This document shows, piece after piece, positions 1-64,000 of a stretch of DNA of 64,000 bases. The notes beneath the pieces were generated by a model. That model saw nothing but the letters and a program-made list of their open reading frames with translations, was not told the origin of the DNA and ran no database searches. The stretch spans positions 7,906 to 71,905 of the forward strand of contig CAYOTC010000002.1 in assembly GCA_964406815.1 (NCBI GenBank), written 5' to 3'. Within the stretch, counting starts at the first letter, position 1. Each line of letters opens with the position of its first letter. The DNA comes from an uncultured Bdellovibrionales bacterium. Its GTDB lineage: Bacteria > Patescibacteriota > Minisyncoccia > Moranbacterales > UBA2206. A program made the position numbers and the translations under genes.

Positions 1-1
1 A

Positions 2-532
2 ATAATAGAAAAAAAATATAGAAAAATCACTTTAGCGGTTATTTTTTTATCAATAGTAATCGTAGGCTTTCCCAGTCCTGTTTCTCAGAGATTTTTTTCT
101 ATTTTTGATTTGAAGGAAGGGTCTAATCTTGGCCGTATGGAGACATGGAAAAAAGCCATAGATATTGTAGCTTCAAATCCAATAATAGGAGTTGGGATTG
201 GCAACTATCCGCTTGAAATTAAGCCTACAGCCGATTACCGGGAGCCTATTTATGCGCATAGTGTCTATCTTGATGTTGCGGCAGAAACAGGAATTATCAA
301 TGCATTGATTTGGATGAGCGCACTTTTTTTAGTGTTTTTTTCTTATTTAAAAAAAGCAAAAAAGGATTTGATATATTTTGGGTTGGCGCTTAGTGTGTTT
401 ATTTTTTCTATTCATTCTATCGTTGAGACAGCTATATATTCTCAAACTGTTTTGGCTTTATTTTTGATGATAGCAAGTTGTGATGCGGTTTCTTGTAAGG
501 AAGATATTAATTACCGAAAAATATGTCCATAA
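2..532 (+). CDS. O-antigen ligase (Wzy_C) family membrane protein, C-terminal part; the reading frame is open to the window edge, so the gene starts upstream
   Basis: Frame is open from nt 2 through the annotated Met at 110. The 'IIGVGIGNYPLE...YAHSVYLDVAAETGI' region resembles the Wzy_C conserved core, followed by hydrophobic C-terminal TMs. Confidence 0.5.
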   Translation: MIEKKYRKITLAVIFLSIVIVGFPSPVSQRFFSIFDLKEGSNLGRMETWKKAIDIVASNPIIGVGIGNYPLEIKPTADYREPIYAHSVYLDVAAETGIINALIWMSALFLVFFSYLKKAKKDLIYFGLALSVFIFSIHSIVETAIYSQTVLALFLMIASCDAVSCKEDINYRKICP

Positions 533-1725
533 GAAAAACTTTTTTTGAGAGATTTATTTATTTGATAATATTTTTATTACCAACCTATCTTATAAAGATA
601 AGATTTTTTGAATTTTCGACAAATATTTTGGAAATAATCATCTTTATTTTTTTGTTGTTTTATTTTTCAAAAAAAGAAAGAACAAGAGAATTCTTTTATT
701 TTATAAAAAAGTATCGAAGTCTTTTTTTTGGAATTATTATTATTTTACTAGGAACAACAATATCCATAGTGATGAATGAAAAATATTTTGTCGGGATGGG
801 GATATTGAAAGGGTGGTTTTTAATTCCAATTTTATTTAGTTCAGTTTCGATTTCTTTTCTAAAAAGAGAAGGGATTAAAAAGATTTTTTTAAGCTATTAT
901 CTTTCTTCTCTAGTTGTTTCGTTAATTTCTTTAATATATTTTTTGCTAGAAGAAATAACTTTTGATGGTAGATTGGAAGGAATTTTTAATTCACCGAATT
1001 ATTTGGCAATGTATCTTGCGCCGGCTATGATTATCGGATTTATAGGTTTTTATAAAAATAAATCCAATATAGTCGAAGATGGCTGGAAAAGCGTAAACAC
1101 TGTTCATCTGATTACGATAATTATTATAATGATTTCTTTTTATTTAACCTATTCTTATGCGGCTTGGTTTTCTTTGGGATTAGCTATCTTGATATTTTTT
1201 ATTCTAAAAAATCACTTAAGTAAAAAAAACATATTTTTGATTATTTTAATTTTTGGAATCCTGCTTGTTTCTCAAGGCGATTCTTCGAAGCTTAAGAATG
1301 TGTTTATTGGAAATGGACGATCATCTCTTGATTCAAGAATTATGATTTGGCGATCAGCTGGAAAAATGATTGAAAACGACGGATTTTTCGGAATTGGACC
1401 GGGAAATTTTCAAGAAAAATACTTAGAATACCAAAAATATTATCCTCCATATCTGGAATGGGCCGTTCCTCATCCACATAATATTTTTCTCGCCTTTTGG
1501 CTTTATTCGGGAATATTGGGATTAATCGGTTTTTTTTGTATTCTTTATCTATTTTTTAAAAAAATATTTCTTAGAAAAAATAAAACTGCAATAATCTATA
1601 TGGCACTATTGATTATTATTGATGTATTGCTTCATGGATTTTTTGATACGACATATTTTAAAAACGATCTCGCAATTGTTTTTTGGATAGTAATCTTATT
1701 TGGATATTGTCATGAAAATGATTAA
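523..1725 (+). CDS. O-antigen ligase / Wzy-like polytopic membrane protein
   Basis: 400 aa with about 10 TM segments. The 'NSPNYLAMYLAPAM' and 'GIGPGNFQEKY...HPHNIFLAFWLYSGILGLIGF' regions resemble the Wzy_C family core. Confidence 0.55.
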   Translation: MSIRKTFFERFIYLIIFLLPTYLIKIRFFEFSTNILEIIIFIFLLFYFSKKERTREFFYFIKKYRSLFFGIIIILLGTTISIVMNEKYFVGMGILKGWFLIPILFSSVSISFLKREGIKKIFLSYYLSSLVVSLISLIYFLLEEITFDGRLEGIFNSPNYLAMYLAPAMIIGFIGFYKNKSNIVEDGWKSVNTVHLITIIIIMISFYLTYSYAAWFSLGLAILIFFILKNHLSKKNIFLIILIFGILLVSQGDSSKLKNVFIGNGRSSLDSRIMIWRSAGKMIENDGFFGIGPGNFQEKYLEYQKYYPPYLEWAVPHPHNIFLAFWLYSGILGLIGFFCILYLFFKKIFLRKNKTAIIYMALLIIIDVLLHGFFDTTYFKNDLAIVFWIVILFGYCHEND

Positions 1726-1733
1726 AACTAAAA

Positions 1734-1770
1734 AAAACAAACGAGCGCGAATAACGCTCGTTTGTTTTTC
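1734..1770. terminator. Bidirectional intrinsic terminator between convergent genes
   Basis: Hairpin aacaaacgagcg-cgaataa-cgctcgtttgtt followed by a T-run; it sits between the + gene ending at 1725 and the - gene ending at 1786. Confidence 0.5.
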
Positions 1771-1785
1771 CCAAATAAATCTTTT

Positions 1786-2946
1786 TTATAATGTTATTCT
1801 ATAGAGCTTGTCATCATAGCGGTTGATAAAAAATAGGATTCCTTCGTCTGGGCTTAAAAACAGCTCTTTGGCATCATATTTGTCTTTTATTTTATCAAGA
1901 TCTATTATTCTTTCTTTTTCTCCCGAAGAAAGATTTATTTTCCAAAAAGTATCAATAGAATTAAATTTTCCCTCATTATAGTCATTGGGCATTATTGATG
2001 AATCAGGAATTGATCCGGGAAGAGCGTAATAAACGGTTTCACTGTCTTTTGACCAAACACATTTAGATATTATCGTAGGAATATTTAAAGCTTTTATTTC
2101 CCCTCCATTTTCATTTAGAATAAAAAGCTGTATTTTATTGCTTGCTTCTTCATTAAGGCGACTCATTAATATTTTTGTTCCATTGTTATTCCACAAATAA
2201 TCTGCTCCATAGCCATTATTAAAAATAATCTTTTCTTCGCTTCCAATTATAGAAATTTTTTTCAAGATTGTTTCAGAATAAGCATCAGGTTTATTCCAAA
2301 AAGAAACCGAACCTGTTTGAGGAATTTGAGCAATAGAGATATTTCTAAAAGATATATCCGTTAATTTTTTCCAGTTTTTCCCGTCGGGATCGGCTATATT
2401 AAGAGTTCTTTGTTTTGTAGATGGTTCAAAATGTTTATAAAATATCTTATTGTTGTTTTTATGCCAAACTATCTCGTCTATATTATCTTTTAATTGAACT
2501 CCTTTATTTTCAATATAATCATAATAATAAAAACGAGGAATCATTTTTAGATTAACAAATTTAGATATAACCTTACTTTTATCGCTTGACCAAAAAACAT
2601 TGTTTAAACCGATAAGTTCTTTTTCGGAAATAGCTCTTTTTCCGTTTCCTTCAAAGTCTATTTGAAATGCTTTGCCATTATTTTTTGAATAGTATTTTAT
2701 TGTATTTCCATTTTCTGAAATTATCGGAGAAATAACAGCTTCGTCTGAAATAAGAGATATTTCTGAAGAAGATGATTTTTTAATAATACCCGCTTCTTCA
2801 GAATTATTTTCTTCCTCAAGGGTATTTTCTGAAATTTCTTCTTTTGAAGCGTCGGATTTGAAGGAAATGTTATAAACTCCCCAAAAAAGAAGGGACAAGC
2901 AAAAAACCAATAAGGAGAGAAAAAACATTTTTTTTATCCAAGCCAT
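1786..2946 (-). CDS. Secreted beta-propeller (TolB/PD40-like) repeat protein, hypothetical
   Basis: N-terminal signal/TM (MAWIKKMFFLSLLVFCLSLLFWG), an acidic linker, then a repetitive beta-rich region typical of WD40-like periplasmic propellers. Confidence 0.35.
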   Translation of the reverse strand: MAWIKKMFFLSLLVFCLSLLFWGVYNISFKSDASKEEISENTLEEENNSEEAGIIKKSSSSEISLISDEAVISPIISENGNTIKYYSKNNGKAFQIDFEGNGKRAISEKELIGLNNVFWSSDKSKVISKFVNLKMIPRFYYYDYIENKGVQLKDNIDEIVWHKNNNKIFYKHFEPSTKQRTLNIADPDGKNWKKLTDISFRNISIAQIPQTGSVSFWNKPDAYSETILKKISIIGSEEKIIFNNGYGADYLWNNNGTKILMSRLNEEASNKIQLFILNENGGEIKALNIPTIISKCVWSKDSETVYYALPGSIPDSSIMPNDYNEGKFNSIDTFWKINLSSGEKERIIDLDKIKDKYDAKELFLSPDEGILFFINRYDDKLYRITL

Positions 2947-2990
2947 AAAATAAAATTTAAAATAAAAACGAGACTTTTATTTTTACTTTC

Positions 2991-3722
2991 CTAAGGTCGA
3001 AAAAGCTCATTGGCTCCTTTTTTCAAACAGTCAATGGAGGTTGATATGAATATATTTCTTCCAATAATAGAGTAATTGATGGAACTTTTTTGATCATTGG
3101 GAAGTTTAATTTCGGTGTATCTGGCCAAACCATCTTTAAAAATCAAATTCTGGCTTAATTCTGACGGAGAAAAAACAATCTTTGGAAAAATAATATTATG
3201 TAAATCTTTGAGTATGGTATTCTCCCATTTTTTCATATCGATTGAAATGGAATATTCTGGGGATGAACTTTGAGCATCGTTTTCATCAATTGTTTGGGTG
3301 TTTAGTTTTATGCCAAAATCAATCGACTTTTCCGGATAGTAGCAAGAAAAAAACTGGTAGTCGTCGGGAATAATTTTTTCTGATAATTCTTGTCCCATAC
3401 TAAATTCGAGTGCCGGCATGGTTGTGTTTAAGGAAATAGAGCTTTTATTCGGATCAATTATTTCTGTGTGTAAAAAACCTTCAAAAGTTTTTTTTGCTCG
3501 GGAATTTGTGACAAATGTTTCGAATTGTTTTTTTATCTCTACATCAGAAAGCGGGGGTTGTTTATTTTCAGAAATAGGTAACCCTTGAGATGTCCCCAGG
3601 TCTTCTTTTGAAATTTCTTCTTGTTGTGTGTTTCTGTTTTGAAAACTGTTAAAAATGGAAAGAGCTGTTGCAGAAACAACCAAAATAATAACTAAAAGTA
3701 TGAATATTTTCTTTTTTGACAT
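2991..3722 (-). CDS. Hypothetical secreted/membrane-anchored protein
   Basis: N-terminal TM (IFILLVIILVVSATAL). No recognisable catalytic motif. Confidence 0.4.
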   Translation of the reverse strand: MSKKKIFILLVIILVVSATALSIFNSFQNRNTQQEEISKEDLGTSQGLPISENKQPPLSDVEIKKQFETFVTNSRAKKTFEGFLHTEIIDPNKSSISLNTTMPALEFSMGQELSEKIIPDDYQFFSCYYPEKSIDFGIKLNTQTIDENDAQSSSPEYSISIDMKKWENTILKDLHNIIFPKIVFSPSELSQNLIFKDGLARYTEIKLPNDQKSSINYSIIGRNIFISTSIDCLKKGANELFRP

Positions 3723-3731
3723 AATAATAAC

Positions 3732-4655
3732 TTATTTACATCCGCACTTGGCATTGTTAACACTGGCGTGTATGTGTTTTGTGTGTCCTATCGAGAGGTC
3801 TGTTTTTCCAGAAACCCATTCTTTATTATTAAAATAAACAGTATCAAAACCGCATTCAACAGCTGCTTTGGCAACAGGCTCATTGTTTGCTGAGTCAATA
3901 TCTGCCGCTTGAGATGTTCCTTTGCAGTTTTGTCCTCCAAAGTGGCAGGAATTTTTAGCATGAATGCAATAGCCACTTCCCACATAACTATTAACACATT
4001 TTTCACACCAATCGGGTTTGCTTACTGTAATGCTGGTTATTTTTGCTCCGACATTTTTTCCTTTTAAACATGCAAGTTTATGAACTAATTCAGGAGAAGT
4101 GAAATTGCAAACATCAGGAGATGTTTCGCTAACAACTACTTCAAGTTCGCCACAGCCATTATTTGTTGGAGCACAAGTGAAAGATGATGGTGTGGTTGAG
4201 GAAGATGCTCCAGCAGTTGAATTAGGGGCGGTACTGCCTTTTGTTGAGGTTGTTTTATCACAAGTAAAAATATTCCATTTGACAACCCCGATTCCGAGGT
4301 CGGTTTTTACTGCTAAGAGCCAAATAGTCACACTTACCATCAACCAAGCGGATTGAATGACCAAAAACCCTATAAGAGAGGCGGTAATAAATTTCTTAGC
4401 TTGTTCCTTGAGACTGGTTCCGGCAGAAATAACATACATCGCTCCGGCAATGGTTATTCCGGCAATGGCAAATAAAGTCGCAATGTTTCTTACCCACAAA
4501 ATAAAGCCGTTTATTCCGATTATGAAATGGCAAAGGGTACAAATATCTTCTCCCGGTCCTCCGCAAGGAACTAATCCGTCTGCAAAAGCGGAAAGAGGAG
4601 CGAGTAATGCTAAAAGGGAAAATAGTACAAAAAATTTTTTACTAAAAAATGACAT
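3732..4655 (-). CDS. T4SS pilin-like protein (VirB2/TrbC-like, CPR 'T4SS_pilin' type) fused to a ~170-aa Cys-rich C-terminal domain
   Basis: Signal peptide, then a 'LVPCGGPGEDICTLCH' Cys motif and two TM helices with 'AGITIAGAMYVISAGTSLKEQAKKFI'. The C-terminal half contains more than 14 Cys. Confidence 0.5.
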   Translation of the reverse strand: MSFFSKKFFVLFSLLALLAPLSAFADGLVPCGGPGEDICTLCHFIIGINGFILWVRNIATLFAIAGITIAGAMYVISAGTSLKEQAKKFITASLIGFLVIQSAWLMVSVTIWLLAVKTDLGIGVVKWNIFTCDKTTSTKGSTAPNSTAGASSSTTPSSFTCAPTNNGCGELEVVVSETSPDVCNFTSPELVHKLACLKGKNVGAKITSITVSKPDWCEKCVNSYVGSGYCIHAKNSCHFGGQNCKGTSQAADIDSANNEPVAKAAVECGFDTVYFNNKEWVSGKTDLSIGHTKHIHASVNNAKCGCK

Positions 4656-4679
4656 TTTTTATTTTTTTTCGAGTTTATT

Positions 4680-5303
4680 TTATTTAAAATTTTGTAAATT
4701 CATCTCAAGCAAATCTGGGTTTAGCGTTTTTAATAATAAATAAGCAATAAACGCCAGAATAAGTCCGGCAATGGCATCGGTAATGAATTTTTTGGCTTTT
4801 CCGGTACTACTTGAATTTCCGGCGCTGGTAATATACATAAATCCTCCAAGAGTAATCATAAGAAGGGCGGCGATCCCAATTGTCCAAAGGCCGAATTTAT
4901 AAATTGCATTTATATATTCAGGAAGATTCGTTGAAACACCTTCAAAACCGGGTATTTTTTCTAATAAAGTATATGTATATCCAGAGGATTTAGGGGATAT
5001 TTTTTTCCCAAAATCAGATTTTATTAAAGTATTTGCAATTTCTTCTTGACTTGCGTTCTTATTATTATCTATGAAATCATTTATTTTAGCAGTGGTTTTT
5101 TCTCCATATTCCTTTCGACAAGAATTTAAAAAAGCAGTTTTATCGGCATCTGTCTTAATTTGTTTTAAAATTCCCTTAGAAATCATTAAATTCATCATAT
5201 TTTCGCAATCATCAGCATAGACTGTTGGAACTAAAAAAAATAACAAAATAAAAACATTAAAAAGAGCGAATGTTATATTTATTTTTTTTTCATTAATCAC
5301 CAT
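4680..5303 (-). CDS. T4SS pilin-like protein (paralog)
   Basis: Signal/TM N-terminus and two C-terminal TM helices with 'LGGFMYITSAGNSSSTGKAKKFITDAIAGL', the same motif as the neighbouring pilin-like gene. Confidence 0.5.
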   Translation of the reverse strand: MVINEKKINITFALFNVFILLFFLVPTVYADDCENMMNLMISKGILKQIKTDADKTAFLNSCRKEYGEKTTAKINDFIDNNKNASQEEIANTLIKSDFGKKISPKSSGYTYTLLEKIPGFEGVSTNLPEYINAIYKFGLWTIGIAALLMITLGGFMYITSAGNSSSTGKAKKFITDAIAGLILAFIAYLLLKTLNPDLLEMNLQNFK

Positions 5304-7725
5304 ATTCTTTTGTTTTTGGAGTAAAGGAAAAAATTATTTTTATTATAAATACTATTAATCCTACCGAAATAATCGTTTTTAGGAGAAAAGCGATATAAGA
5401 AGGCAAGCCGGAAATAACCGTGGCAAATATTTTTTTTGTGGTTGGTTTTTGAGAAACATCAGATGACAAATCTCCAAAAAAGCTGTCAACCATATTTATT
5501 CTTATCGAATCGGAATATTGCTTCTCATAGAAATTATTATAGTTTACTTCATAGTATTTGTTAAGCGCTTTTTTAGTATTAACATCTTGAGTGTAGTTAG
5601 CTACTACGCTTACATCGTAAAATTCATCAGTATTTTTTCCAGGAAGAATAAGGACATTATCTTCAATTTGATAATTAGTTCCATCAACCAACTCATTATT
5701 AACATACCATAGGTAAGTGGTTTTTGCAGAGCTTCCACCGCTTGGAACGGCACGAAGCTTTATTTTGTTATTAGATAGAGCTTCAAAATTGTCCTTGTCG
5801 TAATCAGGATATTCCTTTCCGTCAAGATCTGTAAAATGACCCAAGAGTTTTCCTCGAGAAGTGTTTTGATCAGCAGATATTATTTTTATTTCCGGCTCAA
5901 CAATTGAAAAATATCTCGAAAGACTTATTTTCTCGCCATTATTCTTATTAATTGCTTCCAATGTAGCTGTGAAGTTTTTTCCAACTTCTTTTAATATTGG
6001 GAAAAATGAAAGATTCTTATAACTTTCATTATTTGTTCCGCAAATATCGGGAAATACGCATTCAATCGGTTTTCCATCTATTTTCCAGCTAAAATCGTTA
6101 AAATCGGAAGAATCGGAAATTTTTAATGCGATAAGTTCATTTTTATATACATTACAAATTGATTCTGGAAGAGCGTTTGTTTTTCCATTAGAATTTTCTT
6201 TTAGACAAATCTCTTTTTCATTTATAGTGGCATTGGAGAGATTTTCTGAAACAGAAGCAGTATATATTTTGAGATATTCGGAAGACGATATTATAGGGAG
6301 AATAGTTTCAGTAGTGCCCCTGTCGGTGCTTTTTTTTGATTTTGGATTAGTAACTGTGACCCGAGCTTTTATGTATTTATTATTCTTTATAATATCTTCC
6401 TTGAGGTTCATATTAAACTTGAAAGTGTTGATTCCAATTCCGCTTGTTTGGGATGCGTTTGGAAGCTTGCTTTTAATAAGGGCCGTTCCCCAGTCTGTTG
6501 GATTCATTGATTCGGCTAGAAAAATTTCCCATTGATAATTTAAATAGGATTGATCGGAAACATTAGAAACGGATGCAATAAAAGAAAGTTCGTCTCCAGC
6601 TTGTCCCTCCGGAGACGCATCGTTAATAGGTGAAGACGGACTACTAATCAGGCTAATATCTATTTTTGAGTTTATCCCAGTCTCTTCCGAAGGAGAGATA
6701 AAATTATACATAAGGCATTTTTTATTGAAATCGCTAACTTCTTTTGGGATAGTTTCACATTTATTTTTTAAAAGTGCCCACATTGTTTTATAGGAAGAAT
6801 CATATTCTTGGACTGTATCACTTGATATTCCTTCAACAACAACCCCTATCTCATCATCAGCTAAATATATCCAGGAAAATTCTGTAGCCCCAAGGCCAAT
6901 GATAGTAGCCTCATCAACTGTGCCGACCCCAGCCGTATCCGGATCGTCCGGATTAGATTGCCAGAAATGTTCTTTGGAAGCATCATTTTCATCAAAAAGA
7001 CCTTTTCCCATTTGGCCGCCATCTTTTCTTATATTTCCACTTGCATCCATTGAATAAGAGGAGGGAAATAAGTGGCCACAGTTAGGTAATTCTTTATCTT
7101 TGCCTGTTTTTACATCATGGTAAAAACAATATTCTTTTTTTCCGCCTTGATCAGCTCCTCCAGTAGGAGCTTTATAGGAATCTCCATCAGCAGAGAGTCC
7201 TTTACTTCTTCTTTCTTGGGAGGAATAAATCGCTCCATTTTTATCATACCCGCTGTTTACTCTTATTTGAGCCGCTTTTATTTTATAATCTTCTATATCA
7301 ACTATTTCGTCTTCATTAAGGTCGCAAATTTTTTTTATTCTATCTCTTGTTTCTTTACTGGCTTCTTTATAGGCGCTTTCTTTTTCGTATTTTTTGCATT
7401 CCGCATTACGCAGATACCAAGTAAAGTATAGATTTTTAAAATCATTCATAAAATACATCGGCATAGCTGTAGCAGTTATTTTTTCTCCCGGAATAGGATT
7501 TTTCGGACTAAAAACTAGGGAAACTTGGGGTGGATTTTTTTTGAAATTGGAAACATTAAATGTTTGTGCGGTATCTTTTACTGAATCTTTTTCTATACCT
7601 AAATCTTCAAAAATATCATTCATGGCTTCTCTTGGGTCTATCAAGCTACTACCAAGAGCAAAAACACCAGAAATGTTAGAGGTAAAAAAGTATACAAGGA
7701 AAACTGAAAGAATTATTTTTTTCAT
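5293..7725 (-). CDS. Large (810 aa) secreted surface protein with C-terminal TM anchor, hypothetical
   Basis: N-terminal signal (MKKIILSVFLVYFFTSNISGVFA) and C-terminal hydrophobic anchor (ISVGLIVFIIKIIF). Beta-rich, Ser/Asn-rich. Confidence 0.45.
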   Translation of the reverse strand: MKKIILSVFLVYFFTSNISGVFALGSSLIDPREAMNDIFEDLGIEKDSVKDTAQTFNVSNFKKNPPQVSLVFSPKNPIPGEKITATAMPMYFMNDFKNLYFTWYLRNAECKKYEKESAYKEASKETRDRIKKICDLNEDEIVDIEDYKIKAAQIRVNSGYDKNGAIYSSQERRSKGLSADGDSYKAPTGGADQGGKKEYCFYHDVKTGKDKELPNCGHLFPSSYSMDASGNIRKDGGQMGKGLFDENDASKEHFWQSNPDDPDTAGVGTVDEATIIGLGATEFSWIYLADDEIGVVVEGISSDTVQEYDSSYKTMWALLKNKCETIPKEVSDFNKKCLMYNFISPSEETGINSKIDISLISSPSSPINDASPEGQAGDELSFIASVSNVSDQSYLNYQWEIFLAESMNPTDWGTALIKSKLPNASQTSGIGINTFKFNMNLKEDIIKNNKYIKARVTVTNPKSKKSTDRGTTETILPIISSSEYLKIYTASVSENLSNATINEKEICLKENSNGKTNALPESICNVYKNELIALKISDSSDFNDFSWKIDGKPIECVFPDICGTNNESYKNLSFFPILKEVGKNFTATLEAINKNNGEKISLSRYFSIVEPEIKIISADQNTSRGKLLGHFTDLDGKEYPDYDKDNFEALSNNKIKLRAVPSGGSSAKTTYLWYVNNELVDGTNYQIEDNVLILPGKNTDEFYDVSVVANYTQDVNTKKALNKYYEVNYNNFYEKQYSDSIRINMVDSFFGDLSSDVSQKPTTKKIFATVISGLPSYIAFLLKTIISVGLIVFIIKIIFSFTPKTKEYGD

Positions 7726-7742
7726 CTTCTTAAGGTTAAAAT

Positions 7743-8402
7743 TTATCTTAAATTAGCAATCAAATAAGCATCTAATATTATTATAGATAAAAATCCAGAA
7801 ATATACGAATATAAAATTGATTTGCTCAAATAGCTTGTTAATCCTCCAGTGGTGGCCAGGATTAGAAATGGAAGCATTTGCCAAGAAAATGATTTTGTTA
7901 ATAATAAAAATAAGGCAAAAACGATAAATTGTATCAAAATTGCAAAAGATCCAATTGATTTCTTGAGAGAAAAAAGCATAAATCCCCGGAAAAAATATTC
8001 ATTAAAGATAAGATATAAATTCACAAAAACAATTTCATAAAGAACAAACGTCCAGAATTTTGAAACAACAATTTCCGGTAGTATATAGTTTTTAGAAAAA
8101 TTAGAATATTTGAAGAGAAATAAAAAAATAATCAGATTTAAAATTAAGGCACTGATTGATAGGATTACTCCTGTTTTTTTGTTTCCTAAGCCGATGCCGT
8201 ATTCAGTAAGTTTCTCTTTGGTTATGAATTTTATAAAAAGTAGAGGCAATAATATGAGAAAAAACAATCCCTTTGTTAGGGCTTGAATTGATCCTGAAGA
8301 GGGGAAAAAAATAAACAATGCCAAAGAAAAAATAATCACAACTAAAGAAGCAATTTGTTTATTTTTTTCTTTATAAAAATTGAAATCTAATCCCGGATTC
8401 AT
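7743..8402 (-). CDS. Polytopic membrane protein, CPBP/Abi-like (possibly non-catalytic)
   Basis: 6-7 TMs. 'FNEYFFRGFM' resembles CPBP motif 1 (EExxxR/FRG), but the protein contains no His at all, so catalytic motifs 2 and 3 are absent. Confidence 0.3.
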   Translation of the reverse strand: MNPGLDFNFYKEKNKQIASLVVIIFSLALFIFFPSSGSIQALTKGLFFLILLPLLFIKFITKEKLTEYGIGLGNKKTGVILSISALILNLIIFLFLFKYSNFSKNYILPEIVVSKFWTFVLYEIVFVNLYLIFNEYFFRGFMLFSLKKSIGSFAILIQFIVFALFLLLTKSFSWQMLPFLILATTGGLTSYLSKSILYSYISGFLSIIILDAYLIANLR

Positions 8403-8422
8403 ATTTTTTATTACTAAATAAA

Positions 8423-8932
8423 CTATCGATCATTATCCTGCCTTTCTTTAAGGGTAAGAATGAATGTTATGATTACAGTTATTGTTTGAATGGGTAGAAA
8501 ATTTATACCTAAAACTAATTCCATAGCAGTTCCTCCAGCCAGTGTTCCGTATTTTTTGACCAAGGAATTGGCGTTATTTTTTTTGGATGAGGCGCCGGCT
8601 AAAAGGAGGGTAAAAAAGATTAAAACTGAAGCCATAAAAGTTATCAACCATCCGATTCCAAAAAAAATAATTCCAAAATAATCAAAAATATCTTTCAGGG
8701 CTGCCATAGCAAGCGCGATTCCGAACATCCAATCAGTAAAAGGATTGAGATAAGCTGCAAGACTTATTGCTTCTTTTATTCCTTGTTTTTTTTCTTTTAA
8801 AACAGAACTAATTGCGCTTTTTTCATTTTTCTTTTTTTCTTCCTCTGAATTTTTAACAGGCATATTTTTGTCTGTATTGTCTCCATTTCTAATTTCCTCA
8901 AGTCTTTTTTTGTGTTCTATTTCCTGTTCCAT
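8423..8932 (-). CDS. Small membrane protein with charged N-terminus, hypothetical (T4SS-locus associated)
   Basis: A Lys/Glu-rich N-terminal 60 aa, then 3-4 TMs. Confidence 0.4.
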   Translation of the reverse strand: MEQEIEHKKRLEEIRNGDNTDKNMPVKNSEEEKKKNEKSAISSVLKEKKQGIKEAISLAAYLNPFTDWMFGIALAMAALKDIFDYFGIIFFGIGWLITFMASVLIFFTLLLAGASSKKNNANSLVKKYGTLAGGTAMELVLGINFLPIQTITVIITFILTLKERQDNDR

Positions 8933-8978
8933 AAGGTCAAATCTTAGTTAATTCATTTTCCGATATATCAAAAAAAAA

Positions 8979-10823
8979 CTATTCCAAGCCTTCTTCATCG
9001 GCAAATTCTCTTTTGGCTTGTTCAATTTCCAGAAGTTGGGAAGGATCAGTGGTAATTATCTGGTCTTCGGAATATGATGCTAATATTTTGATAGCAGCGT
9101 GTTTGGCGCCGGCAAAAAATATGCCTTCTCCGACATTGCTTTCAAGAAGAAGGAATTTTTCCTGATCAGTAAGATAGAAAGTTTCAGAAATAACGTCAAT
9201 TCCGGCCGGAGATTGCTTGAGAAGAAGTTGCAGGGAGGAGTTGGTAACGATAGCTTTTCCATAACGGGAAGTTAAAAAGTCATTTACATCCTGAGTAATT
9301 GTTGTTAGTCCGGTATAATATTTACGACAACGCTTGGCAACGCCGAACAAAAATGATGCTGCGTCGTCATATTTCATCATAACCCAAGCTTCATCAACCA
9401 TAACCAGGCGACGTTTACGATTAGCCCGCATTTCATTCCAGATGAATTGCAAAATCACATACATTGCAATCGGTCGCAAAGATTCTTCCATATCGCGGAT
9501 ATTGAAGACAACCAATTGGTTATCTGTTTTTATGTTGGTCGGATGATTCAGAAATCCGGAAAATACCCCTTCGGTATATTTTTCCAATCTTACCGCCAAA
9601 TCATCTCCCCCATCCATACTTTTAAGAACTTGATATAAATCAGACATTGTCGGAAAAGATTCTTTTGGAATGGAATTAAAATCAGTCTCAATAGAAATGT
9701 CACGAATAGCATAAGTTTCATGAACGGCTCGATCCAGGATAGAATCTTCTTCCGGAGTTATGTTTCCAAGCATAATATGAAGAAGTCCGAGCAGATTGGC
9801 GATATTATTTCTTAGGATATCTTCCTGATTTTCGTCTTCTTTGACTTGGGGTAAGTCAAATGGGTTGATGTGATCGCTGGAATTAAGAGAAATTCGGATA
9901 AATGTTCCGCCAACCGTGTCGCAAAGATGCTTGTATTCATTTTCCGGATCAATGATAATAACTTCCGTTCCAAGCATTAAAGAGCGAAGGACATCAAGTT
10001 TGACGGCATAACTTTTTCCGGCTCCAGATTTGGCGAAAACAACCATATTGGCGTTTTCCATCTCAAAACGGTCGAAAATTATCAAACTGTTGTTGTGGCG
10101 ATTGATTCCATAAAGCACTCCGGTGTTAGTGGAAATAGTTGAAGAAACAAAGGGAAAAGTGGTTGAAAGCGGAGCGCTGTTCATATTTGTTCCACTATTC
10201 AACTCGTCATTAGCTAGAGGGATTGTTGAGTTATATCCTTGCTCGGTTTTAAAAATTGCCGGTTTGACATAAACCAATTGGGCTTCCAAAATAGCTTCTA
10301 TGCTTTTCATTATCTCCCCCACTTCTTTTTCAGTATCTCCATAAGCGGTAATATATAGTCCGAATTTGAAAAATTTCTCCGTTCCTTGTTGGAGTTTATC
10401 GCGGAGTTCCTCAATATCTTGAATGGCGGTTTCAAGGACGGGATTTCTGATAAGTCCTTTTTCCTGTTCGATATTGATTTGAGATTCGACTTGCGTGGCG
10501 CTTTTTTTCAGGTTTTTTAATATATCATAAGTTTCAATTGGATGAACAAACATCGCTATATCAATCGGCATATCGATATTTATAATAGGAGAAAACCAGT
10601 TACTCTGGAGATATCTTGGATAAGCCATAGCAAAAAGTGTTCCGGCATAAGTCTGACCAACCTGGATATATTTCGGAGAAATGTTTATAGCGGCCGGCGC
10701 CAAAAGATCCTGGAGTTTGGCTAAGCCTTCCTGGTATATTTTTTCCGAGGCGATTACTTCATCTTCAATCTGTTTTGATTGGACAGGCGACGTCTTTTTT
10801 TGTTTTCCAAAAAAATCAAGCAT
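8979..10823 (-). CDS. virB4: VirB4/TrbE/CagE-family conjugative ATPase (central and C-terminal ATPase part)
   Basis: Walker A 'FAKSGAGKSYAVK' and Walker B 'LVMVDEAWVMM'. Length and motif order match the VirB4 ATPase domain. Confidence 0.8.
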   Translation of the reverse strand: MLDFFGKQKKTSPVQSKQIEDEVIASEKIYQEGLAKLQDLLAPAAINISPKYIQVGQTYAGTLFAMAYPRYLQSNWFSPIINIDMPIDIAMFVHPIETYDILKNLKKSATQVESQINIEQEKGLIRNPVLETAIQDIEELRDKLQQGTEKFFKFGLYITAYGDTEKEVGEIMKSIEAILEAQLVYVKPAIFKTEQGYNSTIPLANDELNSGTNMNSAPLSTTFPFVSSTISTNTGVLYGINRHNNSLIIFDRFEMENANMVVFAKSGAGKSYAVKLDVLRSLMLGTEVIIIDPENEYKHLCDTVGGTFIRISLNSSDHINPFDLPQVKEDENQEDILRNNIANLLGLLHIMLGNITPEEDSILDRAVHETYAIRDISIETDFNSIPKESFPTMSDLYQVLKSMDGGDDLAVRLEKYTEGVFSGFLNHPTNIKTDNQLVVFNIRDMEESLRPIAMYVILQFIWNEMRANRKRRLVMVDEAWVMMKYDDAASFLFGVAKRCRKYYTGLTTITQDVNDFLTSRYGKAIVTNSSLQLLLKQSPAGIDVISETFYLTDQEKFLLLESNVGEGIFFAGAKHAAIKILASYSEDQIITTDPSQLLEIEQAKREFADEEGLE

Positions 10824-10854
10824 AAATTCTTATTACTTCGTGTTTTATTTGATA

Positions 10855-11541
10855 TTATTTTAATTCTATGTTTGAAATATCTCCTAGTCCGGAATTGTTG
10901 GCAGTAGAAGGATTATAGCTGTTGAACATCAACTCGATGAGCTCTTGAGTTTTAAGCGGGATTATTTTCAGTCCTATTCCGGATAAAGCGGCAACTACTT
11001 GGTCAATGCGCTGGTTAAGCTGGGATTTATATATTTCGAAATTCTCTCTTTTTTCCAATATATTTTTTTTGGGATCAAGAAGGCTTTGCAGATTTTTGAA
11101 AAAACCGCCTTCTTTGTTTTCAATCGGAGAAAATGGAACAATGATATAAAAACTTTTATCCATTATATTGGATACGGAAATCAGTTGTCTTATGAAATTT
11201 CTATATTCGGATATTTGGAGGCGCATCAGTTCACTAGACTGTTGTTTTTCTTTATCAGTCAGAAAATCAAGATATTTATCCATATTGATTTTTCTTGAAC
11301 TGATCAATATTTGAACGGGAAAATCGACGGAATTGAGAAAACTTTGGTAATGACCAATAACTGCTTCCTGTTCCTCGGTTGATTTTAGATCGAAATTTAT
11401 GGAAGAAACTCCAAGCACGGCGCGCAAAGCGCCGTTTTTCAAAACAATCACATCTTCCTTTATTTCAGCCACGTCAATGAATTGCTGAGTGGCGGAAGTG
11501 GTGGTTTTTTTTGTATTTTTTTCTGAGTAAAGTTTTTCCAT
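10855..11541 (-). CDS. VirB4 N-terminal-domain-like protein encoded as a separate ORF 32 nt upstream of the VirB4 ATPase ORF
   Basis: 'FIDVAEIKEDVIVLKNGALRAVLGVSSINFDLKSTEEQEAVIGHYQSFLNSVDFPVQILI' resembles the VirB4/TraC N-terminal region. Same strand as virB4. Combined length 228+614 aa matches full-length VirB4. Confidence 0.45.
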   Translation of the reverse strand: MEKLYSEKNTKKTTTSATQQFIDVAEIKEDVIVLKNGALRAVLGVSSINFDLKSTEEQEAVIGHYQSFLNSVDFPVQILISSRKINMDKYLDFLTDKEKQQSSELMRLQISEYRNFIRQLISVSNIMDKSFYIIVPFSPIENKEGGFFKNLQSLLDPKKNILEKRENFEIYKSQLNQRIDQVVAALSGIGLKIIPLKTQELIELMFNSYNPSTANNSGLGDISNIELK

Positions 11542-11620
11542 AGATGAATTATAACACGGTTTTTATTTTTTATTTTACAAAAATAATAAATTCTAAAATT
11601 TAAAATATGATCTTTTGAGA

Positions 11621-12022
11621 TTATTTTCTTTTATTTATGTCAAGCGACTCAGAAATTTGGGAGAGCTCGTCAAAAGAAGCGGTTTTTCGAAGATTTTTTT
11701 TTGGAGCTGTTTTTAAAATGGTGTTTTTTGCTTGATTTTTTTCCGTGATTTTTTTCCAAATATACATTCTTGGTCTCATAAAAAAGTAAAATATCGAGCC
11801 GACAAGAAAAACAAAAGGCTGGCCATAGGGGCGATAAAAAGCAAAAGCTAGGGCGATAGCCAGAACCGGAATTGCTGCGATATAGAATATTTGAGTTTCA
11901 AGGAAGGTATAAAGAAGAAGCACGATTATTCCCCCTAAAAAAAGCCAACCGAGCTGTTTGGCGGTCAGTGGACCGACAATCTTGTCTTCGACATTTATAA
12001 ATTGTGGAACATTAAACATCAT
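11621..12022 (-). CDS. PrgI/VirB3-like small membrane protein
   Basis: 133 aa with 2 TMs. The N-terminus 'VPQFINVEDKIVGPLTAKQLGWL' matches the PrgI-family pattern (..eDki.GplT.rQ). Immediately upstream of virB4, as in Gram-positive T4SS loci. Confidence 0.5.
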   Translation of the reverse strand: MMFNVPQFINVEDKIVGPLTAKQLGWLFLGGIIVLLLYTFLETQIFYIAAIPVLAIALAFAFYRPYGQPFVFLVGSIFYFFMRPRMYIWKKITEKNQAKNTILKTAPKKNLRKTASFDELSQISESLDINKRK

Positions 12023-12119
12023 AAATTCTTATAACATATATCATATAACATATATCATATAACATATATCATTGTAACACGTAATAAAATATTTTATTTG
12101 TATTTATTAATTTGAAAAA

Positions 12120-13283
12120 TCAATTCTCTTTTAGGTTGACGACATTTTTCTGGGAAAAATTGTCTTTGACAGGATTTTTCAATTGAATATTGCTCAAGTC
12201 AACAGTTGAATTTGAGAATGCTTTTTTAGGTTCGGCTGGCGGGAAATTTTTTTGTGAGTTTATTTTTTCTATGGGAAATTTATGCGGAGAGGAAAAGTTG
12301 ATATTGTTTTGATTTTCCGGAGCGGGGTTTTCATTTTTTGGATTCAAATCTCTTCTCCAATTGCTCAATCTTTCTTCTACATTGACTTCCGGTTTTTTTT
12401 CGGAAGGTCTTAGGTTGATTGAAGACGAGAATGAGGCTGGTTTTGCTGAAGGTTTTTCTTGAGGTCTCAGAAAGATTACCTGTTTTCTGTCGGCATCAAT
12501 TGAAAGCGGAGTATTTTCATCAAATGATTTGGCGATATCGGTCAATTTTTCTCTTTCAGAAGAAGAAAGTTTCTGCGTGTTGATGTTTCGAAAAAGATAA
12601 TCCATTCGCACCATCTGATCGTGATTGTTTATTCCGACGTTGAACATATAATCAGAAATCCAATTCTTGATCGATGGCCGGACCGGTTCAGGGAATGATT
12701 TCAATCGGATGTGTTCAGATGTAATAAGCTGTTCGCCAATTTCCGGAAATTTTTTCATCGCGTCGGAGATGTTGAGGTTTAGGAGATTTTGGGGAGTTTG
12801 ACGAATTTCTTCCTTTTTTATTTCTTCCATCTTTTCTTTTTCTTCATCCTCTTTTTCCCTGATTATCCAAGGCTCTATTTCTAAAACTTTTTGCCAAGCA
12901 GCATCTTCGGAAATAATTGGTGTAGTTTTTAATCGTTCCCATTTGTATAAAAGTTCTGGTGCATTAGTAAAATAATCGGGAAATTTAGCAAAAAGTCTTT
13001 TGTTTATTTCATATGAAATTCCAAAAGCTATATTATCGGCAATATTATTTTGTTTGACTATGTGAGGTAGATTTTCCAATTTTTCTTCGCCTACAAAGAT
13101 TAATCCTACGGGTGTAGATAATTGTTCAATAATTTTTTCTTGTTCACTATAAAGAAAGCAAGATTTTTCAAGTTCAAAACGAAAATCATTTGAACCAAAA
13201 AATTCTCTTTCTGAATCTGGTAATTTTGAAATTTTTTCAAAAAAATCCATAGAATAAAAATAATTAAAGCTATTTGTATGCAC
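12120..13283 (-). CDS. Hypothetical cytoplasmic protein (T4SS locus)
   Basis: 387 aa, no TM, Glu/Lys-rich central region. Confidence 0.4.
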   Translation of the reverse strand: MHTNSFNYFYSMDFFEKISKLPDSEREFFGSNDFRFELEKSCFLYSEQEKIIEQLSTPVGLIFVGEEKLENLPHIVKQNNIADNIAFGISYEINKRLFAKFPDYFTNAPELLYKWERLKTTPIISEDAAWQKVLEIEPWIIREKEDEEKEKMEEIKKEEIRQTPQNLLNLNISDAMKKFPEIGEQLITSEHIRLKSFPEPVRPSIKNWISDYMFNVGINNHDQMVRMDYLFRNINTQKLSSSEREKLTDIAKSFDENTPLSIDADRKQVIFLRPQEKPSAKPASFSSSINLRPSEKKPEVNVEERLSNWRRDLNPKNENPAPENQNNINFSSPHKFPIEKINSQKNFPPAEPKKAFSNSTVDLSNIQLKNPVKDNFSQKNVVNLKEN

Positions 13284-15648
13284 GCAATTGAGGATCTCTG
13301 TCGATAGTTTTTTTCAATGATTGAACATTAGGATCGGTGCCTGGTGCAGAATTATAAATATATCTAACAATGTTTCTTGCTTTAGTATTGTCCATATTAC
13401 TCACCATCTCTTTGAATTTTCCAATACTAATATTTCTAGCAAAGGATTCTTTATGGAAAGTGCTTACAGTTGAAATGTCAAAATCAGAGAGAGTGTCTTT
13501 ATTTCCTTTTTCATAAATATATTTCTCTAGAGAAGGGTCTATACTGGCTGATAGTTTTCCTGTTGTTGCTGTGTAAGCTCTCTGAACAAATTTAGAAGTT
13601 GAATCTCCTGGAACATTGTATGTACTATTAGAAGCAAGTTTATTCAATGAAATTTCTAGATTATTTTTAAAAGAAGCTCCTTTTTTCTTTAATTTTACAA
13701 TATCATCAATATTTGCAGCATCCTCTTTAGCTACAATTTCCATAAATGCAGCATTTTTATAAGTATCACTTTTATAATTGTCAAGTCTGAATTGACTACT
13801 TTTCACAAAATCTTCCATATGCTTAGTATTGAAATTTATATCTCCAGTTGTTGGATCTGTGTCGATTGTTCCATCTGATTTGAAATTTGCAAAAGCCAAT
13901 TCTGGTCTAATTGATCTTACTTTATAAGCAAGTTGTTTAAATTCTTGAGAAGCTTCTCCAAAGGTTCTTCTGAAATCTTCAAAATCAGTATCTTCTATTA
14001 TGCCATGTTTATCAGCTAATTCTTTAATGGCTGCAGCTCGTGTATATTTATCAGAGCTTGTTGCAAGAGTCTTAAGATCAGATGCCATCTTATTGCTCAT
14101 ATCATTATCATCATAAGCCTCTTTAACTTTCTTGGCATTAAGTTTATCTTGAGCGCCTTTAACTCCCATTCTAGCTGCCAATTTAGCCTCTCTTTCCTCA
14201 GCTCTTTCAGAACCAAGCCAACCTGATTTTTTAAACTGCGCAAAGCGCTGTTTCATTCCGCCCGGAATACCGGTTTTTTTAAATCCCCATGAAGCTAAAG
14301 GTCTTATACCGCCGAGATTTTTGGCGAAAGATTTTCCGTGTTTAGTGACGCTGCCTACGATTGCGCTTGCGCCGATTAGACTGCTTTTTTTAGCTACCAT
14401 CATTCCCATCCAGAGAATAATAACCGGAATGGAAAAATAAGCTGCTGAGCCTATGAGTCTTTGCAGAGAGCTAATTTTAGTATTATCTTCTGCTAAAGAT
14501 GAAAACTGATTTTGTATGCCTGCCATTTCTCCTATTATTTGCAATGAAATAAAAACGAAAAAAAGCATTATCGGTCCGAAAAAAGCGGCATCCATCAATT
14601 TTTTCCACCACTCGCCGGCTTTTCCGGAAAGTTCCGATCCGGGAAGCGTCGGACCGACAAAAGCTATGGGGGAAAAAATAATCAGAATTGCCAATGTGAC
14701 AACTCGGACAAGCAAAAGAAGCGCTAAAACAATAAAAGTCATTGCCAGAATAAATGTGAAAACTATGGAGGCGATTATAAACATAACATCTGGATTGGGT
14801 GTTGTTATAATTTTTTCCATTTCGCTAGCATCCGCTATGTTTGCTAATGTTCCGGTGGGTGATAATTGATTGATGAAAAAATACATAATAACATTAGCAA
14901 CATCGATGATGAAGCGGGTTATGGGATAACTGAAATTAACAAGAAGCGCCATTAGGATGAGGTTGGGAACAACCTTTGACCAATGATATTTATCCACTTG
15001 GAAAACTGTGCAGAAAGCGCTATAGAGAAGAACAAAGATAAAAACAATATTTAGAAAATCTCTGACTAGTGACCATGCAAAGTAAATAGCTTCATTATTT
15101 ATTATGGTGCTTAGGACAGTGGGGTTAATTATGGCATCAAAGATTACCCCAGCAATGCTTAATAAAACTACCACGAAGCTAAGTATGTGAAGAAGTGGGC
15201 ACTTCAGAAGATAATTACCCAGATTTGATATGCCAGAAGGAAGATTAGCACAGACGCTGGTATTATTTTCAACTGCCTTAGACGATCCGGCTCTGTAATG
15301 TTTATCGTGATTTTTAATTTCTGAAGTTGGTTTTATTCCTTGACCTCCATTATTCCAATATTCTATTCCGTCAAACTTAATATGAGGATTGGGAACTGCC
15401 ATATTTGAAAATCCATCGTTGATTTTTTCTTTCTGACAAATTTCATAACATTTTTCTTTGTCGGAAGCTTCTAATGGGTATTTATCGTTATAAAAAACAG
15501 ATTCTTTTGCATATCCAGAGCCTGATCGTCCACAAATACATTCTCCCGCCTGCGCTTTTTCTGCTCCAAATAATCCAAAAAAAGCCGTTATTGCCAAAAC
15601 AAAAACAGCAAAAAGAATAATTGTTTTTAAAAATTGATTATTTTTCAC
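13270..15648 (-). CDS. VirB6/TrbL-like polytopic channel protein with Cys-containing N-terminal ectodomain and long C-terminal soluble domain
   Basis: Signal peptide, 'GECICGRSGSGY', at least 7 TMs in the middle, then a ~330-aa hydrophilic tail. The architecture is typical of Gram-positive VirB6 homologs (e.g. TcpH/PrgH-like). Confidence 0.45.
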   Translation of the reverse strand: MKNNQFLKTIILFAVFVLAITAFFGLFGAEKAQAGECICGRSGSGYAKESVFYNDKYPLEASDKEKCYEICQKEKINDGFSNMAVPNPHIKFDGIEYWNNGGQGIKPTSEIKNHDKHYRAGSSKAVENNTSVCANLPSGISNLGNYLLKCPLLHILSFVVVLLSIAGVIFDAIINPTVLSTIINNEAIYFAWSLVRDFLNIVFIFVLLYSAFCTVFQVDKYHWSKVVPNLILMALLVNFSYPITRFIIDVANVIMYFFINQLSPTGTLANIADASEMEKIITTPNPDVMFIIASIVFTFILAMTFIVLALLLLVRVVTLAILIIFSPIAFVGPTLPGSELSGKAGEWWKKLMDAAFFGPIMLFFVFISLQIIGEMAGIQNQFSSLAEDNTKISSLQRLIGSAAYFSIPVIILWMGMMVAKKSSLIGASAIVGSVTKHGKSFAKNLGGIRPLASWGFKKTGIPGGMKQRFAQFKKSGWLGSERAEEREAKLAARMGVKGAQDKLNAKKVKEAYDDNDMSNKMASDLKTLATSSDKYTRAAAIKELADKHGIIEDTDFEDFRRTFGEASQEFKQLAYKVRSIRPELAFANFKSDGTIDTDPTTGDINFNTKHMEDFVKSSQFRLDNYKSDTYKNAAFMEIVAKEDAANIDDIVKLKKKGASFKNNLEISLNKLASNSTYNVPGDSTSKFVQRAYTATTGKLSASIDPSLEKYIYEKGNKDTLSDFDISTVSTFHKESFARNISIGKFKEMVSNMDNTKARNIVRYIYNSAPGTDPNVQSLKKTIDRDPQLRAYK

Positions 15649-15674
15649 TGGATTTTATTTCTGAAAAACTATAA

Positions 15675-16619
15675 TTATCTTCTATTGGCTGATTGATAGG
15701 CGGCAGATGGTCCATATTGGTTTACGGAATCATTAATATTTTGATTGACGCGACTATTGACAGAGTTTATTTCTTTGTTGATTGATTTTTTCACGTTTCC
15801 AATCCCGGCTTGAACGGATTGGGTGATCATTTGGGAAACTACCGTTGAAATAATTTCTCCCATACTGGTTGCTCCGGCAATAGTTTTGTTTCCCAAATCA
15901 TAGGCATTGACAGTATTGCCATATAAGATTGATCCGGGAATATAAATTTGTCCACTGCCATCTTCATCTCCGCCCCCTTTAAATCCGCTATATGCAACTG
16001 ATTTTGCTTGGGCTATTTCTTTTTCTTCTTCCAAATAGGCATTGTATTTATTTTTTATATAAAAGTCCATCGCCCAAGGATTGTTTACTCCTTCCATGTA
16101 TGAATTAAGCCCGGAAAAGTTATAGTTATTTCCGCTCCTGAACATGCTGTCAGAATTGGAAAAATTTACCTGCAAGGGTTCGTTTTCAGAAGCTGATCCC
16201 TTGGCAATGCCTTCCATTAATTTAAAATAATTACTTCCATTGGCATTTATATAATTAGAACTTCCCTTGCCACCGAGAGTGTAACTTATTTGGTCATTAA
16301 TGTAACGATTCGTTCTTTCAGTTGGTTGATTTATTAAATAATCTTCCCAATTAGTTATGAATTTTGTATCAGAAAGGCTGTTTCCGGAAAGCATACTTTC
16401 AGTTTGTTTAATCATCATATTAGCCGCTTGTTTTTTCTCTACTCCTCTCAGTACTCCATTCATAAGTGACTTTAATTCCTCAACGCCAGCTCCTATGATA
16501 GCTGCCGGGATTGACATCCAAGCATTAGCACATTTTGTAGGAAAAGATGAAAAAATAAAAAACAAGATAAGAAGAATAAAAATCTTTTTTCCAAAAAGTA
16601 ATTTATTTTTTTTAACCAT
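15675..16619 (-). CDS. Secreted hypothetical protein (T4SS locus)
   Basis: N-terminal signal/TM (IFILLILFFIFSSF). Asn/Ser/Gly-rich. Confidence 0.4.
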   Translation of the reverse strand: MVKKNKLLFGKKIFILLILFFIFSSFPTKCANAWMSIPAAIIGAGVEELKSLMNGVLRGVEKKQAANMMIKQTESMLSGNSLSDTKFITNWEDYLINQPTERTNRYINDQISYTLGGKGSSNYINANGSNYFKLMEGIAKGSASENEPLQVNFSNSDSMFRSGNNYNFSGLNSYMEGVNNPWAMDFYIKNKYNAYLEEEKEIAQAKSVAYSGFKGGGDEDGSGQIYIPGSILYGNTVNAYDLGNKTIAGATSMGEIISTVVSQMITQSVQAGIGNVKKSINKEINSVNSRVNQNINDSVNQYGPSAAYQSANRR

Positions 16620-16620
16620 T

Positions 16621-17706
16621 TTATTTGTCTAGATTAATTTGAAAATCTTCTTCTGGGGCAAATAGACCGATATCTTTTAATTTTTTCTTTAAATTTTCAT
16701 CGTATTTCAAATCATATTCACTGAATTTTTGGGTTATCTCTGTTGAATAGTTTAAAATTTCTCCTAGAAGAGCTTCAATTTTTCCATAAGAAATTATTTG
16801 AGAAATAGGATCATCAGTTTTGATTGCTATGTCATTTTTAAGAGAAAGAGAATAATAAGCGAAACGTAATCCCCTGGTGTGTAGTTCAATTAAATCTTCT
16901 GGAACCTCAACTTCTTTCATTTGTTCGATTATTTTTTCAGAATTTTCAGCGAATTCTTTTATTGAATCAGTGTTTCCTGTTGAGATAGCTGAAATAATTT
17001 GATTTGTTGGCTCGGCAAAGAAATTGGAAATATCTGATCCGGAAGTTATCGGTTTGTCAGAATTGCTGGAAAAAATATAATAAATGGCAATTATATAATT
17101 GGTGAAATCTTCTTTCTTCTTTTCTATCTGACGTTCCTTGCTCAGTTTCCCATAATTCTGTTTTTTTATTTTTATATCATCGGTATTTATTTCCGGCATA
17201 TCATCTTCATTTATTTCACTGGAAGATTTTAGGATTTCATCTACTATGGCTTGAGTTTCTTCCAGGGTAATTTCTTGATCCTCAGAATCTTTGCTGCTGG
17301 AAAGAATGCTTATTTTTTCCGCCATTTTCTGGGTAAGATTTTCTTCCGATTCGTAACTGGATTTATTGTTTGTATTTTTTTCATTTTCTATTATTCTATC
17401 CCCCGGAGCGGGAATAGTCGGATTATAACCGCTTTTAACTTCGATTCCATCAGAATAGCTGTCGCTATCGGTGTCGCGATTTTGCGGATCGGTTCCATAT
17501 ATCTTTTCTTCTTCATCAGAAAGCCCATCCTGATCGCTGTCAAGAAAAATACTTTTAGTATTGGTTGAATTTTCTGCGACAGCATAAAAGGAAAAAGTCA
17601 ACGCTAAAAGAAACAGCAACACCAAAAAAGAAAGATTGATATTTTTCATTTTCATATTGAAATAATTATAGCATAATTTTTTCCAATACAAAAATATTTT
17701 ATCCAC
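16621..17706 (-). CDS. Secreted acidic protein with DxDxDG-type Ca-binding motifs
   Basis: Signal peptide, then 'DSDQDGLSDEEEKIYGTDPQNRDTDSDSYSDGIEVKSGYNP' (thrombospondin-type-3 / EF-hand-like Asp repeats). Confidence 0.4.
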   Translation of the reverse strand: MDKIFLYWKKLCYNYFNMKMKNINLSFLVLLFLLALTFSFYAVAENSTNTKSIFLDSDQDGLSDEEEKIYGTDPQNRDTDSDSYSDGIEVKSGYNPTIPAPGDRIIENEKNTNNKSSYESEENLTQKMAEKISILSSSKDSEDQEITLEETQAIVDEILKSSSEINEDDMPEINTDDIKIKKQNYGKLSKERQIEKKKEDFTNYIIAIYYIFSSNSDKPITSGSDISNFFAEPTNQIISAISTGNTDSIKEFAENSEKIIEQMKEVEVPEDLIELHTRGLRFAYYSLSLKNDIAIKTDDPISQIISYGKIEALLGEILNYSTEITQKFSEYDLKYDENLKKKLKDIGLFAPEEDFQINLDK

Positions 17707-17772
17707 AACTGAAATAGTTTTAAGCTTTTGAGATGATTTGCTTAAATAAAAGAAGATTGCTAGATTTAATGT

Positions 17773-19401
17773 ATGAAAATACTTATTGATTTTTTTAAAA
17801 AAGCCATAGAGAAAAATGTGTCTTTGGAAAATGTTTTTTTTGGTTTTTTGAGCCTGATTTTTTTGCGAGTTTTTGTTGAAAAATTCCTGGCTGTTTCAAG
17901 AGAAACTGACATTTATTCAACTATTTTGGAATTTGTTCACAATGTGCTATTTTTTTCTATTATTTTTCTTATAGTCTGGATATTTTTAGCTTTTTTTCTC
18001 AAAATAAACCCAAAAGAAATGATAAATCTCTTTTTATGGGGTTCTTTCTTGATTATTTTTCCGCCAGTATTAGATATGATAAAAACCGGCGGGGAGGTAT
18101 ATTGGAGTTTTTATCTTTTGAGCAGTTTTGATGATTTAATTTCTCAATTCTTGAGTGTTTTTGGCCACCTGCCTTCCGGTATAATGTATTTTGGGACAAA
18201 GATAGTTTTCATTTTGGCAGTAATAATGTTGGCTATTTTTGTTTTATATAAGACAAAAAGTTTCATAAAAACAATTACTTCAGCTTTGGTTGTTTATATT
18301 CTGATTTTTTTTATGTGTGCGTTTCCAACGATTTTTTTCTTTGTTTATTCAATTGTTACGGGTGGGATGAGAATCGAGGATGTTCAAGGTTTCAATGTGG
18401 CTCAATTTTTTATAGGAAACTCAAAAATTTTTGGAATAGAAGCGGAAAATCTGAGTTATGCTTTTATTTATAGGTTGGATTTTGTTCTTTATCCGTTTCT
18501 GATTATTTTATTGACAGTGATTTTTTTAATGATTGATAAAAAAAAGGTCTATGCTGTCATCGGCAATTCTCGCTGGCCTCAAGTTTTATATCATTTCGGC
18601 TTATTTTTGGTAGGAATTGCCTTTGGAGTTTTTAAAAATCCGGAAAATTTCAGTTTGAATATGTTTTCTTTTTTTGCCATAGTCACACTTCTTTTGGGAA
18701 TTTTTTTCAGTTGGAAAGCTTCCGTAGTAGTCAATGATTTTTATGATCAAAAAACGGACGTTATTACCAATCCCAATCGTCCGCTTTCGGGAAAAACCAT
18801 TCCACCCGAAGAATATCGTTCTCTGGGCGTAATGTTTTTTATTCTAGCTCTTTTGGCGGGAATAATTGTCGGTTTTAAATTTTTTTTCATATTTTTTACA
18901 TATCAAACAGTAGCCTGGATTTATTCTGCTGAGCCTTTTAGACTCAAGCGTTTTCCGATTATTGCGACTTTGGTAAGTTCTTTTGCTTTGATTTTGATAT
19001 TTTTTATGGGATACATAATGCTTTGTCAGGATCAAACAACTAACAATATTCCATTTGGAATAATCATACTTATGGTTATCGCTTATACAATTTCCATTCC
19101 TCTTAAGGATTTTAAAGATATTGAAGGTGATAAAGCGGATGGAGTAAAAACTATTCCGGTTATTTTTGGTGAAAAAAATGGAAGAATAATAGTAGCTTCA
19201 GGGATTTTTATTTCTTTTGTTTTAAGTGTTTTTTTGCTTAATGAAAAAAAACTTTTCTTTTGGGCAGTTATTTTTGGGATTATTAACTATATTATTGTTG
19301 TTAGCAATAAAATAAAACCTCGTTTTTTGCTCTGGAGCATACTTGCCACGGCCTTTTTTTACGGATGTATATTGGTTTGGGTGGCAATTTTATCATTTTA
19401 G
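17773..19401 (+). CDS. UbiA-family prenyltransferase domain fused to an N-terminal ~300-aa polytopic membrane domain
   Basis: C-terminal half has both UbiA Asp-rich motifs, 'NDFYDQKTD' and 'DFKDIEGDKADG', within TM helices. The N-terminal half is an additional multi-TM domain. Confidence 0.55.
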   Translation: MKILIDFFKKAIEKNVSLENVFFGFLSLIFLRVFVEKFLAVSRETDIYSTILEFVHNVLFFSIIFLIVWIFLAFFLKINPKEMINLFLWGSFLIIFPPVLDMIKTGGEVYWSFYLLSSFDDLISQFLSVFGHLPSGIMYFGTKIVFILAVIMLAIFVLYKTKSFIKTITSALVVYILIFFMCAFPTIFFFVYSIVTGGMRIEDVQGFNVAQFFIGNSKIFGIEAENLSYAFIYRLDFVLYPFLIILLTVIFLMIDKKKVYAVIGNSRWPQVLYHFGLFLVGIAFGVFKNPENFSLNMFSFFAIVTLLLGIFFSWKASVVVNDFYDQKTDVITNPNRPLSGKTIPPEEYRSLGVMFFILALLAGIIVGFKFFFIFFTYQTVAWIYSAEPFRLKRFPIIATLVSSFALILIFFMGYIMLCQDQTTNNIPFGIIILMVIAYTISIPLKDFKDIEGDKADGVKTIPVIFGEKNGRIIVASGIFISFVLSVFLLNEKKLFFWAVIFGIINYIIVVSNKIKPRFLLWSILATAFFYGCILVWVAILSF

Positions 19402-20189
19402 GAAAATTCTTTAGTTAAAACCTTCCAATCCTCGACTGATAATTCTTGTGCTCTTATTTCTAGCTGAAAACCGTGTTTTTTTATTTTTTCTTCGACATAT
19501 TTTTTATTCAAATGGAAACTGGCAGAAAGATTGTTAATCAAAGTTTTTCTTTTGGAACTAAATCCGGCTCTGACAACGCGGAAAAATCTTTTAATCTCAT
19601 CTTTTCTTGGGAATTCGTTTTCAATGGTTATTCGAATAACAGCGCTATCAACTTCTGGTACTGGCCAGAAGGAGGATTTGTCGACATAAAAAAGTATTTC
19701 CGGTTTGGCATAATATTGGACTGATACAGCCAAAATACTCATATCCCCGGGTTTTCCACAGATTCTTTCAGCCACTTCTTTTTGAACCATCAAAATCATC
19801 TCATTGGGCCGGTATTTTGTTTCCAAAAATAGTTGGATTATTGATGAAGTTATATAATATGGTATATTTGCCACCAATTTATATTTTTTATCACCTATTT
19901 TATGCTTTTCTAAAACTTCAGGAAGATTTATCCCCATTATATCCCCATGGATTATTTCAAATTTTTTGCTTTCTTTAAAGCTTTTATTCAATTTTTCTGC
20001 TAAAATATCATCTTTTTCCACAGCTATCACATGACCAGCTTTTTTGGCCAGTTTTTCAGTTAATACTCCAGTTCCTGGCCCTATTTCCAAAACAAAATCA
20101 TCCGGTTTTAATTCGGCCGATTTGATTATCTTATCCAACACCTTTTCATCTTTCAGAAAATTTTGTCCGAGGGATTTTTTAGGTTGCAT
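19398..20189 (-). CDS. rsmA: 16S rRNA (adenine1518/1519-N6)-dimethyltransferase RsmA/KsgA
   Basis: 'LGQNFLKD', SAM motif 'VLEIGPGTGVLT', and family length of ~260 aa. Confidence 0.85.
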   Translation of the reverse strand: MQPKKSLGQNFLKDEKVLDKIIKSAELKPDDFVLEIGPGTGVLTEKLAKKAGHVIAVEKDDILAEKLNKSFKESKKFEIIHGDIMGINLPEVLEKHKIGDKKYKLVANIPYYITSSIIQLFLETKYRPNEMILMVQKEVAERICGKPGDMSILAVSVQYYAKPEILFYVDKSSFWPVPEVDSAVIRITIENEFPRKDEIKRFFRVVRAGFSSKRKTLINNLSASFHLNKKYVEEKIKKHGFQLEIRAQELSVEDWKVLTKEFS

Positions 20190-20199
20190 ATTTTTATTA

Positions 20200-21144
20200 T
20201 TAATTCAATATTTGTTCAACTTTTACTCCGATAACTCCGGCGCCTAAGGGTGCAAGTTTTTCAAAAGCGACTTTATCAAGGTCGATTATCCGGCCTTTGC
20301 CTTGCGGACCGTAGTCGTTAATCTGCACAACAATAGTTTTTCCGCTGGCTGTGGCAGTCACTTTTACATAAGCGCCCTTAGGAATGGTCGTTGAAGCGGC
20401 GAACATTCCGCCTTTCCAGGCATACCAAGTTCCCAGTCCTTTATTCGCTTTGCCAAGTTTCATATAAGTTCCCTGGGTTTCAACTTGAGTTACTGGATCT
20501 TTTATGATTTCCTGAGAAAGTTTTATACGCGAGATTTCTTTTCCATTTTTATAGGTTATCCTGTATTTAACTTCTTTAATCCCCTTTTCTCCTTGAGTTG
20601 TTATCTTTTTTTCCCGCCAACCCAACTCTGAGTCATTTTTAGTAGTTGTTTTAAAATCTATTTCTTCTTTTTTTATTACTTCTTCAACGTTTATCCGGGT
20701 AATGATTATCGTTTCGTTTTTTTGTAAAGATTTTTCCGTGCCAGGAGAAACCTTATCCAGTTTTCCTAGAATTAGGTTATTCTCTGCGATTATTTTTTCA
20801 ATATTCCTTTCCAGAGTGTGATTTTCGATGGTTTTTCCGTCAACTTCGATTTTTATTTCCATTGCCCTCCGGATTTCAATATTCATTCCGGGAAAAATTT
20901 TGGATTCAGGATTAGGAGATATTTTGTCGTGATTTCCTATTTTTATTCTATTTTCTTCGAGCAAATCTTTCAGGGCGTTTTTTTCTGATATTATTTCCGA
21001 TTGAAATCCATTATCATTAATATGGATTTTTTTTGGCTTATTGTTGAAATCAATTTTTTCCTTAGAATCGGAAAAAAATGCAAAAACCCTGAAAGCAGCA
21101 AAGAGTATTGCCAATAAAATTAGGAATTTCAATAATTTCCGCAT
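20200..21144 (-). CDS. YabE-like cell-wall protein: N-terminal TM, G5 domain, C-terminal 3D (RlpA/MltA-like DPBB) domain
   Basis: 'TQGEKGIKEVKYRITYKNGKEISRIKLSQ...VETQGT' (G5) and 'GTWYAWKGGMFAASTTIPKGAYVKVTATASGKTIVVQINDYGP' (3D domain). Confidence 0.55.
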   Translation of the reverse strand: MRKLLKFLILLAILFAAFRVFAFFSDSKEKIDFNNKPKKIHINDNGFQSEIISEKNALKDLLEENRIKIGNHDKISPNPESKIFPGMNIEIRRAMEIKIEVDGKTIENHTLERNIEKIIAENNLILGKLDKVSPGTEKSLQKNETIIITRINVEEVIKKEEIDFKTTTKNDSELGWREKKITTQGEKGIKEVKYRITYKNGKEISRIKLSQEIIKDPVTQVETQGTYMKLGKANKGLGTWYAWKGGMFAASTTIPKGAYVKVTATASGKTIVVQINDYGPQGKGRIIDLDKVAFEKLAPLGAGVIGVKVEQILN

Positions 21145-21226
21145 AATTATTCAATCGATTAGACTCAAGAATATTATAGCGGGAGCAGTAGTTTTTATCC
21201 AGTTAGTTCTAAAAAACATTTTACTT

Positions 21227-21391
21227 GCTTTCTTTGACAGCAAAGAAAGCGAATAGAAAGAAACTGTCGAACAGGCTCGCGCTGGCAGGATTATGACGAT
21301 TACTCACTAAAATTTACATTTCGCTTCGCTACATTTCAAAATTTTTGACGTTCGTAATCTGTAATCCGGAAACACGCTTCGCAAAGTTCGG
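21227..21391. repeat. Composite intergenic repeat, copy 1 (hairpin gctttctttg-acag-caaagaaagc ... acgcttcgcaaagttcgg)
   Basis: Shares the 5' 10-bp-stem hairpin and the 3' 'ACGCTTCGCAAAGTTCGG' end with the copies at 56524 and 58143. Contains a degenerate tgtc...caggattatgaca segment. Confidence 0.55.
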
Positions 21392-21426
21392 AAAAAACTA
21401 CCAATTACAAACTACCAGCTAATAAC

Positions 21427-22992
21427 TTATTCCGACTTGAAGCGATATTGAATTGATTCGGCGATGTGTTGCGGGAGGATATTGTCTGATCCGGATAAAT
21501 CGGCAATAGTTCGAGCGACTTTGATTATGCGAAAATAGGATCGGGCGCTTAAATGAAACCGGGAAACGGCATTTTTCATAAGTTCCAATGATCCGCCGTC
21601 TAGTGTACAGAATTTTTTTATTTCATCACTTTCCATCTCACTATTAGTGATTATTTTTGAATTTTGAAACCTTTTTTTCTGTATTTTTCTGGCTTTTTCT
21701 ACTCGATTTCTTATATTTTCCGAACTTTCCTCACGGCTCTCTTCGGACAATTTTTCAAATTTTACCCGTGGAACTTCTACGTGAAGATCGATGCGATCCA
21801 ATATCGGACCGGAAATTTTGGCTTGATAGCGAATAATGTTGGTCGGACTACAGGAGCATATTTTTTCCGGATCGGTAGCATTGCCGCAAGGACAAGGGTT
21901 CATCGCGGCAATAAGGGTAAATCTGGCAGGAAAATCTAATGTTCCTTGAGCACGGGAAACACTGATTTCTCCATTTTCCAATGGTTGCCTAAGATTTTCC
22001 AGAACGGAACGAGAAAATTCGGGGAATTCATCCAGAAAGAGTATACCGCGATGAGCGAGGCTAATTTCACCCGGGCGAGGAAACGTTCCCCCACCGACTA
22101 ATGAGACAGCTGAGGCGCTGTGGTGAGGCGAGCGAAAGGGTCTTTGAGTGATTAGTCCGGATTTTTTTTGCAATAATCCAGCAACAGAAAATATTTTTGT
22201 TACTTCAAGTGCTTCTTCGATAGTTAGTCTTGGAAGAATTGAAGTGAGCGTTTTAGCTAGGAGTGTTTTCCCGGAACCAGGAGGACCATTTAAAATTACA
22301 TTATGCGCTCCGGCAGCGGCAATTTCTAGGGCTCTTTTAGCGTGTTCTTGACCTTTGATATTTGCCATATCAAGAAAGTTTTTTTCTTGGGCGAAAAATT
22401 TTTCCAAATCGGGTTTGGGAGTGGGGGTAATTTTTGAAACTCCTTGGAGATGAGAAATTAATCCTTTTAGATTAGAAACCGGGATTATATCCAAATCACT
22501 TATGATTGAAGCTTCGGCGGCATTTTCTTCCGGCACATATATTTCTTTCAAGCCTTTTTCTTTGGCTAAGATTGCCATTGGCAGAACGCCTTTTATCGGA
22601 CGGATTTTCCCTTCCAAAGAAAGCTCTCCGATAAACATTTTATTCTTATAATCAAATTCAGTTTGTCCGGTTGTAAGAAGAAATCCTAAGGCCATAGGCA
22701 AATCATATATCGGACCTTCTTTTTTTATATCAGCCGGAGCAAGATTAACCGTTATTCTTCCGCAACGATGAGGTGGTACAAAACGGCTGTTTCTTATGGC
22801 TGCTCCAACCCGATCCTGGGATTCTTTTACCGCCATATCAGGCAATCCGACTATATTAAATCTATGAAGTCCGGCGGAAACAGCATCAACTTCAACTTCA
22901 ATAAGTTCGCTTTTTAGGCCGATTGTAGTGGCAGATAATACTTTAGAAGATGTGGACATTATGGTTAATTTGTGGATAAAAAAACAAAGCAC
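21427..22992 (-). CDS. comM: YifB/ComM family Mg-chelatase-like AAA+ ATPase
   Basis: Lon-like N-terminal domain, AAA+ Walker A 'NGPPGSGKTLLAK', Walker B 'GILFLDEFPEF', and the family C-terminal domain. Confidence 0.85.
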   Translation of the reverse strand: MLCFFIHKLTIMSTSSKVLSATTIGLKSELIEVEVDAVSAGLHRFNIVGLPDMAVKESQDRVGAAIRNSRFVPPHRCGRITVNLAPADIKKEGPIYDLPMALGFLLTTGQTEFDYKNKMFIGELSLEGKIRPIKGVLPMAILAKEKGLKEIYVPEENAAEASIISDLDIIPVSNLKGLISHLQGVSKITPTPKPDLEKFFAQEKNFLDMANIKGQEHAKRALEIAAAGAHNVILNGPPGSGKTLLAKTLTSILPRLTIEEALEVTKIFSVAGLLQKKSGLITQRPFRSPHHSASAVSLVGGGTFPRPGEISLAHRGILFLDEFPEFSRSVLENLRQPLENGEISVSRAQGTLDFPARFTLIAAMNPCPCGNATDPEKICSCSPTNIIRYQAKISGPILDRIDLHVEVPRVKFEKLSEESREESSENIRNRVEKARKIQKKRFQNSKIITNSEMESDEIKKFCTLDGGSLELMKNAVSRFHLSARSYFRIIKVARTIADLSGSDNILPQHIAESIQYRFKSE

Positions 22993-23026
22993 CGGACAAA
23001 TGGCTTAAATTAGGATTTATTTTGGT

Positions 23027-23449
23027 TTATTTATTTTTTATTTTATTTATTCGGAGGTTTTTTGGAAAAATATTTTTAGTTATCAACAGGATGGCTCCGG
23101 CGGAAATCAAAATATCAGCAATATTGAAAATCGGCCAAACCTTTATATCAATAAAATCTATAACACAACCAAAAAATAAACGATCAATAATGTTTGAAAA
23201 AGCGCCAGAAAGGATTAACAATAAGCTAAAAATAGTTAATTTCGATCGACTTTTGAATATTAACAGCACAATTGCTGTGATTATAATAATCCAAAGAAGG
23301 TAAAAAATTCCTAAACTCAGGTGTATTCCAAAAGAAATTCCAGAATTACAAATATAAAATCCGCCCGATGAGCGGATAATATATTTTGAAAGTTGGTCGA
23401 TGATAACCAATGCTGATACTGTAAGTGATTGTTTAAGGATTAAATTCAT
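23027..23449 (-). CDS. lspA: Lipoprotein signal peptidase II
   Basis: 4 TMs. 'NSGISFGI' and '[14 protein letters not shown]' correspond to the LspA catalytic-Asp motifs. Confidence 0.75.
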
Positions 23450-23465
23450 TTTTATGCAAAGCTAC

Positions 23466-23819
23466 TCAGCATTTTATGCAGGTTGTGGCGGCCGGATTGG
23501 CTTTTAGTCTGTCAATTTCAATTTCCTTTTGGCAGTTTTCACAGAAGCCATAAGCTCCCTTTTCCATCCGATCAAGAGCGGCAATTATTTCTTGAAGTCT
23601 TTTCTCTAGGGTGATCTCTACTGGAAGGTCATCAGTGTATTGATCAACTTCAGAAGCATTATCTTCCCGATCAGAACCAATTTCTTCAAAAGAAGTTTCA
23701 TAATCGCCAGCTTTCTGATTTATCGGTTTGGCAATTTTAGAAATATTTTCTTCTATTTCTTTTTTTTCCACAAGGAGCATGTTCTTGAGTTCATTCAGGT
23801 CTTTTTTGTCGATAGCCAT
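23466..23819 (-). CDS. DksA/TraR-family C4 zinc-finger protein (YteA-like)
   Basis: C-terminal 'CENCQKEIEIDRLKANPAATTCIKC' four-Cys finger with an N-terminal coiled-coil. Confidence 0.65.
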   Translation of the reverse strand: MAIDKKDLNELKNMLLVEKKEIEENISKIAKPINQKAGDYETSFEEIGSDREDNASEVDQYTDDLPVEITLEKRLQEIIAALDRMEKGAYGFCENCQKEIEIDRLKANPAATTCIKC

Positions 23820-23899
23820 ATTGTTTTCATTTAAAATTAAAAAGTTTTTATTATTAACTACAGCATCATTTTAACAGAAAGGTTTTTTTGTGTCTATTA

Positions 23900-24292
23900 T
23901 TACAAACAGATTATATGTTTAATTTCTGACTTTTCTGGAAAAGCTTCATCTATTAAGACAGAAATGGCATCAAATCGATAACCGCAATGGAAAAGCTTTT
24001 TTTGATTTAAATAGGCATTTGAAATACGTTCAAGTCTTCTGAGTTTCGGATAAGTTATATTTTCTTCCGGTAGGGTTTGACCATATTTGATCCGGTCACG
24101 AGTCTTAACTTCAACAAAAACGATGTCATCGCTCTTCAGGTCTTTGGCGATGATATCAATTTCCCCTAGTTGTCTTCCGGATGTATTAGAATAGTTCATT
24201 TCCAGGATTTTATATCCCTTGCTTTTGAGGTAGTTAGCCGCCAATTTCTCGCCAATATCGCCAATTTTTCTTTTAGAAGTTGGATTATTCAT
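23900..24292 (-). CDS. yraN: YraN-family (UPF0102) endonuclease-like protein
   Basis: 'GDIGEKLAANYLKSKGYKILEMNY...GEIDIIAKD...IVFVEVKTR' core. The track ORF extends to 24337, but the second Met fits family length better. Confidence 0.55.
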   Translation of the reverse strand: MNNPTSKRKIGDIGEKLAANYLKSKGYKILEMNYSNTSGRQLGEIDIIAKDLKSDDIVFVEVKTRDRIKYGQTLPEENITYPKLRRLERISNAYLNQKKLFHCGYRFDAISVLIDEAFPEKSEIKHIICL

Positions 24293-25107
24293 ATCAAAAT
24301 TATAGCTTAAAAAAGGAAAAAAGCAATAAAAAAACACCTTCCTGGTGCCATTAATCTTTTTTAAAAAAGTATGGAAACCAGGCGCCTCGTACGCCGAATA
24401 ATATATAAATTTGGCTTGAAGCGCCCGGCATTCGTCATGCTAACATACGACATTGAAACTTCTTAGCCTTCGGGTGAGGGAGGCATCAGTAGTTATTTTA
24501 TGCATATGTATTTTATGCACGACTTCGTTTTTTCTTATTTCTGACTTATAAGATTCTTATTCTACTATTCTCTGGTGATTACACCTTTGAATTTAAAGAA
24601 CTTTATTTTTTATTTGTTTTTATTTTTTAATAAAAAATATTTATTTTTGTTTTAGGGTCTCTGATGTCAGATATCAGAGCGATTGAAATGCATTGATTTC
24701 AATACTTGAACAGTAGAACGGTTTTCAATCGCAAATAGGGGGAAATTGCGATTGAAAGCTGTTCCACCGTTATAATTTCGAGTTTTTAATGTTCAGTAAT
24801 TCCATTATAGCAAAAAAAAAGGCAAAAGTCAATGTTTTAAGCGTTAAATTTTTAAAAACATCATTTTTTCTAGAATTTATTAGAAAAAAGTTTCTTTCTG
24901 AAAAATTTTGAAAAAAATATTATTTTTTCAAAAAATACAATTAAAATTTAAAATTATTTTTAAATATTTGCTAGGAAAAATTGAAAAAATTTTTATTGCC
25001 AACAAGTTATCCACAGATCTGTTTATTGAATAAAAAAACAAACAATTTTTCTAAAAGCATCTTTGTTTGTTTTTTTAATTTTCAATTTTGATTCTAGGTT
25101 TATTGGT

Positions 25108-26265
25108 TTATTGGTTGGTTGTTTCTGGTGTGTTTTGAGATGTTTCAATTTCTTCCAAATTTTTAGCGGGGAGAATTTCTTCTTTTGAAATAATATTTTC
25201 ATTTTCCGGCTTTGATAAACGGTCTATTATCGATCGCAGAGTGTCTTTAGATGTTCCAATAATAAGAAGATTGCCATAGGTTGTATAATCGATTGAAAGC
25301 GGTTCAGATGACTCGAGGTTTTGATAACGTATTTTGGCGCTTTTATATTCACTATTTCCAAATTCTTTACCAGAATTGAAATTTTCCGTAAACATTATAG
25401 GTTTCAATTCATTCGCTAAATTAATTTCTTCGTCGAGCATTATTTTTTCCATAGTTTCTCGATTTTTTGTTTCAATAGATAATCCTATCTTAGGAGTAGT
25501 GTCATTGAAAATAAAAATATTGAAATTATCGCCAAGATTAGAAATTACTGCAGGAGATAATCCTAATCCTATCTTTGATGCGAATTCACTAAAGGTTATG
25601 CGTTTGTTAGTGCTATCAGTAATTACAAATTCCAGGGCGTGTAAGTATTTTTCATCTCTCACGACATCCATAAATTTTTTAAGTTCTTTTTGGAGTTGGA
25701 GACTATCTATTGTTTCGAATTCAAGCTGTATATAATTTGGATTTTCTTGTGAATATGACAAGGTCGGAGCAATTTCTTCCGGCTCATTCGTTGTTTCCGG
25801 TATGTTTATGGTTTCTTCGGTGACTTTTTGCTTGTTTATTCCCCAAAAATAATAACCAAGAGATATGAGCGCAATAACAAGTACAGCAACTATTATGTAA
25901 AAAAAAGTATCGAATTTTTTTCCTGAAACAGATTGCGGATGTTCTATTGAAACTGTTGATGGAAGTTCGGAAGTTTCCGGAATGATGTTTTCAGGTCTTG
26001 TTGGCGAAGGAGTGTTCCCTATCGGATTATTCATAAAAGGGCTGGTTTTTTGTTTTGGAGTCAATTCCTCTTCCGGAGATTTTTCCTGGAGGTCATTTTG
26101 AAATGCGGTTTTCTTTAAAGAAGGATTTTTAAGAAACTCCAAATCTTCTTTCATCGTGTGGATTGGAATATCATTGATATTAAAATTTTTTTTCTGTGAA
26201 AGATTAAGCATTTTCGATGCTTCTTCTTGCAGGGAATCATTGGAAGTGTTTGGATTTTGTATCAT
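25108..26265 (-). CDS. Single-pass membrane protein with Pro/Thr-rich cytoplasmic N-terminus, hypothetical
   Basis: One TM (FYIIVAVLVIALISLGYYFWGI) and no known motif. Confidence 0.4.
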   Translation of the reverse strand: MIQNPNTSNDSLQEEASKMLNLSQKKNFNINDIPIHTMKEDLEFLKNPSLKKTAFQNDLQEKSPEEELTPKQKTSPFMNNPIGNTPSPTRPENIIPETSELPSTVSIEHPQSVSGKKFDTFFYIIVAVLVIALISLGYYFWGINKQKVTEETINIPETTNEPEEIAPTLSYSQENPNYIQLEFETIDSLQLQKELKKFMDVVRDEKYLHALEFVITDSTNKRITFSEFASKIGLGLSPAVISNLGDNFNIFIFNDTTPKIGLSIETKNRETMEKIMLDEEINLANELKPIMFTENFNSGKEFGNSEYKSAKIRYQNLESSEPLSIDYTTYGNLLIIGTSKDTLRSIIDRLSKPENENIISKEEILPAKNLEEIETSQNTPETTNQ

Positions 26266-26382
26266 TTTTTTTTAAAGCTCTAAAATTTTTAGAAGCTTGT
26301 GATTAAAATAAAAGAAAGATTGTTTTAATTGTTTATATTCTACAACAAAATTATTTTTTTGGCTACAGTCTTATTTGAAAAT

Positions 26383-26412
26383 CGGCGGTTTGCGACTTGT
26401 CGCAAACCGCCG
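26383..26412 (-). terminator. Intrinsic terminator downstream of cca
   Basis: cggcggtttgcgac-ttgt-cgcaaaccgccg perfect 13-bp stem, with a U-run on the minus strand. Confidence 0.5.
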
Positions 26413-26435
26413 AGCATTATAATCTGAGACAATTT

Positions 26436-28040
26436 CTATTCCACCCGATACTTCTCTTTCATTAATTCCTCTTCTTTTTTCTTTTCTTCTTCAATTTTTT
26501 TCTTAGCCATATCGCGAAGTTCCTCTAAGTCTTTATTATTAAGATCTTTAGCTAACTCAAGAAGTTTTGTTTTTTCATTCAATTTTTGGTCGTCAATAAC
26601 CAAGGCCAGAAGAACATCCAAAATTGTGCCGATTTTCGGTCCAGGAGCTATGTTTAGTTTTTCCATCAAATCATTTCCGTTAATTTTCAGTTGTTTGACG
26701 GAAATAGCATCGTAAGAAACTTTTTCCACCATAAACTTGAAGTGGCGAAGCTTATACGGCACAGCTTTTGGTACTCCAGAGCCCAATCTGTCCGCTATCC
26801 TGACATCAATAAGATCGTTGATATTTTCCAAACCGACTTTTTGGATGACACGTCGCACCCCCGACTCCCCGACTTCATCAACGTTGTAATAAAACATATG
26901 GTTTTTCACGAGAAGTGCGGTTTTATCGATGATATTTTTGGAAAATTTCAAGCGTTCAAGAATTTTTTTTGCAAGGCGTGCCCCCGCATATTCATGAGCA
27001 TAAAAAGTGGCATTCTCCCCTTTTCCGCGCTTGGTTTCCGGCTTTCCTATATCATGAAGAAGAGAAGCCAGTCGCACTTCCAATTTTTTTGACGGACATT
27101 TTTCCAAACTGGCAATAAGATGTTTATAAACCGTATTATATGGTCCGTAATAATGATGATGGCTCTGCTCTACTTCTATTCCGATTTCGATTTCCGGAAT
27201 TATATATTGCAATAGGCCGGTTTCATGGAGTATTTCTACGCCTTTGGCCGGTTGAGCTGAAAGCATGATTTTCCCAAATTCGTCCCGAATTCTTTCGGCT
27301 GAAATGAATTTAAGGTTTTTAGCATTGCCTTTTATCGCTTTTAGGGTTTTATCTTCAATTTCAAAACCAAGTTGGACAGCAAAACGGACAGCCCGCATCA
27401 TTCGGAGCGCATCTTCATTGAATCTGTCAGTAGGCTTCCCTACTGCCCGGATAATTTTATTTTTCAAATCATTTTGTCCGTCGAATAAATCAATTATCTC
27501 AAAATCAATGTTTTTAATCTTAAGGGCCATAGCATTTATCGTAAAATCCCGGCGACTCAAGTCTTCTTCCAAGTTTTTGGCAAATTTTATGGCATCAGGA
27601 TGACGTTTGTCGGTATATTTCGACTCGATTCTATATGTCGTAATCTCTACAACTTCTACTTTCTCCGATTCTTGATCCTTATTTTCTGTTTCTTGTTTTC
27701 TGATTTTTACGCCGACTGTGCCAAAATCATTTTCATAAACACTATCTGGAAATATTTTCACGATTTCATTAGGTTTAGCATTAGTTGCGATGTCCCAATC
27801 TTTCGGTTCGACAGGCTCACCGTGGATGATTCTAATGAGAAAATCTCGCACACATCCGCCGACGATAAAAGCCTCAAAGCCGTTCTTTTCGAGCTCATTT
27901 GTCACTTCCAATATATACGGTGGAATTTTTTCAATCATATTATTGTCTTTATCATATACTTCTTCGCCATAAAAAGGCAAATCAAAAATTCCGGAAAATT
28001 TCCGGAGTTTTTTCGTTTGTGCCCTCAGCAGGAATTTCAC
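26436..28040 (-). CDS. cca: CCA-adding enzyme / poly(A) polymerase-family tRNA nucleotidyltransferase with HD domain
   Basis: 'FIVGGCVRD' (GGxVRD), 'RRDFTINAMA', and HD motif 'LLHDIGKP'. Confidence 0.8.
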   Translation of the reverse strand: MKFLLRAQTKKLRKFSGIFDLPFYGEEVYDKDNNMIEKIPPYILEVTNELEKNGFEAFIVGGCVRDFLIRIIHGEPVEPKDWDIATNAKPNEIVKIFPDSVYENDFGTVGVKIRKQETENKDQESEKVEVVEITTYRIESKYTDKRHPDAIKFAKNLEEDLSRRDFTINAMALKIKNIDFEIIDLFDGQNDLKNKIIRAVGKPTDRFNEDALRMMRAVRFAVQLGFEIEDKTLKAIKGNAKNLKFISAERIRDEFGKIMLSAQPAKGVEILHETGLLQYIIPEIEIGIEVEQSHHHYYGPYNTVYKHLIASLEKCPSKKLEVRLASLLHDIGKPETKRGKGENATFYAHEYAGARLAKKILERLKFSKNIIDKTALLVKNHMFYYNVDEVGESGVRRVIQKVGLENINDLIDVRIADRLGSGVPKAVPYKLRHFKFMVEKVSYDAISVKQLKINGNDLMEKLNIAPGPKIGTILDVLLALVIDDQKLNEKTKLLELAKDLNNKDLEELRDMAKKKIEEEKKKEEELMKEKYRVE

Positions 28041-28061
28041 CCCGCAACCATTTTTTGTTTG

Positions 28062-28133
28062 TCTCCTCAGTAGGAATCGAACCTACATCTCATCCTTAGG
28101 ACGGATTTGCTCTATCCATTGAGCTATGAGGAG
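28062..28133 (-). tRNA. tRNA-Arg (anticodon CCT)
   Basis: Manually folded. Acceptor CTCCTCA/TGAGGAG, D-arm GCTCAATGGATAGAGC, anticodon loop GTCCTAA, T-arm GTAGG-TTCGATT-CCTAC, discriminator A. Confidence 0.8.
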
Positions 28134-28165
28134 GAATATTAATTTTAAAAATGGTGCGAGGCAGG

Positions 28166-28238
28166 CCTACATCTCATCCTTAGGACGCCTGCCTGCCAGT
28201 AGGCAGGGATTTTCTCTATCCATTGAGTTATAGAAGCT
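28166..28238 (-). pseudogene. Truncated tRNA-Arg(CCT)-like pseudogene carrying a GC-rich hairpin insertion in the anticodon arm
   Basis: The 5' acceptor, D-arm and anticodon loop are near-identical to the adjacent tRNA-Arg. A 20-22 nt insert (gcctgcctgccagtaggcaggg) is present, and the T-arm is replaced by flank sequence. Overlaps the 3' end of the hydrolase ORF. Confidence 0.45.
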
Positions 28239-28802
28239 TGATATTATTTCAGTTATTTTTTTGTCGTATTTTTCATTCCAATCATGCTCCACGTTTTCCA
28301 TATCTATTATCGGGATATTTTTAGAATACAAATAATCTCGCATTATTTTATCACAATAAACATAATCTTTTTCTCCGCAAATCACAATCAGTTTATCTTT
28401 CGGAATTTCATTTAAAATAGCATCGAAATCATATCTTAGCAATTGCCAGCATTTTTTGATACTAAAAATATAATTTCTGAAGCCCTGTATATGTTTTTTT
28501 GTTGCAGGAGTTTTTTCGCGTCTGTGGAAAGTTATCCATTTTCCAAACCATGTAAAAATACTTCTTTTTGGAATTAAAGGATTCACCAAGATAAGATTTT
28601 GATTCTTGTTTTTTTTCCAATTGAGCAAAGCCCAATTGCATCCTAAACTATGACAGATTAAAAAATCAGCGGATATTGGATATGTTTCGGCTAATCGTTC
28701 TTTCCATATTTCTAGGACTGTATGTAGAGAATTTTTTCCAATATACATCCCCCCTTCATTCAGCCAACCGGGAATCAGAAGTATTTTTTTATTATTTTCC
28801 AT
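28167..28802 (-). CDS. Alpha/beta-hydrolase-fold protein (esterase-like)
   Basis: 'ILLIPGWLNEGG' and a nucleophile-elbow-like 'CHSLGC'. The track ORF's N-terminal extension to 28916 runs across tRNA genes and is taken as spurious. The C-terminal 18 aa are read out of the pseudo-tRNA. Confidence 0.45.
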   Translation of the reverse strand: MENNKKILLIPGWLNEGGMYIGKNSLHTVLEIWKERLAETYPISADFLICHSLGCNWALLNWKKNKNQNLILVNPLIPKRSIFTWFGKWITFHRREKTPATKKHIQGFRNYIFSIKKCWQLLRYDFDAILNEIPKDKLIVICGEKDYVYCDKIMRDYLYSKNIPIIDMENVEHDWNEKYDKKITEIISSFYNSMDRENPCLLAGRRPKDEM

Positions 28803-28817
28803 TTTATTTATCTTATG

Positions 28818-28860
28818 TGGACTTGAGGAGATTTGAACTCCTGACCCCTGCAATGCGCCA
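28818..28860 (-). pseudogene. tRNA 3'-half remnant (T-arm AGGAG-TTCAAAT-CTCCT plus acceptor strand) directly downstream of tRNA-Ala(CGC)
   Basis: Canonical T-arm and a 3' acceptor strand CAAGTCC-A are present. No matching D-arm or 5' acceptor. Confidence 0.35.
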
Positions 28861-28880
28861 CGCATCAAAACAAATTCTTG

Positions 28881-28953
28881 TGGACTGTACCGGAGTCGGA
28901 CCGGTGACCTCCGCAATGCGAATGCGGCGCTCTACCAACTGAGCTAACAGCCC
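28881..28953 (-). tRNA. tRNA-Ala (anticodon CGC)
   Basis: Acceptor GGGCTGT/ACAGTCC with the G3:U70 Ala identity pair, D-arm GCTCAGTTGGTAGAGC, anticodon loop TTCGCAT, and an unusual T-loop TCCGACT. Confidence 0.8.
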
Positions 28954-28975
28954 TAATAATTTTTTGTGCGGTGTA

Positions 28976-29103
28976 AAAATGCAGTGCTCGGACCCTGTCC
29001 GCCCTCTGGCGGAAACTGAGCTACAAGCCCGTCGAATCAGTGAACAATACTGGACTCGGACCAGTGACCTCTATAGTGCTTGCCCCGCACAAATTTATAA
29101 ATA
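28976..29103 (-). pseudogene. Rearranged tRNA-Ala-like fragments bounded by inverted GTGCGG/CCGCAC
   Basis: A 3' half (AGGTC-ACTGG-TCCGAGT-CCAGT-ATTGTTC-A), a 10-nt spacer, then a 5' half (GGGCTTG-TA-GCTCAGTT... with a CCGCCAGAGGGCGG hairpin in the D-loop). Both halves resemble the intact tRNA-Ala. Confidence 0.35.
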
Positions 29104-29220
29104 TATTTGCAGGCACAATCTTTTTAACGGAAATGTTTTTAATAATCTGAGACATTCAGTAAATTATTTGTTGCGGGGTGAAAATGTAGCGCTCTAACTT
29201 CACCCCGCACCATTTTTTTG

Positions 29221-29294
29221 TGGACCTGTCCAGGTTCGAACTGGAGACCTCGCCGATGTGAACGGCGCACTCTAACCAGCTGAGCTACAGGTCC
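29221..29294 (-). tRNA. tRNA-Val (anticodon CAC)
   Basis: Acceptor GGACCTG/CAGGTCC, anticodon loop TTCACAT, T-arm TCCAG-TTCGAAC-CTGGA. Confidence 0.85.
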
Positions 29295-29353
29295 ATAAAA
29301 ATGGTGCGGGGCAAGACTGAGCTAATTGTCCGAATTAAATTTTTATAAATTAG

Positions 29354-29426
29354 TGGACCTGAGGAGACTCGAACTCCTGACCTCTTCCATGCCATGGAAG
29401 CGCTCTACCAGCTAAGCTACAGGCCC
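29354..29426 (-). tRNA. tRNA-Ala (anticodon GGC)
   Basis: Acceptor GGGCCTG/CAGGTCC with G3:U70, D-arm GCTTAGCTGGTAGAGC, anticodon loop ATGGCAT, T-arm AGGAG-TTCGAGT-CTCCT. Confidence 0.85.
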
Positions 29427-29577
29427 GAAATAAAAATGTTACTCAAAAATTTTACCTCGACTATCCCCTTTTAGTCAAACTTCCTGATCGATTAAGTTTG
29501 TATAAAGTAATTTTTTAGACAAGAATAATTTTATATTTGCGATAATTCACTCACAATACTAGAATAAATATATTCCT

Positions 29578-31065
29578 ATGACTGATTTATTAAGAAAAAT
29601 TAAGGCAGAACTGCACGTCTGGTTTTTCTATGGTTTTATTTTGACTTTTTCTCTTACAATCAGGAAAGTTATTTGGCATTTTCCTCTTGAAGGATTATTT
29701 AATGAACATTCCGGACTGTATTTTTATTTATCAGATATTTTTCTGGTTGCGACACTTATTTTATGGGTTATATCATTATATAACAATAAAAAGGATAAAT
29801 TGTCAAGTTATAAGTTGTGGAAAACTATTCCTATCCACAGATTATCCATATTTTTACCGCTTATTTTAGCGGTTTTTTCATTTTTATCAATTTTCTGGTC
29901 AGAAAATAAGATCGTAGCTATTTTTAGATCAATTAAATTATTAGAACTATACCTTCTTTATATATACATTTATTTTCAAAATGTTCCACGTGGAACATTT
30001 TTAAAAAACATTTTAAGAATAATTATAGCCATTGGATTAATTCAATCAGTAATAGCTATTTGGCAATTTATTGTTCAGCATTCAATCGGACTTAGATTTT
30101 TTCAAGAAAGCATAATTTCACCATTTATTCCGGGAGTAGCTAAAGTTATCTTAAACGATAATATATTCATTCGTGCTTATGGGTTAATGCCACATCCGAA
30201 TATTTTGGGATGTTTCTTGCTTTTCTCGATTATTTTAACGATACTGTGCAAAAAATTGTTCCACGTGGAACAATTTAGATATTTATTAAAATTAGTTTTA
30301 TTTATTCAGTGTGTCGCCTTAATATTAACTTTCTCTAAATCTGCAATGATTGGCTTGATTATATCAATTATATATACTAATGTTCCACGTGGAACATTAG
30401 TAGAATCTAAAAATTTGTTTAAAGTGATTTTTAATAATATTAAAAAATTGTTCCACGTGGAACAATATAGGAGATGGATATTAAGCGGAGCAATTATTAT
30501 TGTATTAGTTTTTATTATAATTAAGCCAAATTTAAGCTCTTTATTTACTAAATCACTAGGGGAGCGTTTATTTTATTTAAATGTTTCACGTGGAACAATT
30601 TTGGATAATCCAGTTCTTGGTGTGGGAATAGGGCAGTTTGTAATGAATATTCCAAATTATGTTTCTAGTAGTTTTGAAGCGTTCCAATATCAGCCGGTTC
30701 ATAATGTATTCTTACTAATCTGGTCAGAGCTGGGGATTATTGGTTTAGGATTATTTATTATTTGGATCTGGAAAGTTATTTTTGATGATAGGAAAATGTT
30801 CCACGTCTGCCTGTCTGGTAGGCAGGTGGAACATTTAAAAGAAGATTATTATAAAGAAAATATTGTAATGGGGGATAGTAATACTATATTAGAACATAAT
30901 AATAATATACTGTCAATAAAGACGATAGAAGTTTATTTTGAAGCAATTCTGGTTGGATTTTTGTTTATAATGCTTTTCGATCATTATTTTTGGGATATCT
31001 GGCAAGGACAAATTATTTTTTGGCTAACGATGGGAATAATTGCTGGAATTAAATTTAGGCATTAA
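29578..31065 (+). CDS. O-antigen ligase / Wzy-like membrane protein interrupted in-frame by six palindromic insertions
   Basis: Polytopic membrane protein. C-terminal 'VLGVGIGQFVMNIPNY...QYQPVHNVFLLIWSELGIIGLGLF' resembles the Wzy_C core. The palindromes translate as NVPRGT / LFHVEQ in loop regions. Confidence 0.5.
   Translation: MTDLLRKIKAELHVWFFYGFILTFSLTIRKVIWHFPLEGLFNEHSGLYFYLSDIFLVATLILWVISLYNNKKDKLSSYKLWKTIPIHRLSIFLPLILAVFSFLSIFWSENKIVAIFRSIKLLELYLLYIYIYFQNVPRGTFLKNILRIIIAIGLIQSVIAIWQFIVQHSIGLRFFQESIISPFIPGVAKVILNDNIFIRAYGLMPHPNILGCFLLFSIILTILCKKLFHVEQFRYLLKLVLFIQCVALILTFSKSAMIGLIISIIYTNVPRGTLVESKNLFKVIFNNIKKLFHVEQYRRWILSGAIIIVLVFIIIKPNLSSLFTKSLGERLFYLNVSRGTILDNPVLGVGIGQFVMNIPNYVSSSFEAFQYQPVHNVFLLIWSELGIIGLGLFIIWIWKVIFDDRKMFHVCLSGRQVEHLKEDYYKENIVMGDSNTILEHNNNILSIKTIEVYFEAILVGFLFIMLFDHYFWDIWQGQIIFWLTMGIIAGIKFRH
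29978..30836. repeat. Six dispersed copies of the perfect palindrome (A)AATGTTCCACGTGGAACATT(T) or its AATTGTTCCACGTGGAACAATT variant
   Basis: Copies at ~29978-30002, 30253-30276, 30379-30398, 30446-30466, 30579-30600 (one mismatch) and 30794-30836 (split by a nested 21-nt hairpin). Spacing is irregular (68-275 bp). Confidence 0.7.
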
Positions 31066-31182
31066 ACTGTAAATAGGTTCGTATAAAAACGAGTTAGCTG
31101 AAATACTGTTCTTTTTAAAACGAATATTTGTTTTTCTGATTTAATTGAATTTATTTCCATAAATAATTATTAAAATAAAAAT

Positions 31183-31569
31183 ATGTTTAAAGAGTTTAAG
31201 GAGTTTGCTGTAAAAGGCAACATAATTGACTTAGCTGTCGGTATCATTATAGGATCGGCTTTTGGAAAAATTGTCAGCTCATTGGTTCAGGATATTATTA
31301 TGCCACCCATTGGTTTGTTGCTTGGAGGAATTGATTTTTCCAGTTTTATGATTACTCTTAAAAAAGCAACTGAAGTTTCTGAAGCTGTAACGATAAATTA
31401 CGGTATTTTTATCAATAATTTAGTCGATTTTATAATTATCGCATTCGCGATATTTGTGGTTATAAAACAGATAAATAAATTAAAGAAAAAAGAAGAAGTG
31501 AAACCAGTGGAACCGGCAGAAGAAATTTTATTGCTGAGAGAAATAAGAGATCAGCTTAGACAAAAATAA
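31183..31569 (+). CDS. mscL: Large-conductance mechanosensitive channel
   Basis: '[31 protein letters not shown]' N-terminus, 2 TMs, charged C-terminal helix. Confidence 0.85.
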
Positions 31570-31622
31570 AAATATCAAATTGATAAGTATATATTTTTAC
31601 GATTTATTATAAGTGAATCGGT

Positions 31623-32060
31623 ATGTTTAAAATAGGAGTTTTTGGAATTATTACAGATGAAAAAGATCGCGTTTTGTTCTGCCATAGGTGTGATTATGAT
31701 CTTTGGAATTTGCCCGGAGGCGGTGTTGAAGAAGGGGAAAGTCCTTGGGAGGCGCTTGTTCGGGAGATCAGAGAGGAAACCGGTCTTGAAGTAGAGCCTG
31801 TTAATTTGAGTGGCGTTTATAGCAAGCCGGAAAAAAATGAAATCGTATTTTCTTTCTTTTGTAAAATTATTGGAGGTGAAATTAGATTGACTGATGAAGC
31901 TGATAGGATTGAATATTTCGAAGTTGAGAAAATTCCAAAGAATACTTCGTTAAAACAAGCCGAGAGAGTGAATGAATATTTTTCCAATAAAAACAAAACT
32001 CACTTTCACGTTCAAATGGGACCGTCTTCAATTGATTTGATAAGAGAAGGAAGGATATAG
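31623..32060 (+). CDS. NUDIX hydrolase
   Basis: Nudix box 'GGGVEEGESPWEALVREIREETGL'. Confidence 0.75.
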   Translation: MFKIGVFGIITDEKDRVLFCHRCDYDLWNLPGGGVEEGESPWEALVREIREETGLEVEPVNLSGVYSKPEKNEIVFSFFCKIIGGEIRLTDEADRIEYFEVEKIPKNTSLKQAERVNEYFSNKNKTHFHVQMGPSSIDLIREGRI

Positions 32061-32094
32061 ATTATTTGAAAAAATTTTAATATTTATAATCATT

Positions 32095-32622
32095 ATGAAA
32101 CAGTTGGATTTTCCAGAAATAAAACAGACGTATAAATGGGATTGCGGTGCGGATGTTCTTGAAGCGGTTCTGACATATTATGGAATTGAAATCCGCGAAG
32201 AGCTTTTGATAGATTATGCCAAGACGAATTGCAAGACGGGAACTTCGAAAAAGGACATGCTTAGGACGCTTGAGAAATTCGATTTGAAGTATGATGCCAG
32301 AAGTATGACGATTGAAGATCTGAAAAATTATATCGATAAAAATATTCCTGTGGTGATTCTTTTGCAAGCATGGAATAGAAAAGGCGTCATTGATTATAAG
32401 AATGATTTTCATGATGGGCATTGGGTTGTGGCAATAGGACACAATAAAAATGAAATAATTTTTGAAGATCCATATGTTCTCCAGCGGACGTTTTTGAAAA
32501 AAGAAGAACTCGAGGAGAGATGGCATGATAAGGAAGGTGATAGCAAAATATATAATTTCGGCATTGCAGTTTTTGGGAAAAAGCCAGCTTATAATCAGAA
32601 AAAGCTGGTGCATATGAATTAA
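32095..32622 (+). CDS. Stand-alone peptidase-C39-like (papain-fold) domain protein
   Basis: 'QTYKWDCGADVLEAVLTYYG' (catalytic-Cys context of C39 domains) and a downstream 'HDGHWVVAIGHN' His. No ABC-transporter domain. Confidence 0.5.
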   Translation: MKQLDFPEIKQTYKWDCGADVLEAVLTYYGIEIREELLIDYAKTNCKTGTSKKDMLRTLEKFDLKYDARSMTIEDLKNYIDKNIPVVILLQAWNRKGVIDYKNDFHDGHWVVAIGHNKNEIIFEDPYVLQRTFLKKEELEERWHDKEGDSKIYNFGIAVFGKKPAYNQKKLVHMN

Positions 32623-32650
32623 TTTTTTAATATCATTAGAAGTCTTTATT

Positions 32651-33238
32651 ATGAAGAATGATTTTGAGAAAGCTTTGGAATGTTTGAAGGATGGGGGAGT
32701 GATTATTTATCCCAGTGAGAGTTGTTATTCTTTCGGATGCGACGCGAAAAATGAAATAGCGGTCAAAAAAATACATGAAATTAAAAATGAATCGATTAAC
32801 AAACCAATAACTTTATTGGTTTCCGATCTGAAGCAGATTGAAGAATTTGGAATCATAAATGAAACGGCGGAAAAAATTAGTGAAAAACTTATGCCGGGGA
32901 AAATCAGTCTGATCATTGAAAAAAAAGATCCGGAAAAATATGGATATCTTAGCGAGAATGGGATTTGTTTTCGTATTCCTGACAACAAAATCGCTTTTGA
33001 TCTTTGCGCGAATTTTGGCGGAGCAATTACGACTACTTCAGTGAATATCCATAAGGAGCCTTCGATGTATAAAATTTCAGAAGTGATTGAAAAATTTGGA
33101 AATAAAGTTTCAACTATAATAGAAACAGGGGATAGGGATGAAAATATTCCGGTTAGCACTATTTATGATACGATGGAAAATAAAATAATTAGGCGCGGCC
33201 CGGTGAGCGAGGAAATTATAATGAAAATATTGGCGTAA
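32651..33238 (+). CDS. tsaC: L-threonylcarbamoyladenylate synthase TsaC/YrdC-domain protein
   Basis: YrdC-fold N-terminus 'GGVIIYPSESCYSFGCDAKNEIAVKKIHEIKNESINKPITLLVSD'. Confidence 0.7.
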   Translation: MKNDFEKALECLKDGGVIIYPSESCYSFGCDAKNEIAVKKIHEIKNESINKPITLLVSDLKQIEEFGIINETAEKISEKLMPGKISLIIEKKDPEKYGYLSENGICFRIPDNKIAFDLCANFGGAITTTSVNIHKEPSMYKISEVIEKFGNKVSTIIETGDRDENIPVSTIYDTMENKIIRRGPVSEEIIMKILA

Positions 33239-33255
33239 TTTTAAAAATTAAAAAT

Positions 33256-33561
33256 ATGGAACACAATAAACTTGTTCGAGACAAGATTCCTGAAATAATT
33301 GAACAAAATGGAGATAGGGCAATTACACATATAGCCAATGATGAAGAATATAAAAAAGCGTTGGAAGAAAAATTATACGAAGAAATAGCGGAGTTTTTGA
33401 AAGATTCTTGTGTTGAAGAGGCGGCGGATATCATGGAAGTGCTTGAGGCGATTTGCAAATTAAAAGGTGATGATTTAGGCGATGTCGAAAAAGTTCGATT
33501 GGAAAAAGCCGAGAAGCGGGGGAGATTTGAAAAAAGAATCATACTCGAAAAGACGGAATAA
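33256..33561 (+). CDS. Small all-alpha MazG/HisE-like nucleoside-triphosphate pyrophosphohydrolase
   Basis: 'KLVRDKIPEII' N-terminus and E/D-rich helices. ~100 aa, as in house-cleaning NTP-PPases. Confidence 0.45.
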   Translation: MEHNKLVRDKIPEIIEQNGDRAITHIANDEEYKKALEEKLYEEIAEFLKDSCVEEAADIMEVLEAICKLKGDDLGDVEKVRLEKAEKRGRFEKRIILEKTE

Positions 33562-33626
33562 CTTTAAAAATATTTTTTGAAAATTTTTAAAAGCCCGAGG
33601 AAAATATTTTCCTGCGGGCTTTTATT

Positions 33627-34742
33627 TTAATAATCTATCAGGCCAGTTGCATTATTATAGGTTGCGCCGGAAATATCCCAACGACTATAAACGAAGTAAA
33701 CAACACTTCCGTTTTTCATTAGCAATGATAGATTTCCGGAGTCGTGGCTTGGAATAGAAATCTCTGCATAGTAATTCCCTTCAGCATCCTTATTGATAAT
33801 GCTATATGCAGAAGAATTTCCTCTCCAGCCGACCTTGTCAGAACTCCATTGGACTCTTTGGATAGCTGATGGATCGATTCCGAAATTTGATATCCCACAG
33901 ATGATATCGGTGTTAAAGTTTATAGTGATATGTCCATTTTCAAATGCCAGATCTGATTGAGAATAGTTTCCATATTCCAACTCATCATCTTCTGTCAGTA
34001 TGGCATTAGAAATATCCCATTGGTCATAGGAAAACCAAATTTCAGTTCCATCTTCAAGTATTAAAGAAAGAACCCCGATGTCATTGTTAGGAATTTCAAT
34101 ATAGGCAGAAAAAAATCCAGTTTGCATATTTTTTTCGAGAGGAGCGGTTGCTGTACTTTGACCATCCCAACCAACTCGATCTGAATTCCACTGCACCCAT
34201 TCGACATCCGAAGGATCTATCCCGTATTCCGACAAACCTATAAGCATAGTATCGTTAAATTCCACAGCAATATGATTTGTTGAGAAAAGCAATTCTGGTT
34301 TGGAATAAGTACCATATTTTAGTAGATTATCCCTAGTTAATTCCGCCCCAATAATTTTCCATTGAGAATAAGATAGCCATATAAATGATCCATTAGTAAG
34401 TAATACGGATATATTACCAATGTCATTATGAGGAATTCTATTTATTGTAGCGGAATATTTTCCTCCAGAACTTACTATTTTTCCATAAGCAATGCTTTGG
34501 TTTCTCCAACCAACTCTGTCCGAGTTCCATTGGATGTGAACAATATCAGACAGATTCACTTGCTGAGATAGTCCGGAAATAGTATTTTCGTTAAAATTAA
34601 TAATTATTTCACTAAAATCAGGATTGAAGGTTATTTTTCTTGAGGCAGTGTTTGTTTCGGAATTGCTTCCATCGCCTCCGCCATTGCAACCTATTAAAAT
34701 AAAAAGAACTAAGATTGCCAACAAAAGATTGATTTTTTTCAT
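33627..34742 (-). CDS. Lipoprotein with three ~115-aa internal repeats
   Basis: Lipobox 'LFILIGCNGG'. The repeat core is VQWNSDRVGW...NDIG..SLLL..GS.IW.SYSQW.I. Confidence 0.45.
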   Translation of the reverse strand: MKKINLLLAILVLFILIGCNGGGDGSNSETNTASRKITFNPDFSEIIINFNENTISGLSQQVNLSDIVHIQWNSDRVGWRNQSIAYGKIVSSGGKYSATINRIPHNDIGNISVLLTNGSFIWLSYSQWKIIGAELTRDNLLKYGTYSKPELLFSTNHIAVEFNDTMLIGLSEYGIDPSDVEWVQWNSDRVGWDGQSTATAPLEKNMQTGFFSAYIEIPNNDIGVLSLILEDGTEIWFSYDQWDISNAILTEDDELEYGNYSQSDLAFENGHITINFNTDIICGISNFGIDPSAIQRVQWSSDKVGWRGNSSAYSIINKDAEGNYYAEISIPSHDSGNLSLLMKNGSVVYFVYSRWDISGATYNNATGLIDY

Positions 34743-34910
34743 TTTTACCTCCTATTTTAAAAAGTTTTAGTTTTTTTGTAAATTTGTTGGACAGAAAAAT
34801 ATATCATATTACAGTTAAGAAGTCAAGAGGCAAGTGATTTTGGGATAAATAAAAAACCCTGCTACTAAATTTATTAGTAACAGGGCTTAAGAAATACGAA
34901 AACCTAGGAA

Positions 34911-36281
34911 TTAAATAAGAAGAACAATAGCTTTGCAATCCTCGATCTCTTCTAGAAGTTTTTCTCCATCAATCTCATTAGCCAGAGGAGATTTTTCTTT
35001 GGCGATAGCTTTAAAAAGTTCTGCAATAGCTTTCTTAACAGCCGGATATCTTTCAACGTTTATCAGACAAGATTTGTTCCCGTCAACTTTTTTATTGGCT
35101 TTTTCTTCCGGTCTTGTTTCTTTTACATCTTCTATTGCTTCCTTTTTATTGCTCCTGACATTTCTGGTTCTTGAAGAGGTATTCTTTTTAGCAATCTCTC
35201 TCTCGGCAATTTCGGAAAATTTAATCTTTTCTTCTTCAGAAAGATTGAATAGAACTATAAGGTTATCAACTAAATCTCTGATTGTATCATTTGAAATTTT
35301 ATCAAAGTTGTTTTGTTTGAAATGGGAAATATGATATTGCGAGAAATGCAACATTTCAGCTATCTTATTCTGTTTCAAGTCATTCCTTTTGAGATATTTA
35401 AAAAACAAATCACCTAGACGAACTTCCTCATTAATTTCATCGTCTAATGCAGTATCTTTATCCGTCTGAATTTCTTCAATTACAGTTTCTTCTTCGGATA
35501 TTTCCTCGATGGATATTTCTTTTTTCTTTCTACCGCTTCTTTTTTTAGGAGTGCTCTTTTTCAGGGCAATCTCTTTTTCAAGAGTTTGATAAAAGGTATC
35601 TCTATCTTTAGATGAAAGACTTAAGAAATTGGATATTTTTTCGATTAAAGATCTGGCTTTTTCATCAGATATTCCATAAAGGTTACTGTTAAGAAGATGG
35701 CTAAGGTGAGGCCAAATAATTCCAGTTTCTTCATGCAGTTTTCTTCCACTACTACTTGCAAGCTTCAGATATTTTTTCAGAAGATCGCCCAATCTTATTT
35801 CAGGAGATTTTTCTTCTTCCTCAATGATGTCAGAATCTCCATTTGTTTCGATAGTTGGACTTTCCGGATTATCTTTAATAACTCCATCTGTCGCGGTTTC
35901 TACAATTTCATCTGGCTTAGTGTTAGTAATTTCTTCTGTTTTGGTCTCTTCTGATAAATCTTTTTGGACATTATTATTTTCAAGATGCAGATGTCCGTTT
36001 TTTCTAATGGAATTAAATTCCTCCTCCGTCAGTTCTACCTTTCCTTTAAAGAAGGCGATATTACATTTACCTCTTTGTTCTGTATTAAGGAGACCAGCAT
36101 CAATCAGAGTTTGGAACTTTTCTTTTGTTAGCTGTCTTCTTCCTTGGAGTATTTCTGTTGTTTCTTTTAATTCAAATCCAAAATCTAAACATTTTTCTGG
36201 CACAAGATTGCCATCTAAAAGCATACCGATTCTTTGGCAAATAGCTGAAATTATTTGCGTTAAGAAATAATATGAACTCAT
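34911..36281 (-). CDS. Hypothetical acidic protein with two tandem HTH-like segments
   Basis: Repeated '(E)(I/V)RLGDL(L/F)KKYLK...' modules resembling XRE-type HTH, separated by Glu-rich linkers. Confidence 0.4.
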   Translation of the reverse strand: MSSYYFLTQIISAICQRIGMLLDGNLVPEKCLDFGFELKETTEILQGRRQLTKEKFQTLIDAGLLNTEQRGKCNIAFFKGKVELTEEEFNSIRKNGHLHLENNNVQKDLSEETKTEEITNTKPDEIVETATDGVIKDNPESPTIETNGDSDIIEEEEKSPEIRLGDLLKKYLKLASSSGRKLHEETGIIWPHLSHLLNSNLYGISDEKARSLIEKISNFLSLSSKDRDTFYQTLEKEIALKKSTPKKRSGRKKKEISIEEISEEETVIEEIQTDKDTALDDEINEEVRLGDLFFKYLKRNDLKQNKIAEMLHFSQYHISHFKQNNFDKISNDTIRDLVDNLIVLFNLSEEEKIKFSEIAEREIAKKNTSSRTRNVRSNKKEAIEDVKETRPEEKANKKVDGNKSCLINVERYPAVKKAIAELFKAIAKEKSPLANEIDGEKLLEEIEDCKAIVLLI

Positions 36282-36404
36282 AGCTGATATCCTCCCAATA
36301 ATATTATTTTTTAAATGAACTTATTTTCCCCATTTTATTATCTTGAAAGTTAGCGAATTAAAGGAAAATAGTCAAGAAGCGTAAGGGAATGTGAGGGTAT
36401 AATA

Positions 36405-36434
36405 AGACCGCGCCGACTTTTGTCGGCGCGGTCT
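36405..36434 (-). terminator. Intrinsic terminator downstream of gyrA
   Basis: gaccgcgccgac-tttt-gtcggcgcggtc perfect stem. Shares its loop core CCGACTTTTGTCGG with the rpsA terminator. Confidence 0.5.
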
Positions 36435-36463
36435 TTAAATTCCTAACATTCTTTTATTTATCC

Positions 36464-38908
36464 TTACAATATCGTAATAGCACCTACTTTATCTCCGGTT
36501 TGCGGTCGCATTACGCGCACTCCTTGTGTCGCTCGGCCGAGGACTGAAACGGAAGAAAGCGGGATGCGGATTATCTGGCCTTTATCGGAAGTTAGAATCA
36601 GGTCAGTTTCGATAGCATCGATATTGATTACTATTGCACCGATTAGTTTTCCGGTCTTAGTGGTAACGGACGCAGTTTTGATTCCTGAGCCTCCACGTTT
36701 TTGAATCTTATAGGCCTTGATGTCTGATCTTTTTCCAAATCCGTTTTCGGAAATTACAAGAAGCTGATTGCCTTTCTGGGCTTTGAACATTACATCCATT
36801 CCGACCACGCGATCATCTTTTCTTAGTTTTATTCCGCGAACTCCAGTGGCTGATCTTCCCATTGAGCGGACATCGCTTTCTTTGAAATGGATTGCTTGGC
36901 CCGCGCCAGTCGTGATAATAACTTCGTCGCTTCCGGTTGTCGGACTGACCCAGCTTAGGGCGTCGCCTTTATCAAGTTTTATGGCAATGAGTCCGGAACG
37001 TCTGACATTTTCAAATTCGTCGAGAGTGGTCTTTTTCACGGTTCCCATCTCGGTTGCCATAAAGAGATATTTATAATTGTCATCTTTATTGAAAGCAATC
37101 ATAGCAGTGATTTTTTCTTCCTGTGACAGTTGGAGGAAATTCACGATCGATTGTCCTTTGGAAATACGGGAAGACTCAGGAATTTCATAGGCCTTGGTTT
37201 GGAAAACTTTTCCGGTGTTGGTGAAGAATAAAAGATTATCGTGAGTCATTACTCCGACTAATTTTTCGATTTCATCGCCTTCTTTGGTTGTGGCGCCAAT
37301 CACTCCTTTGCCTCCGCGTTTTTGCACTTTGTATACTCCGGGATTCATCCGTTTGATGTAACCTTCTTTGGAAATAGTGATTATCGCTTCCTCATTCGGA
37401 ACCAAATCTTCTTGGCGGAATTCAGTGATGCCGGTTTTTATTATTTTTGTTTTCCTTTCATCCCCGAATTTTTCCTTGACGCGAATAAGTTCATCCTTAA
37501 CAATGCCGAAAAGTTTCTTTTCGCTTTTCAGGATTGCTTCTAGTTCAGCGATAAGTTTCAGTTTTTCTGCGAGTTCGTCTTCAATCTTTTTTCTTTCGAG
37601 TCCGGCCAAAGTCTGTAGCCTCATTTCAAGAATAGCGGTCGCTTGTCTTTCGGAAAGCTTAAATTTTTTCATGAGGTTGGCATGGGCTTCCTCTTTGGTT
37701 TTGGATTTTTTGATAGTTTCAATAACATCATCAATATGATCAAGGGCTTTTTTGAGTCCTTCCAGGATGTGAGCTCGATCTTTGGCTTTATCGAGATCAA
37801 ATTGTGTTCTTCGGGTAACAACAATTTTTCTGTGAGCGATGTAATATTCAAGGATTGATTTAAGATTAAGAACAGTCGGTTCAATTCCATCTACAAGTGC
37901 CAGCATATTCACTCCGAAATTTTTCTGCAGATCGGTGAGGGAATAAAGCTTGTTGAGAACTTTTTGCGGATAAGCATCTTTTTTCAGTTCAATCACTATA
38001 CGTACGCCTTCTTTATTGGATTCATCGCGCAGATCTTTAATGCCGACAATTTTGCCATCCTTTATAAGTTCGGCTATTTTTTCAATTAAAGTTGATTTGT
38101 TGGTAGCATAAGTTATTTCTGTCACAACAATTTTAAACATTCCATTTTTCGTTTCTTCAATATTGGTTTTTGCGCGGGTGAGAATTTTCCCTCGTCCAGT
38201 TCGATAAGCTTCGACAATATCTTTTTGATTATAAATTATTCCTCCAGTTGGAAAATCCGGACCTTTCACAAAATTGCACAGTTCTTCTACGCTTGCTTGT
38301 GGATTATCAATAAGATGAGTTATTCCGTCGATAAGTTCCGTAAGATTGTGGGAAGGAATATTTGTCGCCATTCCAACCGCAATTCCCATTGAACCATTGA
38401 GGAGAAGTTGAGGAAGATTGGCTGGAAGCACTGTCGGTTCTTTATGCTGGCCGTCAAAATTAGGAACGAAATCAACCGTATTTTTTTCAATATCCAAAAG
38501 CATCTCTTCTGCCATTTGGGAAAGCTTGGCTTCAGTGTAACGATAAGCCGCCGCAGAGTCGCCATCCATCGAACCGAAATTTCCTTGTCCGCGAACCATC
38601 GGATATCTGAGAGAAAAATCCTGAGCCATTCTGACCATTGATTCATAAACTGCCGAGTCTCCATGCGGGTGATATTTTCCCAGCACTTCTCCAACGACAG
38701 TGGCTGATTTTCTAAATTTTGCATTGGATTTCAACCCGGAATTCCACATAGAATATAAAATCCGGCGATGAACGGGTTTCAATCCATCGCGAACATCAGG
38801 CAAGGCACGCGATACGATAACACTCATCGCATAGTCCAAATAGGATTGCTGGATTTCCGTGGTAATTTCGCGTTCGTGGATATTTTCCAATTGAAGTTTG
38901 CTTTCCAT
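36464..38908 (-). CDS. gyrA: DNA gyrase subunit A
   Basis: '[26 protein letters not shown]' with active-site Tyr context, 814 aa, C-terminal beta-pinwheel repeats. Confidence 0.95.
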
Positions 38909-39026
38909 AGTATCAATAAATTAAACCAAATCGGCAGCAAAAAACGCCGCCGGAGATTGATTTATTTTTTTAAATATATTTTTTCTTGGTAATTATTTTC
39001 TGCTTATTCTGGCTGTCTGTTGAGTT

Positions 39027-39320
39027 CTATTCTTTGCTTTCATTTGTGGGAATATTTCCTTGTATTTTAGTTGGCAGTTCTCTGAGTTTTTTAGTCGCAT
39101 CTTCCAATGATTCTTTTTGGTTTTTTATATATTCCATTTCTTCACTTTTTATCAAATCTAATATTGATGCTGTGTTATTTTTTTGTCTAAAAAGACTGAA
39201 AGATATGAGCCACAACAAAACTATAAAAAACATTGAAACAAAAACTGAAATCTGGACATAACGCATCCTTTCCTTTTCTGGTTTTTGGCGTAGTTGTTCA
39301 ATTTTTTTTCTTAAATTCAT
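39027..39320 (-). CDS. Small single-TM protein, hypothetical
   Basis: 97 aa with one TM. Confidence 0.3.
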   Translation of the reverse strand: MNLRKKIEQLRQKPEKERMRYVQISVFVSMFFIVLLWLISFSLFRQKNNTASILDLIKSEEMEYIKNQKESLEDATKKLRELPTKIQGNIPTNESKE

Positions 39321-39352
39321 TTTTATTTCTTAAAATTCTGATTCTGTTTAGC

Positions 39353-40012
39353 CTAGTCAATGCCCATTACTATGACTTCCATCTTTTTTCCATCAATTTC
39401 GCTTTTTTTCAAATTAATCTTGGAGGGATGATTGGCGGAACAATTTCCAATTTCATTACAAAATTTCTTCTCATCATCTATGTCAACAGTGGAATTTTTC
39501 ATCTTAAAATGCATTGGTATTATCATGTTCGGTTCGATCATTTTTATAATATCAATAGCCTCTTTATGATTAATGGTATATTTTCCACCAATCGGAATCA
39601 TAAGAACATCAACTTCTCCCATAGCCTCTACTTGTTTTTCAGTAAGTTCACAGCCTAAGTCTCCCAAGTGGCAAATTCTGATATCCTCGCATTCTATGAC
39701 ATAAATCGTGTTTAGTCCTTGTTTGGACCCTTGTTGCGAGTCATGAAAAGAGCCAATGCCGATAATGTTTATTCCTTTCAAAGAATATTCTCCCGGAATA
39801 TTAATAATTTTCGGTTCACCTTTTAATGCCTCAATATTATTATGGTCGTGATGATTATGGGTAACAAGGACAAAATTAGCTTGTCCTTGAGGCGGGCGAA
39901 GGCCGACAGATTTGTCGAATGGATCAATGAAAAAAGTTACTTCTTCCTGACCGCGACCGGCGGGTTTAGCTGAGATTTTGAAGCATGAATGACCGTAATA
40001 TTGAATGTTCAT
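39353..40012 (-). CDS. MBL-fold metallo-hydrolase
   Basis: 'VLVTHNHHDHNN' (HxHxDH) and downstream His/Asp ligands. Confidence 0.7.
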   Translation of the reverse strand: MNIQYYGHSCFKISAKPAGRGQEEVTFFIDPFDKSVGLRPPQGQANFVLVTHNHHDHNNIEALKGEPKIINIPGEYSLKGINIIGIGSFHDSQQGSKQGLNTIYVIECEDIRICHLGDLGCELTEKQVEAMGEVDVLMIPIGGKYTINHKEAIDIIKMIEPNMIIPMHFKMKNSTVDIDDEKKFCNEIGNCSANHPSKINLKKSEIDGKKMEVIVMGID

Positions 40013-40111
40013 ATTTTTTTAAAATGGTAAAATTTAAAAAATTTCAAATTGAAATCTAATTCATTTTAACACCAAAAAATAGGTTTGTCGAGGCGAAAAG
40101 CGGTTCTGTTT

Positions 40112-40139
40112 TTGACAAAATTATCATTTAATTTATAAT
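40112..40139 (+). promoter_or_regulatory. Sigma70-type promoter upstream of rpsA
   Basis: TTGACA, 16-nt spacer, TATAAT. A second TTGACA-17-TATACT lies at ~40191-40219. Confidence 0.4.
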
Positions 40140-40323
40140 GCCATGTTAGTAAGTCAATGTTTCTTTTTTAAAGCTAAAATTGATTGCTTTATTGACATAT
40201 TCAGAGTAGTCGGATATACTTCCTTTGAGGATTAATCATTAAGAAAATTCAATAGGAAATGCTTTAATTTCCATATTTTATAACCTTTTTGATTTTTCAA
40301 AGGTTTTTTGTTTTTCTAGGAGC

Positions 40324-41652
40324 GTGTCCCATTTAATAATTAAAAAGCAGTTTCATAGGGACAAAACTGCAAATTATAATAAAATGAATCAAATGCTTGA
40401 TAATTTAGCGCGTGAAGTCGACCGGATTTCCGAAACAGGAGGAGTTTCTTCGGAGGAAAAAACTACCAAAAAAGAAGAAAAAGACGATATTCAATCGGAA
40501 AAACCTACTTCTTTGATGGGAAAATTGCTTAATCAAAATCCGATAAATTTCCCTCAAGTAGGAGAAACAATAATTGGAAAAGTGATCGAAATATCTTCCA
40601 ATGAAATATATTTGGATCTTGCTCCTTTCGGAACAGGAATAGTTTTAGGAAAGGAAATGAAAGACGGAATGGGGAGTAATCGCCTGAAGATTGGTGATGA
40701 AGTTACTGCTTCTGTTATCGAATTGGAAAATGAAGATGGATATATAGAACTTTCGATTAGAGAAGCTTCCAATGAAAAGGCTTGGGAAGATATTGAAGTG
40801 AAGCTTGATAATAAGGAAAAGGTTTCTACCAAGATTCTTAGCGCCAATAAAGGAGGGCTTCTTGTTGAAGTTAATGGAATAACCGGATTTTTGCCTGTTT
40901 CCCAACTTTCCAGTAAGAATTATCCGCGCGTGGAGGATGGAGATAAAAATAAAATTCTTAATTTGCTTAAGAAAATGGTCGGGACAGAAATGGAAGTGCG
41001 CATAATCGACGCTGATAAAGAAACAGAAAAGCTTATTGTTAGCGAAAAAGCGGCGATGAGCGAGAGAGAAAAGGAGGCAATTTCCAATTTCAATGTCGGA
41101 GATGTGATTTCTGGAGAAATCAGCGGAGTGGTTGATTTCGGAGCGTTTGTTAAATTTACTCCAAGAAATGATGATGGAAATGAGGATGAAGGCAAAGATA
41201 AATTGGAAGGATTGGTTCATATTTCCGAATTGGCTTGGCAATTAATCGAAGATCCACGCACAATCATCAAAGTTGGTGATAAAGTTGAAGCCAAAATTAT
41301 CGGAATTGATAATGAAAAAATTTCTCTTTCCATCAGAGCGTTGCAGAAAGATCCGTGGAGCGATATTGAGGAAAAATATAAGATTGGCGATATTGTTAAA
41401 GGAAAAGTGCACAAGATTAATCATTTCGGATGTTTTGTATATCTCGACAAAGATATCCACGGATTAGCTCATATTAGTGAAATGTCAGAAGCTTTTCCGG
41501 GAAAAAATCTCAATGATTTGGTGAAGGCTGATGAAGAATATGATTGGAAAATTCTTTCTATTGAAGCCAAGACTCACAGAATGGGTCTGGTGCTAGTGGA
41601 TAAAAAAGGAGAAAAGAAGGAAGATAAGAAAGGAGAAAAGAAAGAGAAATAA
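40324..41652 (+). CDS. rpsA: 30S ribosomal protein S1
   Basis: Four OB-fold S1 repeats (e.g. 'VGDVISGEISGVVDFGAFVKF', 'IGDIVKGKVHKINHFGCFVYL') and a Lys/Glu C-terminal tail. The true start may be an internal Met. Confidence 0.8.
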   Translation: MSHLIIKKQFHRDKTANYNKMNQMLDNLAREVDRISETGGVSSEEKTTKKEEKDDIQSEKPTSLMGKLLNQNPINFPQVGETIIGKVIEISSNEIYLDLAPFGTGIVLGKEMKDGMGSNRLKIGDEVTASVIELENEDGYIELSIREASNEKAWEDIEVKLDNKEKVSTKILSANKGGLLVEVNGITGFLPVSQLSSKNYPRVEDGDKNKILNLLKKMVGTEMEVRIIDADKETEKLIVSEKAAMSEREKEAISNFNVGDVISGEISGVVDFGAFVKFTPRNDDGNEDEGKDKLEGLVHISELAWQLIEDPRTIIKVGDKVEAKIIGIDNEKISLSIRALQKDPWSDIEEKYKIGDIVKGKVHKINHFGCFVYLDKDIHGLAHISEMSEAFPGKNLNDLVKADEEYDWKILSIEAKTHRMGLVLVDKKGEKKEDKKGEKKEK

Positions 41653-41678
41653 TCTTCAGATTATATAGGGGTTTTTTA

Positions 41679-41710
41679 TGAGCCGCTCCGACTTTTGTCG
41701 GAGCGGCTCA
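41679..41710 (+). terminator. Intrinsic terminator downstream of rpsA
   Basis: tgagccgctccgac-tttt-gtcggagcggctca hairpin. Confidence 0.5.
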
Positions 41711-41792
41711 TGTTGTCTCTATTAAAATATTTTCAAATTAGTTATAATGAAGTAAACAAAATCTTAAAAAAATAATTTCAAAAAATAATAAA

Positions 41793-42344
41793 ATGGGAAA
41801 AATTTTCATCATCTCCGGTTCATCCGGTTCCGGCAAAGACGCTTTAATGAAAAGATTGAAAGAAAAAATTGATTTTGACAGGATAATCACCACAACTACT
41901 CGCGAAATAAGACCTGAGGACAAAGAAGGTAGTACTTATTATTTCATCAGCAAAGAAGAATTTGAAAAAGGCATTAAGGAAAATCGTTTTTTTGAATATG
42001 CCTTGCAAGATCGCGGAAATTATTATGGCGGAACTTATTCCGAACTTGAAAGAGTGAAGAAAAGCCCAAAGCCGGTTCTTTGGAAACTTGATTATAAAGG
42101 AGTAATCACGGCCAAAAAATTAATGCCGGAAGCTAAATCTATTTTTATCCATATCCCGCTTGAACTAAAAAAAGACAGGCTTCGTAAGCGAGGAGAAAGT
42201 GAAGAGATGATTGAAAAACGTCTCGAATATGATAAAGGATGGTATGAGAATGAGAATATTTTCGATTACAAAATTACGAATGAAGAAGGGAAGCTGGATG
42301 AAGCGGTGGAAAAATTTTTAGGAATCATTAAAGAGAACCTTTAG
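41793..42344 (+). CDS. gmk: Guanylate kinase
   Basis: P-loop 'ISGSSGSGKDAL', 'TTTTREIRPEDKEGSTYYFI', 183 aa. Confidence 0.85.
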   Translation: MGKIFIISGSSGSGKDALMKRLKEKIDFDRIITTTTREIRPEDKEGSTYYFISKEEFEKGIKENRFFEYALQDRGNYYGGTYSELERVKKSPKPVLWKLDYKGVITAKKLMPEAKSIFIHIPLELKKDRLRKRGESEEMIEKRLEYDKGWYENENIFDYKITNEEGKLDEAVEKFLGIIKENL

Positions 42345-42414
42345 AATATCTTTTGAAAAAAGTAAAAAGCCAAGTTTATGTAATAATAAATTTGGCTTTT
42401 ATTTTGCGAAGGTA

Positions 42415-42963
42415 CTAGAAGCTGAACTTCAGTGCTAACTTACTTCCAGAATCATAATATGCGCCCCAGACAGTAAGCTTGGTATTGGGAATATCGATTT
42501 CAACAAGAGGTGCAGCATCAAGGCCTTTTTCCAAAAGAGTACCAACTCTGAAACCTTTTTTTACATTGATTGTCGACTTTACCTTCCACCAAGTATCTTT
42601 ACTATCGGCTCCTCTTTCATAGAAAGCTATGACTGAACCGACTTTATTTCCCATCCAGAGCGAGCTTGCATAACGGACTGGACTGCCGGACTCGACACTT
42701 TGCACGCCGATCGAAGCGGACAGTGAAAGCCAAGACTTTGGTGACCAGTTCGGACCAATATAGGCTTCTGACCAATACTTATTTGTCTGGAAATACCCGG
42801 ACCAACCGAAACTGCCTTTTACTTGTCCATCGACGTATCCAATAAGAGTGTGGATAGTTTCGGCTTTCCTAAATGTTGCCCGTTCTTCTACAAATCCTCC
42901 AGCTAATACGTTAGAAGACATCATAACTATTACCATAACTATAATTGCTGTATATTTCTTCAT
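42415..42963 (-). CDS. Secreted small beta-rich protein ending in aromatic-x-Phe; possible 8-strand beta-barrel
   Basis: Signal peptide, alternating hydrophobic pattern, C-terminal 'LALKFSF'. Confidence 0.3.
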   Translation of the reverse strand: MKKYTAIIVMVIVMMSSNVLAGGFVEERATFRKAETIHTLIGYVDGQVKGSFGWSGYFQTNKYWSEAYIGPNWSPKSWLSLSASIGVQSVESGSPVRYASSLWMGNKVGSVIAFYERGADSKDTWWKVKSTINVKKGFRVGTLLEKGLDAAPLVEIDIPNTKLTVWGAYYDSGSKLALKFSF

Positions 42964-43169
42964 ATTATCTCCTTCGGCCGATGGCCTATATATAATGTAG
43001 TGGTTTTAATCCCTCTGTTTTTAATGTTCTGTTGTTACGAGTTTTTATTTCTTTTCGTTATTTCATCGTAACAAGCTATTATATCTCAAAATTGGCAAAA
43101 TGTCAATTTAACTCCAATAAATATCAATAAAAATATAAAATAAATCTTTTATTAAGCTATATAATTGTG

Positions 43170-43199
43170 TTGACATAGTTTCAACAACAGAGTATAATA
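43170..43199 (+). promoter_or_regulatory. Consensus sigma70 promoter (TTGACA-18-TATAAT) ending 7 nt before the ATG at 43207; implies a leaderless or near-leaderless mRNA
   Basis: ttgacatagtttcaacaacagagtataat, seen directly in the sequence. Confidence 0.45.
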
Positions 43200-43206
43200 T
43201 AGGCAT

Positions 43207-43986
43207 ATGGTAGAAGAAATACTAAAAGAATTAGGTTTTAATGAAAAAGAAGTCCAGGTTTATCTGGAGGCTTTAAAGTTGGGACGAACCACACCGGCCA
43301 GAATATCCAAAAACACTGGAATTAATCGGTCCACTGTCTATAGTGTGGTTAAAAATCTTATAAAAAAAGGTGTAATTGCCGAAGATATCGGGGGAAAATT
43401 TGATTATGTTGTAGCTTTGCCGCCGGATAGTTTAGAGAAAATCCTGGATGAAAAGAAAAGACAGCTCAAAAAAGAGAGCGGTTTGGTGGAAAAAGCCATT
43501 GATGAGTTGGAAAAACTGCCTTCCGGCATAAAATTCTCCATTCCCAAGATTCGTTTTGTGGAAGAGTTGGATATTGAGGATTTTATGATAAAGGAATCGG
43601 ATAAATGGAATGAAAGCATAAAAAGTACGGATGGTATTTGGTGGGGCTTTCAAGATCCGACTTTTGTGGAAAATTATCAAAAATGGCTGAAGATTTATTA
43701 TAGTTTGAATTCCACTGTTGGATTAAAGGTCAATCTTCTATCAACCAAGTCTGAAATTGAAAATAAAATGGAGCAGTGGAAAGAAGAAAGGCGGAAAATC
43801 CGCTTTTGGAAAGATAATATTGATTTCACTTCAACTTTGTGGGCGATTGGGAATTATACGATTATAATCCAGACCAATGAGCGGCCATTCTATCTAATTG
43901 AAATCTATAATCCGGAACTGACGCATAATCTTCGAGAAATGTTTCGCGGGATTTGGGAGAATATGGATAAGATAGTGGAAAATTAG
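43207..43986 (+). CDS. TrmB-family HTH transcriptional regulator
   Basis: N-terminal 'LGFNEKEVQVYLEALKLGRTTPARISKNTGINRSTVYSVVKNLIKKG' winged HTH and a C-terminal effector-like domain. Confidence 0.6.
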   Translation: MVEEILKELGFNEKEVQVYLEALKLGRTTPARISKNTGINRSTVYSVVKNLIKKGVIAEDIGGKFDYVVALPPDSLEKILDEKKRQLKKESGLVEKAIDELEKLPSGIKFSIPKIRFVEELDIEDFMIKESDKWNESIKSTDGIWWGFQDPTFVENYQKWLKIYYSLNSTVGLKVNLLSTKSEIENKMEQWKEERRKIRFWKDNIDFTSTLWAIGNYTIIIQTNERPFYLIEIYNPELTHNLREMFRGIWENMDKIVEN

Positions 43987-44090
43987 AAGCATATTTATTT
44001 TTGGGAAAATCAAAAAGGCAACTGCCACGATGGGTAGTTGCCTTTTAGCCATCTGCGCGAGCTTTTTTCGGTATAAATACCGAAAAAGTT

Positions 44091-44921
44091 TTATTTTATG
44101 GCTAGATTTGACAAATATTGTTGATAGGCTTTTTCGTCGTGCAAATGCACCCAGTCCCGGCCTAATTGATATCCATAAAGCTCACCTTGTTCGGATAATG
44201 TTGGAAAAATATCATATTCCATTGATAAATTAGACTTCTTGGCCAAGGCCAAAACTCCCGGCTCAAGAAAATATACTCCACCGCTCGATAAATGTGATAC
44301 TTTCTCTTCAGATCCAGGCTTTTCCTTAAAACTGACGATCCTTGGTCCTTTCATAATAATCGAACTAAGTCTGGTTGTATCATCCACATCAGCCACGCTG
44401 ATTGTCGCAAGAGCGCCTTGCCGCTTATGATAATTGTACATGTCTTCGATATCGATTTTATCCAGAAGAATGTCACCGTTCATCATTAGGAATGTTTCTT
44501 TGAAATGTTTTTTCAAATGTACAAACATCCCAGCTGTGCCACCTTCCCCTTCTTCATAATATTGGATTCCTATACCAATCTTTTCTCCATTTCCAATCAC
44601 ATTATTAATATCATGAATCCATTCACGGGCTGAGATAATAACCTCGCTAACACCAAATGATTTTAATGTTTCAAGGTTTTTTTCCAAAAGAGTCGTTTTT
44701 CCAATCGGCAGTAAAACCTTGGCGATAGTCTTATTATTCAATTCTACTCCTTGTCCACCGGCCAAAATTACAGCCTTATTAAGAATATGATGCTTGAAAT
44801 GTTTTAGGACTATGGTTTCGATAGCATTAGACCGATTTCGCACTGTTTCACCGTCAATGATGGTATCAATCTTATTGATTACATCATTTCGAATAGTAAT
44901 AGTAATTCTTTCGCGTCGCAT
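44091..44921 (-). CDS. Sugar-phosphate nucleotidyltransferase with an N-terminal ribbon-helix-helix-like extension
   Basis: 'AVILAGGQGVELNNKTIAKVLLP' (NTP_transferase G-loop). N-terminal 45 aa 'RITITIRNDVINKIDTIIDGETVRNRSNAIETIV' is RHH/CopG-like. Confidence 0.55.
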   Translation of the reverse strand: MRRERITITIRNDVINKIDTIIDGETVRNRSNAIETIVLKHFKHHILNKAVILAGGQGVELNNKTIAKVLLPIGKTTLLEKNLETLKSFGVSEVIISAREWIHDINNVIGNGEKIGIGIQYYEEGEGGTAGMFVHLKKHFKETFLMMNGDILLDKIDIEDMYNYHKRQGALATISVADVDDTTRLSSIIMKGPRIVSFKEKPGSEEKVSHLSSGGVYFLEPGVLALAKKSNLSMEYDIFPTLSEQGELYGYQLGRDWVHLHDEKAYQQYLSNLAIK

Positions 44922-44990
44922 ATTAATATATATTATCTAGAATTAGATAATCATATTATATCATACTTTAAAAGGGCATTTTAGGGGGGG

Positions 44991-45024
44991 TTGACAAAAT
45001 ATTAATAGTATGATAGTATCATAC
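44991..45024 (+). promoter_or_regulatory. Promoter (TTGACA-17-TAGTAT) overlapped by the palindrome gtatgata/gtatcatac; candidate operator
   Basis: The palindrome spans the -10 region. It is divergent from the RHH-nucleotidyltransferase gene and upstream of the three-gene small-membrane-protein cluster. Confidence 0.4.
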
Positions 45025-45082
45025 GTTAAGTTCTTTAACAATTTATCGACGTTTATAAACCTAAAATAAAAAGGAGAAAAAT

Positions 45083-45430
45083 ATGGATTTATTAATAATC
45101 AGCATTCCGGCTATTGTTTCTGCTTTTATAGCGATAATAGTAGGGTATTTAACGGGTGGATTAGACGCAGTTCTTTCGCTATCAGTCTATATGGGACTAT
45201 TGTATCTTTTTTCGCAGATACAGTTAGGTATGTGTTCGTATGCATCAATACGATTTCCTAAGATCAAATGGCTTTTATTCTTGATTTCATTTTGCATTAT
45301 GTTTTTGGGGAATCACAATGAAAAAGTTGTTTCGGCATTTTCTTCAATGTCGATAATAAGCCTGGTTATTTTCCAGTTATCCCTATTTGTATTTGGATTT
45401 TTCATTGCAATGACGATAGATTACTTCTGA
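45083..45430 (+). CDS. Small polytopic membrane protein 1 of 3, hypothetical
   Basis: 115 aa, 3-4 TMs, strong SD (aaaaggag) 8 nt upstream. Confidence 0.4.
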   Translation: MDLLIISIPAIVSAFIAIIVGYLTGGLDAVLSLSVYMGLLYLFSQIQLGMCSYASIRFPKIKWLLFLISFCIMFLGNHNEKVVSAFSSMSIISLVIFQLSLFVFGFFIAMTIDYF

Positions 45431-45448
45431 TAAAAAAGGAGAACAAAA

Positions 45449-45784
45449 ATGGTTTCATATATGGAAATTTTATATTGGGTTGGATTAGCTTTATTGGTAG
45501 TAGCAGTATTAAAAGTCGGTGCTATAAAAAATAGCAACAATATAAACCTATTCTTTATTATAACTTTAATAATGGCGGGAGGATTGTGTTATTCGATTGG
45601 TGCTAAATATCAAAAAGCCAATGAATTCTACAGCATATTGGCAGAGGAGGTTGATTTGAAACAGGTTTCAGCGCATGGAATTAGTACATTTCGTATGCAG
45701 GTGGATCTGGTTTATGAGAATGGGAAATTGAGAAAACTTTTCTTGGTTCCTAAAACAACTACAAAATTAACAGTAGCTAAATAG
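45449..45784 (+). CDS. Small membrane protein 2 of 3, hypothetical
   Basis: 2 TMs plus a soluble C-terminus, SD aaaaggag. Confidence 0.4.
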   Translation: MVSYMEILYWVGLALLVVAVLKVGAIKNSNNINLFFIITLIMAGGLCYSIGAKYQKANEFYSILAEEVDLKQVSAHGISTFRMQVDLVYENGKLRKLFLVPKTTTKLTVAK

Positions 45785-45863
45785 GACTGCTGGAGGAGAA
45801 AATCCAAAAAAGAAGCCGTTGCAACATTCTGCAGTGGCTTCTTATAAGAAAAAAGGAGAAAAA

Positions 45864-46226
45864 ATGGGAGATAAAACAAAAATTATGACTATTGTTGTAA
45901 TAATAGCAATAATAATGTTGCTATTGTCGGGTGAAAAGGCGTTGTCTGCTCTAGCAGTGATGTCTCCTCGTTCAATGCTGGTTTTTTTCATTACTCAGAT
46001 ATTTCTTAGTGTGGGGTACTACGTATTATTTTCCCATAATAGAAATCTCTGGTCCTTGATTTTATTCATTATGGTTTTTTTGATATCAGCCATAATGAAG
46101 TCCGTAACAGGAGCAAGGATAATAATGAACTCTCTACCGTTATGGGTAGATTTGGGGTTTAATAGTTCAATAAATATGATAGGCGTTCTTATCGCCTATT
46201 GTGCAGATTGGCCAAGGGGAAGGTGA
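45864..46226 (+). CDS. Small polytopic membrane protein 3 of 3, hypothetical
   Basis: Start chosen at 'MGDKTK' after SD aaaaggag; 4 TMs. Confidence 0.4.
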   Translation: MGDKTKIMTIVVIIAIIMLLLSGEKALSALAVMSPRSMLVFFITQIFLSVGYYVLFSHNRNLWSLILFIMVFLISAIMKSVTGARIIMNSLPLWVDLGFNSSINMIGVLIAYCADWPRGR

Positions 46227-46336
46227 TTAAATGAATGGCGCTGAAGTAGAATACTTCAGCGCCTCTTTTATTCTTAGATTCGAATTTCATATTGATTTTT
46301 ATCCTATTTTAGTGTAAGCTAGAGCAACTTAATGAT

Positions 46337-47293
46337 ATGAAAAATCTGGTTAAAACAATCCAAAATACGGTTTTTCGGCAGGAGATTTTTGCGCGCAAAG
46401 GCAAAATTATCCTGGCGGTTTCGGGCGGACCGGACAGCGTTTTTATGTTGGATATTTTCTCTAAATTAAAGCCTAAATATGGTTTGGAACTGGCGATTGC
46501 TCATGTTAATTATGGGCTTCGCGGGCCGGAAAGCGACAAAGATGAAGCATTTGTGCGGAAATTGGCGGAAAAATATAATATTCCAGTTTTTGTATTAAAT
46601 CCTAGGGTCAAAGAAAAAAGCAATCTGGAAAACAAACTGCGAGATATCCGATATGATTTTTTTGAAAAAGTGCGCCGGGATAATAAATTTAACCATATTT
46701 CAGTTGCGCACAATTTGGATGATCAAGTGGAAACATTTCTAATGAGGCTTATTCGCGGATCGGGAATGGCCGGACTTTCGGGAATGCAGTTTAAAAACGG
46801 CAAGATTATCCGGCCGATTTTGGAAATTACCCGCCAGGAAATAATGGATTATCTGAAATTAAATAAATTAAAATATAGGATTGATAAGACTAATCTAGAA
46901 ACGGTATTTTTTCGGAACAAAATCAGGCTCAATCTTATTCCTTTCTTAGAAAAAAAATTCAATCCGAACATCAAAGATACACTTTTTAAATCCAGTCGAT
47001 CAATTGCGCAGGATTATGATTTGATTTCGGAAATTTCGAAAAAAACCATTAACAATAAAAATAATGAATTAAGTGTGAAAAAAATCCTGAAACTTGCGCC
47101 GTCCTTGCAAAAAATGGCTCTTCGCGAGGTAATACTCCAGAGAAAATCCAATCTAAAAAATATCGACGCCGCCCATATTGAAGAAATTTTGAAAGCTTTG
47201 AAAAGCTCTAAGGGAAAAAATCAAGTCGTTTCTTTCCAAGGATTGAAAATGAAGAGAAAGGGTGATAAGATAAATCTAGAAATAATAAAATAG
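46337..47293 (+). CDS. tilS: tRNA(Ile)-lysidine synthetase
   Basis: PP-loop 'ILAVSGGPDSVFML' and conserved tilS-ftsH adjacency. Confidence 0.85.
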   Translation: MKNLVKTIQNTVFRQEIFARKGKIILAVSGGPDSVFMLDIFSKLKPKYGLELAIAHVNYGLRGPESDKDEAFVRKLAEKYNIPVFVLNPRVKEKSNLENKLRDIRYDFFEKVRRDNKFNHISVAHNLDDQVETFLMRLIRGSGMAGLSGMQFKNGKIIRPILEITRQEIMDYLKLNKLKYRIDKTNLETVFFRNKIRLNLIPFLEKKFNPNIKDTLFKSSRSIAQDYDLISEISKKTINNKNNELSVKKILKLAPSLQKMALREVILQRKSNLKNIDAAHIEEILKALKSSKGKNQVVSFQGLKMKRKGDKINLEIIK

Positions 47294-47331
47294 AGAAAAG
47301 TTTTAAATAACATTTAAATATATCAAATATA

Positions 47332-49218
47332 ATGAAGAATTTAGTCAAAAATTTAGGTCTGGTTCTGTTGGTTTTTCTTTTTATTTCTGGAATTTTCGTG
47401 CTTTATGGAGCGCCAGAAAAAAAACCGGAACAAATTTCTCTTTCCACTCTGGTTTCCCAGGTGAATGAAGGGCGGGTAAAAACTATCACAGTTAAGAATG
47501 AAAATCTCGAAATTTTGCTTAATGACGGAACGAAAGAGAAGTCTATCAAGGAAGCCGAGTCTGGAATCACGGAAACTTTGAAAAATTATGGCGTCAATCA
47601 GGAAAGATTGAACGGAGTCGGAATCGAAGTCAAGACGGATTCTTCTTTTTCTCTTTGGATGGGAGCCATTTTGCCATTCCTTTTGCCGTTCCTTCTTATT
47701 GCCGGCTTTATCTGGTTTATGCTCAGACAGGCACAAAGAGGAAATAATCAGGCGATGTCGTTTGGATCTTCCCGGGCCAGAATGTTTGATCCGAAAGATA
47801 AGAAGAACCGGATAACCTTCAAGGATGTGGCCGGAGCCAAGGAAGCCAAGGAAGAACTTTATGAAATAGTGGAGTTTTTGCGCAGTCCCAAGAAATTTTT
47901 GGGGCTTGGGGCAAAAATCCCCAAAGGTGTTTTGCTCTTAGGTAATCCGGGAACCGGAAAAACTTTAATCGCTCGGGCGGTGGCTGGTGAAGCTAATGTT
48001 CCATTTTTCAATATTTCCGGATCGGAATTTGTGGAAATGTTTGTGGGAGTCGGAGCGTCGCGTGTGAGAGATCTTTTTAAACAAGCCAAGAAAAATGCTC
48101 CTTCCATTGTTTTTATCGATGAGATTGATGCAGTCGGACGGCACAGAGGTGCAGGACTTGGAGGTGGACATGATGAAAGAGAGCAGACTTTGAATCAAAT
48201 CTTGGTTGAAATGGACGGATTTGAAACTGGAACGAATGTAATTGTAATTGCGGCGACTAATCGTCCGGATGTTTTGGACCCGGCACTTTTGCGACCGGGA
48301 CGGTTTGACCGGCGAGTAGTTATGGATCTTCCGGATATTGAAGAGCGACTTTCTATTCTAAGTATTCATTCGAAAAATAAACCGATTGCAAAAGGAGTTG
48401 AAATGAAAACTATTGCGCAAAGGACGCCGGGATTTTCCGGAGCAGATCTTTCCAACCTTCTTAATGAGGCGGCAATTTTGGCAGCCAGAAGGAATAAAAA
48501 AATTATTGAGATGTCAGAACTTACTGAGGCAATCGAAAAAGTAATTTTGGGTCCAGAGAGAAAAAGTCGAAGAATTGATGAGGATGAGAAAAAAATCGTA
48601 GCTTATCACGAGGCGGGGCATGCAATAGTAGCAGCAAGCCTTAAAAATGCCGATCCGGTGCAAAAAGTTTCCATAATTTCTCGCGGGTCAGCCGGCGGAT
48701 ATACTTTGTCTGCTCCGACTAAAGACAAGATGCTTCACTCAAGAGGATATTTTATCGATGAACTTTCTGTTCTTTTGGGGGGATACATAAGTGAGAAAGT
48801 TACTTTTGGCGATGTAACAACCGGCGCTTCGAATGATTTGGAAAGGGCTACGAATATTGCTCGAAAACTCGTGACTCGTTATGGAATGAGCGAACTTGGT
48901 CCGCGGACATATGGCCATAAAGAAGATATGGTTTTCTTGGGGAAAGAAATGCATGAAGAAAAAAATTATTCCGAAGAAACAGCGCGACAAATTGACAATC
49001 AAGTTTCTAAATTTATCAGCGATGCTTATGTGGTGACGGAAAAAATAATAGTTGATAAAAAAATAGTTTTGGACAAGATTTCAAATGTTCTTCTTGAAAA
49101 AGAGACCATAGAACAAAAAGAGTTTAATGAAATTGTCGGAATAAAAAATGAAAATAAGAATACTGACGATATTGTAAAGGAAGAAGTTGAAAATAAATCA
49201 GAAAAGACTATTGAATAA
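47332..49218 (+). CDS. ftsH: ATP-dependent zinc metalloprotease FtsH
   Basis: N-terminal TMs, AAA Walker A 'GNPGTGKTL', SRH, Zn motif 'HEAGHAIVA'. Confidence 0.95.
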
Positions 49219-49245
49219 AAATAATTTATAAATCTAGGTGAAAAT

Positions 49246-50259
49246 ATGTTACAGATAGATTACACCGGTCTTATAAAAAAATCATGGCTAGTCACTTGGA
49301 AAAACCGTTTCTTGTGGAAATTCGGAGGGATTTTGGCTTTGACTGGACTTTTGGGAAATTTTTCAAGAGTTAGTGATATTTCAAAAGACGATAAAATTTA
49401 TTCCACTCATCAAGATGCGATTATGAATTTTGTTCAAGCCAATCTTGGCTGGATAATTATCGCCGGGATAGTTTTTTTTGTTGTTTATTTGGCAATTGCA
49501 GTCTTGGCTATTTTGGCTCAAGCAGGGTTGATTGATTCTTTGAAAAAAGTTTTAGTCGGAGAAAAAACTTCTTTTTTATCCGGAATGAAAACAGGAAAAG
49601 CTTTTTTTTGGAAAATGTTGGGAATGAAAGTTATAATTGGCATTGCGACATTTTTTTCTATTCTGATTTTGGTTATCCCGATAATTATTTTGATTTATTA
49701 CGGAGATGTCGTTGCTTCCATAATTCTTGGAATTATTGCACTAGTCATTATTGTCTCAATCATTGTCATTGGATCTTTTTTGAATAATTTTGGACAGATG
49801 TATTTGGTTTTAGGAAATATCGGAATTTTGTCGGCTTTTGAAAATTCTTATGCGCTTTTCAGAAGATATCTTTCTAATAATATTCTTCTTCTTCTTATTT
49901 TTATTCCGATTGGAATAGCAGTTTCTTTTATTTATATTTTGGCGGTTATGGTTATTGCGGCTATTTTTACTCCGATTGGAGCGCTGACATATTATTTAGT
50001 TGGAAAAACCGGAATAATGATTATAGCAGTTTTAGGCGGACTGATTGCGCTTCTGGTCTTATGGGTCGTGCAATCGATTTTTCAGGTTTTTTTACAATCT
50101 TTGTGGATGCTTTATTTTTATGAGATTGCCAAGGAGCAGAAAAAAGAATTAGCAGAAAATCTGATAAAAGAACTTAAATTGAAAGAAGGGGGGATTTCTG
50201 AAACCGATCCGGTTATGCGTATAGAAAATAAGGCTGAAATAGAAGATGATGCGAAGTGA
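49246..50259 (+). CDS. Polytopic membrane protein, hypothetical
   Basis: 6-7 TMs, no catalytic motif. Confidence 0.4.
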   Translation: MLQIDYTGLIKKSWLVTWKNRFLWKFGGILALTGLLGNFSRVSDISKDDKIYSTHQDAIMNFVQANLGWIIIAGIVFFVVYLAIAVLAILAQAGLIDSLKKVLVGEKTSFLSGMKTGKAFFWKMLGMKVIIGIATFFSILILVIPIIILIYYGDVVASIILGIIALVIIVSIIVIGSFLNNFGQMYLVLGNIGILSAFENSYALFRRYLSNNILLLLIFIPIGIAVSFIYILAVMVIAAIFTPIGALTYYLVGKTGIMIIAVLGGLIALLVLWVVQSIFQVFLQSLWMLYFYEIAKEQKKELAENLIKELKLKEGGISETDPVMRIENKAEIEDDAK

Positions 50260-50314
50260 TTGACTAGGCGGGAATTTTAAAATAAGATAAGAAAGTGTTT
50301 TAAAATTTGATTTT

Positions 50315-50389
50315 GGTCGCTTAGCTCAGTTTGGTTAGAGCGTCACATTGACATTGTGAAGGTCAGTGGTTCGAGTCCACTAGTGACCA
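50315..50389 (+). tRNA. tRNA-Val (anticodon GAC)
   Basis: Acceptor GGTCGCT/AGTGACC, D-arm GCTCAGTTTGGTTAGAGC, anticodon loop TTGACAT, T-arm AGTGG-TTCGAGT-CCACT. Confidence 0.85.
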
Positions 50390-50432
50390 CTAGTCAGTTT
50401 ATAAAGTTAAAAGTTCATAAAGTTGGAAGATT

Positions 50433-50777
50433 ATGAAAGCTGAAAGGTTTGAAGATTTATTATTTTGGAAAAAGGCGGAGCAATTAGTGTTATTCATTTA
50501 TAAAGAATTTGGAAAATGCAAGGATTATTCTTTTTGTGATCAAATTAGGCGTGCGAGTGTTTCAGTTATGAATAACATTGCTGAAGGATTCGAAAGAAAA
50601 TCCAATAATGATTTTAAGAATTTCCTTTTTATTGCTAAAGGGTCATGCGGGGAAGTCAGATCTATGCTGTATTTAGCTTTAGAGTTAAAATATATTAATG
50701 AAAGAGAATATAAAGAGTTAAATTTTTTAGCAACAGAAATATCAAAAATGATTTCTGGATTCATAAAGACTTTGTGA
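50433..50777 (+). CDS. Four-helix-bundle protein (23S rRNA intervening-sequence protein family)
   Basis: 'LLFWKKAEQLVLFIYKEF...NNIAEGFERKSNNDFKNFLFIAKGSCGEVRSMLYLA' matches the TIGR02436/PF05635 signature. Sits between two tRNA genes. Confidence 0.65.
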   Translation: MKAERFEDLLFWKKAEQLVLFIYKEFGKCKDYSFCDQIRRASVSVMNNIAEGFERKSNNDFKNFLFIAKGSCGEVRSMLYLALELKYINEREYKELNFLATEISKMISGFIKTL

Positions 50778-50829
50778 ATTTCGTGTACTTTAAAAACTTT
50801 ATGAACATTATTAACTTTTAACTTAATTT

Positions 50830-50901
50830 GGGACCATAGCTCAGCGGTAGAGCAGGCGACTCATAATCGCTTGGTCGCTGGTCCGAATCCAGCTGGTCCC
50901 A
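50830..50901 (+). tRNA. tRNA with CAT anticodon (elongator Met or tRNA-Ile2/lysidine substrate)
   Basis: Acceptor GGGACCA/TGGTCCC, anticodon loop CTCATAA, T-arm GCTGG-TCCGAAT-CCAGC, G1:C72 pair (not an initiator). Confidence 0.8.
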
Positions 50902-50903
50902 CA

Positions 50904-50962
50904 CTCAAAAAATCTTGGCGACTTTTCGCAATCGCTTGGTCGCCCCGCCCGTGGCGGGGCTG
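50904..50962 (+). pseudogene. Partial duplicate of the CAT-tRNA anticodon arm and 3' end
   Basis: ggcgacTTTTCGCAatcgcttggtcgc + CCCGCCCGTGGCGGGG + ctggtcccac: an expanded 10-nt loop, with the T-arm replaced by a GC hairpin. Confidence 0.35.
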
Positions 50963-50974
50963 GTCCCACGAATA

Positions 50975-51010
50975 AAAAGCAAAAAACTCCTGAAAGGAGT
51001 TTTTTGCTTT
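50975..51010 (+). terminator. Intrinsic terminator after the tRNA cluster
   Basis: gcaaaaaactcc-tgaa-aggagttttttgc followed by ttt. Confidence 0.55.
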
Positions 51011-51420
51011 ACTATACTATTATTAAGTTAAAAAATAACGGCATTCAGACTAGATTAGTCTGAATGCCAAAGAAAGTTAACGTAATTCATTGAAATCCTT
51101 ATTCTGACTGTTATCAATTTTTTTTCCGAAAGATGAATGTTTTAAAGAAGAGCTTAAAAAACATAAAAATACACCAATAAGTATTAATAAAATTCTTACA
51201 TCCATTTTTTACCCCCTTTAAATTTAATTTGGAAAAAACTAAATCCCTGAATACATATATTCTAGCATAGATTTTTGTCAGATTGCATCATTGCAAAATA
51301 ATAAGAGTATGCCAAAGTGTTTTAATGTTATATTATTAACAAATTCAGTACTATTAAAAACTTAATAATCAATATAAGATATAAAATTAAAAAACCTTTA
51401 AATTATGGGAGGATGGGAAG

Positions 51421-52077
51421 ATGGATTTAGAGATGAAAATAAGGATCGCTATTGTTGTGATAGCTGTTGTGTCCATTGGGGCCTTATATTTTTTGCGAGA
51501 CAGCAATTATGCCTTTTGCAAGAAATATAGAGAAAAAAGATTTTTAATGATTTCAATAAAAATCATATGCACAGTAGCTGTATTGGGCGCAGCGTCAATA
51601 TTGCTCAGGGAAATATATTTAAAAAGAGATAGGATTGAGAATTTAATAGCTTCAAGTGAAAAAACTGAATCTACCGACAGCACTGCAGAAAAACCGGATT
51701 CTATTGAAAAAGGAAAAGAGATTAAAAATCCGATAGCTTCGAGTGAAAAAATCAAACTAGATGACAGCACTAGAAAAATATTTGAGTCTATCTTGGAAGA
51801 TAATATTAGGCTGAAAAAAAACTTGCAGTTAGCTTTTTCTGAGAATATTGGTGATTTAAAGGCTGTAATATTGGAAAACGGCAAAATCATTAAAAGTTTT
51901 GAAAATGATTTTATAATTCTGGAAAAGGAAGAGAAAAAAGTGAAGGATACTTTTGTTTTAGGTAAAATTGCTCATTTGAAAAAAAATATAAAAGAAACGC
52001 TGCCGGCTCTTTATGCGCTGGACACTACCTTGAATAGAAAAGTGGAATTATTATCAAAGGAAAAAACAGCGAAATAG
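51421..52077 (+). CDS. Membrane-anchored hypothetical protein, paralog A of a tandem duplication
   Basis: 2 TMs; 'ALYFLRDSNYAFCKKYREKRFLM' parallels paralog B's 'LLYVFLRYADFSFCKKLRKSNFLM'. Confidence 0.45.
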   Translation: MDLEMKIRIAIVVIAVVSIGALYFLRDSNYAFCKKYREKRFLMISIKIICTVAVLGAASILLREIYLKRDRIENLIASSEKTESTDSTAEKPDSIEKGKEIKNPIASSEKIKLDDSTRKIFESILEDNIRLKKNLQLAFSENIGDLKAVILENGKIIKSFENDFIILEKEEKKVKDTFVLGKIAHLKKNIKETLPALYALDTTLNRKVELLSKEKTAK

Positions 52078-52260
52078 GATTATTTCCTAAAAAGAGAAAA
52101 ATTAAAAAGCCAATGCGAAAAATCGCGGAGGCTTTTTATTTTTTCCTTATTTATCTGGAAAAATTGACAAAATAGCTTGGGCGCTTTAGACTGTTTTAAT
52201 GTTATATTATTAACAAAATTTAGTACTATTAAAAACTTAATATTTTTCGGGGAGGGTGAA

Positions 52261-52734
52261 ATGGAATATTGGGCAAAATCAATTATTATGGGTGCGATGG
52301 CTATTACATTTGCATTGCTATATGTTTTTTTACGATATGCAGATTTTTCTTTTTGCAAAAAATTGAGAAAAAGTAATTTCTTGATGAATGTGATAATAAT
52401 TCTTTCAGTCGCATCTTTTCTGGGTATTGCAATATTTCAACTTAAGGATCCGTCGCTGGATAAAACAGAAAGTTTTCCTATGAGGAAAATCGCAGTTATC
52501 AAGATGTTGGAAGACGAGATTGCGGTAAATAAAAATAGTTACGATTGGTTTGTTAGTCAGAAAAATGCACCTTATGTTGGTGTCGAGCTGAAAAATATAA
52601 AGGCGGCAAAGACTTATAGGGAGGATATGGAAAGCGGAATGAATAGTTGTATCAAGCTGGAAAAATCATATAAAAAAATTCTGGAATCATTGGAAAAATC
52701 CAAAGAAAAGTCTGTTTCCATATTGATAGAATAA
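52261..52734 (+). CDS. Membrane-anchored hypothetical protein, paralog B
   Basis: Start at 'MEYWAKS' after RBS ggggagggtgaa. Same N-terminal architecture as paralog A. Confidence 0.45.
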   Translation: MEYWAKSIIMGAMAITFALLYVFLRYADFSFCKKLRKSNFLMNVIIILSVASFLGIAIFQLKDPSLDKTESFPMRKIAVIKMLEDEIAVNKNSYDWFVSQKNAPYVGVELKNIKAAKTYREDMESGMNSCIKLEKSYKKILESLEKSKEKSVSILIE

Positions 52735-52916
52735 TAATATCTTCCGATGAAAAATTAAGAAGCCAATGTGAAAAAAAATCGCATTGGCTTCTGTTATTTT
52801 AGTAATAAGATTGACAGGGATTAAAAATAAGTGTATGATTGTAAGACAAATAAATGCGCAGCTCAAAGGGCGTATTTTTTGTTGGTCGATTAACAAACCC
52901 ATAATTTTGAAAAACT

Positions 52917-53231
52917 ATGATGATCCTATTTTTCGTAGGAGTCATAGAAATGATGATTGTCACGCTTTGGACAAGAGTTGTCACCAAAAGCCAAGTTCTT
53001 ATGAGCGGCACGGTGACTATGGTCAACATCCTTATCTGGTATTATGTTTTGGATAAGATTGTAAATGACATTTCCAATTGGAAATTGGTCCTGCTCTATG
53101 CTCTGGGATGTTCCATCGGAACTTCGCTGAGCACCTATATCTATAAGATTCTGGAAGACAGGGAAGCGGCCAAAAAGGAAGAAGAAGCGGAAGTGGCTCT
53201 TGATGGAGAGCCGGCTCAAATAGAGGCCTAA
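52917..53231 (+). CDS. Small membrane protein with acidic C-terminal tail, hypothetical
   Basis: 3 TMs plus 'EDREAAKKEEEAEVALDGEPAQIEA'. Confidence 0.3.
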   Translation: MMILFFVGVIEMMIVTLWTRVVTKSQVLMSGTVTMVNILIWYYVLDKIVNDISNWKLVLLYALGCSIGTSLSTYIYKILEDREAAKKEEEAEVALDGEPAQIEA

Positions 53232-53424
53232 TCATCATTCGTTTCTATTTTTTACCTAAAAAATGGAAGAAGACTCTCAACCGTAAAAACCGTCTATCGC
53301 GAGCGACAAGGCGGTTTTTACTTTTTTGACTTTTTTTAGGAAATCCCGTAAAATCAAATATCATTAAAATTGTTAGTAACTTAAAAATATATATAAATTC
53401 TTTGAAAGGAGGCAAAGGGGAAAG

Positions 53425-54282
53425 ATGAAAAAAGAAAAGAAATTGGAAATTTTTGTATTCGGATGGATTTTTATTGTTATTCTTATTCTTTTAGGTGGAA
53501 TATATAAAGAAACGATAGGATCTGATCAAGTAAAATCTGACGAAGTGGCCTATCAGCAACAAATTGAAGAAGCTCTTAAAAATCGACAAAATAAATATAT
53601 TGACCAACTATATGAAGGAGTAGATTTTAAGACGAAGGCTAATGAATTTGTTATGAACTTTCCTGATTCAATTGATAGAGTGAAAGTTGTAAAATTCATT
53701 GAAAAGAACGCGAATGATGTGATAATCCATATAAGGCAGATACATTTTTCTCCGAACGATTATGATTTTGAAGAAGTTAATCAAACAAATCAGGTCCAAG
53801 ATAATATATATGAAATTGTGATGTGGCTTCATAAGAATTATGGTTTGAAGTATATTTTCGGAGAGGGACGTTATGGGGATGTGCAGGATAAATTTGAAAA
53901 GGAAAAAAATGATAATCAAATGATAGATGAATTTTATAGCAGCAGTGATATTGATTTGAAAAATAATCTTAAGGAAAATTGGTTTGAGATGGTCAATTCA
54001 AAGGAGGAATTAAGAATCCTTTCAAAAGAACTTGAATTTGAAAAAGACCCTCTTCAAAGAGCAGATATTCTGGTTGATATTGAAAGAACTAAGATTGATG
54101 CTGAAAAATCTGAAAGTCTTTTCATTTTAAACAGAAACATATTATTTTTGAGGTATGAAATTACCGAGAGATTATTGAATGAAAAAATTGTTTCTGTGAA
54201 ACCGGCAGAAATAGAGTTTTTCTATAATCGGGCTAGTGCGGTCGATGAAAAAATTAGGTCCTTCTTATGGAAAGGGAAATGA
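53425..54282 (+). CDS. N-terminally anchored hypothetical protein
   Basis: SD aaggaggcaaagggg, one TM, soluble domain. Confidence 0.4.
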   Translation: MKKEKKLEIFVFGWIFIVILILLGGIYKETIGSDQVKSDEVAYQQQIEEALKNRQNKYIDQLYEGVDFKTKANEFVMNFPDSIDRVKVVKFIEKNANDVIIHIRQIHFSPNDYDFEEVNQTNQVQDNIYEIVMWLHKNYGLKYIFGEGRYGDVQDKFEKEKNDNQMIDEFYSSSDIDLKNNLKENWFEMVNSKEELRILSKELEFEKDPLQRADILVDIERTKIDAEKSESLFILNRNILFLRYEITERLLNEKIVSVKPAEIEFFYNRASAVDEKIRSFLWKGK

Positions 54283-54505
54283 TTTTCTGGATTCGGTTCA
54301 TGATAAAGCTGTTATGGAAGATAGGGAAAATGCAGCTATACAACTTATGGCTGATGATGATGGCTTTGTTCCGAAAGTAATAGTTTTCGGAGGAGCACAC
54401 AATTTTCATGATAATATTATTGATTGGAATGATAAAAACAAAAAGAAATTTTCTTTAATTGTCATTACTCCAATAAAATACGAAGAAGCGAATAAAAAAA
54501 AATAA
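54236..54505 (+). CDS. Possible frameshifted continuation of the upstream gene
   Basis: Overlaps the upstream ORF by 47 nt in the +1 frame. Confidence 0.2.
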   Translation: MRSMKKLGPSYGKGNDFLDSVHDKAVMEDRENAAIQLMADDDGFVPKVIVFGGAHNFHDNIIDWNDKNKKKFSLIVITPIKYEEANKKK

Positions 54506-54663
54506 ACTAAAAGACCAAAAACGGCAAAGCTGTTTTTGGTCTTTTATTATTTTTCCCAAATTGACACAAAAGGCTTTTTACGCTAGAGTGGTTGGAAGTT
54601 CTTAAGGCTATCAGTCAAAATTTTGACTGTAAATATTTCACAAATTTATATTAGAGGAGGCAA

Positions 54664-55027
54664 GATGCCAAAAAAATTATTAGTACGAGTTGTTTCAGGA
54701 AGTATTTTGCTTGGGATTAGTATACTTTTTTTGTTATTTTTTGCGGGAGGAATATATGGATCAATAGGTGCGATTATTTTACTTGTTGGTGGTAGACTGT
54801 CAATTCTTAATGCAAAAAAAGTTGGAGAATATGATTTAAAGAATGAATTGGTAAAGTACATAAAAATTCCTGAGGTTGAAGGTGATCTGGTTGTGGGATT
54901 TTCCGCCGATGCATTTTTTAGGGACGGGAAAATTGTATCAATAAAACCGATTGATACAAAAAATTATGTTTTCAGAAATCCGAATGAAAAAGATTATTCT
55001 GATCATGATGATGAGATGACTAGCTGA
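54664..55027 (+). CDS. Small membrane protein, hypothetical
   Basis: Start 'MPKKLL' after SD ttagaggaggcaag; 2 TMs plus a soluble C-terminus. Confidence 0.4.
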
Positions 55028-55029
55028 AA

Positions 55030-55076
55030 AGAGCCAATCGATAGTCGCGACTGTCGATTGGCTCTTATATTTTTTA
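55030..55076. terminator. Bidirectional terminator between convergent genes
   Basis: agagccaatcgatagtcgc-gactgtcgattggctct with T-runs on both sides. Confidence 0.5.
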
Positions 55077-55082
55077 AATTCT

Positions 55083-55490
55083 TCAAAGAAGTTCCCCAAG
55101 TTTTTTCAGGAACTTCCTTTTTGTTATGAAGATATAGGCCGCCAAAGAAACAATAGCGATTATCCATAATGTGCTTATAGTAATTCTTGGTATGTTTATT
55201 TCAGCTTCTGCCAATAATTCACTTACATAACATGAAACGAAAAGTGTGAATAATAATATCTCATAAATGAAGATCGTTTTGCTAGTTGATCTTTTCAAAT
55301 TCCAGTTGATTATTCTTATTAAAACTCCGATGTAGGTAACTGTTGCTAAAAATCCAAAAATTGTCCATTCGAAATAATTAGTTTTCTCATTCATCATTGT
55401 TGCTGCCACTATAAACATTGGTAATAAGTAACGAATATTTTTCTCCGCTGAATCCAATAGTTTAAGAAATAATTGCTTCATTACTTCCAT
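55083..55490 (-). CDS. Polytopic membrane protein, hypothetical
   Basis: 4 TMs. Confidence 0.4.
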   Translation of the reverse strand: MEVMKQLFLKLLDSAEKNIRYLLPMFIVAATMMNEKTNYFEWTIFGFLATVTYIGVLIRIINWNLKRSTSKTIFIYEILLFTLFVSCYVSELLAEAEINIPRITISTLWIIAIVSLAAYIFITKRKFLKKLGELL

Positions 55491-55542
55491 ATCTTCCTCC
55501 TCTATAATTATTTTGTTTTTAAAATGCTATTAATTATCTATT

Positions 55543-56487
55543 TTAATTTTTTCTTCTTTTACTATGAAAAGCTTTGTGGACTTCTTTGAGTTGTTTGTTG
55601 GTGACATGGGTATATATCTGAGTAGTGGTGATTGATGAATGGCCAAGCATGGCCTGGACGCTTCTGATATCGGCGCCGTTCATCAATAAATCAGTCGCGA
55701 AAGAATGACGAAGCGTATGCGGATGGACATTTTTCACGATACCGGCCTTGGTCGCGTAATATTTGACGATTCTTTGAATTGAACGGGGAGTGAGGCGCAA
55801 ATCACTTCTCTTGTTTTTTGTCTGGCTATTTTTTGATTCGAACTTTTCCAAAGCTTTCTGATTTCTCACAAAAAGTGCTGGGTCAACATCAGTTCTTTTG
55901 GATAAATAACCTTCCAAAGCTTTTTTGGCGTCATCGGAAATAAAAACCACCCGGACTTTTCCGCCTTTCCCGCGGATGCTAAGTTCGAGATGATTAAGGT
56001 CGATGCGATCTCTATTGATGCTAGTCAGTTCCGAAACACGAAGTCCGGCTGAGAATAGAAGTTCCAAAATAGCCCGATCCCGAAGTGATTTCAAATCTGA
56101 TCCGGAGGCAGCTTCGAAAATTCGCTCCACCTCGTCATTTTCCAAAAATTCCACTTCCCGTTCCGGAGTTTTTCCGATTTCCACCCTTTCAGCCGGCAGA
56201 GCTTCAATATCTTTTTTGGCTAGGAATTTCAAAAAACTCCGAATAGCAATGACATAATATCCCTGGGTAGCCTTTTTGAGGTTTTTGCCGTTCTTGTCTT
56301 CATAACGGTTAAGAAATATGCGGAAGTTCTTAACGAGATTATCTTTAATTTCATGAGCAGTCTTGATTTTCGCCCAATTCAAAAAGACTTCCAGATAATG
56401 GTCATAGTTCTCGATAGTCTTTTGCGACCGACCTTTCTCAATTTCCATGTACTCGAGGAATTCGGTTTTGAGTTCTCTGATGTTCAT
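55543..56487 (-). CDS. xerD: Tyrosine site-specific recombinase (XerC/XerD-type integrase)
   Basis: 'RDRAILELLFSAGLRVSEL', 'HPHTLRHSFATDLLMNGADIRSVQAMLGHSSITTTQIYTHV' (R..HxxR..Y catalytic set), and an N-terminal SAM-like domain. Confidence 0.8.
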   Translation of the reverse strand: MNIRELKTEFLEYMEIEKGRSQKTIENYDHYLEVFLNWAKIKTAHEIKDNLVKNFRIFLNRYEDKNGKNLKKATQGYYVIAIRSFLKFLAKKDIEALPAERVEIGKTPEREVEFLENDEVERIFEAASGSDLKSLRDRAILELLFSAGLRVSELTSINRDRIDLNHLELSIRGKGGKVRVVFISDDAKKALEGYLSKRTDVDPALFVRNQKALEKFESKNSQTKNKRSDLRLTPRSIQRIVKYYATKAGIVKNVHPHTLRHSFATDLLMNGADIRSVQAMLGHSSITTTQIYTHVTNKQLKEVHKAFHSKRRKN

Positions 56488-56523
56488 GTATTTATTTTAC
56501 AACAAAATAGCTAAATATATTAG

Positions 56524-56682
56524 CCCCCTTTCTTTGGTAGCAAAGAAAGGGGGCGGAAAAGTTGCTGTCCGCACGGAATTATAGAACATAATTTATTGTC
56601 ATTCTGGCCTCCGAGCCGGAATCTAGAAAATATAGATCCTAAAACAAGTTCAGGATGACAGAATATACTTCGCAAAGTTCGG
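56524..56682. repeat. Composite intergenic repeat, copy 2, with embedded MITE-like element
   Basis: ccccctttctttg-gtagc-aaagaaaggggg ... ctgtccgcacggaattatagaa ... [MITE] ... acttcgcaaagttcgg. Confidence 0.55.
56597..56660. mobile_element. MITE-like palindromic element, intergenic copy C
   Basis: tgtcattctgg...ccggaatct...gatcctaaaacaagttcaggatgaca; shares termini and internal hairpins with the two copies inside uvrD. Confidence 0.6.
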
Positions 56683-57043
56683 TATTAAATACAAAATATA
56701 AAATAAAAAATTAGGCTTCATTAAGCCTTTTTTAAGATTATTGATTGACGAAGAGGGTATTTTTGACTATACTGTATGCAAGTTAAATTTTTAAGGCTTT
56801 CGACTGGAATGCCGACATATCCTAGAGAAAATCTAGGATTTTTATAGGCAAAATCCGGTTAAAGCCACAAGAAAGGCTTATTATATTAGTAAATTAATCT
56901 ATTCTCTGACACAGACCCTTATAGGACGCGCCAATCTGAAAAAACTGATCTTCCGTATATATGAAAAACAAAGAAATATAGTAGGGTTTATCAAGGAGCA
57001 TAGGACTATAAAAGTACTCCACGTTTTTCGCAACTATTCTTCA

Positions 57044-58066
57044 ATGATAGTTGTTATAGTCAGTGCCATCTTAGTTTCAGCTACCAATCTGGTCGCGGGA
57101 CACGATTCCAGTGGTTTTTTATTTGGCTATTTTGGAGCTGGGGATAATTATGAAAACCCGCTTGAGAATAAGATGTTTCTTAAATCCGGCTTTAAAACAA
57201 ATCTGGCGATGGCACCTCTTATTGAACCAAAATCTTCTTCTGACTCTCAAGACAGGGATAATTTTTCGGAAGACGGAGAAGTTTTTGTGCAAGGACAAGC
57301 TTTGATTTCCGGAAACAGTCCAGTTCTTCGGGATCCGGAAGAAGATGGAGGAGTTATTATTTATGAAGTCAAGGATGGAGACACGGTTAGTTCTATCGCT
57401 TCTAGTCACAGAATCAGTATGAACACAATTCTTTGGGCCAATGAAATAGAGAATGTTGATATGATTAAGCCTGGAGATGAAATATTTATCCTGCCAATTA
57501 CCGGACTTTCATATATAGTGAAAAACGGAGATAATATAGACAGTATTTGCAAACAATTCAAAGCTGACAAAGAAAAAGTCATTGCTTTCAACTATCTTCC
57601 GGCTAACGGAAAAGTCAAAGAGGGGCAGGAAATTATGATTCCGGAAGGACAAAAAGAAGTTCCAAGAAGAGTAATTAGTGGAACATCAAACATTGCTCTT
57701 CGTCAATATGAATCTTTCAGCAGTTCTTCGGGAAAGAGTACTCTGAGTGGAAAAGCCGGTGCCGGGCACCGTTTCCCTTATGGTTATTGTACTTGGTATG
57801 TGGCTTCAAGAAGATATATCCCGTGGTCGGGAAACGCCGGAACTTGGTTATATCGGGCGAAGTCGATGGGTTATGCCACCAGTAAAACTCCGACGGTCGG
57901 ATCGATTATGGTTTCATCGGAGTCGTGGTGGGGGCATGTTGCGATTGTTGAGAAAATCAGCGGAGATATGATAACTATTTCGGAAATGAATTATAAAGGT
58001 TGGGCGAAAAAATCCAGCCGGACTTTGAGTTCTAAGAGTCGGGTGATTAAGGGGTTTATTAGATAA
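57044..58066 (+). CDS. Peptidoglycan hydrolase with two LysM domains and a C-terminal CHAP domain
   Basis: LysM 'YEVKDGDTVSSIASSHRISMNTILWANEI' and 'YIVKNGDNIDSICKQFKADKEKVIAFNYL'. CHAP 'GYCTWYVASRR...WWGHVAIVEKI' (Cys...His). Confidence 0.7.
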   Translation: MIVVIVSAILVSATNLVAGHDSSGFLFGYFGAGDNYENPLENKMFLKSGFKTNLAMAPLIEPKSSSDSQDRDNFSEDGEVFVQGQALISGNSPVLRDPEEDGGVIIYEVKDGDTVSSIASSHRISMNTILWANEIENVDMIKPGDEIFILPITGLSYIVKNGDNIDSICKQFKADKEKVIAFNYLPANGKVKEGQEIMIPEGQKEVPRRVISGTSNIALRQYESFSSSSGKSTLSGKAGAGHRFPYGYCTWYVASRRYIPWSGNAGTWLYRAKSMGYATSKTPTVGSIMVSSESWWGHVAIVEKISGDMITISEMNYKGWAKKSSRTLSSKSRVIKGFIR

Positions 58067-58142
58067 ATATTTAGAAAACTTGAATATAAAAAATAGGCAC
58101 GTCTCGCAACGCGAGAGACGGCCTTTTTTGTTTTTCTTTACT

Positions 58143-58352
58143 AACTTTTCTTGTCAGCAAGAAAAGTTACAAAAGAACTGTCCGCACGAATTCGCTCAGT
58201 ATAAATTTTCGCTCATTCGTTCAAAATCCAGGTTGTTCCTTCGGCAACAAGACCGGATTTTTTCACTCATTCGCTCAATTTATAAACCTCGCGAATTAAG
58301 TGCGGAATTATAGAATGCAAATTCTGGTTCTAGAAATACGCTTCGCAAAGTT
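58143..58352. repeat. Composite intergenic repeat, copy 3 (longest; internal ~95-nt insert bounded by ccgcacgaattcgc/gcgaattaagtgcgg)
   Basis: aacttttcttg-tcagc-aagaaaagtt ... ctgtccgcacg ... gtgcggaattatagaatgcaaattctggttctagaaatacgcttcgcaaagtt. Contains a UUCG-capped hairpin atccaggttgttcc-ttcg-gcaacaagaccggat. Confidence 0.55.
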
Positions 58353-58381
58353 AGAGATAATATACAAAAAATAATATGTCT

Positions 58382-59542
58382 CTAATTGCTATCCAATGAG
58401 TCAGGAATAAATCCATTTTCTCTTAGAGTATGTATCATTCCGCGAAGAAGATAATTATTTGCGAAACCAATAGTATAAATTCTACCATTTTCTTTAAGTG
58501 GTATGAGCATTGATTTATCCTTCAGTCTTTTTAATATTCTAGAGCGTTGTTGCGGAGATTCTTCTCCAAGAATTTTTTCAAGATCTACTGATTTTATAGT
58601 CATTTCTTGATTTTTAATAATAGCAGAAAGAATCTGGTATTCGCGTTTTGTTATATGTTCTCGCTCTAGAGAATATGAGAGCATTGGCAATAAAATTACA
58701 TTGATTATATAACGCAAATCAAGAAGGTTATCTATTTTTTCTATTTCAGTTCGTAATCCTTCAAGAACATACAAGCACCATTTTAAAACATTGTCCTCTT
58801 GTTCTGAATCAGCTAAGGAAAGCATTTTATAATATTTATTGCGATCCATGCAAAATATTGCTGTTGGATTTAATATTCTTCCACTCTTTACTTGAAAGCT
58901 TTGTTTTATAAGAAGTGCATATGTAAACATTCTTACAAGTCTGCCATTTCCATTATCAAAGGGATGTATCCATGCCATTTTATGGTGAGATAGGGCAATT
59001 GCTAGCAAGTGATATTGTGTATCAAGTGGTTGATTAACAAATTCCATAAGTTCATCAAATAATTCTGGAACCTTAATCGATTCTGGAGGAATATGATTTG
59101 ATTTTTTTATAGATACGTTTATTGGTCGTAATATTCCGGGATATCGAGAGCCCTCTCCTGTAGGTGGGGGCGTTAGGTTATTAACAAGTATTTTATGTAT
59201 TTCTGAAATAAGAGCTCTGTCAAACTTGGTTTTTTTATTTACATTTCTATCAATAAAATCGATTGCTTTATCTATATTTTCAATCTCTTTAAATTTTTCA
59301 TCCACAACAATTTTCTTTGATCTATTTTCAATAACCTTTTCAATATATTCAGCTAATGTTGTGTTATTGCCCTCTATTCTTGCAGATCCTAGACTTTCTA
59401 GCATTTGAAATATATCTTTTATTTGAAAAAAGACATGAGGAGAAACTGGTCCGCCTAATTTTTTAACTCGAAGTTTTTCTAGCTCAAAAATTACACTAGT
59501 AAGCTTGCTGCCATATTTAGGGTCATAAATTTTTATGGACAT
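58382..59542 (-). CDS. fic: Fic/DOC-family protein (AMPylator-like)
   Basis: Canonical Fic motif 'HPFDNGNGRLVRM' (HPFx[DE]GNGR). Confidence 0.8.
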   Translation of the reverse strand: MSIKIYDPKYGSKLTSVIFELEKLRVKKLGGPVSPHVFFQIKDIFQMLESLGSARIEGNNTTLAEYIEKVIENRSKKIVVDEKFKEIENIDKAIDFIDRNVNKKTKFDRALISEIHKILVNNLTPPPTGEGSRYPGILRPINVSIKKSNHIPPESIKVPELFDELMEFVNQPLDTQYHLLAIALSHHKMAWIHPFDNGNGRLVRMFTYALLIKQSFQVKSGRILNPTAIFCMDRNKYYKMLSLADSEQEDNVLKWCLYVLEGLRTEIEKIDNLLDLRYIINVILLPMLSYSLEREHITKREYQILSAIIKNQEMTIKSVDLEKILGEESPQQRSRILKRLKDKSMLIPLKENGRIYTIGFANNYLLRGMIHTLRENGFIPDSLDSN

Positions 59543-59708
59543 ATAGGTTATTTAACATTTATAATAATTATTATTTAACATTATATGCCAAATTATAGCT
59601 AAGTCAAGGTGTTTTATTAAAGTGAAAATATTATGTTATTTATCAATGGGTAAGTTAATATTTATCATCATTCATTTTACTTATTTAACAAAAGTAGGTT
59701 TTGATGTA

Positions 59709-59741
59709 AGAAAAAATAGGTCTAACAAACCTATTTTTATT
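59709..59741 (-). terminator. Intrinsic terminator downstream of uvrD
   Basis: aataggt-ctaacaa-acctatt flanked by A- and T-runs. Confidence 0.45.
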
Positions 59742-59764
59742 AGAAGTTATATATAAATTCAAAT

Positions 59765-62044
59765 CTATATCTTTCTAAGCGGTGCGATGGAAGCGGAAAG
59801 TTTTTTGAGGCCCACTTTTTTGAAAGCGACTGTTATCATATCGCCTTGCGAAGATACGACTGTTCCATCGCCGAAGACTTCGTGGGAAACTTTTTCTCCA
59901 CCCTTATACTTAGTATCTTGTATTTTGTATCTAGTATTTTGTATAAAATCTTTAGTATCTTTATAACTTTCCATTTCTGATTTTAGATTTACTTGGAAAT
60001 TTGAAATTTGACATTTGTCATTTTGCAGAAGGTGTTCCGGAATGTCATCCAAGAAACGTGACGGCGCATTTATTTGCGTGGAGCCGAAGATGGTCCGTTC
60101 CATTGTGAAAAGCAAATATACTTTTTCTTTTGCTCGGGTGATGCCAACATACATGAGTCTTCTCTCTTCTTCCATTTCTTCTTCACTTAACATACTCCTC
60201 GAATGCGGCAGAATTCCTTCTTCGAGTCCTACGATGAAAACAAAACGGAACTCCAATCCTTTGGCGCTATGCATCGTCATCAAATGCACGGCTTCTTTGG
60301 TCTGGTCGATATTGTCGGTGTCAGAAACCAAAGATACTTCTTCCAAAAATAAATTCAATCCTTCTTCGCTTTCCTCGTCATATTTTTTCGCGACCGAAAG
60401 AAGTTCTTGGACGTTTTCATATCTCATCTGTCCTTCCTCTGATCCGTCCAAGAGAGTTTTTTCATATCCGCTTTCGATGAAAACTTTCTGGATAAAATCA
60501 GTGAGAGATAATTTTTTTCTGGCCTCCGACATTCGTCCGATGAATTCGCAGAATTTGGAAATGGAATCTATTTTAGTATCTTGTATTTTGTATTTAGTAT
60601 CTGGTATGTTTGAAATTTTAAGTCCGCAGGAAATAAAATCCAGATTATTATTTTTAGCCAAAGTGATCCATTTGGAAAATGTGGCATCGCCGATTCCGCG
60701 TTTCGGTTCATTGATGATGCGCTCAAGTGAAACTTCATCGGAGAAATTATTGATGAGTCGAAGATAGGCAATCAGATCTTTTATTTCTTTCCTTTGATAG
60801 AATTTGAGTCCGCCGATAATCCGATAGGGCAGAGAATATTTAAGTAGCGCTTCTTCGATCACGCGGGATTGCGCGTTGGTCCGATATAGTATTACGAAAT
60901 CGGAAAGTCTACATTTGTCATTCCGGATTTGGTCCGGAATCTCTTTGGATCCTGAAACAAGTTCAGGATGACCTAGTCTTATTATTTCTTTCATTATATA
61001 TTCCGCTTCGTCTCTTTCATTGTCGGCTTCATAGGAAACCAAGAGATGGCCATCATTTTTTTCCGTCCAGACTTTTTTGTCTTTGCGGTTTACGTTTTTT
61101 GAAATGACGCCATAGGCCGCGTCCAGAATCGGCTGGGTCGAACGATAGTTCTGCTCCAGTTTGATGACGTGCGCCTCCGGATAATCTTTTTCGAAATTCA
61201 AAATGTTTCTGACATCGGCGCCGCGGAAAAGATAGATGCTTTGCCAATCGTCTCCGCAAACCCAGATGTTTTTGTGGGCGTCGCTGAGCATTTTGACGAG
61301 AATATACTGCGCGCGGTTGGTGTCTTGATATTCGTCCACCATAATATAGCGGAAAATATTTTGATATTTCTTGAGCACTTCGGGATAGGTTTCAAAAATT
61401 TTCACGGTGAGCATTATAATATCGTCGAAATCCAACGCGTTATTTTCTTTGAGCTTTTTTTGATAGGCGGTAAAAACTTTGGAAACCACTTCTTCCCAAT
61501 ATCCGCCGACCATCTCGCCAAATCTTTTGGCATCAATCAATTCATTCTTGGCTTTGGAAATCGCTCCCAGGATTCCTTTGGGATTGAACTGGGTGGTGTC
61601 GATTTCCAATTCCCGCATAGTTTTTTTTATGAGGGCCAGCTGGTCAAGAGAATCGAAAATATTGAAACTGCTTTTATAGCCGATCTTTTCAATCTCACTG
61701 CGAAGAATTTTTACACAAATGGCGTGGAAAGTGCCGATATGTGGCAGGTTGTACCTGTCATTCCGGACTTGGTCCGGAATCTCCTGAGATCCTGAAACAA
61801 GTTCAGGATGACAATTTAATAGTTCCGCCACTCGCTCTTTCATTTCACCGGCGGCTTTGTTGGTGAAAGTCACCGCCAGGATGTTTCCCGGACGGACATT
61901 CTTTTCACGGATAAGATACGCCACTCGATGGGTGAGCGCCCGGGTTTTTCCCGAACCGGCGCCGGCAATGACCAAAACCGGCCCTTCGGTCGTAATGACA
62001 GCTTCACGCTGAGGATCATTAAGTTTTTTCAAGATTTCATCCAT
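59765..62044 (-). CDS. pcrA: UvrD/PcrA-family ATP-dependent DNA helicase carrying four in-frame repeat insertions
   Basis: Walker A 'AGAGSGKT', 'VDEYQDTN', 'GDDWQSIYLFRGA', 'NYRSTQPIL', 'MTMHSAKGLEFRFVFIVGLEEG', 'VGITRAKEKVYLL', and the C-terminal 'GDGTVV' domain. Confidence 0.9.
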   Translation of the reverse strand: MDEILKKLNDPQREAVITTEGPVLVIAGAGSGKTRALTHRVAYLIREKNVRPGNILAVTFTNKAAGEMKERVAELLNCHPELVSGSQEIPDQVRNDRYNLPHIGTFHAICVKILRSEIEKIGYKSSFNIFDSLDQLALIKKTMRELEIDTTQFNPKGILGAISKAKNELIDAKRFGEMVGGYWEEVVSKVFTAYQKKLKENNALDFDDIIMLTVKIFETYPEVLKKYQNIFRYIMVDEYQDTNRAQYILVKMLSDAHKNIWVCGDDWQSIYLFRGADVRNILNFEKDYPEAHVIKLEQNYRSTQPILDAAYGVISKNVNRKDKKVWTEKNDGHLLVSYEADNERDEAEYIMKEIIRLGHPELVSGSKEIPDQIRNDKCRLSDFVILYRTNAQSRVIEEALLKYSLPYRIIGGLKFYQRKEIKDLIAYLRLINNFSDEVSLERIINEPKRGIGDATFSKWITLAKNNNLDFISCGLKISNIPDTKYKIQDTKIDSISKFCEFIGRMSEARKKLSLTDFIQKVFIESGYEKTLLDGSEEGQMRYENVQELLSVAKKYDEESEEGLNLFLEEVSLVSDTDNIDQTKEAVHLMTMHSAKGLEFRFVFIVGLEEGILPHSRSMLSEEEMEEERRLMYVGITRAKEKVYLLFTMERTIFGSTQINAPSRFLDDIPEHLLQNDKCQISNFQVNLKSEMESYKDTKDFIQNTRYKIQDTKYKGGEKVSHEVFGDGTVVSSQGDMITVAFKKVGLKKLSASIAPLRKI
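59899..59960. repeat. AT-rich 'tagtatcttgtattttgtat' tandem repeat, copy 1, in-frame in the uvrD 3' region
   Basis: Encodes 'NTRYKIQDTKYK'. Shares a ~26-nt core with the copy at 60572-60612. Confidence 0.5.
60572..60612. repeat. AT-rich 'tagtatcttgtattttgtat' repeat, copy 2, in-frame in uvrD
   Basis: Encodes 'PDTKYKIQDTKID'. Confidence 0.5.
60916..60973. mobile_element. MITE-like 58-bp palindromic element, copy B, in-frame inside uvrD
   Basis: tgtcattccggatttggtccggaatctctttggatcctgaaacaagttcaggatgac; encodes 'HPELVSGSKEIPDQIRNDK' in the helicase. Confidence 0.65.
61756..61813. mobile_element. MITE-like 58-bp palindromic element, copy A, in-frame inside uvrD
   Basis: tgtcattccggacttggtccggaatctcctgagatcctgaaacaagttcaggatgaca; encodes 'HPELVSGSQEIPDQVRNDR'. 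Confidence 0.65.
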
Positions 62045-62147
62045 AACTTAATCATTATAACATGACAGTAATTTTTCGTGATATGCCTAAGGTTGACTTT
62101 TTCTAGGGGGGGGTAAAATTGCTAATATAAACAATAATTTTAAAAAA

Positions 62148-62687
62148 ATGAACAAAGAAGCATATTTTCCAGATCCATTTGAGGCTAGAAAGGCTTGGGA
62201 TATGATGAGCGAAGAAGAAAAAGCTATGAGTAGAGAAAAAGGAAAAGAAAAAGTAGATAATAAATTAAGAGAAGCTATAATTAAAAATCCAGATTTGGTC
62301 CTTGATAATATGGGAGAAAGTAATTCGAACAAAAAACTTGATAAGTTTTATGCTCAACTAATGAAAGAATCAGGCATAGATGATTTCTATTTAACATCAT
62401 CTAATATGGCTTATATTAGAAAAAAAAGTAGAGGATTGAATGTTACTGAAATAAGATTTTGGGATTCTTTGCCCGAAATAGAAGGTGATGTGCATTTTTC
62501 TGATAGTGGTACCGGAAAAAAAATAGCCGATTGCTTAGGAAATATGGGTAATGTTCTAGAATTTTTTGAAAATGATGATGAGTACAACATTGAAACTGTG
62601 TATAAAAAAGAGTTTAGTGGTTGTTCAGAGGAAGAATGTAAGAGAGGAATTGTATATCATATAACAAAGAAAACTAAAGAGCAATAA
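62148..62687 (+). CDS. Hypothetical cytoplasmic protein
   Basis: 179 aa, charged, no motif recognised. Confidence 0.4.
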   Translation: MNKEAYFPDPFEARKAWDMMSEEEKAMSREKGKEKVDNKLREAIIKNPDLVLDNMGESNSNKKLDKFYAQLMKESGIDDFYLTSSNMAYIRKKSRGLNVTEIRFWDSLPEIEGDVHFSDSGTGKKIADCLGNMGNVLEFFENDDEYNIETVYKKEFSGCSEEECKRGIVYHITKKTKEQ

Positions 62688-62873
62688 TTAAATTAAAATT
62701 AGTTTAAATTATGAAGCTCGCGCAGGAATGGCGGGCTTTTTTTATCCCAAGTTTGCTAAAAGTCCGATTATATTATATTCTATCTTTAGTATTAAATAAT
62801 TTAATTAGCGAATGCTGGTTGTTGAAAGGGGGCTTTAACGCTTAAACAACAACGAACGTTTGGCTGAAAAACT

Positions 62874-63143
62874 ATGGCGTTAAACGCAAAGCAAAAGGAA
62901 AAAGCAACTAAAGAAGTAAAAAGGCATGAAAAAGATAGTGGTTCTCCGGAATATCAGATCGCACTTTTTACCGAAAAGATAAAAAAGTTGACTTCTCATC
63001 TTAAGAAAAATCAGAAAGATTTCAATTCCAGACGTGGATTATTAAAAATGGTTTCCAAAAGAAAGAAACTTATGGATTATCTAAAAAAGACCAATGAAAA
63101 GGAATATAAATCTCTGATCAAAAAATTGAATCTTAAAGGTTAG
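62874..63143 (+). CDS. rpsO: 30S ribosomal protein S15
   Basis: '[30 protein letters not shown]' matches the S15 core (H..D..SRRGLL..V..RR.LL.YL). Confidence 0.9.
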
Positions 63144-63200
63144 CATACTAATGTCCCAGTCTTAAAGGCTGGGACAATTTAATTTATTATAATAAAAAGA

Positions 63201-63698
63201 ATGTCTATTTATAAAGAACAAAGAGTGGGTGTTTTGGTGGATATCCAGAATTTATATTATTCCGCCAAAGTCATTTTTAAGAAAAAAGCCAATTTTGGAC
63301 AAATTCTGAAAGACGGCATAGGAGATCGAAAACTCATTCGAGCGATTGCTTATGGGATTAAAACCCTGGAAGGTCAGGAGGATAAGTTTTTTGAAGCGCT
63401 GGAAAAGCAAGGATTTGAAGTAAAAACCAAGGATTTGCAGATTTTTCCCGGCGGAGCAAAAAAAGGCGACTGGGACGTAGGAATTACAGTGGATGCAATC
63501 AAGCTTTCCAAAAGCTTGGATGTTATTATTCTTGTTTCCGGCGATGGGGACTACATTCCTCTTGTTGAATATATTCAATCAACTACTGGTTGTCGTGTTG
63601 AAGGAATGGCTTTTTTGGAATCAACCAGCGGAAAGCTGGTTGAAAAACTGGATAAATTCACCAATTTGAGTGAAAATAAGAAGAGGTTTTTGATATAA
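63201..63698 (+). CDS. NYN-domain (LabA/YacP-like) protein
   Basis: 'VGVLVDIQNLYYS' ... 'DVIILVSGDGDYIPLVEYI' matches the Asp pattern of NYN/PIN-like nucleases. Confidence 0.65.
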   Translation: MSIYKEQRVGVLVDIQNLYYSAKVIFKKKANFGQILKDGIGDRKLIRAIAYGIKTLEGQEDKFFEALEKQGFEVKTKDLQIFPGGAKKGDWDVGITVDAIKLSKSLDVIILVSGDGDYIPLVEYIQSTTGCRVEGMAFLESTSGKLVEKLDKFTNLSENKKRFLI

Positions 63699-63811
63699 AT
63701 TCTTTTTTGGGCTATAATTAGGGTACAATGAAATGGTAATAATATGTGCCATTTTTTGGGTACATTAAAAATAAAATAAACAGAAATAGAAAAACAAAAG
63801 AGGAGGGAAGA

Positions 63812-63949
63812 ATGGAAACTTTTAGAAAAATTTTATGTAAATTGGCGATGGGAATATTTTTCATTCCGCTTATGGCGCTGATCGGGAGACGTGTCTTATT
63901 GTGGGACGAAAATAGCGAGCCGGATTTCGGTGATAAGGAGGTGATATAA
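63812..63949 (+). CDS. Small membrane peptide, hypothetical
   Basis: Start 'METFRK' after SD agaggagggaag; one TM. Confidence 0.25.
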   Translation: METFRKILCKLAMGIFFIPLMALIGRRVLLWDENSEPDFGDKEVI

Positions 63950-64000
63950 AATGGCAGGAATTTTTTGGAGAAACTTAAAGGTGGCATTTTTATTGTTAGC

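Follow-up and report, generated by a model that had tools for sequence, protein, structure and literature searches.

The six palindromes clustered in one gene of the 64-kb stretch of DNA analysed here (64,000 nt, hereafter the window) are, judging from their sequence, very probably chromosomal parS sites which would form an origin-proximal ParB loading array inside that gene. The gene (29578-31065, plus strand) carries all the sites; its 495-aa product is a polytopic membrane protein of the Wzy_C / O-antigen-ligase-like type. The closest homologues of this gene belong to Candidatus Moranbacteria / Moraniibacteriota (Parcubacteria, Patescibacteria/CPR), a lineage of tiny uncultured bacteria.

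Six palindromes within one open reading frame

Four of the sites are exact copies of the 16-mer TGTTCCACGTGGAACA: site 1 (29982-29997, extended palindrome 29978-30001), site 2 (30257-30272), site 3 (30381-30396, within a 26-bp palindrome at 30376-30401) and site 4 (30449-30464). Site 5 (30582-30597) lies in the conserved Wzy_C core and differs by one change (TGTTTCACGTGGAACA). Site 6 (30797-30833) is split at its centre, with 21 nt inserted between TGTTCCAC and GTGGAACA. An earlier note on this DNA had counted six perfect copies; the total of six sites stands, but only four are exact, one being a variant and one interrupted. Sites 1 and 3 are read as NVPRGT, sites 2 and 4 as LFHVEQ, site 5 as NVSRGT and site 6 as MFHV-CLSGRQ-VEH. 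The 495-aa frame is unbroken, as had been stated for the NVPRGT and LFHVEQ copies, NVSRGT being an addition to these. When the A/T flanks are included, the palindromes extend over 20-26 bp (AAAATGTTCC...GGAACATTTT, AAATTGTTCC...GGAACAATTT and ACTAATGTTCC...GGAACATTAGT), which confirms the two flavours previously distinguished. In the alignment of homologues described below, sites 1 to 5 occupy slots 1 (a conserved slot, alignment A1), 2, 3, 4 and 5, respectively.

Successive sites are separated by 275, 124, 68, 133 and 215 bp. This irregular spacing (68-275 bp) inside a conserved and intact ORF rules out a CRISPR array, as already proposed, and the repeat itself is a perfect palindrome. By chance, the corresponding 14-mer is expected 0.03 times per window with up to two mismatches, and at least five matches were reached in none of 100 shuffled windows. 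The hexamer CACGTG occurs at only five places in the 64 kb, all of them at parS sites. No further copy of the 16-mer was detected elsewhere in the window with up to three mismatches, and every site falls within 29578-31065; both the restriction to a single Wzy_C-like ORF and the absence of other copies in the 64 kb are therefore upheld.

The host protein matches the Pfam profile PF04932 (E 6.6e-12, 45.9 bits for a cut-off of 31.7). It has more than 1000 homologues, the best named of which are from Moranbacteria/Parcubacteria, and PF04932 is present in all but one of those among the matches listed. An alignment of 24 host-protein sequences shows 57 invariant residues. The window has two further Wzy_C paralogues (110-532 and 523-1725); neither includes a parS site, and they thus provide an internal control. 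Five of the six window sites map to helix-helix junctions in a low-confidence AlphaFold model (mean pLDDT 60.5), which suggests that the parS sites are mostly located at junctions of predicted helices. A search of the region 27500-31500 with Rfam identified four tRNAs and nothing else.

The repeated word corresponds to parS

The parS site of B. subtilis is TGTTCCACGTGAAACA (PMC4333373, PMC8299390), and each half of TGTTCCACGTGGAACA matches one half of this sequence. The intact window sites, four exact TGTTCCACGTGGAACA and one TGTTTCACGTGGAACA, fit the parS consensus TGTTNCACGTGAAACA. Variants observed among orthologous genes include exact TGTTCCACGTGAAACA as well as TGTTTCACGTGAAACA, and the invariance covers the full 16 bp rather than CACGTG alone. 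These matches support the previous proposal of an array of binding sites for a dimeric protein embedded in coding DNA, and allow the putative sites to be named as canonical parS. The parS consensus had gone unrecognised in the earlier note.

As a positive control, public metagenome contigs were scanned for two exact 16-mers 20-50 nt apart, with no other selection. The 120 contigs returned range from 26 to 74% GC. ParA and/or ParB homologues are present on 51 of them, and the distance from the 16-mer to the ParB ORF has a median of 925 bp (typically 0.7-1.3 kb). The pairs are typically found in non-coding DNA, upstream of parA. The proximity of the 16-mer to parA/parB genes over such a wide GC range indicates that many phyla use exactly this word as their parS. 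Only 4 of the 120 metagenome loci (L147, L171, L172 and L193) correspond to the Wzy-like gene, with 7-11 sites each. A further locus, L158, with 8 sites and no ORF, was considered as a decayed orthologue and rejected: it comes from an unrelated low-GC organism in which the cluster is intergenic and located after gyrA.

Conservation of the array in Moraniibacteriota

At least one of the three palindrome translations (VPRGT, FHVE[QH] or CSTWN) was found in 117 of 120 homologues examined, in 1-13 copies. A word-based protein search may favour homologues that bear the motif, and the test was therefore repeated on DNA. One genome per GTDB species was scanned with patterns independent of parS (YGL[FM]PHPN and FDHY[LF]WDI), which yielded 80 loci. 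Within the gene, these loci include 597 parS-like sites (at most one mismatch) in 141 kb, or 4.2 per kb. The median is 7 sites per orthologous gene (range 0-17), and 79 of the 80 loci carry at least two. Their flanks contain 4 such sites in 1.157 Mb, a density approximately 1200-fold below that of the gene. For example, an orthologue only 44% identical, from a genome with 42.7% GC, exhibits 12 sites within 1.2 kb, compared with none over 20 kb of flanks; it shares with the window the gene order cca, Wzy, gyrA, MBL-fold hydrolase, S1, tilS, ftsH.

In the 24-sequence alignment, the sites fall into approximately six slots between conserved helices, while extra copies are found in variable inserts. 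The conserved slots are kept among orthologues that share 30-50% identity. Slot 5 (ERLFYLNVSRGTI) is the most conserved, and homologues devoid of intact sites carry decayed versions. Modules of three sites and tandem half-site units are duplicated locally in orthologues, and spacings of 37, 41 and 49 bp recur. The variable copy number, together with the repeated three-site modules and tandem half-site units, suggests that the array gains and loses sites through slippage or recombination acting locally, in loops that tolerate extra residues.

Selection on the DNA rather than on the peptide

All three reading frames are used by the sites in the Moraniibacteriota loci (270, 180 and 146 sites), the frame translations being VPRGT, FHVEQ/H and CSTWN. 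The VPRGT peptide is encoded by one identical 15-mer (GTTCCACGTGGAACA) in 205 of 207 cases and CSTWN by TGTTCCACGTGGAAC in 134 of 137. The use of three frames with near-invariant codons implies that selection acts on the DNA.

Slot 5 aligns without gaps with the parS-free Wzy_C paralogue at 523-1725. This site was thus overprinted on existing codons by substitution and not inserted. The view that each palindrome represents an insertion relative to homologues had to be abandoned: the slots are conserved, slot 5 is gap-free, and only some of the extra copies are located in variable inserts.

GC-rich hairpins that split parS sites

The interruption of site 6 is a GC-rich hairpin of 21 nt (GTCTGCCTGTCTGGTAGGCAG, 30805-30825). 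It belongs to a dispersed mini-palindrome family (approximately GCCTGCCTGCCGGCAGGCAGG) separate from parS. Site 6 and its insert fold as one long hairpin in which the insert is stacked on the parS arms (-15.8 kcal/mol, z = -7.7). A 75%-identical homologue, P0002, carries an intact FHVEH at the same position; the insertion is therefore recent. Members of the 21-nt family also split parS centres in L003, L007, L019, L028, L032, L049, L075, L081, L082 and others. In total, parS centres are split 47 times in 30 of 81 loci, by this family and by GC-rich hairpins of 30, 36, 42 and 45 nt. Outside the gene, a 20-nt hairpin is present in 26 flank copies, including one in the window at 28188-28207. The GC-rich hairpin is therefore a separate dispersed mini-palindrome, and the idea of a mobile element fits it better than it fits parS.

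Probable origin proximity and DnaA boxes

The GC skew of the left flank is lower than that of the right flank in all 34 loci that extend 8 kb or more to either side of the gene. Its mean is -0.13 in the 2 kb upstream of the gene, where 90% of the loci are negative, and approximately 0 to +0.04 downstream, the right flank being weakly positive and without strand bias. The minus strand holds 70% of the left-flank ORF bases in the related loci. In the window, the skew is 0.008 to the left and 0.116 to the right of the gene. In one relative (L011), dnaA lies 1.7 kb upstream of the gene, the two being separated by a tRNA-Arg/Ala/Val/Ala block; the same block precedes the window gene. In another (L165), the non-coding DNA immediately after dnaA holds DnaA boxes and five parS sites. 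The latter is a close relative, its gyrA being 74% identical to that of L017. The skew shift at the gene and the adjacency of dnaA in some relatives, all from incomplete genomes, indicate that the gene is probably located at or beside oriC.

Perfect DnaA boxes (TTATCCACA) are concentrated at the start of the gene. Its first 500 bp include 34 of them over the 80 loci (0.85 per kb), a level approximately 20-fold richer than that of the other 500-bp bins between -10 and +11 kb (approximately 0.04 per kb). In 27-30 orthologous loci, 1-4 perfect or near-perfect boxes are found 200-400 bp into the gene. They occupy the loop after the second helix and are read in varied frames and orientations (LWIT, LIHK, LSTG, VDN), which means that the boxes, too, are selected at the DNA level. 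In the window, the boxes are of the one-mismatch type only: three such 9-mers, TGTGGAAAA (29816), CTATCCACA (29831) and TTATCCATA (29842), lie in this loop at 29816-29850.

Alternative explanations

One of the explanations first put forward was that of a tiny mobile palindrome with a strong target preference, that is, a MITE- or RPE-like element of 16-20 bp whose in-frame insertions would be strongly biased towards this gene. The variation in copy number among orthologues (0-17), the presence of some copies in variable inserts, the local duplication of three-site modules and tandem half-site units and the recurring spacings of 37, 41 and 49 bp could all be read in this way. However, local slippage or recombination explains the copy-number variation, and of the 601 copies, the 1.16 Mb of flanks account for only 4. 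Moreover, orthologues that are just 30-50% identical retain approximately six slots, and the gap-free slot 5 arose by substitution. No element body is apparent: conservation stops at approximately 20 bp (A(A/T)-core-(A/T)T), with no target duplications, and the weak A/T preference in the flanks of the 16-mer is also observed at parS sites of other taxa. Finally, the same 16-mer is the parS site beside parAB in unrelated phyla. A mobile palindrome is consequently very unlikely. It is even harder to credit that the repeats are selected as a peptide motif, or as mRNA hairpins with a regulatory role in translation or transcription, although each of the sites is able to fold into a short hairpin (-7.8 kcal/mol) and the motifs lie at helix junctions in the low-confidence model. 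Three peptides derived from one DNA word, with almost no synonymous variation, exclude selection at the peptide level. As for RNA, the hairpins are not followed by a T-run, and Rfam detected only tRNAs in the region. The same word is moreover found in non-coding DNA, beside dnaA in L165 and beside parAB elsewhere.

The sites might instead be bound by a dimeric protein other than ParB, such as a Noc-type ParB paralogue or a regulator of the CACGTG-dyad type, with a role in nucleoid occlusion, gene regulation or DnaA control. The lack of a ParB gene in the window and in the related loci searched is in line with this, and the co-occurrence of the array with DnaA boxes would be compatible with a role in replication control. 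Against it, the full 16 bp are invariant and identical to parS, the 16-mer accompanies parAB in other phyla, and CACGTG by itself shows no enrichment or depletion elsewhere. The Noc site, as known, has a sequence different from TGTTCCACGTGGAACA, which also counts against a Noc-type protein. Such a binder is quite unlikely. The hexamer counts bear on a further lead as well, that of a target for a CACGTG methyltransferase or restriction enzyme: 71 occurrences were observed in 1.22 Mb of flanks for 77 expected under a Markov model, and this lead was dropped since no avoidance was detected.

ParB and the proposed partition mechanism

The reading of the sites as parS calls for a ParB protein. None of ParB, ParA, DnaA or SMC is encoded in the window, according to Pfam and motif scans of all ORFs. 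Similarly, no ParB or ParA homologue was identified in 82 related loci (approximately 1.3 Mb) using a motif scan and phmmer with Spo0J/Soj queries. The same probes gave strong ParA/ParB matches on the metagenome contigs. By analogy, we infer that a cognate ParB is encoded in these genomes and would bind the sites.

One or several parS sites, from 1 to approximately 23 per chromosome, are found near oriC, where ParB loads SMC, and the question of what drives their clustering has been raised (PMC7333895). The mechanism proposed here is drawn by analogy with characterised ParABS systems. ParB dimers would nucleate at each parS site, close as CTP-dependent clamps and slide onto the neighbouring DNA. 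As each site would nucleate a sliding clamp, an array of 5-17 close sites would build one large partition complex. Through this complex, the region near the origin may be singled out for SMC loading and for segregation, assisted by ParA where this protein exists, and it would be the first to be segregated.

As for why this gene should host the array, the simplest view is one of position and tolerance: in a compact genome it would be the gene immediately beside oriC, and its loops are permissive. On a more elaborate and unlikely reading, the gene is more than a passive carrier: the centromere and at least part of a DnaA-box origin region were deliberately embedded in it, and transertion, the coupling of transcription, translation and membrane insertion of its product, would keep the origin and centromere tethered to the membrane.

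Comparison with known systems

The parS/ParB system, dense parS clusters and single intragenic sites are already known. What is unusual here is that a centromere array, accompanied by DnaA boxes, is carried in-frame throughout a phylum within the gene for a conserved 495-aa membrane protein. Literature searches, incomplete in coverage, turned up nothing on parS, ParB or oriC for Patescibacteria, CPR, Parcubacteria or Moranbacteria.

B. subtilis and P. aeruginosa possess 10 parS sites, and Streptomyces coelicolor and Listeria innocua 20-23. The present array resembles the parS clusters of such chromosomal ParABS systems in its identical 16-bp inverted repeat and its multiple clustered sites. 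It differs from them in that the whole array (median 7, up to 17 sites over approximately 1-1.5 kb) is in-frame within one gene, is kept in the orthologous gene across the phylum and is not adjacent to parAB. In the other taxa sampled, by contrast, dense parS pairs or clusters are intergenic and typically upstream of parA. Single intragenic parS sites exist, for example inside B. subtilis spo0J, and function despite the coding overlap. Compared with that example, the Moraniibacteriota gene carries an array, uses three frames, encodes a polytopic membrane protein and includes DnaA boxes in the same ORF.

The plasmid centromeres F sopC and P1 parS are regular non-coding tandem repeats beside the par operon. 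They share with the present case a dense array of ParB-type sites which, by analogy, would form one partition complex, but the sites of the Moraniibacteriota array are unevenly spaced and belong to coding DNA of a chromosome. Rickettsia palindromic elements (RPEs) offer another parallel, with palindromic DNA tolerated in-frame and contributing extra peptide segments. RPEs are, however, longer and found in many genes, whereas a single gene holds the parS 16-mers, which were in part written over existing codons; the GC-rich hairpins of 21-45 nt that split parS sites are closer to RPE- or REP-like elements than the 16-mers are. Clusters of DnaA boxes are also known outside or at oriC, as in E. 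coli datA and the B. subtilis DnaA-box clusters. The Moraniibacteriota loci resemble these in grouping several TTATCCACA boxes within tens of bp and differ in that the boxes occupy a coding loop within the centromere-bearing gene itself, where they may be part of oriC or serve as a titration site.

Implications

The array would provide a first landmark, open to testing, for the region of origin and centromere in Moraniibacteriota and a simple marker of the origin-proximal region in fragmented CPR MAGs. It is also a clean natural case of dual coding: a single DNA word serves three reading frames, and synonymous drift is nearly absent. The arrangement further raises a mechanistic question, namely how the same 1.5 kb can accommodate ParB clamps, DnaA, RNA polymerase and co-translational membrane insertion. 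If the membrane tethering considered above were true, it would explain the retention of the array in one membrane-protein gene across the phylum and the presence of DnaA boxes in the same ORF. Such tethering would constitute a segregation anchor for minimal cells, which may partly replace ParA-driven transport.

Hairpin insertions and half-site repeats in the parS arrays

The parS sites of the Wzy_C/O-antigen-ligase-like gene (16-bp palindromes matching the chromosomal parS consensus) are in places interrupted by members of a dispersed family of GC-rich mini-hairpins with a consensus of about GCCTGCCTGCCGGCAGGCAGG. These are inserted at the exact centre of the palindrome. In total, 47 parS sites are split in this way, distributed over 30 of 81 loci, and the insert lengths are multiples of 3 nt, a small number of matches of 20, 31 and 47 nt being the exceptions. 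The family includes further length classes of 30, 36, 42 and 45 nt. Its members are not restricted to the gene: the window carries one copy at 30805-30825, within the sixth parS site, and another at 28188-28207. Among the related loci, it was identified in L003, L007, L019, L028, L032, L049, L075, L081, L082 and others. Five loci share a conserved element, AGTAGGAATCCCTGCCTGCCGGCAGGCAGGGAACCTAC, located 0.4-2.5 kb upstream of the gene (L004 at 8946, L044 at 7532, L059 at 9514, L075 at 9426 and L079 at 9648). Here the GC-rich hairpin appears to be embedded in a larger conserved sequence, which is possibly structured.

Another type of variation consists of the parS left half-site followed by 11-18 nt, repeated in tandem ahead of a full parS site, as in (TGTTCCACCCCAGTACAAA)n. 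Such arrays occur in L018 (4122), L081 (2021), L024 (3113) and L004 (10791). Where the units are 19 nt long, the reading frame shifts from copy to copy and no stops are created.

DnaA boxes within the gene

Summed over 80 species-level loci, the first 500 bp of the gene contain 34 perfect TTATCCACA boxes, a density about 20 times that of the flanks. In the orthologues (loci L004-L079) the DnaA boxes cluster 200-400 bp into the gene, in varying frames and orientations. The parS-bearing gene of the window itself carries three boxes with one mismatch each (29816-29850).

Other genes of the window

Two more Wzy_C-family genes lie at the left edge (110-532, cut by the window start, and 523-1725); neither contains a parS site. 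They are followed on the minus strand by a type IV secretion-like block (about 1786-17706) encoding a TraG/VirB4-type P-loop ATPase (8979-10823), a PrgI-family protein (11621-12022), pilin-like proteins and some large proteins without Pfam matches. The block is possibly a T4SS locus of the conjugative or CPR type. Elsewhere, between tRNA-Val (50315-50390) and tRNA-Met (50830-50902), an ORF at 50433-50777 belongs to the '23S rRNA intervening sequence protein' family (PF05635, E 5e-37).

parS clusters in other contigs

An unrelated organism (L158, 27% GC) carries eight parS sites within 770 bp (2419-3199), so a dense array is not in itself peculiar to CPR bacteria. The L158 sites occupy non-coding DNA directly after gyrA. 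The gene order continues with tadA-like, dnaX, ybaB and recR, and an SRP-RNA-like sequence is present. In a close Moranbacteria relative (L165), dnaA is followed by an AT-rich non-coding region (13299-13872), at which the contig ends. It includes DnaA boxes TGTGGATAA (13332) and TTATCCACA (13541) together with five parS sites, among them a direct repeat of ~186 bp, and looks like a conventional oriC-parS region.

What the first reader, a model, noticed from the sequence alone, without database searches (positions are those of the whole stretch)
50300..56700. A 6-kb interval between tRNA genes and a tyrosine recombinase looks like an integrated island of small membrane-protein genes
tRNA-Val(GAC) and a CAT-anticodon tRNA, plus a partial duplicate of that tRNA's 3' region (a typical att-site scar), lie at the left. 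A XerC/D-type recombinase followed by a composite repeat lies at the right. In between are a four-helix-bundle (23S IVS-family) protein wedged between the tRNAs, a tandemly duplicated membrane-protein cassette, and five further small membrane or anchored ORFs. None of these has a recognisable function. The 'tRNA, partial tRNA repeat, cargo, integrase' layout is the classic genomic-island signature. The cargo, made entirely of small membrane proteins, could be an uncharacterised defense, exclusion or host-interaction module.
Basis: inference. Interest (0 to 1): 0.55.

Follow-up and report, generated by a model that had tools for sequence, protein, structure and literature searches.

The report
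Strain-variable gene patch beside tRNA genes
The interval is a real strain-variable patch of orphan membrane-protein genes next to two tRNA genes in a Moranbacteria (CPR) genome. It was built piecemeal and swapped by ordinary recombination, and the neighbouring recombinase is a housekeeping Xer, so this is not one mobile island carried by that enzyme.

Summary
tRNA-Val(GAC), a 23S-IVS-family gene, tRNA-Met(CAT), a partial copy of that tRNA's 3' half, paralogous membrane genes D/E, further small membrane ORFs and a Xer-type recombinase are all present.

The "tRNA, att scar, cargo, integrase" reading is only partly right. The recombinase is a core gene. It is 50-75% identical across CPR and sits in the conserved order S15-UvrD-LysM/CHAP-Xer-[tRNA pair]-DUF7544-FtsH-TilS. 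No second tRNA fragment closes the cargo. Similar partial tRNA copies flank many CPR tRNAs.

Relatives have only 215-412 nt, holding the two tRNAs, where this genome has 5.3 kb. One relative (L084) carries a serine-recombinase element at the same tRNA-Met, so the site is a hotspot.

A sister strain has 95-97% identical flanks but a highly divergent block from tRNA-Val to mid-xer (dS 0.04 rising to 0.7 or more). It lacks the G/H cassette, which here sits exactly between one gene's terminator and the next gene's promoter.

The cargo genes are orphans. D/E and G have no homologue in searches of 1.84 and 5.8 billion proteins, respectively. None hits PADLOC, and the structure models are unusable.

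Verdict: a flexible genomic island of a known kind, with cargo of unknown function.

The parts
50315..50390 (+). tRNA-Val(GAC). This is the left homology anchor of the variable block: identity to the sister strain (97%) ends at nt 18 of this tRNA (window 50332).
50396..50827 (+). Hairpin-bracketed cassette in the tRNA-Val/tRNA-Met spacer. The stem arms lie at about 50396-50424 and 50794-50827 and enclose the four-helix-bundle (23S rRNA IVS-protein family) ORF 50433-50777. In relatives this spacer is only 2-45 nt.
   Evidence: (I8)
50830..50902 (+). tRNA-Met(CAT). The T loop reads TCCGAAT, against TTCGAAT in relatives. The cargo begins just downstream of its 3' end.
50918..50969 (+). Partial copy of the tRNA-Met 3' half, from the anticodon stem to the acceptor 3' strand. 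The anticodon loop is altered and the T arm is replaced by the GC-rich hairpin CCCCGCC-CGT-GGCGGGG. This is the most GC-rich stretch of the window.
50976..51069 (.). Two terminator-like hairpins. The first is bidirectional (50976-51010). The second (51039-51069) is on the minus strand, downstream of s42.
51077..51205 (-). s42: a 42-aa ORF with one TM segment and a strong GGGGG Shine-Dalgarno sequence. It is a singleton in the protein collection.
51318..52153 (+). Cassette D. It comprises a conserved 50-nt upstream element (51318-51367), a 218-aa ORF with 2 TM segments (51421-52077) and a terminator (52088-52153).
52192..52792 (+). Cassette E, a tandem paralogue of D (36% aa identity). It has the same 50-nt upstream element (52192-52242), a 157-aa ORF with 2 TM segments (52261-52734) and a terminator (52758-52792).
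52917..53231 (+). F: a short stand-alone DUF5698 membrane protein. Its GC3 of 0.51 is the highest in the window. It is 95% identical over 86 aa in the sister strain (dN/dS about 0.14), and the family is common in CPR.
53326..54555 (+). G/H cassette, with its own promoter-like site, SD sequence, ORF and terminator (54508-54546). It encodes a 359-aa N-terminally anchored protein that is split into 53425-54282 and 54236-54505 by a 1-nt frameshift at A6 (54247-54252). It is absent from sister strain L161, where the F terminator abuts the I promoter.
54665..55027 (+). I: a 120-aa protein with 2 TM segments and a small C-terminal domain. It is only 31-37% identical to its counterpart in the sister strain.
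55029..55066 (.). Bidirectional terminator hairpin between the convergent genes I and J. It is conserved in L161.
   Evidence: (I25)
55083..55490 (-). J: a 135-aa polytopic membrane protein, co-oriented with xer and 52 nt downstream of it. It is 56% identical in the sister strain and has no other homologue.
55543..56487 (-). Housekeeping Xer-type tyrosine recombinase. The right edge of the divergent block falls inside the gene at about 55927. Codons 1-185 have dS 0.30 and codons 186-314 have dS about 2.4.
56515..56710 (.). It has the hairpin CTTTCTTTG-n4-CAAAGAAAG, a variable middle and a conserved CTTCGCAAAGTTCGG end.
   Evidence: (D1)

Best explanation
The interval is a flexible (strain-variable) genomic island in a Candidatus Moranbacteria genome. 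It occupies a recombination hotspot between a conserved tRNA-Val/tRNA-Met pair and a housekeeping xer gene. It is not one integrase-borne element.

The content appears to have been assembled and reshuffled by several ordinary routes.
1. **Allelic exchange (shown).** Divergent versions of the whole block are exchanged by homologous recombination. The crossovers lie in the conserved flanks, tRNA-Val on the left and the 5' two-thirds of xer on the right.
2. **Cassette gain or loss (shown for G/H).** Single self-contained gene cassettes (promoter, Shine-Dalgarno sequence, ORF, terminator) are gained or lost at terminator/promoter junctions.
3. **Tandem duplication (shown).** D and E are a tandem duplicate.
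4. **Insertion in the tRNA spacer (shown by comparison with relatives).** A hairpin-bracketed four-helix-bundle gene is inserted between the two tRNAs.
5. **Past activity at the tRNAs (inferred).** This is inferred from the tRNA-fragment scar here and from a serine-recombinase element at the same tRNA-Met in a relative.

The cargo encodes small membrane or membrane-anchored proteins that are orphans. Two of them, I and J, diverge far faster than their neighbours. I infer that they are dispensable envelope proteins under relaxed or diversifying selection. Their biochemical function is not shown.
For: **Xer is a core gene**
- It has 80 genome and 80 metagenome orthologues at 50-75% identity.
- It sits in the fixed order S15-UvrD-LysM/CHAP-Xer-tRNAs-DUF7544-FtsH-TilS in Moranbacteria, and next to S15 in other CPR.
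- It scores best against the XerC, XerD and XerA models.

**The site is variable**
- The Xer-DUF7544 distance is 215-940 nt in many relatives, 2.1-3.2 kb with unrelated genes in others, and 5.3 kb here.
- The tRNA pair is present in most Moranbacteria relatives (one member or both were not detected in a few loci), but its order and orientation flip.
- L084 carries a 5-kb element at the tRNA-Met 3' end, encoding a large serine recombinase, an Mrr-like nuclease and other genes.

**Sister strain from sample SRR8925779**
- The left flank is 97% DNA-identical up to nt 18 of tRNA-Val.
- The right flank is 91-99% identical from 56687 onward.
- Between these flanks, the xer 3' third is 49-86% identical and J is 65-70% identical. 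Protein I is 31-37% identical.
- dS is 0.036 for DUF7544, 0.74 for F, 1.18 for J, about 2.4 for the Xer C-terminal part, 0.30 for the Xer N-terminal part and 0.22 for LysM/CHAP.

**Cassette structure**
- The G/H cassette lies exactly between the F terminator and the I promoter. These two abut in L161.
- There are 14 terminator-like hairpins in the interval against 3.6 expected.

**The cargo genes are orphans**
- G and J find only themselves among 5.8 billion proteins.
- The D/E profile finds only D and E among 1.84 billion representatives.
- The eight queried genes found in the collection are all singleton clusters.
Against: - The polarity of the changes (gain here or loss in relatives) rests on parsimony across MAGs that are at most 75% identical in Xer, plus one fragmentary sister strain.
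- The sister-strain contigs break between tRNA-Val and F, so it is unknown whether IVP, tRNA-Met, the scar, D and E are present there.
- The partial tRNA-Met copy and the serine-recombinase element in L084 keep open a single old integration followed by decay.
- No function has been demonstrated for any cargo protein. Diversifying selection cannot be separated from relaxed constraint, because synonymous sites are saturated.
Confidence: 0.68

Rival explanations
1. A classical tRNA-integrated island. One element integrated into the 3' end of tRNA-Met, then lost its own integrase and distal att site. What remains is the cargo and a proximal scar.
For: - The cargo starts directly after the tRNA-Met 3' end. 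The partial copy begins exactly at the anticodon stem, which is where tyrosine-integrase att identity blocks typically start.
- Empty-site relatives exist.
- L084 carries a recombinase-bearing element at the same tRNA.
Against: - No distal repeat exists. The best match scores 21, within the range of shuffled controls (mean 17.6, maximum 23).
- The scar lies about 15 nt from the tRNA, so it brackets nothing.
- No recombinase remnant was found by tblastn with the L084 serine recombinase.
- G/H differs from the sister strain as a single cassette.
- F belongs to a family that sits in housekeeping neighbourhoods in other Moranbacteria.
- Composition is ordinary.
- Partial tRNA copies occur at 15 or more other tRNA genes in these CPR loci, without islands.
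Confidence: 0.15
2. Xer-dependent capture. The adjacent Xer itself inserts cassettes at a nearby dif-like or attC-like site, as in IMEX elements or integrons.
For: - The cargo abuts xer.
- Each gene is followed by an imperfect palindrome.
- The protein exceeds the NCBIfam cut-off for 'XerA / integron integrase' (244 bits against a cut-off of 220).
Against: - No dif-like CATAA-N6-TTATG site occurs near xer.
- The hairpins share no common core and read as ordinary terminators with T runs.
- The cassettes carry their own promoters and SD sequences.
- The array is convergent with xer, whereas an integron array diverges from the integrase promoter side.
- Relatives with the same Xer have no cassettes.
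Confidence: 0.04
3. An ancestral region with no acquisition. The genes are old and fast-evolving, and they were lost independently in the sampled relatives.
For: - F, I and J are shared with the sister strain, so part of the block predates that split.
- Composition matches the genome.
Against: - About 40 Moranbacteria loci lack every cargo gene and carry different genes or nothing at the site.
- D, E and G have no detectable homologue anywhere.
- G/H sits as an insertion between a terminator and a promoter that are contiguous in L161.
Confidence: 0.1

Closest known systems
Flexible genomic islands or hypervariable regions of bacterial populations, of the additive type next to tRNA genes and the replacement type exchanged through conserved flanks. 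This concept comes from population genomics and is cited from my own knowledge.
   Same: - The chromosomal position is fixed between conserved core genes.
- Gene content differs between close strains.
- Synonymous divergence jumps inside the block relative to the flanks.
- The block is adjacent to tRNA genes.
- The products are membrane or envelope-type proteins.
   Different: - The island is very small (about 5 kb).
- The cargo is almost entirely orphan genes with no glycosyltransferase or transporter content.
- The host is an ultra-small CPR bacterium, where such islands are little documented.
tRNA-targeting integrative elements or genomic islands with a tyrosine or large serine recombinase. 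The element in relative L084 is an example.
   Same: The cargo is inserted immediately 3' of tRNA-Met, a tRNA fragment scar is present, and relatives have empty sites.
   Different: There is no element-encoded recombinase, no bracketing repeats and no sign of unit mobility. The adjacent recombinase is the core Xer.
23S rRNA intervening sequences that encode PF05635 four-helix-bundle proteins, homologues of the DGR protein Avd (PMC10053308).
   Same: ORF 50433-50777 is a full-length PF05635 member. It is enclosed by a long stem formed by the ends of the insert, inside a stable-RNA transcription unit.
   Different: - The host site is a tRNA-tRNA spacer, not 23S rRNA.
- No reverse transcriptase or template repeat was noticed in the flanking ORFs or repeat listings (no dedicated search was run).
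- The Avd equivalog score is 22 bits against a cut-off of 80.

Membership tests
Integrase-borne tRNA genomic island | Inserted at the 3' end of a tRNA gene | tested here: met
   The cargo begins after tRNA-Met 50830-50902. In L004 the same tRNA end lies about 4 nt from the xer stop.
Integrase-borne tRNA genomic island | Direct repeats (attL/attR) derived from the tRNA bracket the whole cargo | tested here: not met
   The only extra copy is at 50918-50969, about 15 nt after the tRNA. There is no copy elsewhere. The best local match scores 21, against a shuffle maximum of 23.
Integrase-borne tRNA genomic island | An element-encoded integrase that travels with the cargo | tested here: not met
   Xer is present in conserved synteny in about 40 Moranbacteria loci that lack the cargo. 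Its 5' two-thirds are part of the 87-100% identical flank. No serine-recombinase remnant was found.
Integrase-borne tRNA genomic island | Absent from related genomes (empty site) | tested here: met
   Gaps of 215-412 nt in L003, L004, L005, L006, L008 and L009 hold only the tRNA pair.
Integrase-borne tRNA genomic island | Composition deviates from the host genome | tested here: not met
   Cargo gene GC is 0.29-0.33, against 0.345 +/- 0.04 for all genes in the window. Only F is an outlier, with GC 0.43 and GC3 0.51.
Flexible genomic island (strain-variable locus between conserved flanks) | Same position and different content in closely related strains | tested here: met
   The sister strain (L161/L166) has 95-97% identical flanks and lacks G/H. 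Outside the block it also lacks the Fic gene. The part of its locus between tRNA-Val and F was not assembled.
Flexible genomic island (strain-variable locus between conserved flanks) | Divergence inside the block far exceeds that of the flanks | tested here: met
   dS is 0.036 in the left flank and 0.22-0.30 in the right flank, against 0.74 to more than 2 inside the block. The identity profile agrees.
Housekeeping XerC/D-type recombinase | SAM-like N-terminal domain plus tyrosine-recombinase catalytic domain, with orthologues conserved across the lineage | tested here: met
   Pfam PF02899 plus PF00589. XerC, XerD and XerA models score E 1e-72 to 1e-74. There are 160 orthologous loci. R, HxxR, H and Y motifs are visible in the translated sequence.
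Housekeeping XerC/D-type recombinase | A cognate dif site | tested here: inconclusive
   There is no classical CATAA-N6-TTATG site near xer. The CPR dif sequence is unknown and the window covers only 64 kb.
Integron | Promoterless cassettes ending in attC sites with conserved cores, arrayed from attI beside intI | tested here: not met
   The cassettes have their own promoter-like sites, SD sequences and dissimilar terminator hairpins. The array is convergent with xer.
Known anti-phage defence systems (PADLOC-DB 2.0) | Cargo proteins match defence-system models | tested here: not met
   There are no hits for IVP, s42, D, E, F, H, I or J. G has only a chance-level Cas11a match (E 0.002, no stretch passing). 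Only the Fic gene, outside the interval, matches SoFic at 3e-41.
23S rRNA IVS protein / four-helix-bundle family (PF05635, TIGR02436) | Full-length match above the curated cut-off | tested here: met
   PF05635 scores 126.8 bits against a cut-off of 33.8. TIGR02436 scores 117.5 bits against a cut-off of 24.
DGR accessory protein Avd | Match to the Avd equivalog and an adjacent reverse transcriptase with template and variable repeats | tested here: not met
   NF033474 scores 22.4 bits against a cut-off of 80. No RT-like ORF or TR/VR repeat was noticed in 49-59 kb in the ORF and repeat listings.

The most novel reading that the evidence does not exclude
Two readings remain open.

1. The orphan membrane proteins (D/E, G/H, I, J, s42) could be a CPR-specific envelope module under diversifying selection, acting in host-cell attachment or phage or competitor exclusion. 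Strains would swap it through the tRNA-Val and xer flanks.

2. The GC-rich hairpins embedded in tRNA pseudo-copies could be footprints of an undescribed small mobile palindrome or miniature integrative element that targets tRNA genes in AT-rich CPR genomes. They occur here at tRNA-Met and tRNA-Arg, and in relatives at tRNA-Val, tRNA-Met and tRNA-Pro.
Probability: 0.12. Interest if true: 0.6.

Novelty: new member of a known kind. Interest (0 to 1): 0.3.

Why it matters
- **Annotation.** A recombinase next to a tRNA and unknown genes is easily called an island with its integrase. Here the enzyme is the chromosome's own Xer, and the variable DNA was built and exchanged by other routes.
- **CPR biology.** The locus is a small, well-delimited example of strain-level flexible gene content in an ultra-small genome. 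Its content is almost entirely membrane proteins with no homologues. Such loci are natural places to look for host-interface or exclusion functions.
- **Limits.** Nothing here makes a function testable yet, and the architecture fits known concepts.

Tried and rejected
- **attR search.** Exact and mismatch searches plus local alignment for a distal tRNA-Met fragment found nothing above shuffled controls.
- **dif-like site.** A search for a classical dif-like site near xer found none.
- **Family libraries.** Pfam, NCBIfam, PHROGs and PADLOC gave nothing for D, E, H, I, J or s42, even with Pfam at E <= 10. The only G hit is a chance-level Cas11a match.
- **PDB sequence search.** The fused G/H protein gave no meaningful hit.
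- **TIKI/ChaN/TraB idea.** From memory, G/H seemed to resemble this superfamily through GxxH-like motifs. No family hit supports this, and the AlphaFold2 model is unusable (mean pLDDT 38.9). I dropped the idea.
- **AlphaFold2 of D.** With the D/E alignment, only the N-terminal TM hairpin is modelled, at pLDDT about 70 (mean 48.3). I did not run fold searches, because low-confidence models give meaningless matches.
- **Large protein searches.** G and J against the 5.8-billion collection, and the D/E profile against 1.84 billion representatives, returned only the queries themselves.
- **Viral contigs.** Scans with G and D found no relatives.
- **Serine-recombinase remnants.** None were found in the window.
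- **Rfam.** Only the two tRNAs are credible matches in 49-59.8 kb.
- **Exact-protein look-ups.** The source contig was not found through Xer or G.
- **Metagenome scan with Xer.** It gave no relative closer than 73%. The sister strain was found only indirectly, through the F homologue P0009 and a DUF7544 cluster member.

Full report
**1. What is there**

ARAGORN and Rfam place tRNA-Val(GAC) at 50315-50390 and tRNA-Met(CAT) at 50830-50902.

About 15 nt after tRNA-Met lies a partial copy of its 3' half, at roughly 50918-50969 (its two exact blocks begin 28 nt after the tRNA).
- Two blocks are exact, AATCGCTTGGTCGC and GCTGGTCCCAC. Each occurs twice where 0.28 and 0.12 matches are expected by chance.
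- In the copy, the anticodon loop is altered.
- The T arm is replaced by a GC-rich hairpin. This is the most GC-rich stretch of the 64-kb window and the only such stretch outside coding sequence.

The gene content of the interval is as follows.

| Gene | Coordinates | Description |
|---|---|---|
| IVP | 50433-50777 | Full-length 23S-rRNA-IVS / four-helix-bundle protein (PF05635, E 5e-37) |
| s42 | 51077-51205 (-) | 42 aa, 1 TM segment |
| D | 51421-52077 | 218 aa, 2 TM segments |
| E | 52261-52734 | 157 aa, 2 TM segments |
| F | 52917-53231 | DUF5698 |
| G | 53425-54282 | N-terminal membrane anchor |
| I | 54665-55027 | 120 aa, 2 TM segments |
| J | 55083-55490 (-) | 135 aa, polytopic |
| Xer | 55543-56487 (-) | SAM-like plus tyrosine-recombinase domains; best matches XerC, XerD and XerA |

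- D and E are 36% identical paralogues. They share a 50-nt upstream element that is 96-100% identical.
- G and the following ORF (to 54505) are one 359-aa gene. It is broken by a single-base frameshift in an A6 run at 54247-54252.
- Most cargo ORFs are preceded by a GGAGG-type Shine-Dalgarno sequence, as read. F has none and IVP's is weak.
- The interval holds 14 terminator-like hairpins against 3.6 expected. The genes are therefore separate transcription units.

**2. The recombinase is a core gene**

- Searching one genome per species returned 80 orthologous loci. L001-L024 are nearly all Moranbacteria-type (labelled Moranbacteria or Parcubacteria; a few carry other labels), at 63-75% identity, and the rest are other CPR at 50-58%. 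A metagenome scan returned 80 more.
- tblastn of the window's proteins against these loci shows a fixed backbone in Moranbacteria: S15-UvrD-LysM/CHAP-Xer-[gap]-DUF7544-FtsH-TilS. In many other CPR, S15 lies next to Xer.
- None of the cargo genes hits any of these 160 loci.

**3. The site is a hotspot with empty variants**

- The tRNA-Val/tRNA-Met pair sits in the gap in most Moranbacteria relatives; in a few loci one member or both were not detected. The two tRNAs are only 2-45 nt apart in most relatives, and their order and orientation flip.
- In L003, L004, L005, L006, L008 and L009 the whole Xer-DUF7544 distance is 215-412 nt. In L004 the tRNA-Met 3' end lies about 4 nt from the xer stop.
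- Other relatives carry 2-3 kb of unrelated genes there, including a small conserved membrane protein and some long unrelated ORFs.
- L084 has 5.4 kb between tRNA-Met and DUF7544.
  - It encodes a 520-aa large serine recombinase (Resolvase, Recombinase and Zn-ribbon domains) whose 3' end overlaps the tRNA's 3' half.
  - It also encodes a DUF5677 protein, an Mrr-like nuclease and a Topo-type zinc-ribbon protein.
- A homologous recombinase overlaps tRNA-His next to xer in L125.
- The window has no remnant of such a recombinase.

**4. Why this is not a unit island**

- No second tRNA-derived repeat closes the cargo. The best local match (52167-52184) scores 21, against a shuffle mean of 17.6 and a maximum of 23.
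- The partial copy brackets only a short spacer of about 15-28 nt.
- Partial tRNA copies within a few hundred nt of the parent tRNA are frequent in these CPR loci. At least 15 tRNA genes show one at E < 1e-3.
  - One is tRNA-Arg(CCT) elsewhere in this window. Its pseudo-copy also carries a GC hairpin.
  - The scar is therefore not specific evidence for the 4.6-kb cargo.
- Cargo GC is 0.29-0.33, inside the window's gene distribution of 0.345 +/- 0.04. Only F stands out, with GC3 of 0.51.
- F belongs to a family of short stand-alone DUF5698 proteins that is common in CPR (72 hits). In other Moranbacteria it lies near gyrB.

**5. A sister strain defines the block**

The sister strain was found through the 95%-identical F homologue P0009 and a DUF7544 cluster member. 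Two contigs from one sample (SRR8925779) were recovered.

- **Left flank.** L166 is 97% DNA-identical to the window across FtsH-DUF7544, up to nt 18 of tRNA-Val (window 50332). It then shows a tRNA-Val 5' fragment, GC-rich hairpins and a second, slightly different tRNA-Val. The contig ends there.
- **Right side.** L161 reads F'-I'-J'-Xer'-LysM/CHAP-...-UvrD.
- **Identity profile.**

| Window segment | DNA identity to L161 |
|---|---|
| LysM/CHAP and its upstream region (from 56687) | 91-99% |
| xer 5' part (55927-56426) | 87-100% |
| xer 3' third (55543-55926) | 49-86% |
| J | 65-70% |

- **Protein identity.** I is 31-37% identical to its counterpart and J is 56% identical.
- **Nei-Gojobori estimates.**

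| Gene or segment | dS | Notes |
|---|---|---|
| DUF7544 | 0.036 | left flank |
| LysM/CHAP | 0.22 | right flank |
| Xer codons 1-185 | 0.30 | right flank |
| Xer codons 186-314 | about 2.4 | inside block |
| F | 0.74 | dN/dS about 0.14, so F is under purifying selection |
| J | 1.18 | dN 0.29 |
| I | saturated | dN 0.81 |

- The block from about 50332 to 55926 is therefore much older than its flanks. This is the signature of allelic replacement by homologous recombination, with crossovers in tRNA-Val and inside xer.

**6. Cassette-level change**

- In L161, the F terminator is directly followed by the I promoter.
- In the window, the same two sequences are separated by about 1.2 kb (53326-54555). 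This segment holds G/H with its own promoter-like site, SD sequence and terminator. The junctions fall in T runs.
- The Fic gene at 58382-59542 lies outside the interval and matches PADLOC SoFic at 3e-41. It is likewise absent from L161 and from the 23 Moranbacteria-type loci that span the LysM/CHAP-UvrD junction.

**7. Function of the cargo**

- G and J find only themselves among 5.8 billion proteins.
- The D/E profile finds only D and E among 1.84 billion cluster representatives.
- All eight queried genes that are in the collection are singleton clusters.
- There are no meaningful Pfam, NCBIfam, PHROG, PADLOC or PDB-sequence hits.
- The AlphaFold2 models are unusable, with mean pLDDT of 38.9 for G/H and 48.3 for D.
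- What can be said: these are real genes with SD sequences and long ORFs in an AT-rich genome, and F is under purifying selection. They encode membrane or membrane-anchored proteins. I and J diverge much faster than the neighbouring F and Xer within the same block.
- A role at the cell envelope under relaxed or diversifying selection is an inference. A defence role has no support.

**8. Comparison with known systems, and verdict**

- The locus behaves like a flexible genomic island. That concept covers additive change next to tRNAs and replacement through conserved flanks, and I cite it from my own knowledge.
- It fails three of the five defining features I tested for an integrase-borne tRNA island: bracketing att repeats, its own integrase and deviant composition.
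- It does not fit an integron or a Xer-exploiting element.
- It is a new member of a known kind, in a little-studied lineage.
- Interest is modest. The side observations in section 9 are the more unusual leads.

**9. Side observations**

- **IVP cassette.** The IVP gene is enclosed by a long stem formed by the ends of the tRNA spacer. A second IVP gene, in L052, is bracketed by a 34-nt inverted repeat between xer and tRNA-Arg.
- **Dispersed repeat.** A repeat family with a terminator-like hairpin has three copies in the window and one upstream of xer in L161.
- **GC-rich hairpins.** They recur inside pseudo-tRNA fragments and inside that repeat.

Noticed in passing
window 58382-59542 (-), flanks 58130-58385: A Fic-domain gene matches the PADLOC SoFic model (E 3e-41). 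It lies between LysM/CHAP and UvrD. It is absent from the Moranbacteria relatives that span this junction and from the sister strain L161, which has about 525 nt of other sequence there. It is followed by copy B of the dispersed repeat.
   Followed up: partly
window 56515-56710, 58130-58385, 21215-21400; L161 2545-2790: A dispersed intergenic repeat family. Its conserved hairpin CTTTCTTTG-n4-CAAAGAAAG reads as a terminator on the minus strand. The middle is variable and the end CTTCGCAAAGTTCGG is conserved. It has no Rfam match. It could be a MITE/REP-like element or an unknown small RNA.
   Followed up: partly
window 50396-50827; L052 10887-11330: The four-helix-bundle (23S IVS-protein family) gene is enclosed by a long stem within the tRNA-Val/tRNA-Met spacer. 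A second example in an Uhrbacteria locus is bracketed by a 34-nt inverted repeat between xer and tRNA-Arg. These look like IVS-like cassettes in tRNA contexts rather than in 23S rRNA.
   Followed up: partly
window 28166-28227 (upstream of tRNA-Arg(cct) 28061-28133); L166 2148-2205; L162 5250-5820; L035 15850-16150: Pseudo-copies of tRNA halves lie beside the parent tRNA. Short GC-rich hairpins such as CCTGCC-n-GGCAGG and TCCGCC-n-GGCGGA are inserted in them or replace arms. At least 15 tRNA genes in the fetched CPR loci have such nearby partial copies. The origin is unexplained. They could be mini mobile palindromes, att remnants of miniature elements, or processing signals.
   Followed up: partly
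L162 5299-5365 and 5528-5594; also L163-L165, L016 12765-12816, L119, L108, L093, L092, L010, L071 19540-19708: A conserved, structured element of about 70 nt (GAAAGGGGTCGGGAAAAC...GGAAG.ATTGAAACC..AAGGTTTCAAG) lies next to tRNA-Met genes in several CPR lineages. In some cases it is followed by a 15-16-nt copy of that tRNA's 3' end. It has no Rfam match.
   Followed up: partly
L023 about 11000-11330 (reverse-complement view): The tRNA-Met at the same locus appears to be split by an insertion of about 320 nt in the anticodon-loop region. This may be an intron. ARAGORN does not call the gene.
   Followed up: no
L084 11101-16200; L125 11643-13184: These are small integrated elements whose large serine recombinase ORF ends inside the 3' half of a tRNA gene, tRNA-Met in L084 and tRNA-His in L125. 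The L084 cargo includes an Mrr-like nuclease and a DUF5677 protein.
   Followed up: partly
window 50883-50889: The tRNA-Met T loop reads TCCGAAT, where relatives have TTCGAAT. This puts C at the normally invariant U55 position. It could be a real variant or an assembly error.
   Followed up: no
window 51077-51205 (-) and 50976-51039: s42 is a 42-aa hydrophobic peptide with a charged tail, a strong SD sequence and its own terminator. A weak, sub-threshold Rfam match to ohsC, a type I antitoxin sRNA, overlaps the adjacent hairpin (E 0.33). A type I toxin-like gene is possible but unsupported.
   Followed up: no
window 54247-54252: An A6 run causes the G/H frameshift. Deleting one A restores a 359-aa ORF. 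This could be a pseudogene, an assembly error or a slippage-prone phase-variable site.
   Followed up: partly
window 1-17700: A long run of mostly minus-strand genes includes ORFs of 810, 792 and 614 aa and many small membrane ORFs. I did not examine it.
   Followed up: no

Follow-up and report, generated by a model that had tools for sequence, protein, structure and literature searches.

The window analysed here, a stretch of 64,000 nucleotides (64 kb) from a Candidatus Moranbacteria (CPR/Patescibacteria) bacterium, carries an intact gene for a full PcrA/UvrD helicase (Table 1). The encoded protein matches PcrA (1pjr) with E = 2.8e-193, contains the Pfam domains UvrD-helicase, UvrD_C and PcrA_UvrD_tudor, and keeps all invariant motif residues in comparison with the ortholog consensus; PcrA 1pjr is also the top PDB match of its AF2 model. 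The order of genes S15-NYN-PcrA-LysM/CHAP-XerC is kept in relatives. Both genic copies of the palindromic element considered below reside in this one gene, which encodes an essential repair helicase, and a third copy is intergenic; the in-frame location of the two genic copies within an intact reading frame, proposed in a preliminary description of the locus, was confirmed.

Table 1. Helicase gene, palindromic elements and their REP units in the 64-kb window.
Feature	Position	Strand	Description
PcrA/UvrD-type superfamily 1 helicase gene	59765..62044	minus	759 aa, intact, two in-frame elements
Copy A	61756..61813	minus	Inverted heterodimer of two TGTC-tagged REP hairpins, 58 nt; encodes aa 78-96/97, CHPELVSGSQEIPDQVRND(R)
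Copy A, REP unit 1	61789..61813	minus	Tag TGTC, stem ATCCTGAA/TTCAGGAT, loop CTTGT, tail CTC
Copy A, REP unit 2	61756..61780	plus	Tag TGTC, stem ATTCCGGAC/GTCCGGAAT, loop TTG
Copy B	60916..60973	minus	58-nt REP heterodimer as in copy A; encodes aa 358-376/377, GHPELVSGSKEIPDQIRND(K); unit 1 tag GGTC
Copy B, REP unit 1	60949..60973	minus	Stem ATCCTGAA, loop CTTGT, tail CCA
Copy B, REP unit 2	60916..60940	plus	ATTCCGGA(T) ... (G)TCCGGAAT
Copy C	56597..56660	.	Dimer of 64 nt in the intergenic region flanked by the genes for the XerC-like recombinase and the LysM/CHAP protein

The three copies are recovered at the previously described positions by the hairpin GTCATCCTGAACTTGTTTCAGGATC, which occurs without mismatches at 61788-61812 and 60948-60972 and with one mismatch at 56635-56659 (0.00 matches expected in shuffled sequences), and the second hairpin is located at 61756-61781 and 60916-60941. 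The genic copies A and B are 93% identical over 57 nt. DNA folding of each of them yields two independent hairpins with stems of 8-9 bp and loops of 3-5 nt (dG -14.8 kcal/mol, z -3.8 for copy A; dG -14.2 kcal/mol, z -4.0 for copy B), and the stems ATCCTGAA/TTCAGGAT (loop CTTGT) and ATTCCGGA(C)/(G)TCCGGAAT (loop of 3-5 nt) are both confirmed by the same folds. The general layout is a unit composed of a TGTC tag, an AT-initiated 8-bp stem, a 5-nt loop and a tail, followed after a 7-nt spacer by a reverse-complemented second unit with a different stem. The tag is TGTC in five of the six units of the window and GGTC in one, and the tail is CCA in unit 1 of copy B and CTC or CTA elsewhere. The reported ends TGTCAT...ATGACA are generally present, with the exception of copy B (...ATGACC); however, what was taken for terminal inverted repeats is in fact the two tagged REP hairpins. 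The two hairpins described for each copy are borne out by the folds of the genic copies. Copy C folds weakly (z from -0.6 to -1.3). It has a mismatch in each stem, a longer spacer and a variant unit 1 (ATTCTGGC/GCCGGAAT) with a stem sequence unlike that of the genic copies, and is a decaying copy.

Three of the six reading frames of the element are open. Both genic copies have the same orientation and are in the same frame, reading (C/G)HPELVSGS(Q/K)EIPDQ(V/I)RND; translation through the element is suggested by the open frame. In the alignment with PcrA 1pjr, gaps fall exactly at both elements (18 residues for copy A and 15 residues for copy B). Copy A is situated after the motif Ia helix and before GTFH, and copy B immediately ahead of LYRTNAQSR. 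Each element encodes 19-20 residues, close to the earlier estimate of about 20, but compared with PcrA and insert-free orthologs it lengthens the protein by a net 15-18 residues, and about five loop residues seem to have been replaced by the insert. Since 58 nt alone cannot keep the reading frame, a compensating event is needed alongside insertion. In the AF2 model, pLDDT is below 50 at residues 82-96 (copy A loop), and averages 56-65 over residues 361-380 (copy B loop), which are predicted as coil or a short helix between H343-358 and E383-387. Both inserts are thus modelled as low-confidence coil or surface loops between conserved, confidently modelled structural elements, in agreement with the loop positions initially assigned to them.

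We compared the helicase with 114 PcrA orthologs and retrieved the PcrA DNA of relatives protein by protein. The length of the stretch corresponding to residues 356-380 of the query (site 2) is distributed bimodally, being 7-12 residues in 91 orthologs and 20-32 residues in the other 23. In both the UPGMA tree and the nearest-neighbour lists, the relatives closest to each carrier either are empty or have other inserts. Judging from these distances, and with insertions recognised by comparison with diverged orthologs, the two loops of Moranbacteria PcrA appear to have been hit repeatedly and independently. PcrA genes that are about 85% identical at the DNA level contain, at each of the two sites, palindromes that are unrelated and encode unrelated peptides. 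Exactly the same codon positions in these genes are occupied by the TGTC-REP dimer, by a lone reverse REP in which a GC hairpin is nested, by a repeat of the GATGCGAAT type, or by a CCCTCTCC...GGAGAGGG hairpin; one REP has a second hairpin nested within its loop. The tag in the ortholog P0043 is CGTC. All PcrA carriers share one orientation and one hydrophilic frame.

Synonymous sites were compared with those of the distant ortholog P0003. The elements of the two genes are 96% and 91% identical, with 89% identity at third positions, compared with 70% for the whole gene and 49% for its third positions. This difference in third positions points to constraint on DNA or RNA, or to recent copies, rather than to selection on the peptide, and the likeness of the elements therefore argues against the peptide selection considered in the preliminary description. 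P0003 itself has two identical copies, which have in common a variant absent from both query copies.

Outside the helicase gene, the exact 25-mer hairpin was found in at least 120 species genomes or loci from many phyla, including the Sulfurovaceae genome L011 and sphingomonads; the sphingomonad copies have the tail CCA. The 133 cross-phylum matches mostly have an inverted partner. The arrangement is an inverted heterodimer in all three copies in the window and in 12 additional dimers of relatives. The intergenic dimers of relatives are 58-73 nt long, and 5-6 dimers are present in 17 kb of the relative L202, compared with three in the 64-kb window; comparison of an intergenic dimer of L202 with syntenic relatives gave no clean junction between filled and empty sites, the mid-spacer being unalignable. 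No recurrent neighbour gene of the element was found. An exhaustive HMMER search for other host proteins detected the same dimer peptide in an APH/EcKL-type kinase (three copies) and a DUF1156 DNA methyltransferase (two copies), and the monomer peptide in an OMP beta-barrel protein (seven copies). Besides being multi-copy, the element is found between genes as well as within unrelated proteins, and some close PcrA orthologs have it while others do not. It is a repeated palindromic DNA element and not lineage-specific protein sequence, in line with the original proposal.

In its architecture, the element pairs two TGTC/CGTC-tagged REP hairpins in a compact inverted heterodimer, and it belongs to the superfamily described by Di Nocera, De Gregorio and Rocco (BMC Genomics 2013; PMC3733652), which comprises the families CGTC-1 to CGTC-4. 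Such REPs are defined by the unpaired terminal tag CGTC (variants TGTC and CCTC), a stem of 8-9 bp beginning with AT, a 4-5-nt loop and, beyond the stem, a short unpaired tail (consensus CCA); their units mostly form inverted pairs, heterodimers are common, and no dedicated transposase is known for them (PMC3733652). In-frame intragenic CGTC copies encode 20-30 residues and sometimes occur twice per ORF, and many in-frame GTAG and CGTC REPs are listed, including those in UvrD/REP helicases, uvrA, polA and recBCD (PMC3733652). The element studied here shares with the CGTC REPs the tag, the stem of 8-9 bp starting from A-T/T-A pairs, the loop of 4-5 nt, the inverted heterodimers with short spacers, the absence of a dedicated transposase, and the in-frame intragenic copies, found twice in one ORF and in a UvrD/REP helicase host. 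Its peptide CHPELVSGS is near-identical to RHSELVSGS encoded by the intragenic CGTC-2 copy in Sulfurovum SUN_0512 (PMC3733652). It differs in that the host belongs to CPR/Patescibacteria, outside the five phyla listed for CGTC repeats (PMC3733652), and in that the dimer is very compact (7-nt spacer, 58 nt in total) and tagged with TGTC. Nor does PMC3733652 describe two fixed PcrA loops that are repeatedly occupied, with their occupants replaced, in close relatives. A full-text literature search for the hairpin sequence or the peptide returned nothing relevant, nor did the top-ranked papers on Patescibacteria or Parcubacteria combined with REP or MITE.

The comparison with Rickettsia made at the outset is apt, since RPE-6 and RPE-4 have been equated with CGTC-1 and CGTC-4, respectively (PMC3733652), but the accompanying statement that such insertions are rarely reported elsewhere is at odds with the many in-frame REPs catalogued in the same work. 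The Rickettsia palindromic elements (RPEs; Ogata et al. 2000/2002) are palindromes located in frame in functional genes at fold-compatible positions (PMC10969869, PMC3733652), a property shared by the element in PcrA. However, RPE-1, the classical in-frame element, has a length of about 150 bp, encodes 45-50 residues and represents a different sequence family, and the published R. conorii peptides SFPRKRES and WIPWSNHGMT are unlike the peptide observed here. The RPE families were defined within Rickettsia, and the published equation of RPE-6 with CGTC-1 and of RPE-4 with CGTC-4 is their sole link to the studied element.

REPINs and GTAG REPs, the partners of RAYTs (TnpA_REP tyrosine HUH transposases), resemble the element in being non-autonomous, in lacking target-site duplications and in their within-genome 'master sequence' behaviour. 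A REPIN/RAYT system includes a cognate single-copy RAYT (HUH/Y1) gene, which is usually flanked by REPs. A motif scan detected no RAYT in the 64-kb window and none adjoining the hairpin at 120 loci; one RAYT-like ORF was observed among these loci, at a distance of 5 kb from the hairpin. Moreover, the tag is TGTC and not GTAG, and the hairpin hardly varies from phylum to phylum, in contrast to the lineage-specific REPIN/RAYT pairs.

Taken together, the element is probably a non-autonomous REPIN-like REP heterodimer that has survived in frame in permissive loops of PcrA, where its occupants are replaced. Its copies would be made from, or homogenised to, a master sequence within the genome, with a hairpin-recognising DNA process acting in trans as the likely copying agent. 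Insertion would be widespread, and in an essential gene only insertions in permissive surface loops, with the frame kept open and hydrophilic, would survive. Translation of the element would then simply yield a flexible 19-20-residue loop without a required function, and the same two loops would be repeatedly hit, with occupants replaced on short time-scales.

Orientation and frame are uniform among the carriers, and close relatives have different palindromes at an identical position; both observations may point to a specificity for site or strand that goes further than a passive 'permissive loop' filter. It is conceivable, though we rather doubt it, that the two PcrA loops are fixed 'landing pads', in which palindromic elements of several families swap cassette-like on short time-scales. 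If so, this would imply hairpin-targeting insertion or template switch (palindrome into palindrome) in CPR bacteria. Such a mechanism would depend on a widely conserved host enzyme, because the invariance of the 25-mer spans phyla, and would account for the spread of the transposase-less CGTC REPs.

We consider it unlikely that the hairpins are retained in pcrA for a function, whether at the mRNA level (stability, pausing or attenuation), as a protein-binding DNA site, or as a loop modulating the helicase. Such a role would fit the stems that are intact in the genic copies and decayed in the intergenic copy, the conservation of synonymous sites, the single orientation common to all carriers, and the excess of intragenic REPs among replication and repair genes, including UvrD/Rep (PMC3733652). 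Nevertheless, 91 of the 114 orthologs have no insert at site 2, the PcrA genes with about 85% identity use unrelated palindromes and peptides at both sites, the same element is present in unrelated proteins and in intergenic DNA, and the modelled loops are predicted to be disordered and lie outside the conserved motifs.

A classical MITE, to which the 'MITE-like' label applied earlier alludes, would be a deletion derivative of an IS moved in a cut-and-paste manner by a DDE transposase recognising the TGTCAT terminal inverted repeats. The element is indeed short, non-coding by itself and multi-copy, with inverted termini, as are the bacterial MITEs Correia/NEMIS, RUP, ERIC and Nezha, and MITEs occasionally form in-frame fusions. 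However, the 15 dimers analysed show no consistent target-site duplication (chance identity of 0-4 nt in AT-rich flanks), and neither a parent IS nor a transposase ORF recurs within 1.5 kb at 120 loci or is present in the 64-kb window. Furthermore, the termini are self-folding tagged hairpins, single units of which are found alone and in arrays, the partner hairpin is freely swapped between copies, and the literature classes this architecture as REP without a dedicated transposase (PMC3733652). The label was thus abandoned in favour of a REP dimer, and we regard the MITE origin as quite improbable. Finally, an ordinary lineage-specific helicase loop, palindromic by chance and duplicated within the gene, could explain two copies in one gene and one frame, but is refuted by the copies outside the helicase gene (the intergenic third copy, the identical hairpin in many phyla and the same peptide in unrelated proteins) and is further contradicted by the third-position conservation and the patchy distribution among orthologs.

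In-frame palindrome insertion of this kind is already known in Rickettsia and other bacteria. What is new beyond PMC3733652 is the host phylum for a member of the REP superfamily, the presence of the 25-mer in at least 120 species genomes, the repeated hits in PcrA loops and the unrelated palindromes at the same two sites. The REP superfamily behind the Rickettsia 'palindromes inside proteins' is thus also found in essential genes of ultra-small CPR bacteria. How CGTC REPs move has been a puzzle since 2013, given that they have no associated transposase. The PcrA orthologs of Moranbacteria provide a natural set of alleles at two fixed sites, some filled, some empty and some filled with a different palindrome, which could be used to study this movement. 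In CPR bacteria, conserved proteins commonly contain insertions that are unexplained. For annotation, hydrophilic inserts of 15-25 residues in CPR proteins are to be read as repeat-derived, and not as lineage-specific functional motifs.

A candidate fourth, partial copy around 60005-60050 (IPEHLLQNDKCQ) was rejected, as DDIPEHL is native conserved PcrA sequence; a 13-nt match, GAATGACAAATGT, is left over in this region. A small ribozyme or three-way junction (hammerhead-like, with TGTCAT/ATGACA ends and two hairpins) was also discarded, as the hairpins are independent, there is no conserved core, and the Rfam scan of 56300-62300 (E <= 10) assigned no family to the element. The sole notable Rfam match in that region, RF03531, falls on conserved helicase coding sequence.

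The gene that carries the two genic copies of the element encodes a PcrA/UvrD helicase, which matches Geobacillus PcrA (1pjr) over its full length (E = 2.8e-193), contains the UvrD-helicase, UvrD_C and PcrA/UvrD Tudor domains, and keeps all residues invariant among 114 orthologs. The recorded source names of its homologs assign it to Candidatus Moranbacteria (CPR/Patescibacteria). Alignment with PcrA revealed gaps of 18 and 15 residues exactly at the two elements. The stretch around the second of them (site 2, aa 356-380) is bimodal in length among the 114 orthologs, with 7-12 residues in 91 and 20-32 in 23; site 1 is more variable, with a basal state of 6-9 residues. In an AlphaFold2 model derived from the alignment of the orthologs (mean pLDDT 77; best PDB match 1pjr), insert 1 is predicted as coil (residues 82-96, pLDDT below 50) between helix 62-77 and strand 102-105, and insert 2 (pLDDT 56-65) lies between helix 343-358 and strand 383-387. 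Judging from the alignment and the predicted structure, both elements are insertions in PcrA loops, in agreement with the placement proposed in the preliminary description.

All three copies listed in that description are present (see table), and both genic copies (93% identical) are read on the sense strand in a shared frame as (C/G)HPELVSGS(Q/K)EIPDQ(V/I)RND. The hairpin GTCATCCTGAACTTGTTTCAGGATC occurs three times in the window and its partner twice (expected 0.00), and a tagged-hairpin scan of the 64 kb found no dimer of this type beyond the three. Each half of the element comprises an unpaired TGTC tag, an 8-9 bp stem starting with A-T and T-A, a 3-5 nt loop and a short tail; the halves face each other with tags outward across a 7-nt spacer, and their stems are unlike (ATCCTGAA vs ATTCCGGA). 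The two internal hairpins ascribed to every copy form in genic copies A and B, which as single strands fold into two separate hairpins each (dG about -14 to -15 kcal/mol, z about -4); intergenic copy C, with one mismatch per stem, gives a fold that does not surpass those of shuffled sequences. The dimer has no model in Rfam. A motif around ACGCTTCGCAAAGTTCGG has three intergenic copies in the window, one of which directly adjoins copy C.

This architecture is the one by which Di Nocera, De Gregorio and Rocco in 2013 defined the CGTC-tagged REPs (PMC3733652), whose 8 or 9 bp stems almost always start with complementary A-T, whose loops are of 4-5 nt with short tails, and which mostly form inverted dimers, often heterodimers; in tag, stems, loops and inverted pairing the element agrees with what defines the CGTC/TGTC REP superfamily. 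According to the same study, intragenic REPs are concentrated in genes for replication and repair, a dimer encodes 20-30 residues, with sometimes two dimers per ORF, and CGTC units lie within UvrD/REP helicases in both Rhodopseudomonas palustris and Kosmotoga olearia, while an intragenic CGTC-2 unit in Sulfurovum SUN_0512 encodes RHSELVSGS (supplementary table). The supposed rarity of in-frame palindromes outside Rickettsia finds no support in these published cases, and the element is therefore of a known type in a phylum that is new as a host: the 2013 list of phyla with CGTC REPs does not include CPR (PMC3733652), and no report of such REPs in Patescibacteria was among the top-ranked literature results. 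The suggested likeness to Rickettsia palindromic elements holds. Classical RPE-1, of 150 bp, is a different family (PMC10969869, PMC3733652); however, R. conorii RPE-6 and RPE-4 have been equated with CGTC-1 and CGTC-4 (PMC3733652), so the comparison is more than analogy. The element had been called MITE-like but is not a classical MITE, since none of 15 dimers has a target-site duplication and no parent IS was found in the window or near the 120 25-mer loci listed; it also differs from REPIN/RAYT elements in its tag, which is TGTC and not GTAG. The observation is confirmed and its interpretation partly supported: this is a clean, instructive example and a possible handle on CGTC REP mobility, not a new kind of system. 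Another Moranbacteria contig, L205, contains TGTC-tagged hairpins that, back-translated, would encode a peptide of the SFPRKRES type, as published for CGTC-1 (RPE-6) of R. conorii (PMC3733652).

The similarity of the two encoded peptides had been attributed to either recent transposition or peptide selection. The ortholog P0003 (BLASTP identity 67%; 30% of conserved protein columns differ) likewise has this dimer at site 1 and at site 2. Between the two genes DNA identity is 70% overall and 49% at third codon positions, whereas the elements are 96% and 91% identical, with 89% at third positions. Moreover, the two P0003 copies are mutually identical, and at one loop position both have T in place of the C of the two query copies. 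These sequence comparisons point to a per-genome master sequence kept by recent copying or gene conversion, not to peptide selection. Such placement of conservation at the nucleotide level by synonymous sites goes beyond the literature examined.

The same holds for the fine-scale turnover at the two fixed PcrA sites. TGTC/CGTC REPs occupy site 2 in the query, P0003/P0006/P0028, P0078, P0075, P0043 and P0104, carriers that are dispersed among orthologs with empty nearest relatives; P0075 and its empty neighbour P0108 differ in only 10.8% of conserved columns. DNA comparison at this site showed an unchanged unit 1 next to other partner units in P0006 and P0078, a CGTC variant in P0043, unit 1 with a nested GC-rich hairpin in its loop in P0028, and unrelated palindromes in P0030 and P0024. 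In one clade with PcrA genes 77-85% identical in DNA, wholly different repeats lie between identical flanks. The occupant of site 1 is a TGTC-REP dimer, a CCCTCTCC...GGAGAGGG hairpin or repeats of the GATGCGAAT type; that of site 2 is either a TGTC-REP dimer or one REP in reverse orientation, in some cases with a nested hairpin. All REP-bearing alleles have one orientation and use the same one of three open frames, with a chance of about (1/3)^7 by our estimate for eight independent random events, although independence may be incomplete. The bias may reflect strand-specific insertion or peptide compatibility, the latter possible because the frame used is hydrophilic.

Site 1 is hypervariable across Moranbacteria orthologs (P0002-P0120; 6 to 43 residues), with recurring repeat-derived peptides PSPSPYKGEG (from the CCCTCTCC...GGAGAGGG hairpin), PSPQPSPDYGRGG, NANTRIDANDAN (from GATGCGAAT repeats) and the NLRM.SES..../FVDSH types. 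Nested palindromes occur at site 2 of P0028 and P0030, with a GC-rich hairpin (CTTGCCTGTCTCGCCGGCGGGCGGG or CTTGCCTCATCGGCAGGCAAG) inside the loop of a PcrA-borne REP unit.

Outside PcrA, when one genome per species was scanned for exact matches, the 25-mer of unit 1 was present in at least 120 loci across many phyla, including Sphingomonadales and other Alphaproteobacteria, Bacteroidota, several CPR lineages, Treponema, Heliobacteriaceae, Gastranaerophilales/Melainabacteria, Elusimicrobia, Dependentiae, Sulfurovaceae and one Rickettsiaceae MAG. For most of the matches listed, a partner in inverted orientation lies at a distance of 7-70 nt and is either an identical hairpin or one with a variant stem (e.g. 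ATGCTGAA, ACCCCGAA, ATGCCGAA, ATTCCGGA), and about 20 of the 133 listed are inside long open frames. In an exhaustive HMMER search with 30 residues around insert 1, an APH/EcKL-type kinase had three copies of the dimer peptide, a DUF1156 DNA methyltransferase had two, and an outer-membrane beta-barrel protein had seven copies of the monomer peptide; short spurious ORFs crossing REP clusters were also hit. Syntenic Moranbacteria contigs contain intergenic compact dimers of 58-73 nt (five in 17 kb of L202), absent from L203, L121 and L124. The element is not protein sequence but a repeat whose dynamics are its own. In some genomes unit 1 forms head-to-tail tandem arrays (L112, Gastranaerophilales; P0126, P0123, P0135), which gene callers render as small ORFs or as repetitive stretches of genuine proteins, for instance the seven SHPELVSGSA repeats of the beta-barrel protein.

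The dimer is non-autonomous. No HUH/Y1-motif ORF was found within the 64-kb window; among the 120 25-mer loci listed, only one has a RAYT-like ORF, 5 kb from the hairpin, and no protein family recurs within 1.5 kb. The hairpin is nearly invariant across phyla, the same PcrA codon positions are reused, and the 58-nt insert seems to replace about five loop codons. We infer that the element would be spread by a trans-acting, hairpin-recognising DNA process, possibly acting on single-stranded DNA by analogy with REP/RAYT and IS200/IS605. In an essential gene, selection would keep only in-frame, stop-free, loop-located copies, translated as a flexible predicted surface loop.

Positions of the repeats and genes discussed (window coordinates unless a contig is named)
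Feature	Location	Strand	Details
PcrA/UvrD gene	59765-62044	-	759 aa
REP copy A (site 1)	61756-61813		genic
REP copy B (site 2)	60916-60973		genic
REP copy C	56597-56660		intergenic
Hypervariable site 1	61745-61830 (equivalent positions in PcrA orthologs P0002-P0120)		
ACGCTTCGCAAAGTTCGG motif	21354-21413, 56645-56704, 58318-58377		intergenic
ATACNNN array	60576-60610	-	five 7-nt units; IPDTKYKIQDTK, aa about 479-490
ATACNNN array	59913-59947	-	five 7-nt units; NTRYKIQDTKYK, aa about 703-714, C-terminal linker
Fic/DOC-domain gene	58382-59542	-	386 aa, between PcrA and LysM/CHAP genes
Wzy_C/O-antigen-ligase-like gene	29578-31065	+	495 aa, membrane protein
TGTTCCACGTGGAACA copies	29982, 30257, 30381, 30449, 30582		
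P0028 site 2	L204:2521-2599		
P0030 gene	L205:10001-12265		
TGTC-tagged hairpins	L205:2534-2556, 5304-5380		stems ATTCCCGC/GCG(G/T)GAAT and ATCCTCGC/GCGGGGAT
Tandem unit 1 array	L112, from about 7807	-	GTCATGCTGAACTTGTTTCAGGATCTATC repeated

Several further features were observed. In nine related contigs the synteny S15-NYN-PcrA-LysM/CHAP-XerC is conserved, except that the Fic/DOC gene is missing. Intein/Hint domains (PF14890, PF01079) are found in Moranbacteria PcrA proteins P0010, P0076, P0088, P0097, P0100 and P0107 (1096-1128 aa), and thus the same helicase is also an intein host. Within the window, at least three ATACNNN heptads occur only in the two PcrA arrays, and TKYQIPNTKYQI- or YKLQTTSYKL-like peptides appear in orthologs at site 1, the 2B loop and the linker. 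Finally, the Wzy_C-like gene contains five in-frame copies (0.02 expected) of the perfect 16-bp palindrome TGTTCCACGTGGAACA, translated by frame as NVPRGT or LFHVEQ, which represents a second, unrelated in-frame palindrome family in this genome; a sixth copy near the C-terminus (MFHVCLSGRQVEHL) is apparently split by a nested GC-rich hairpin.
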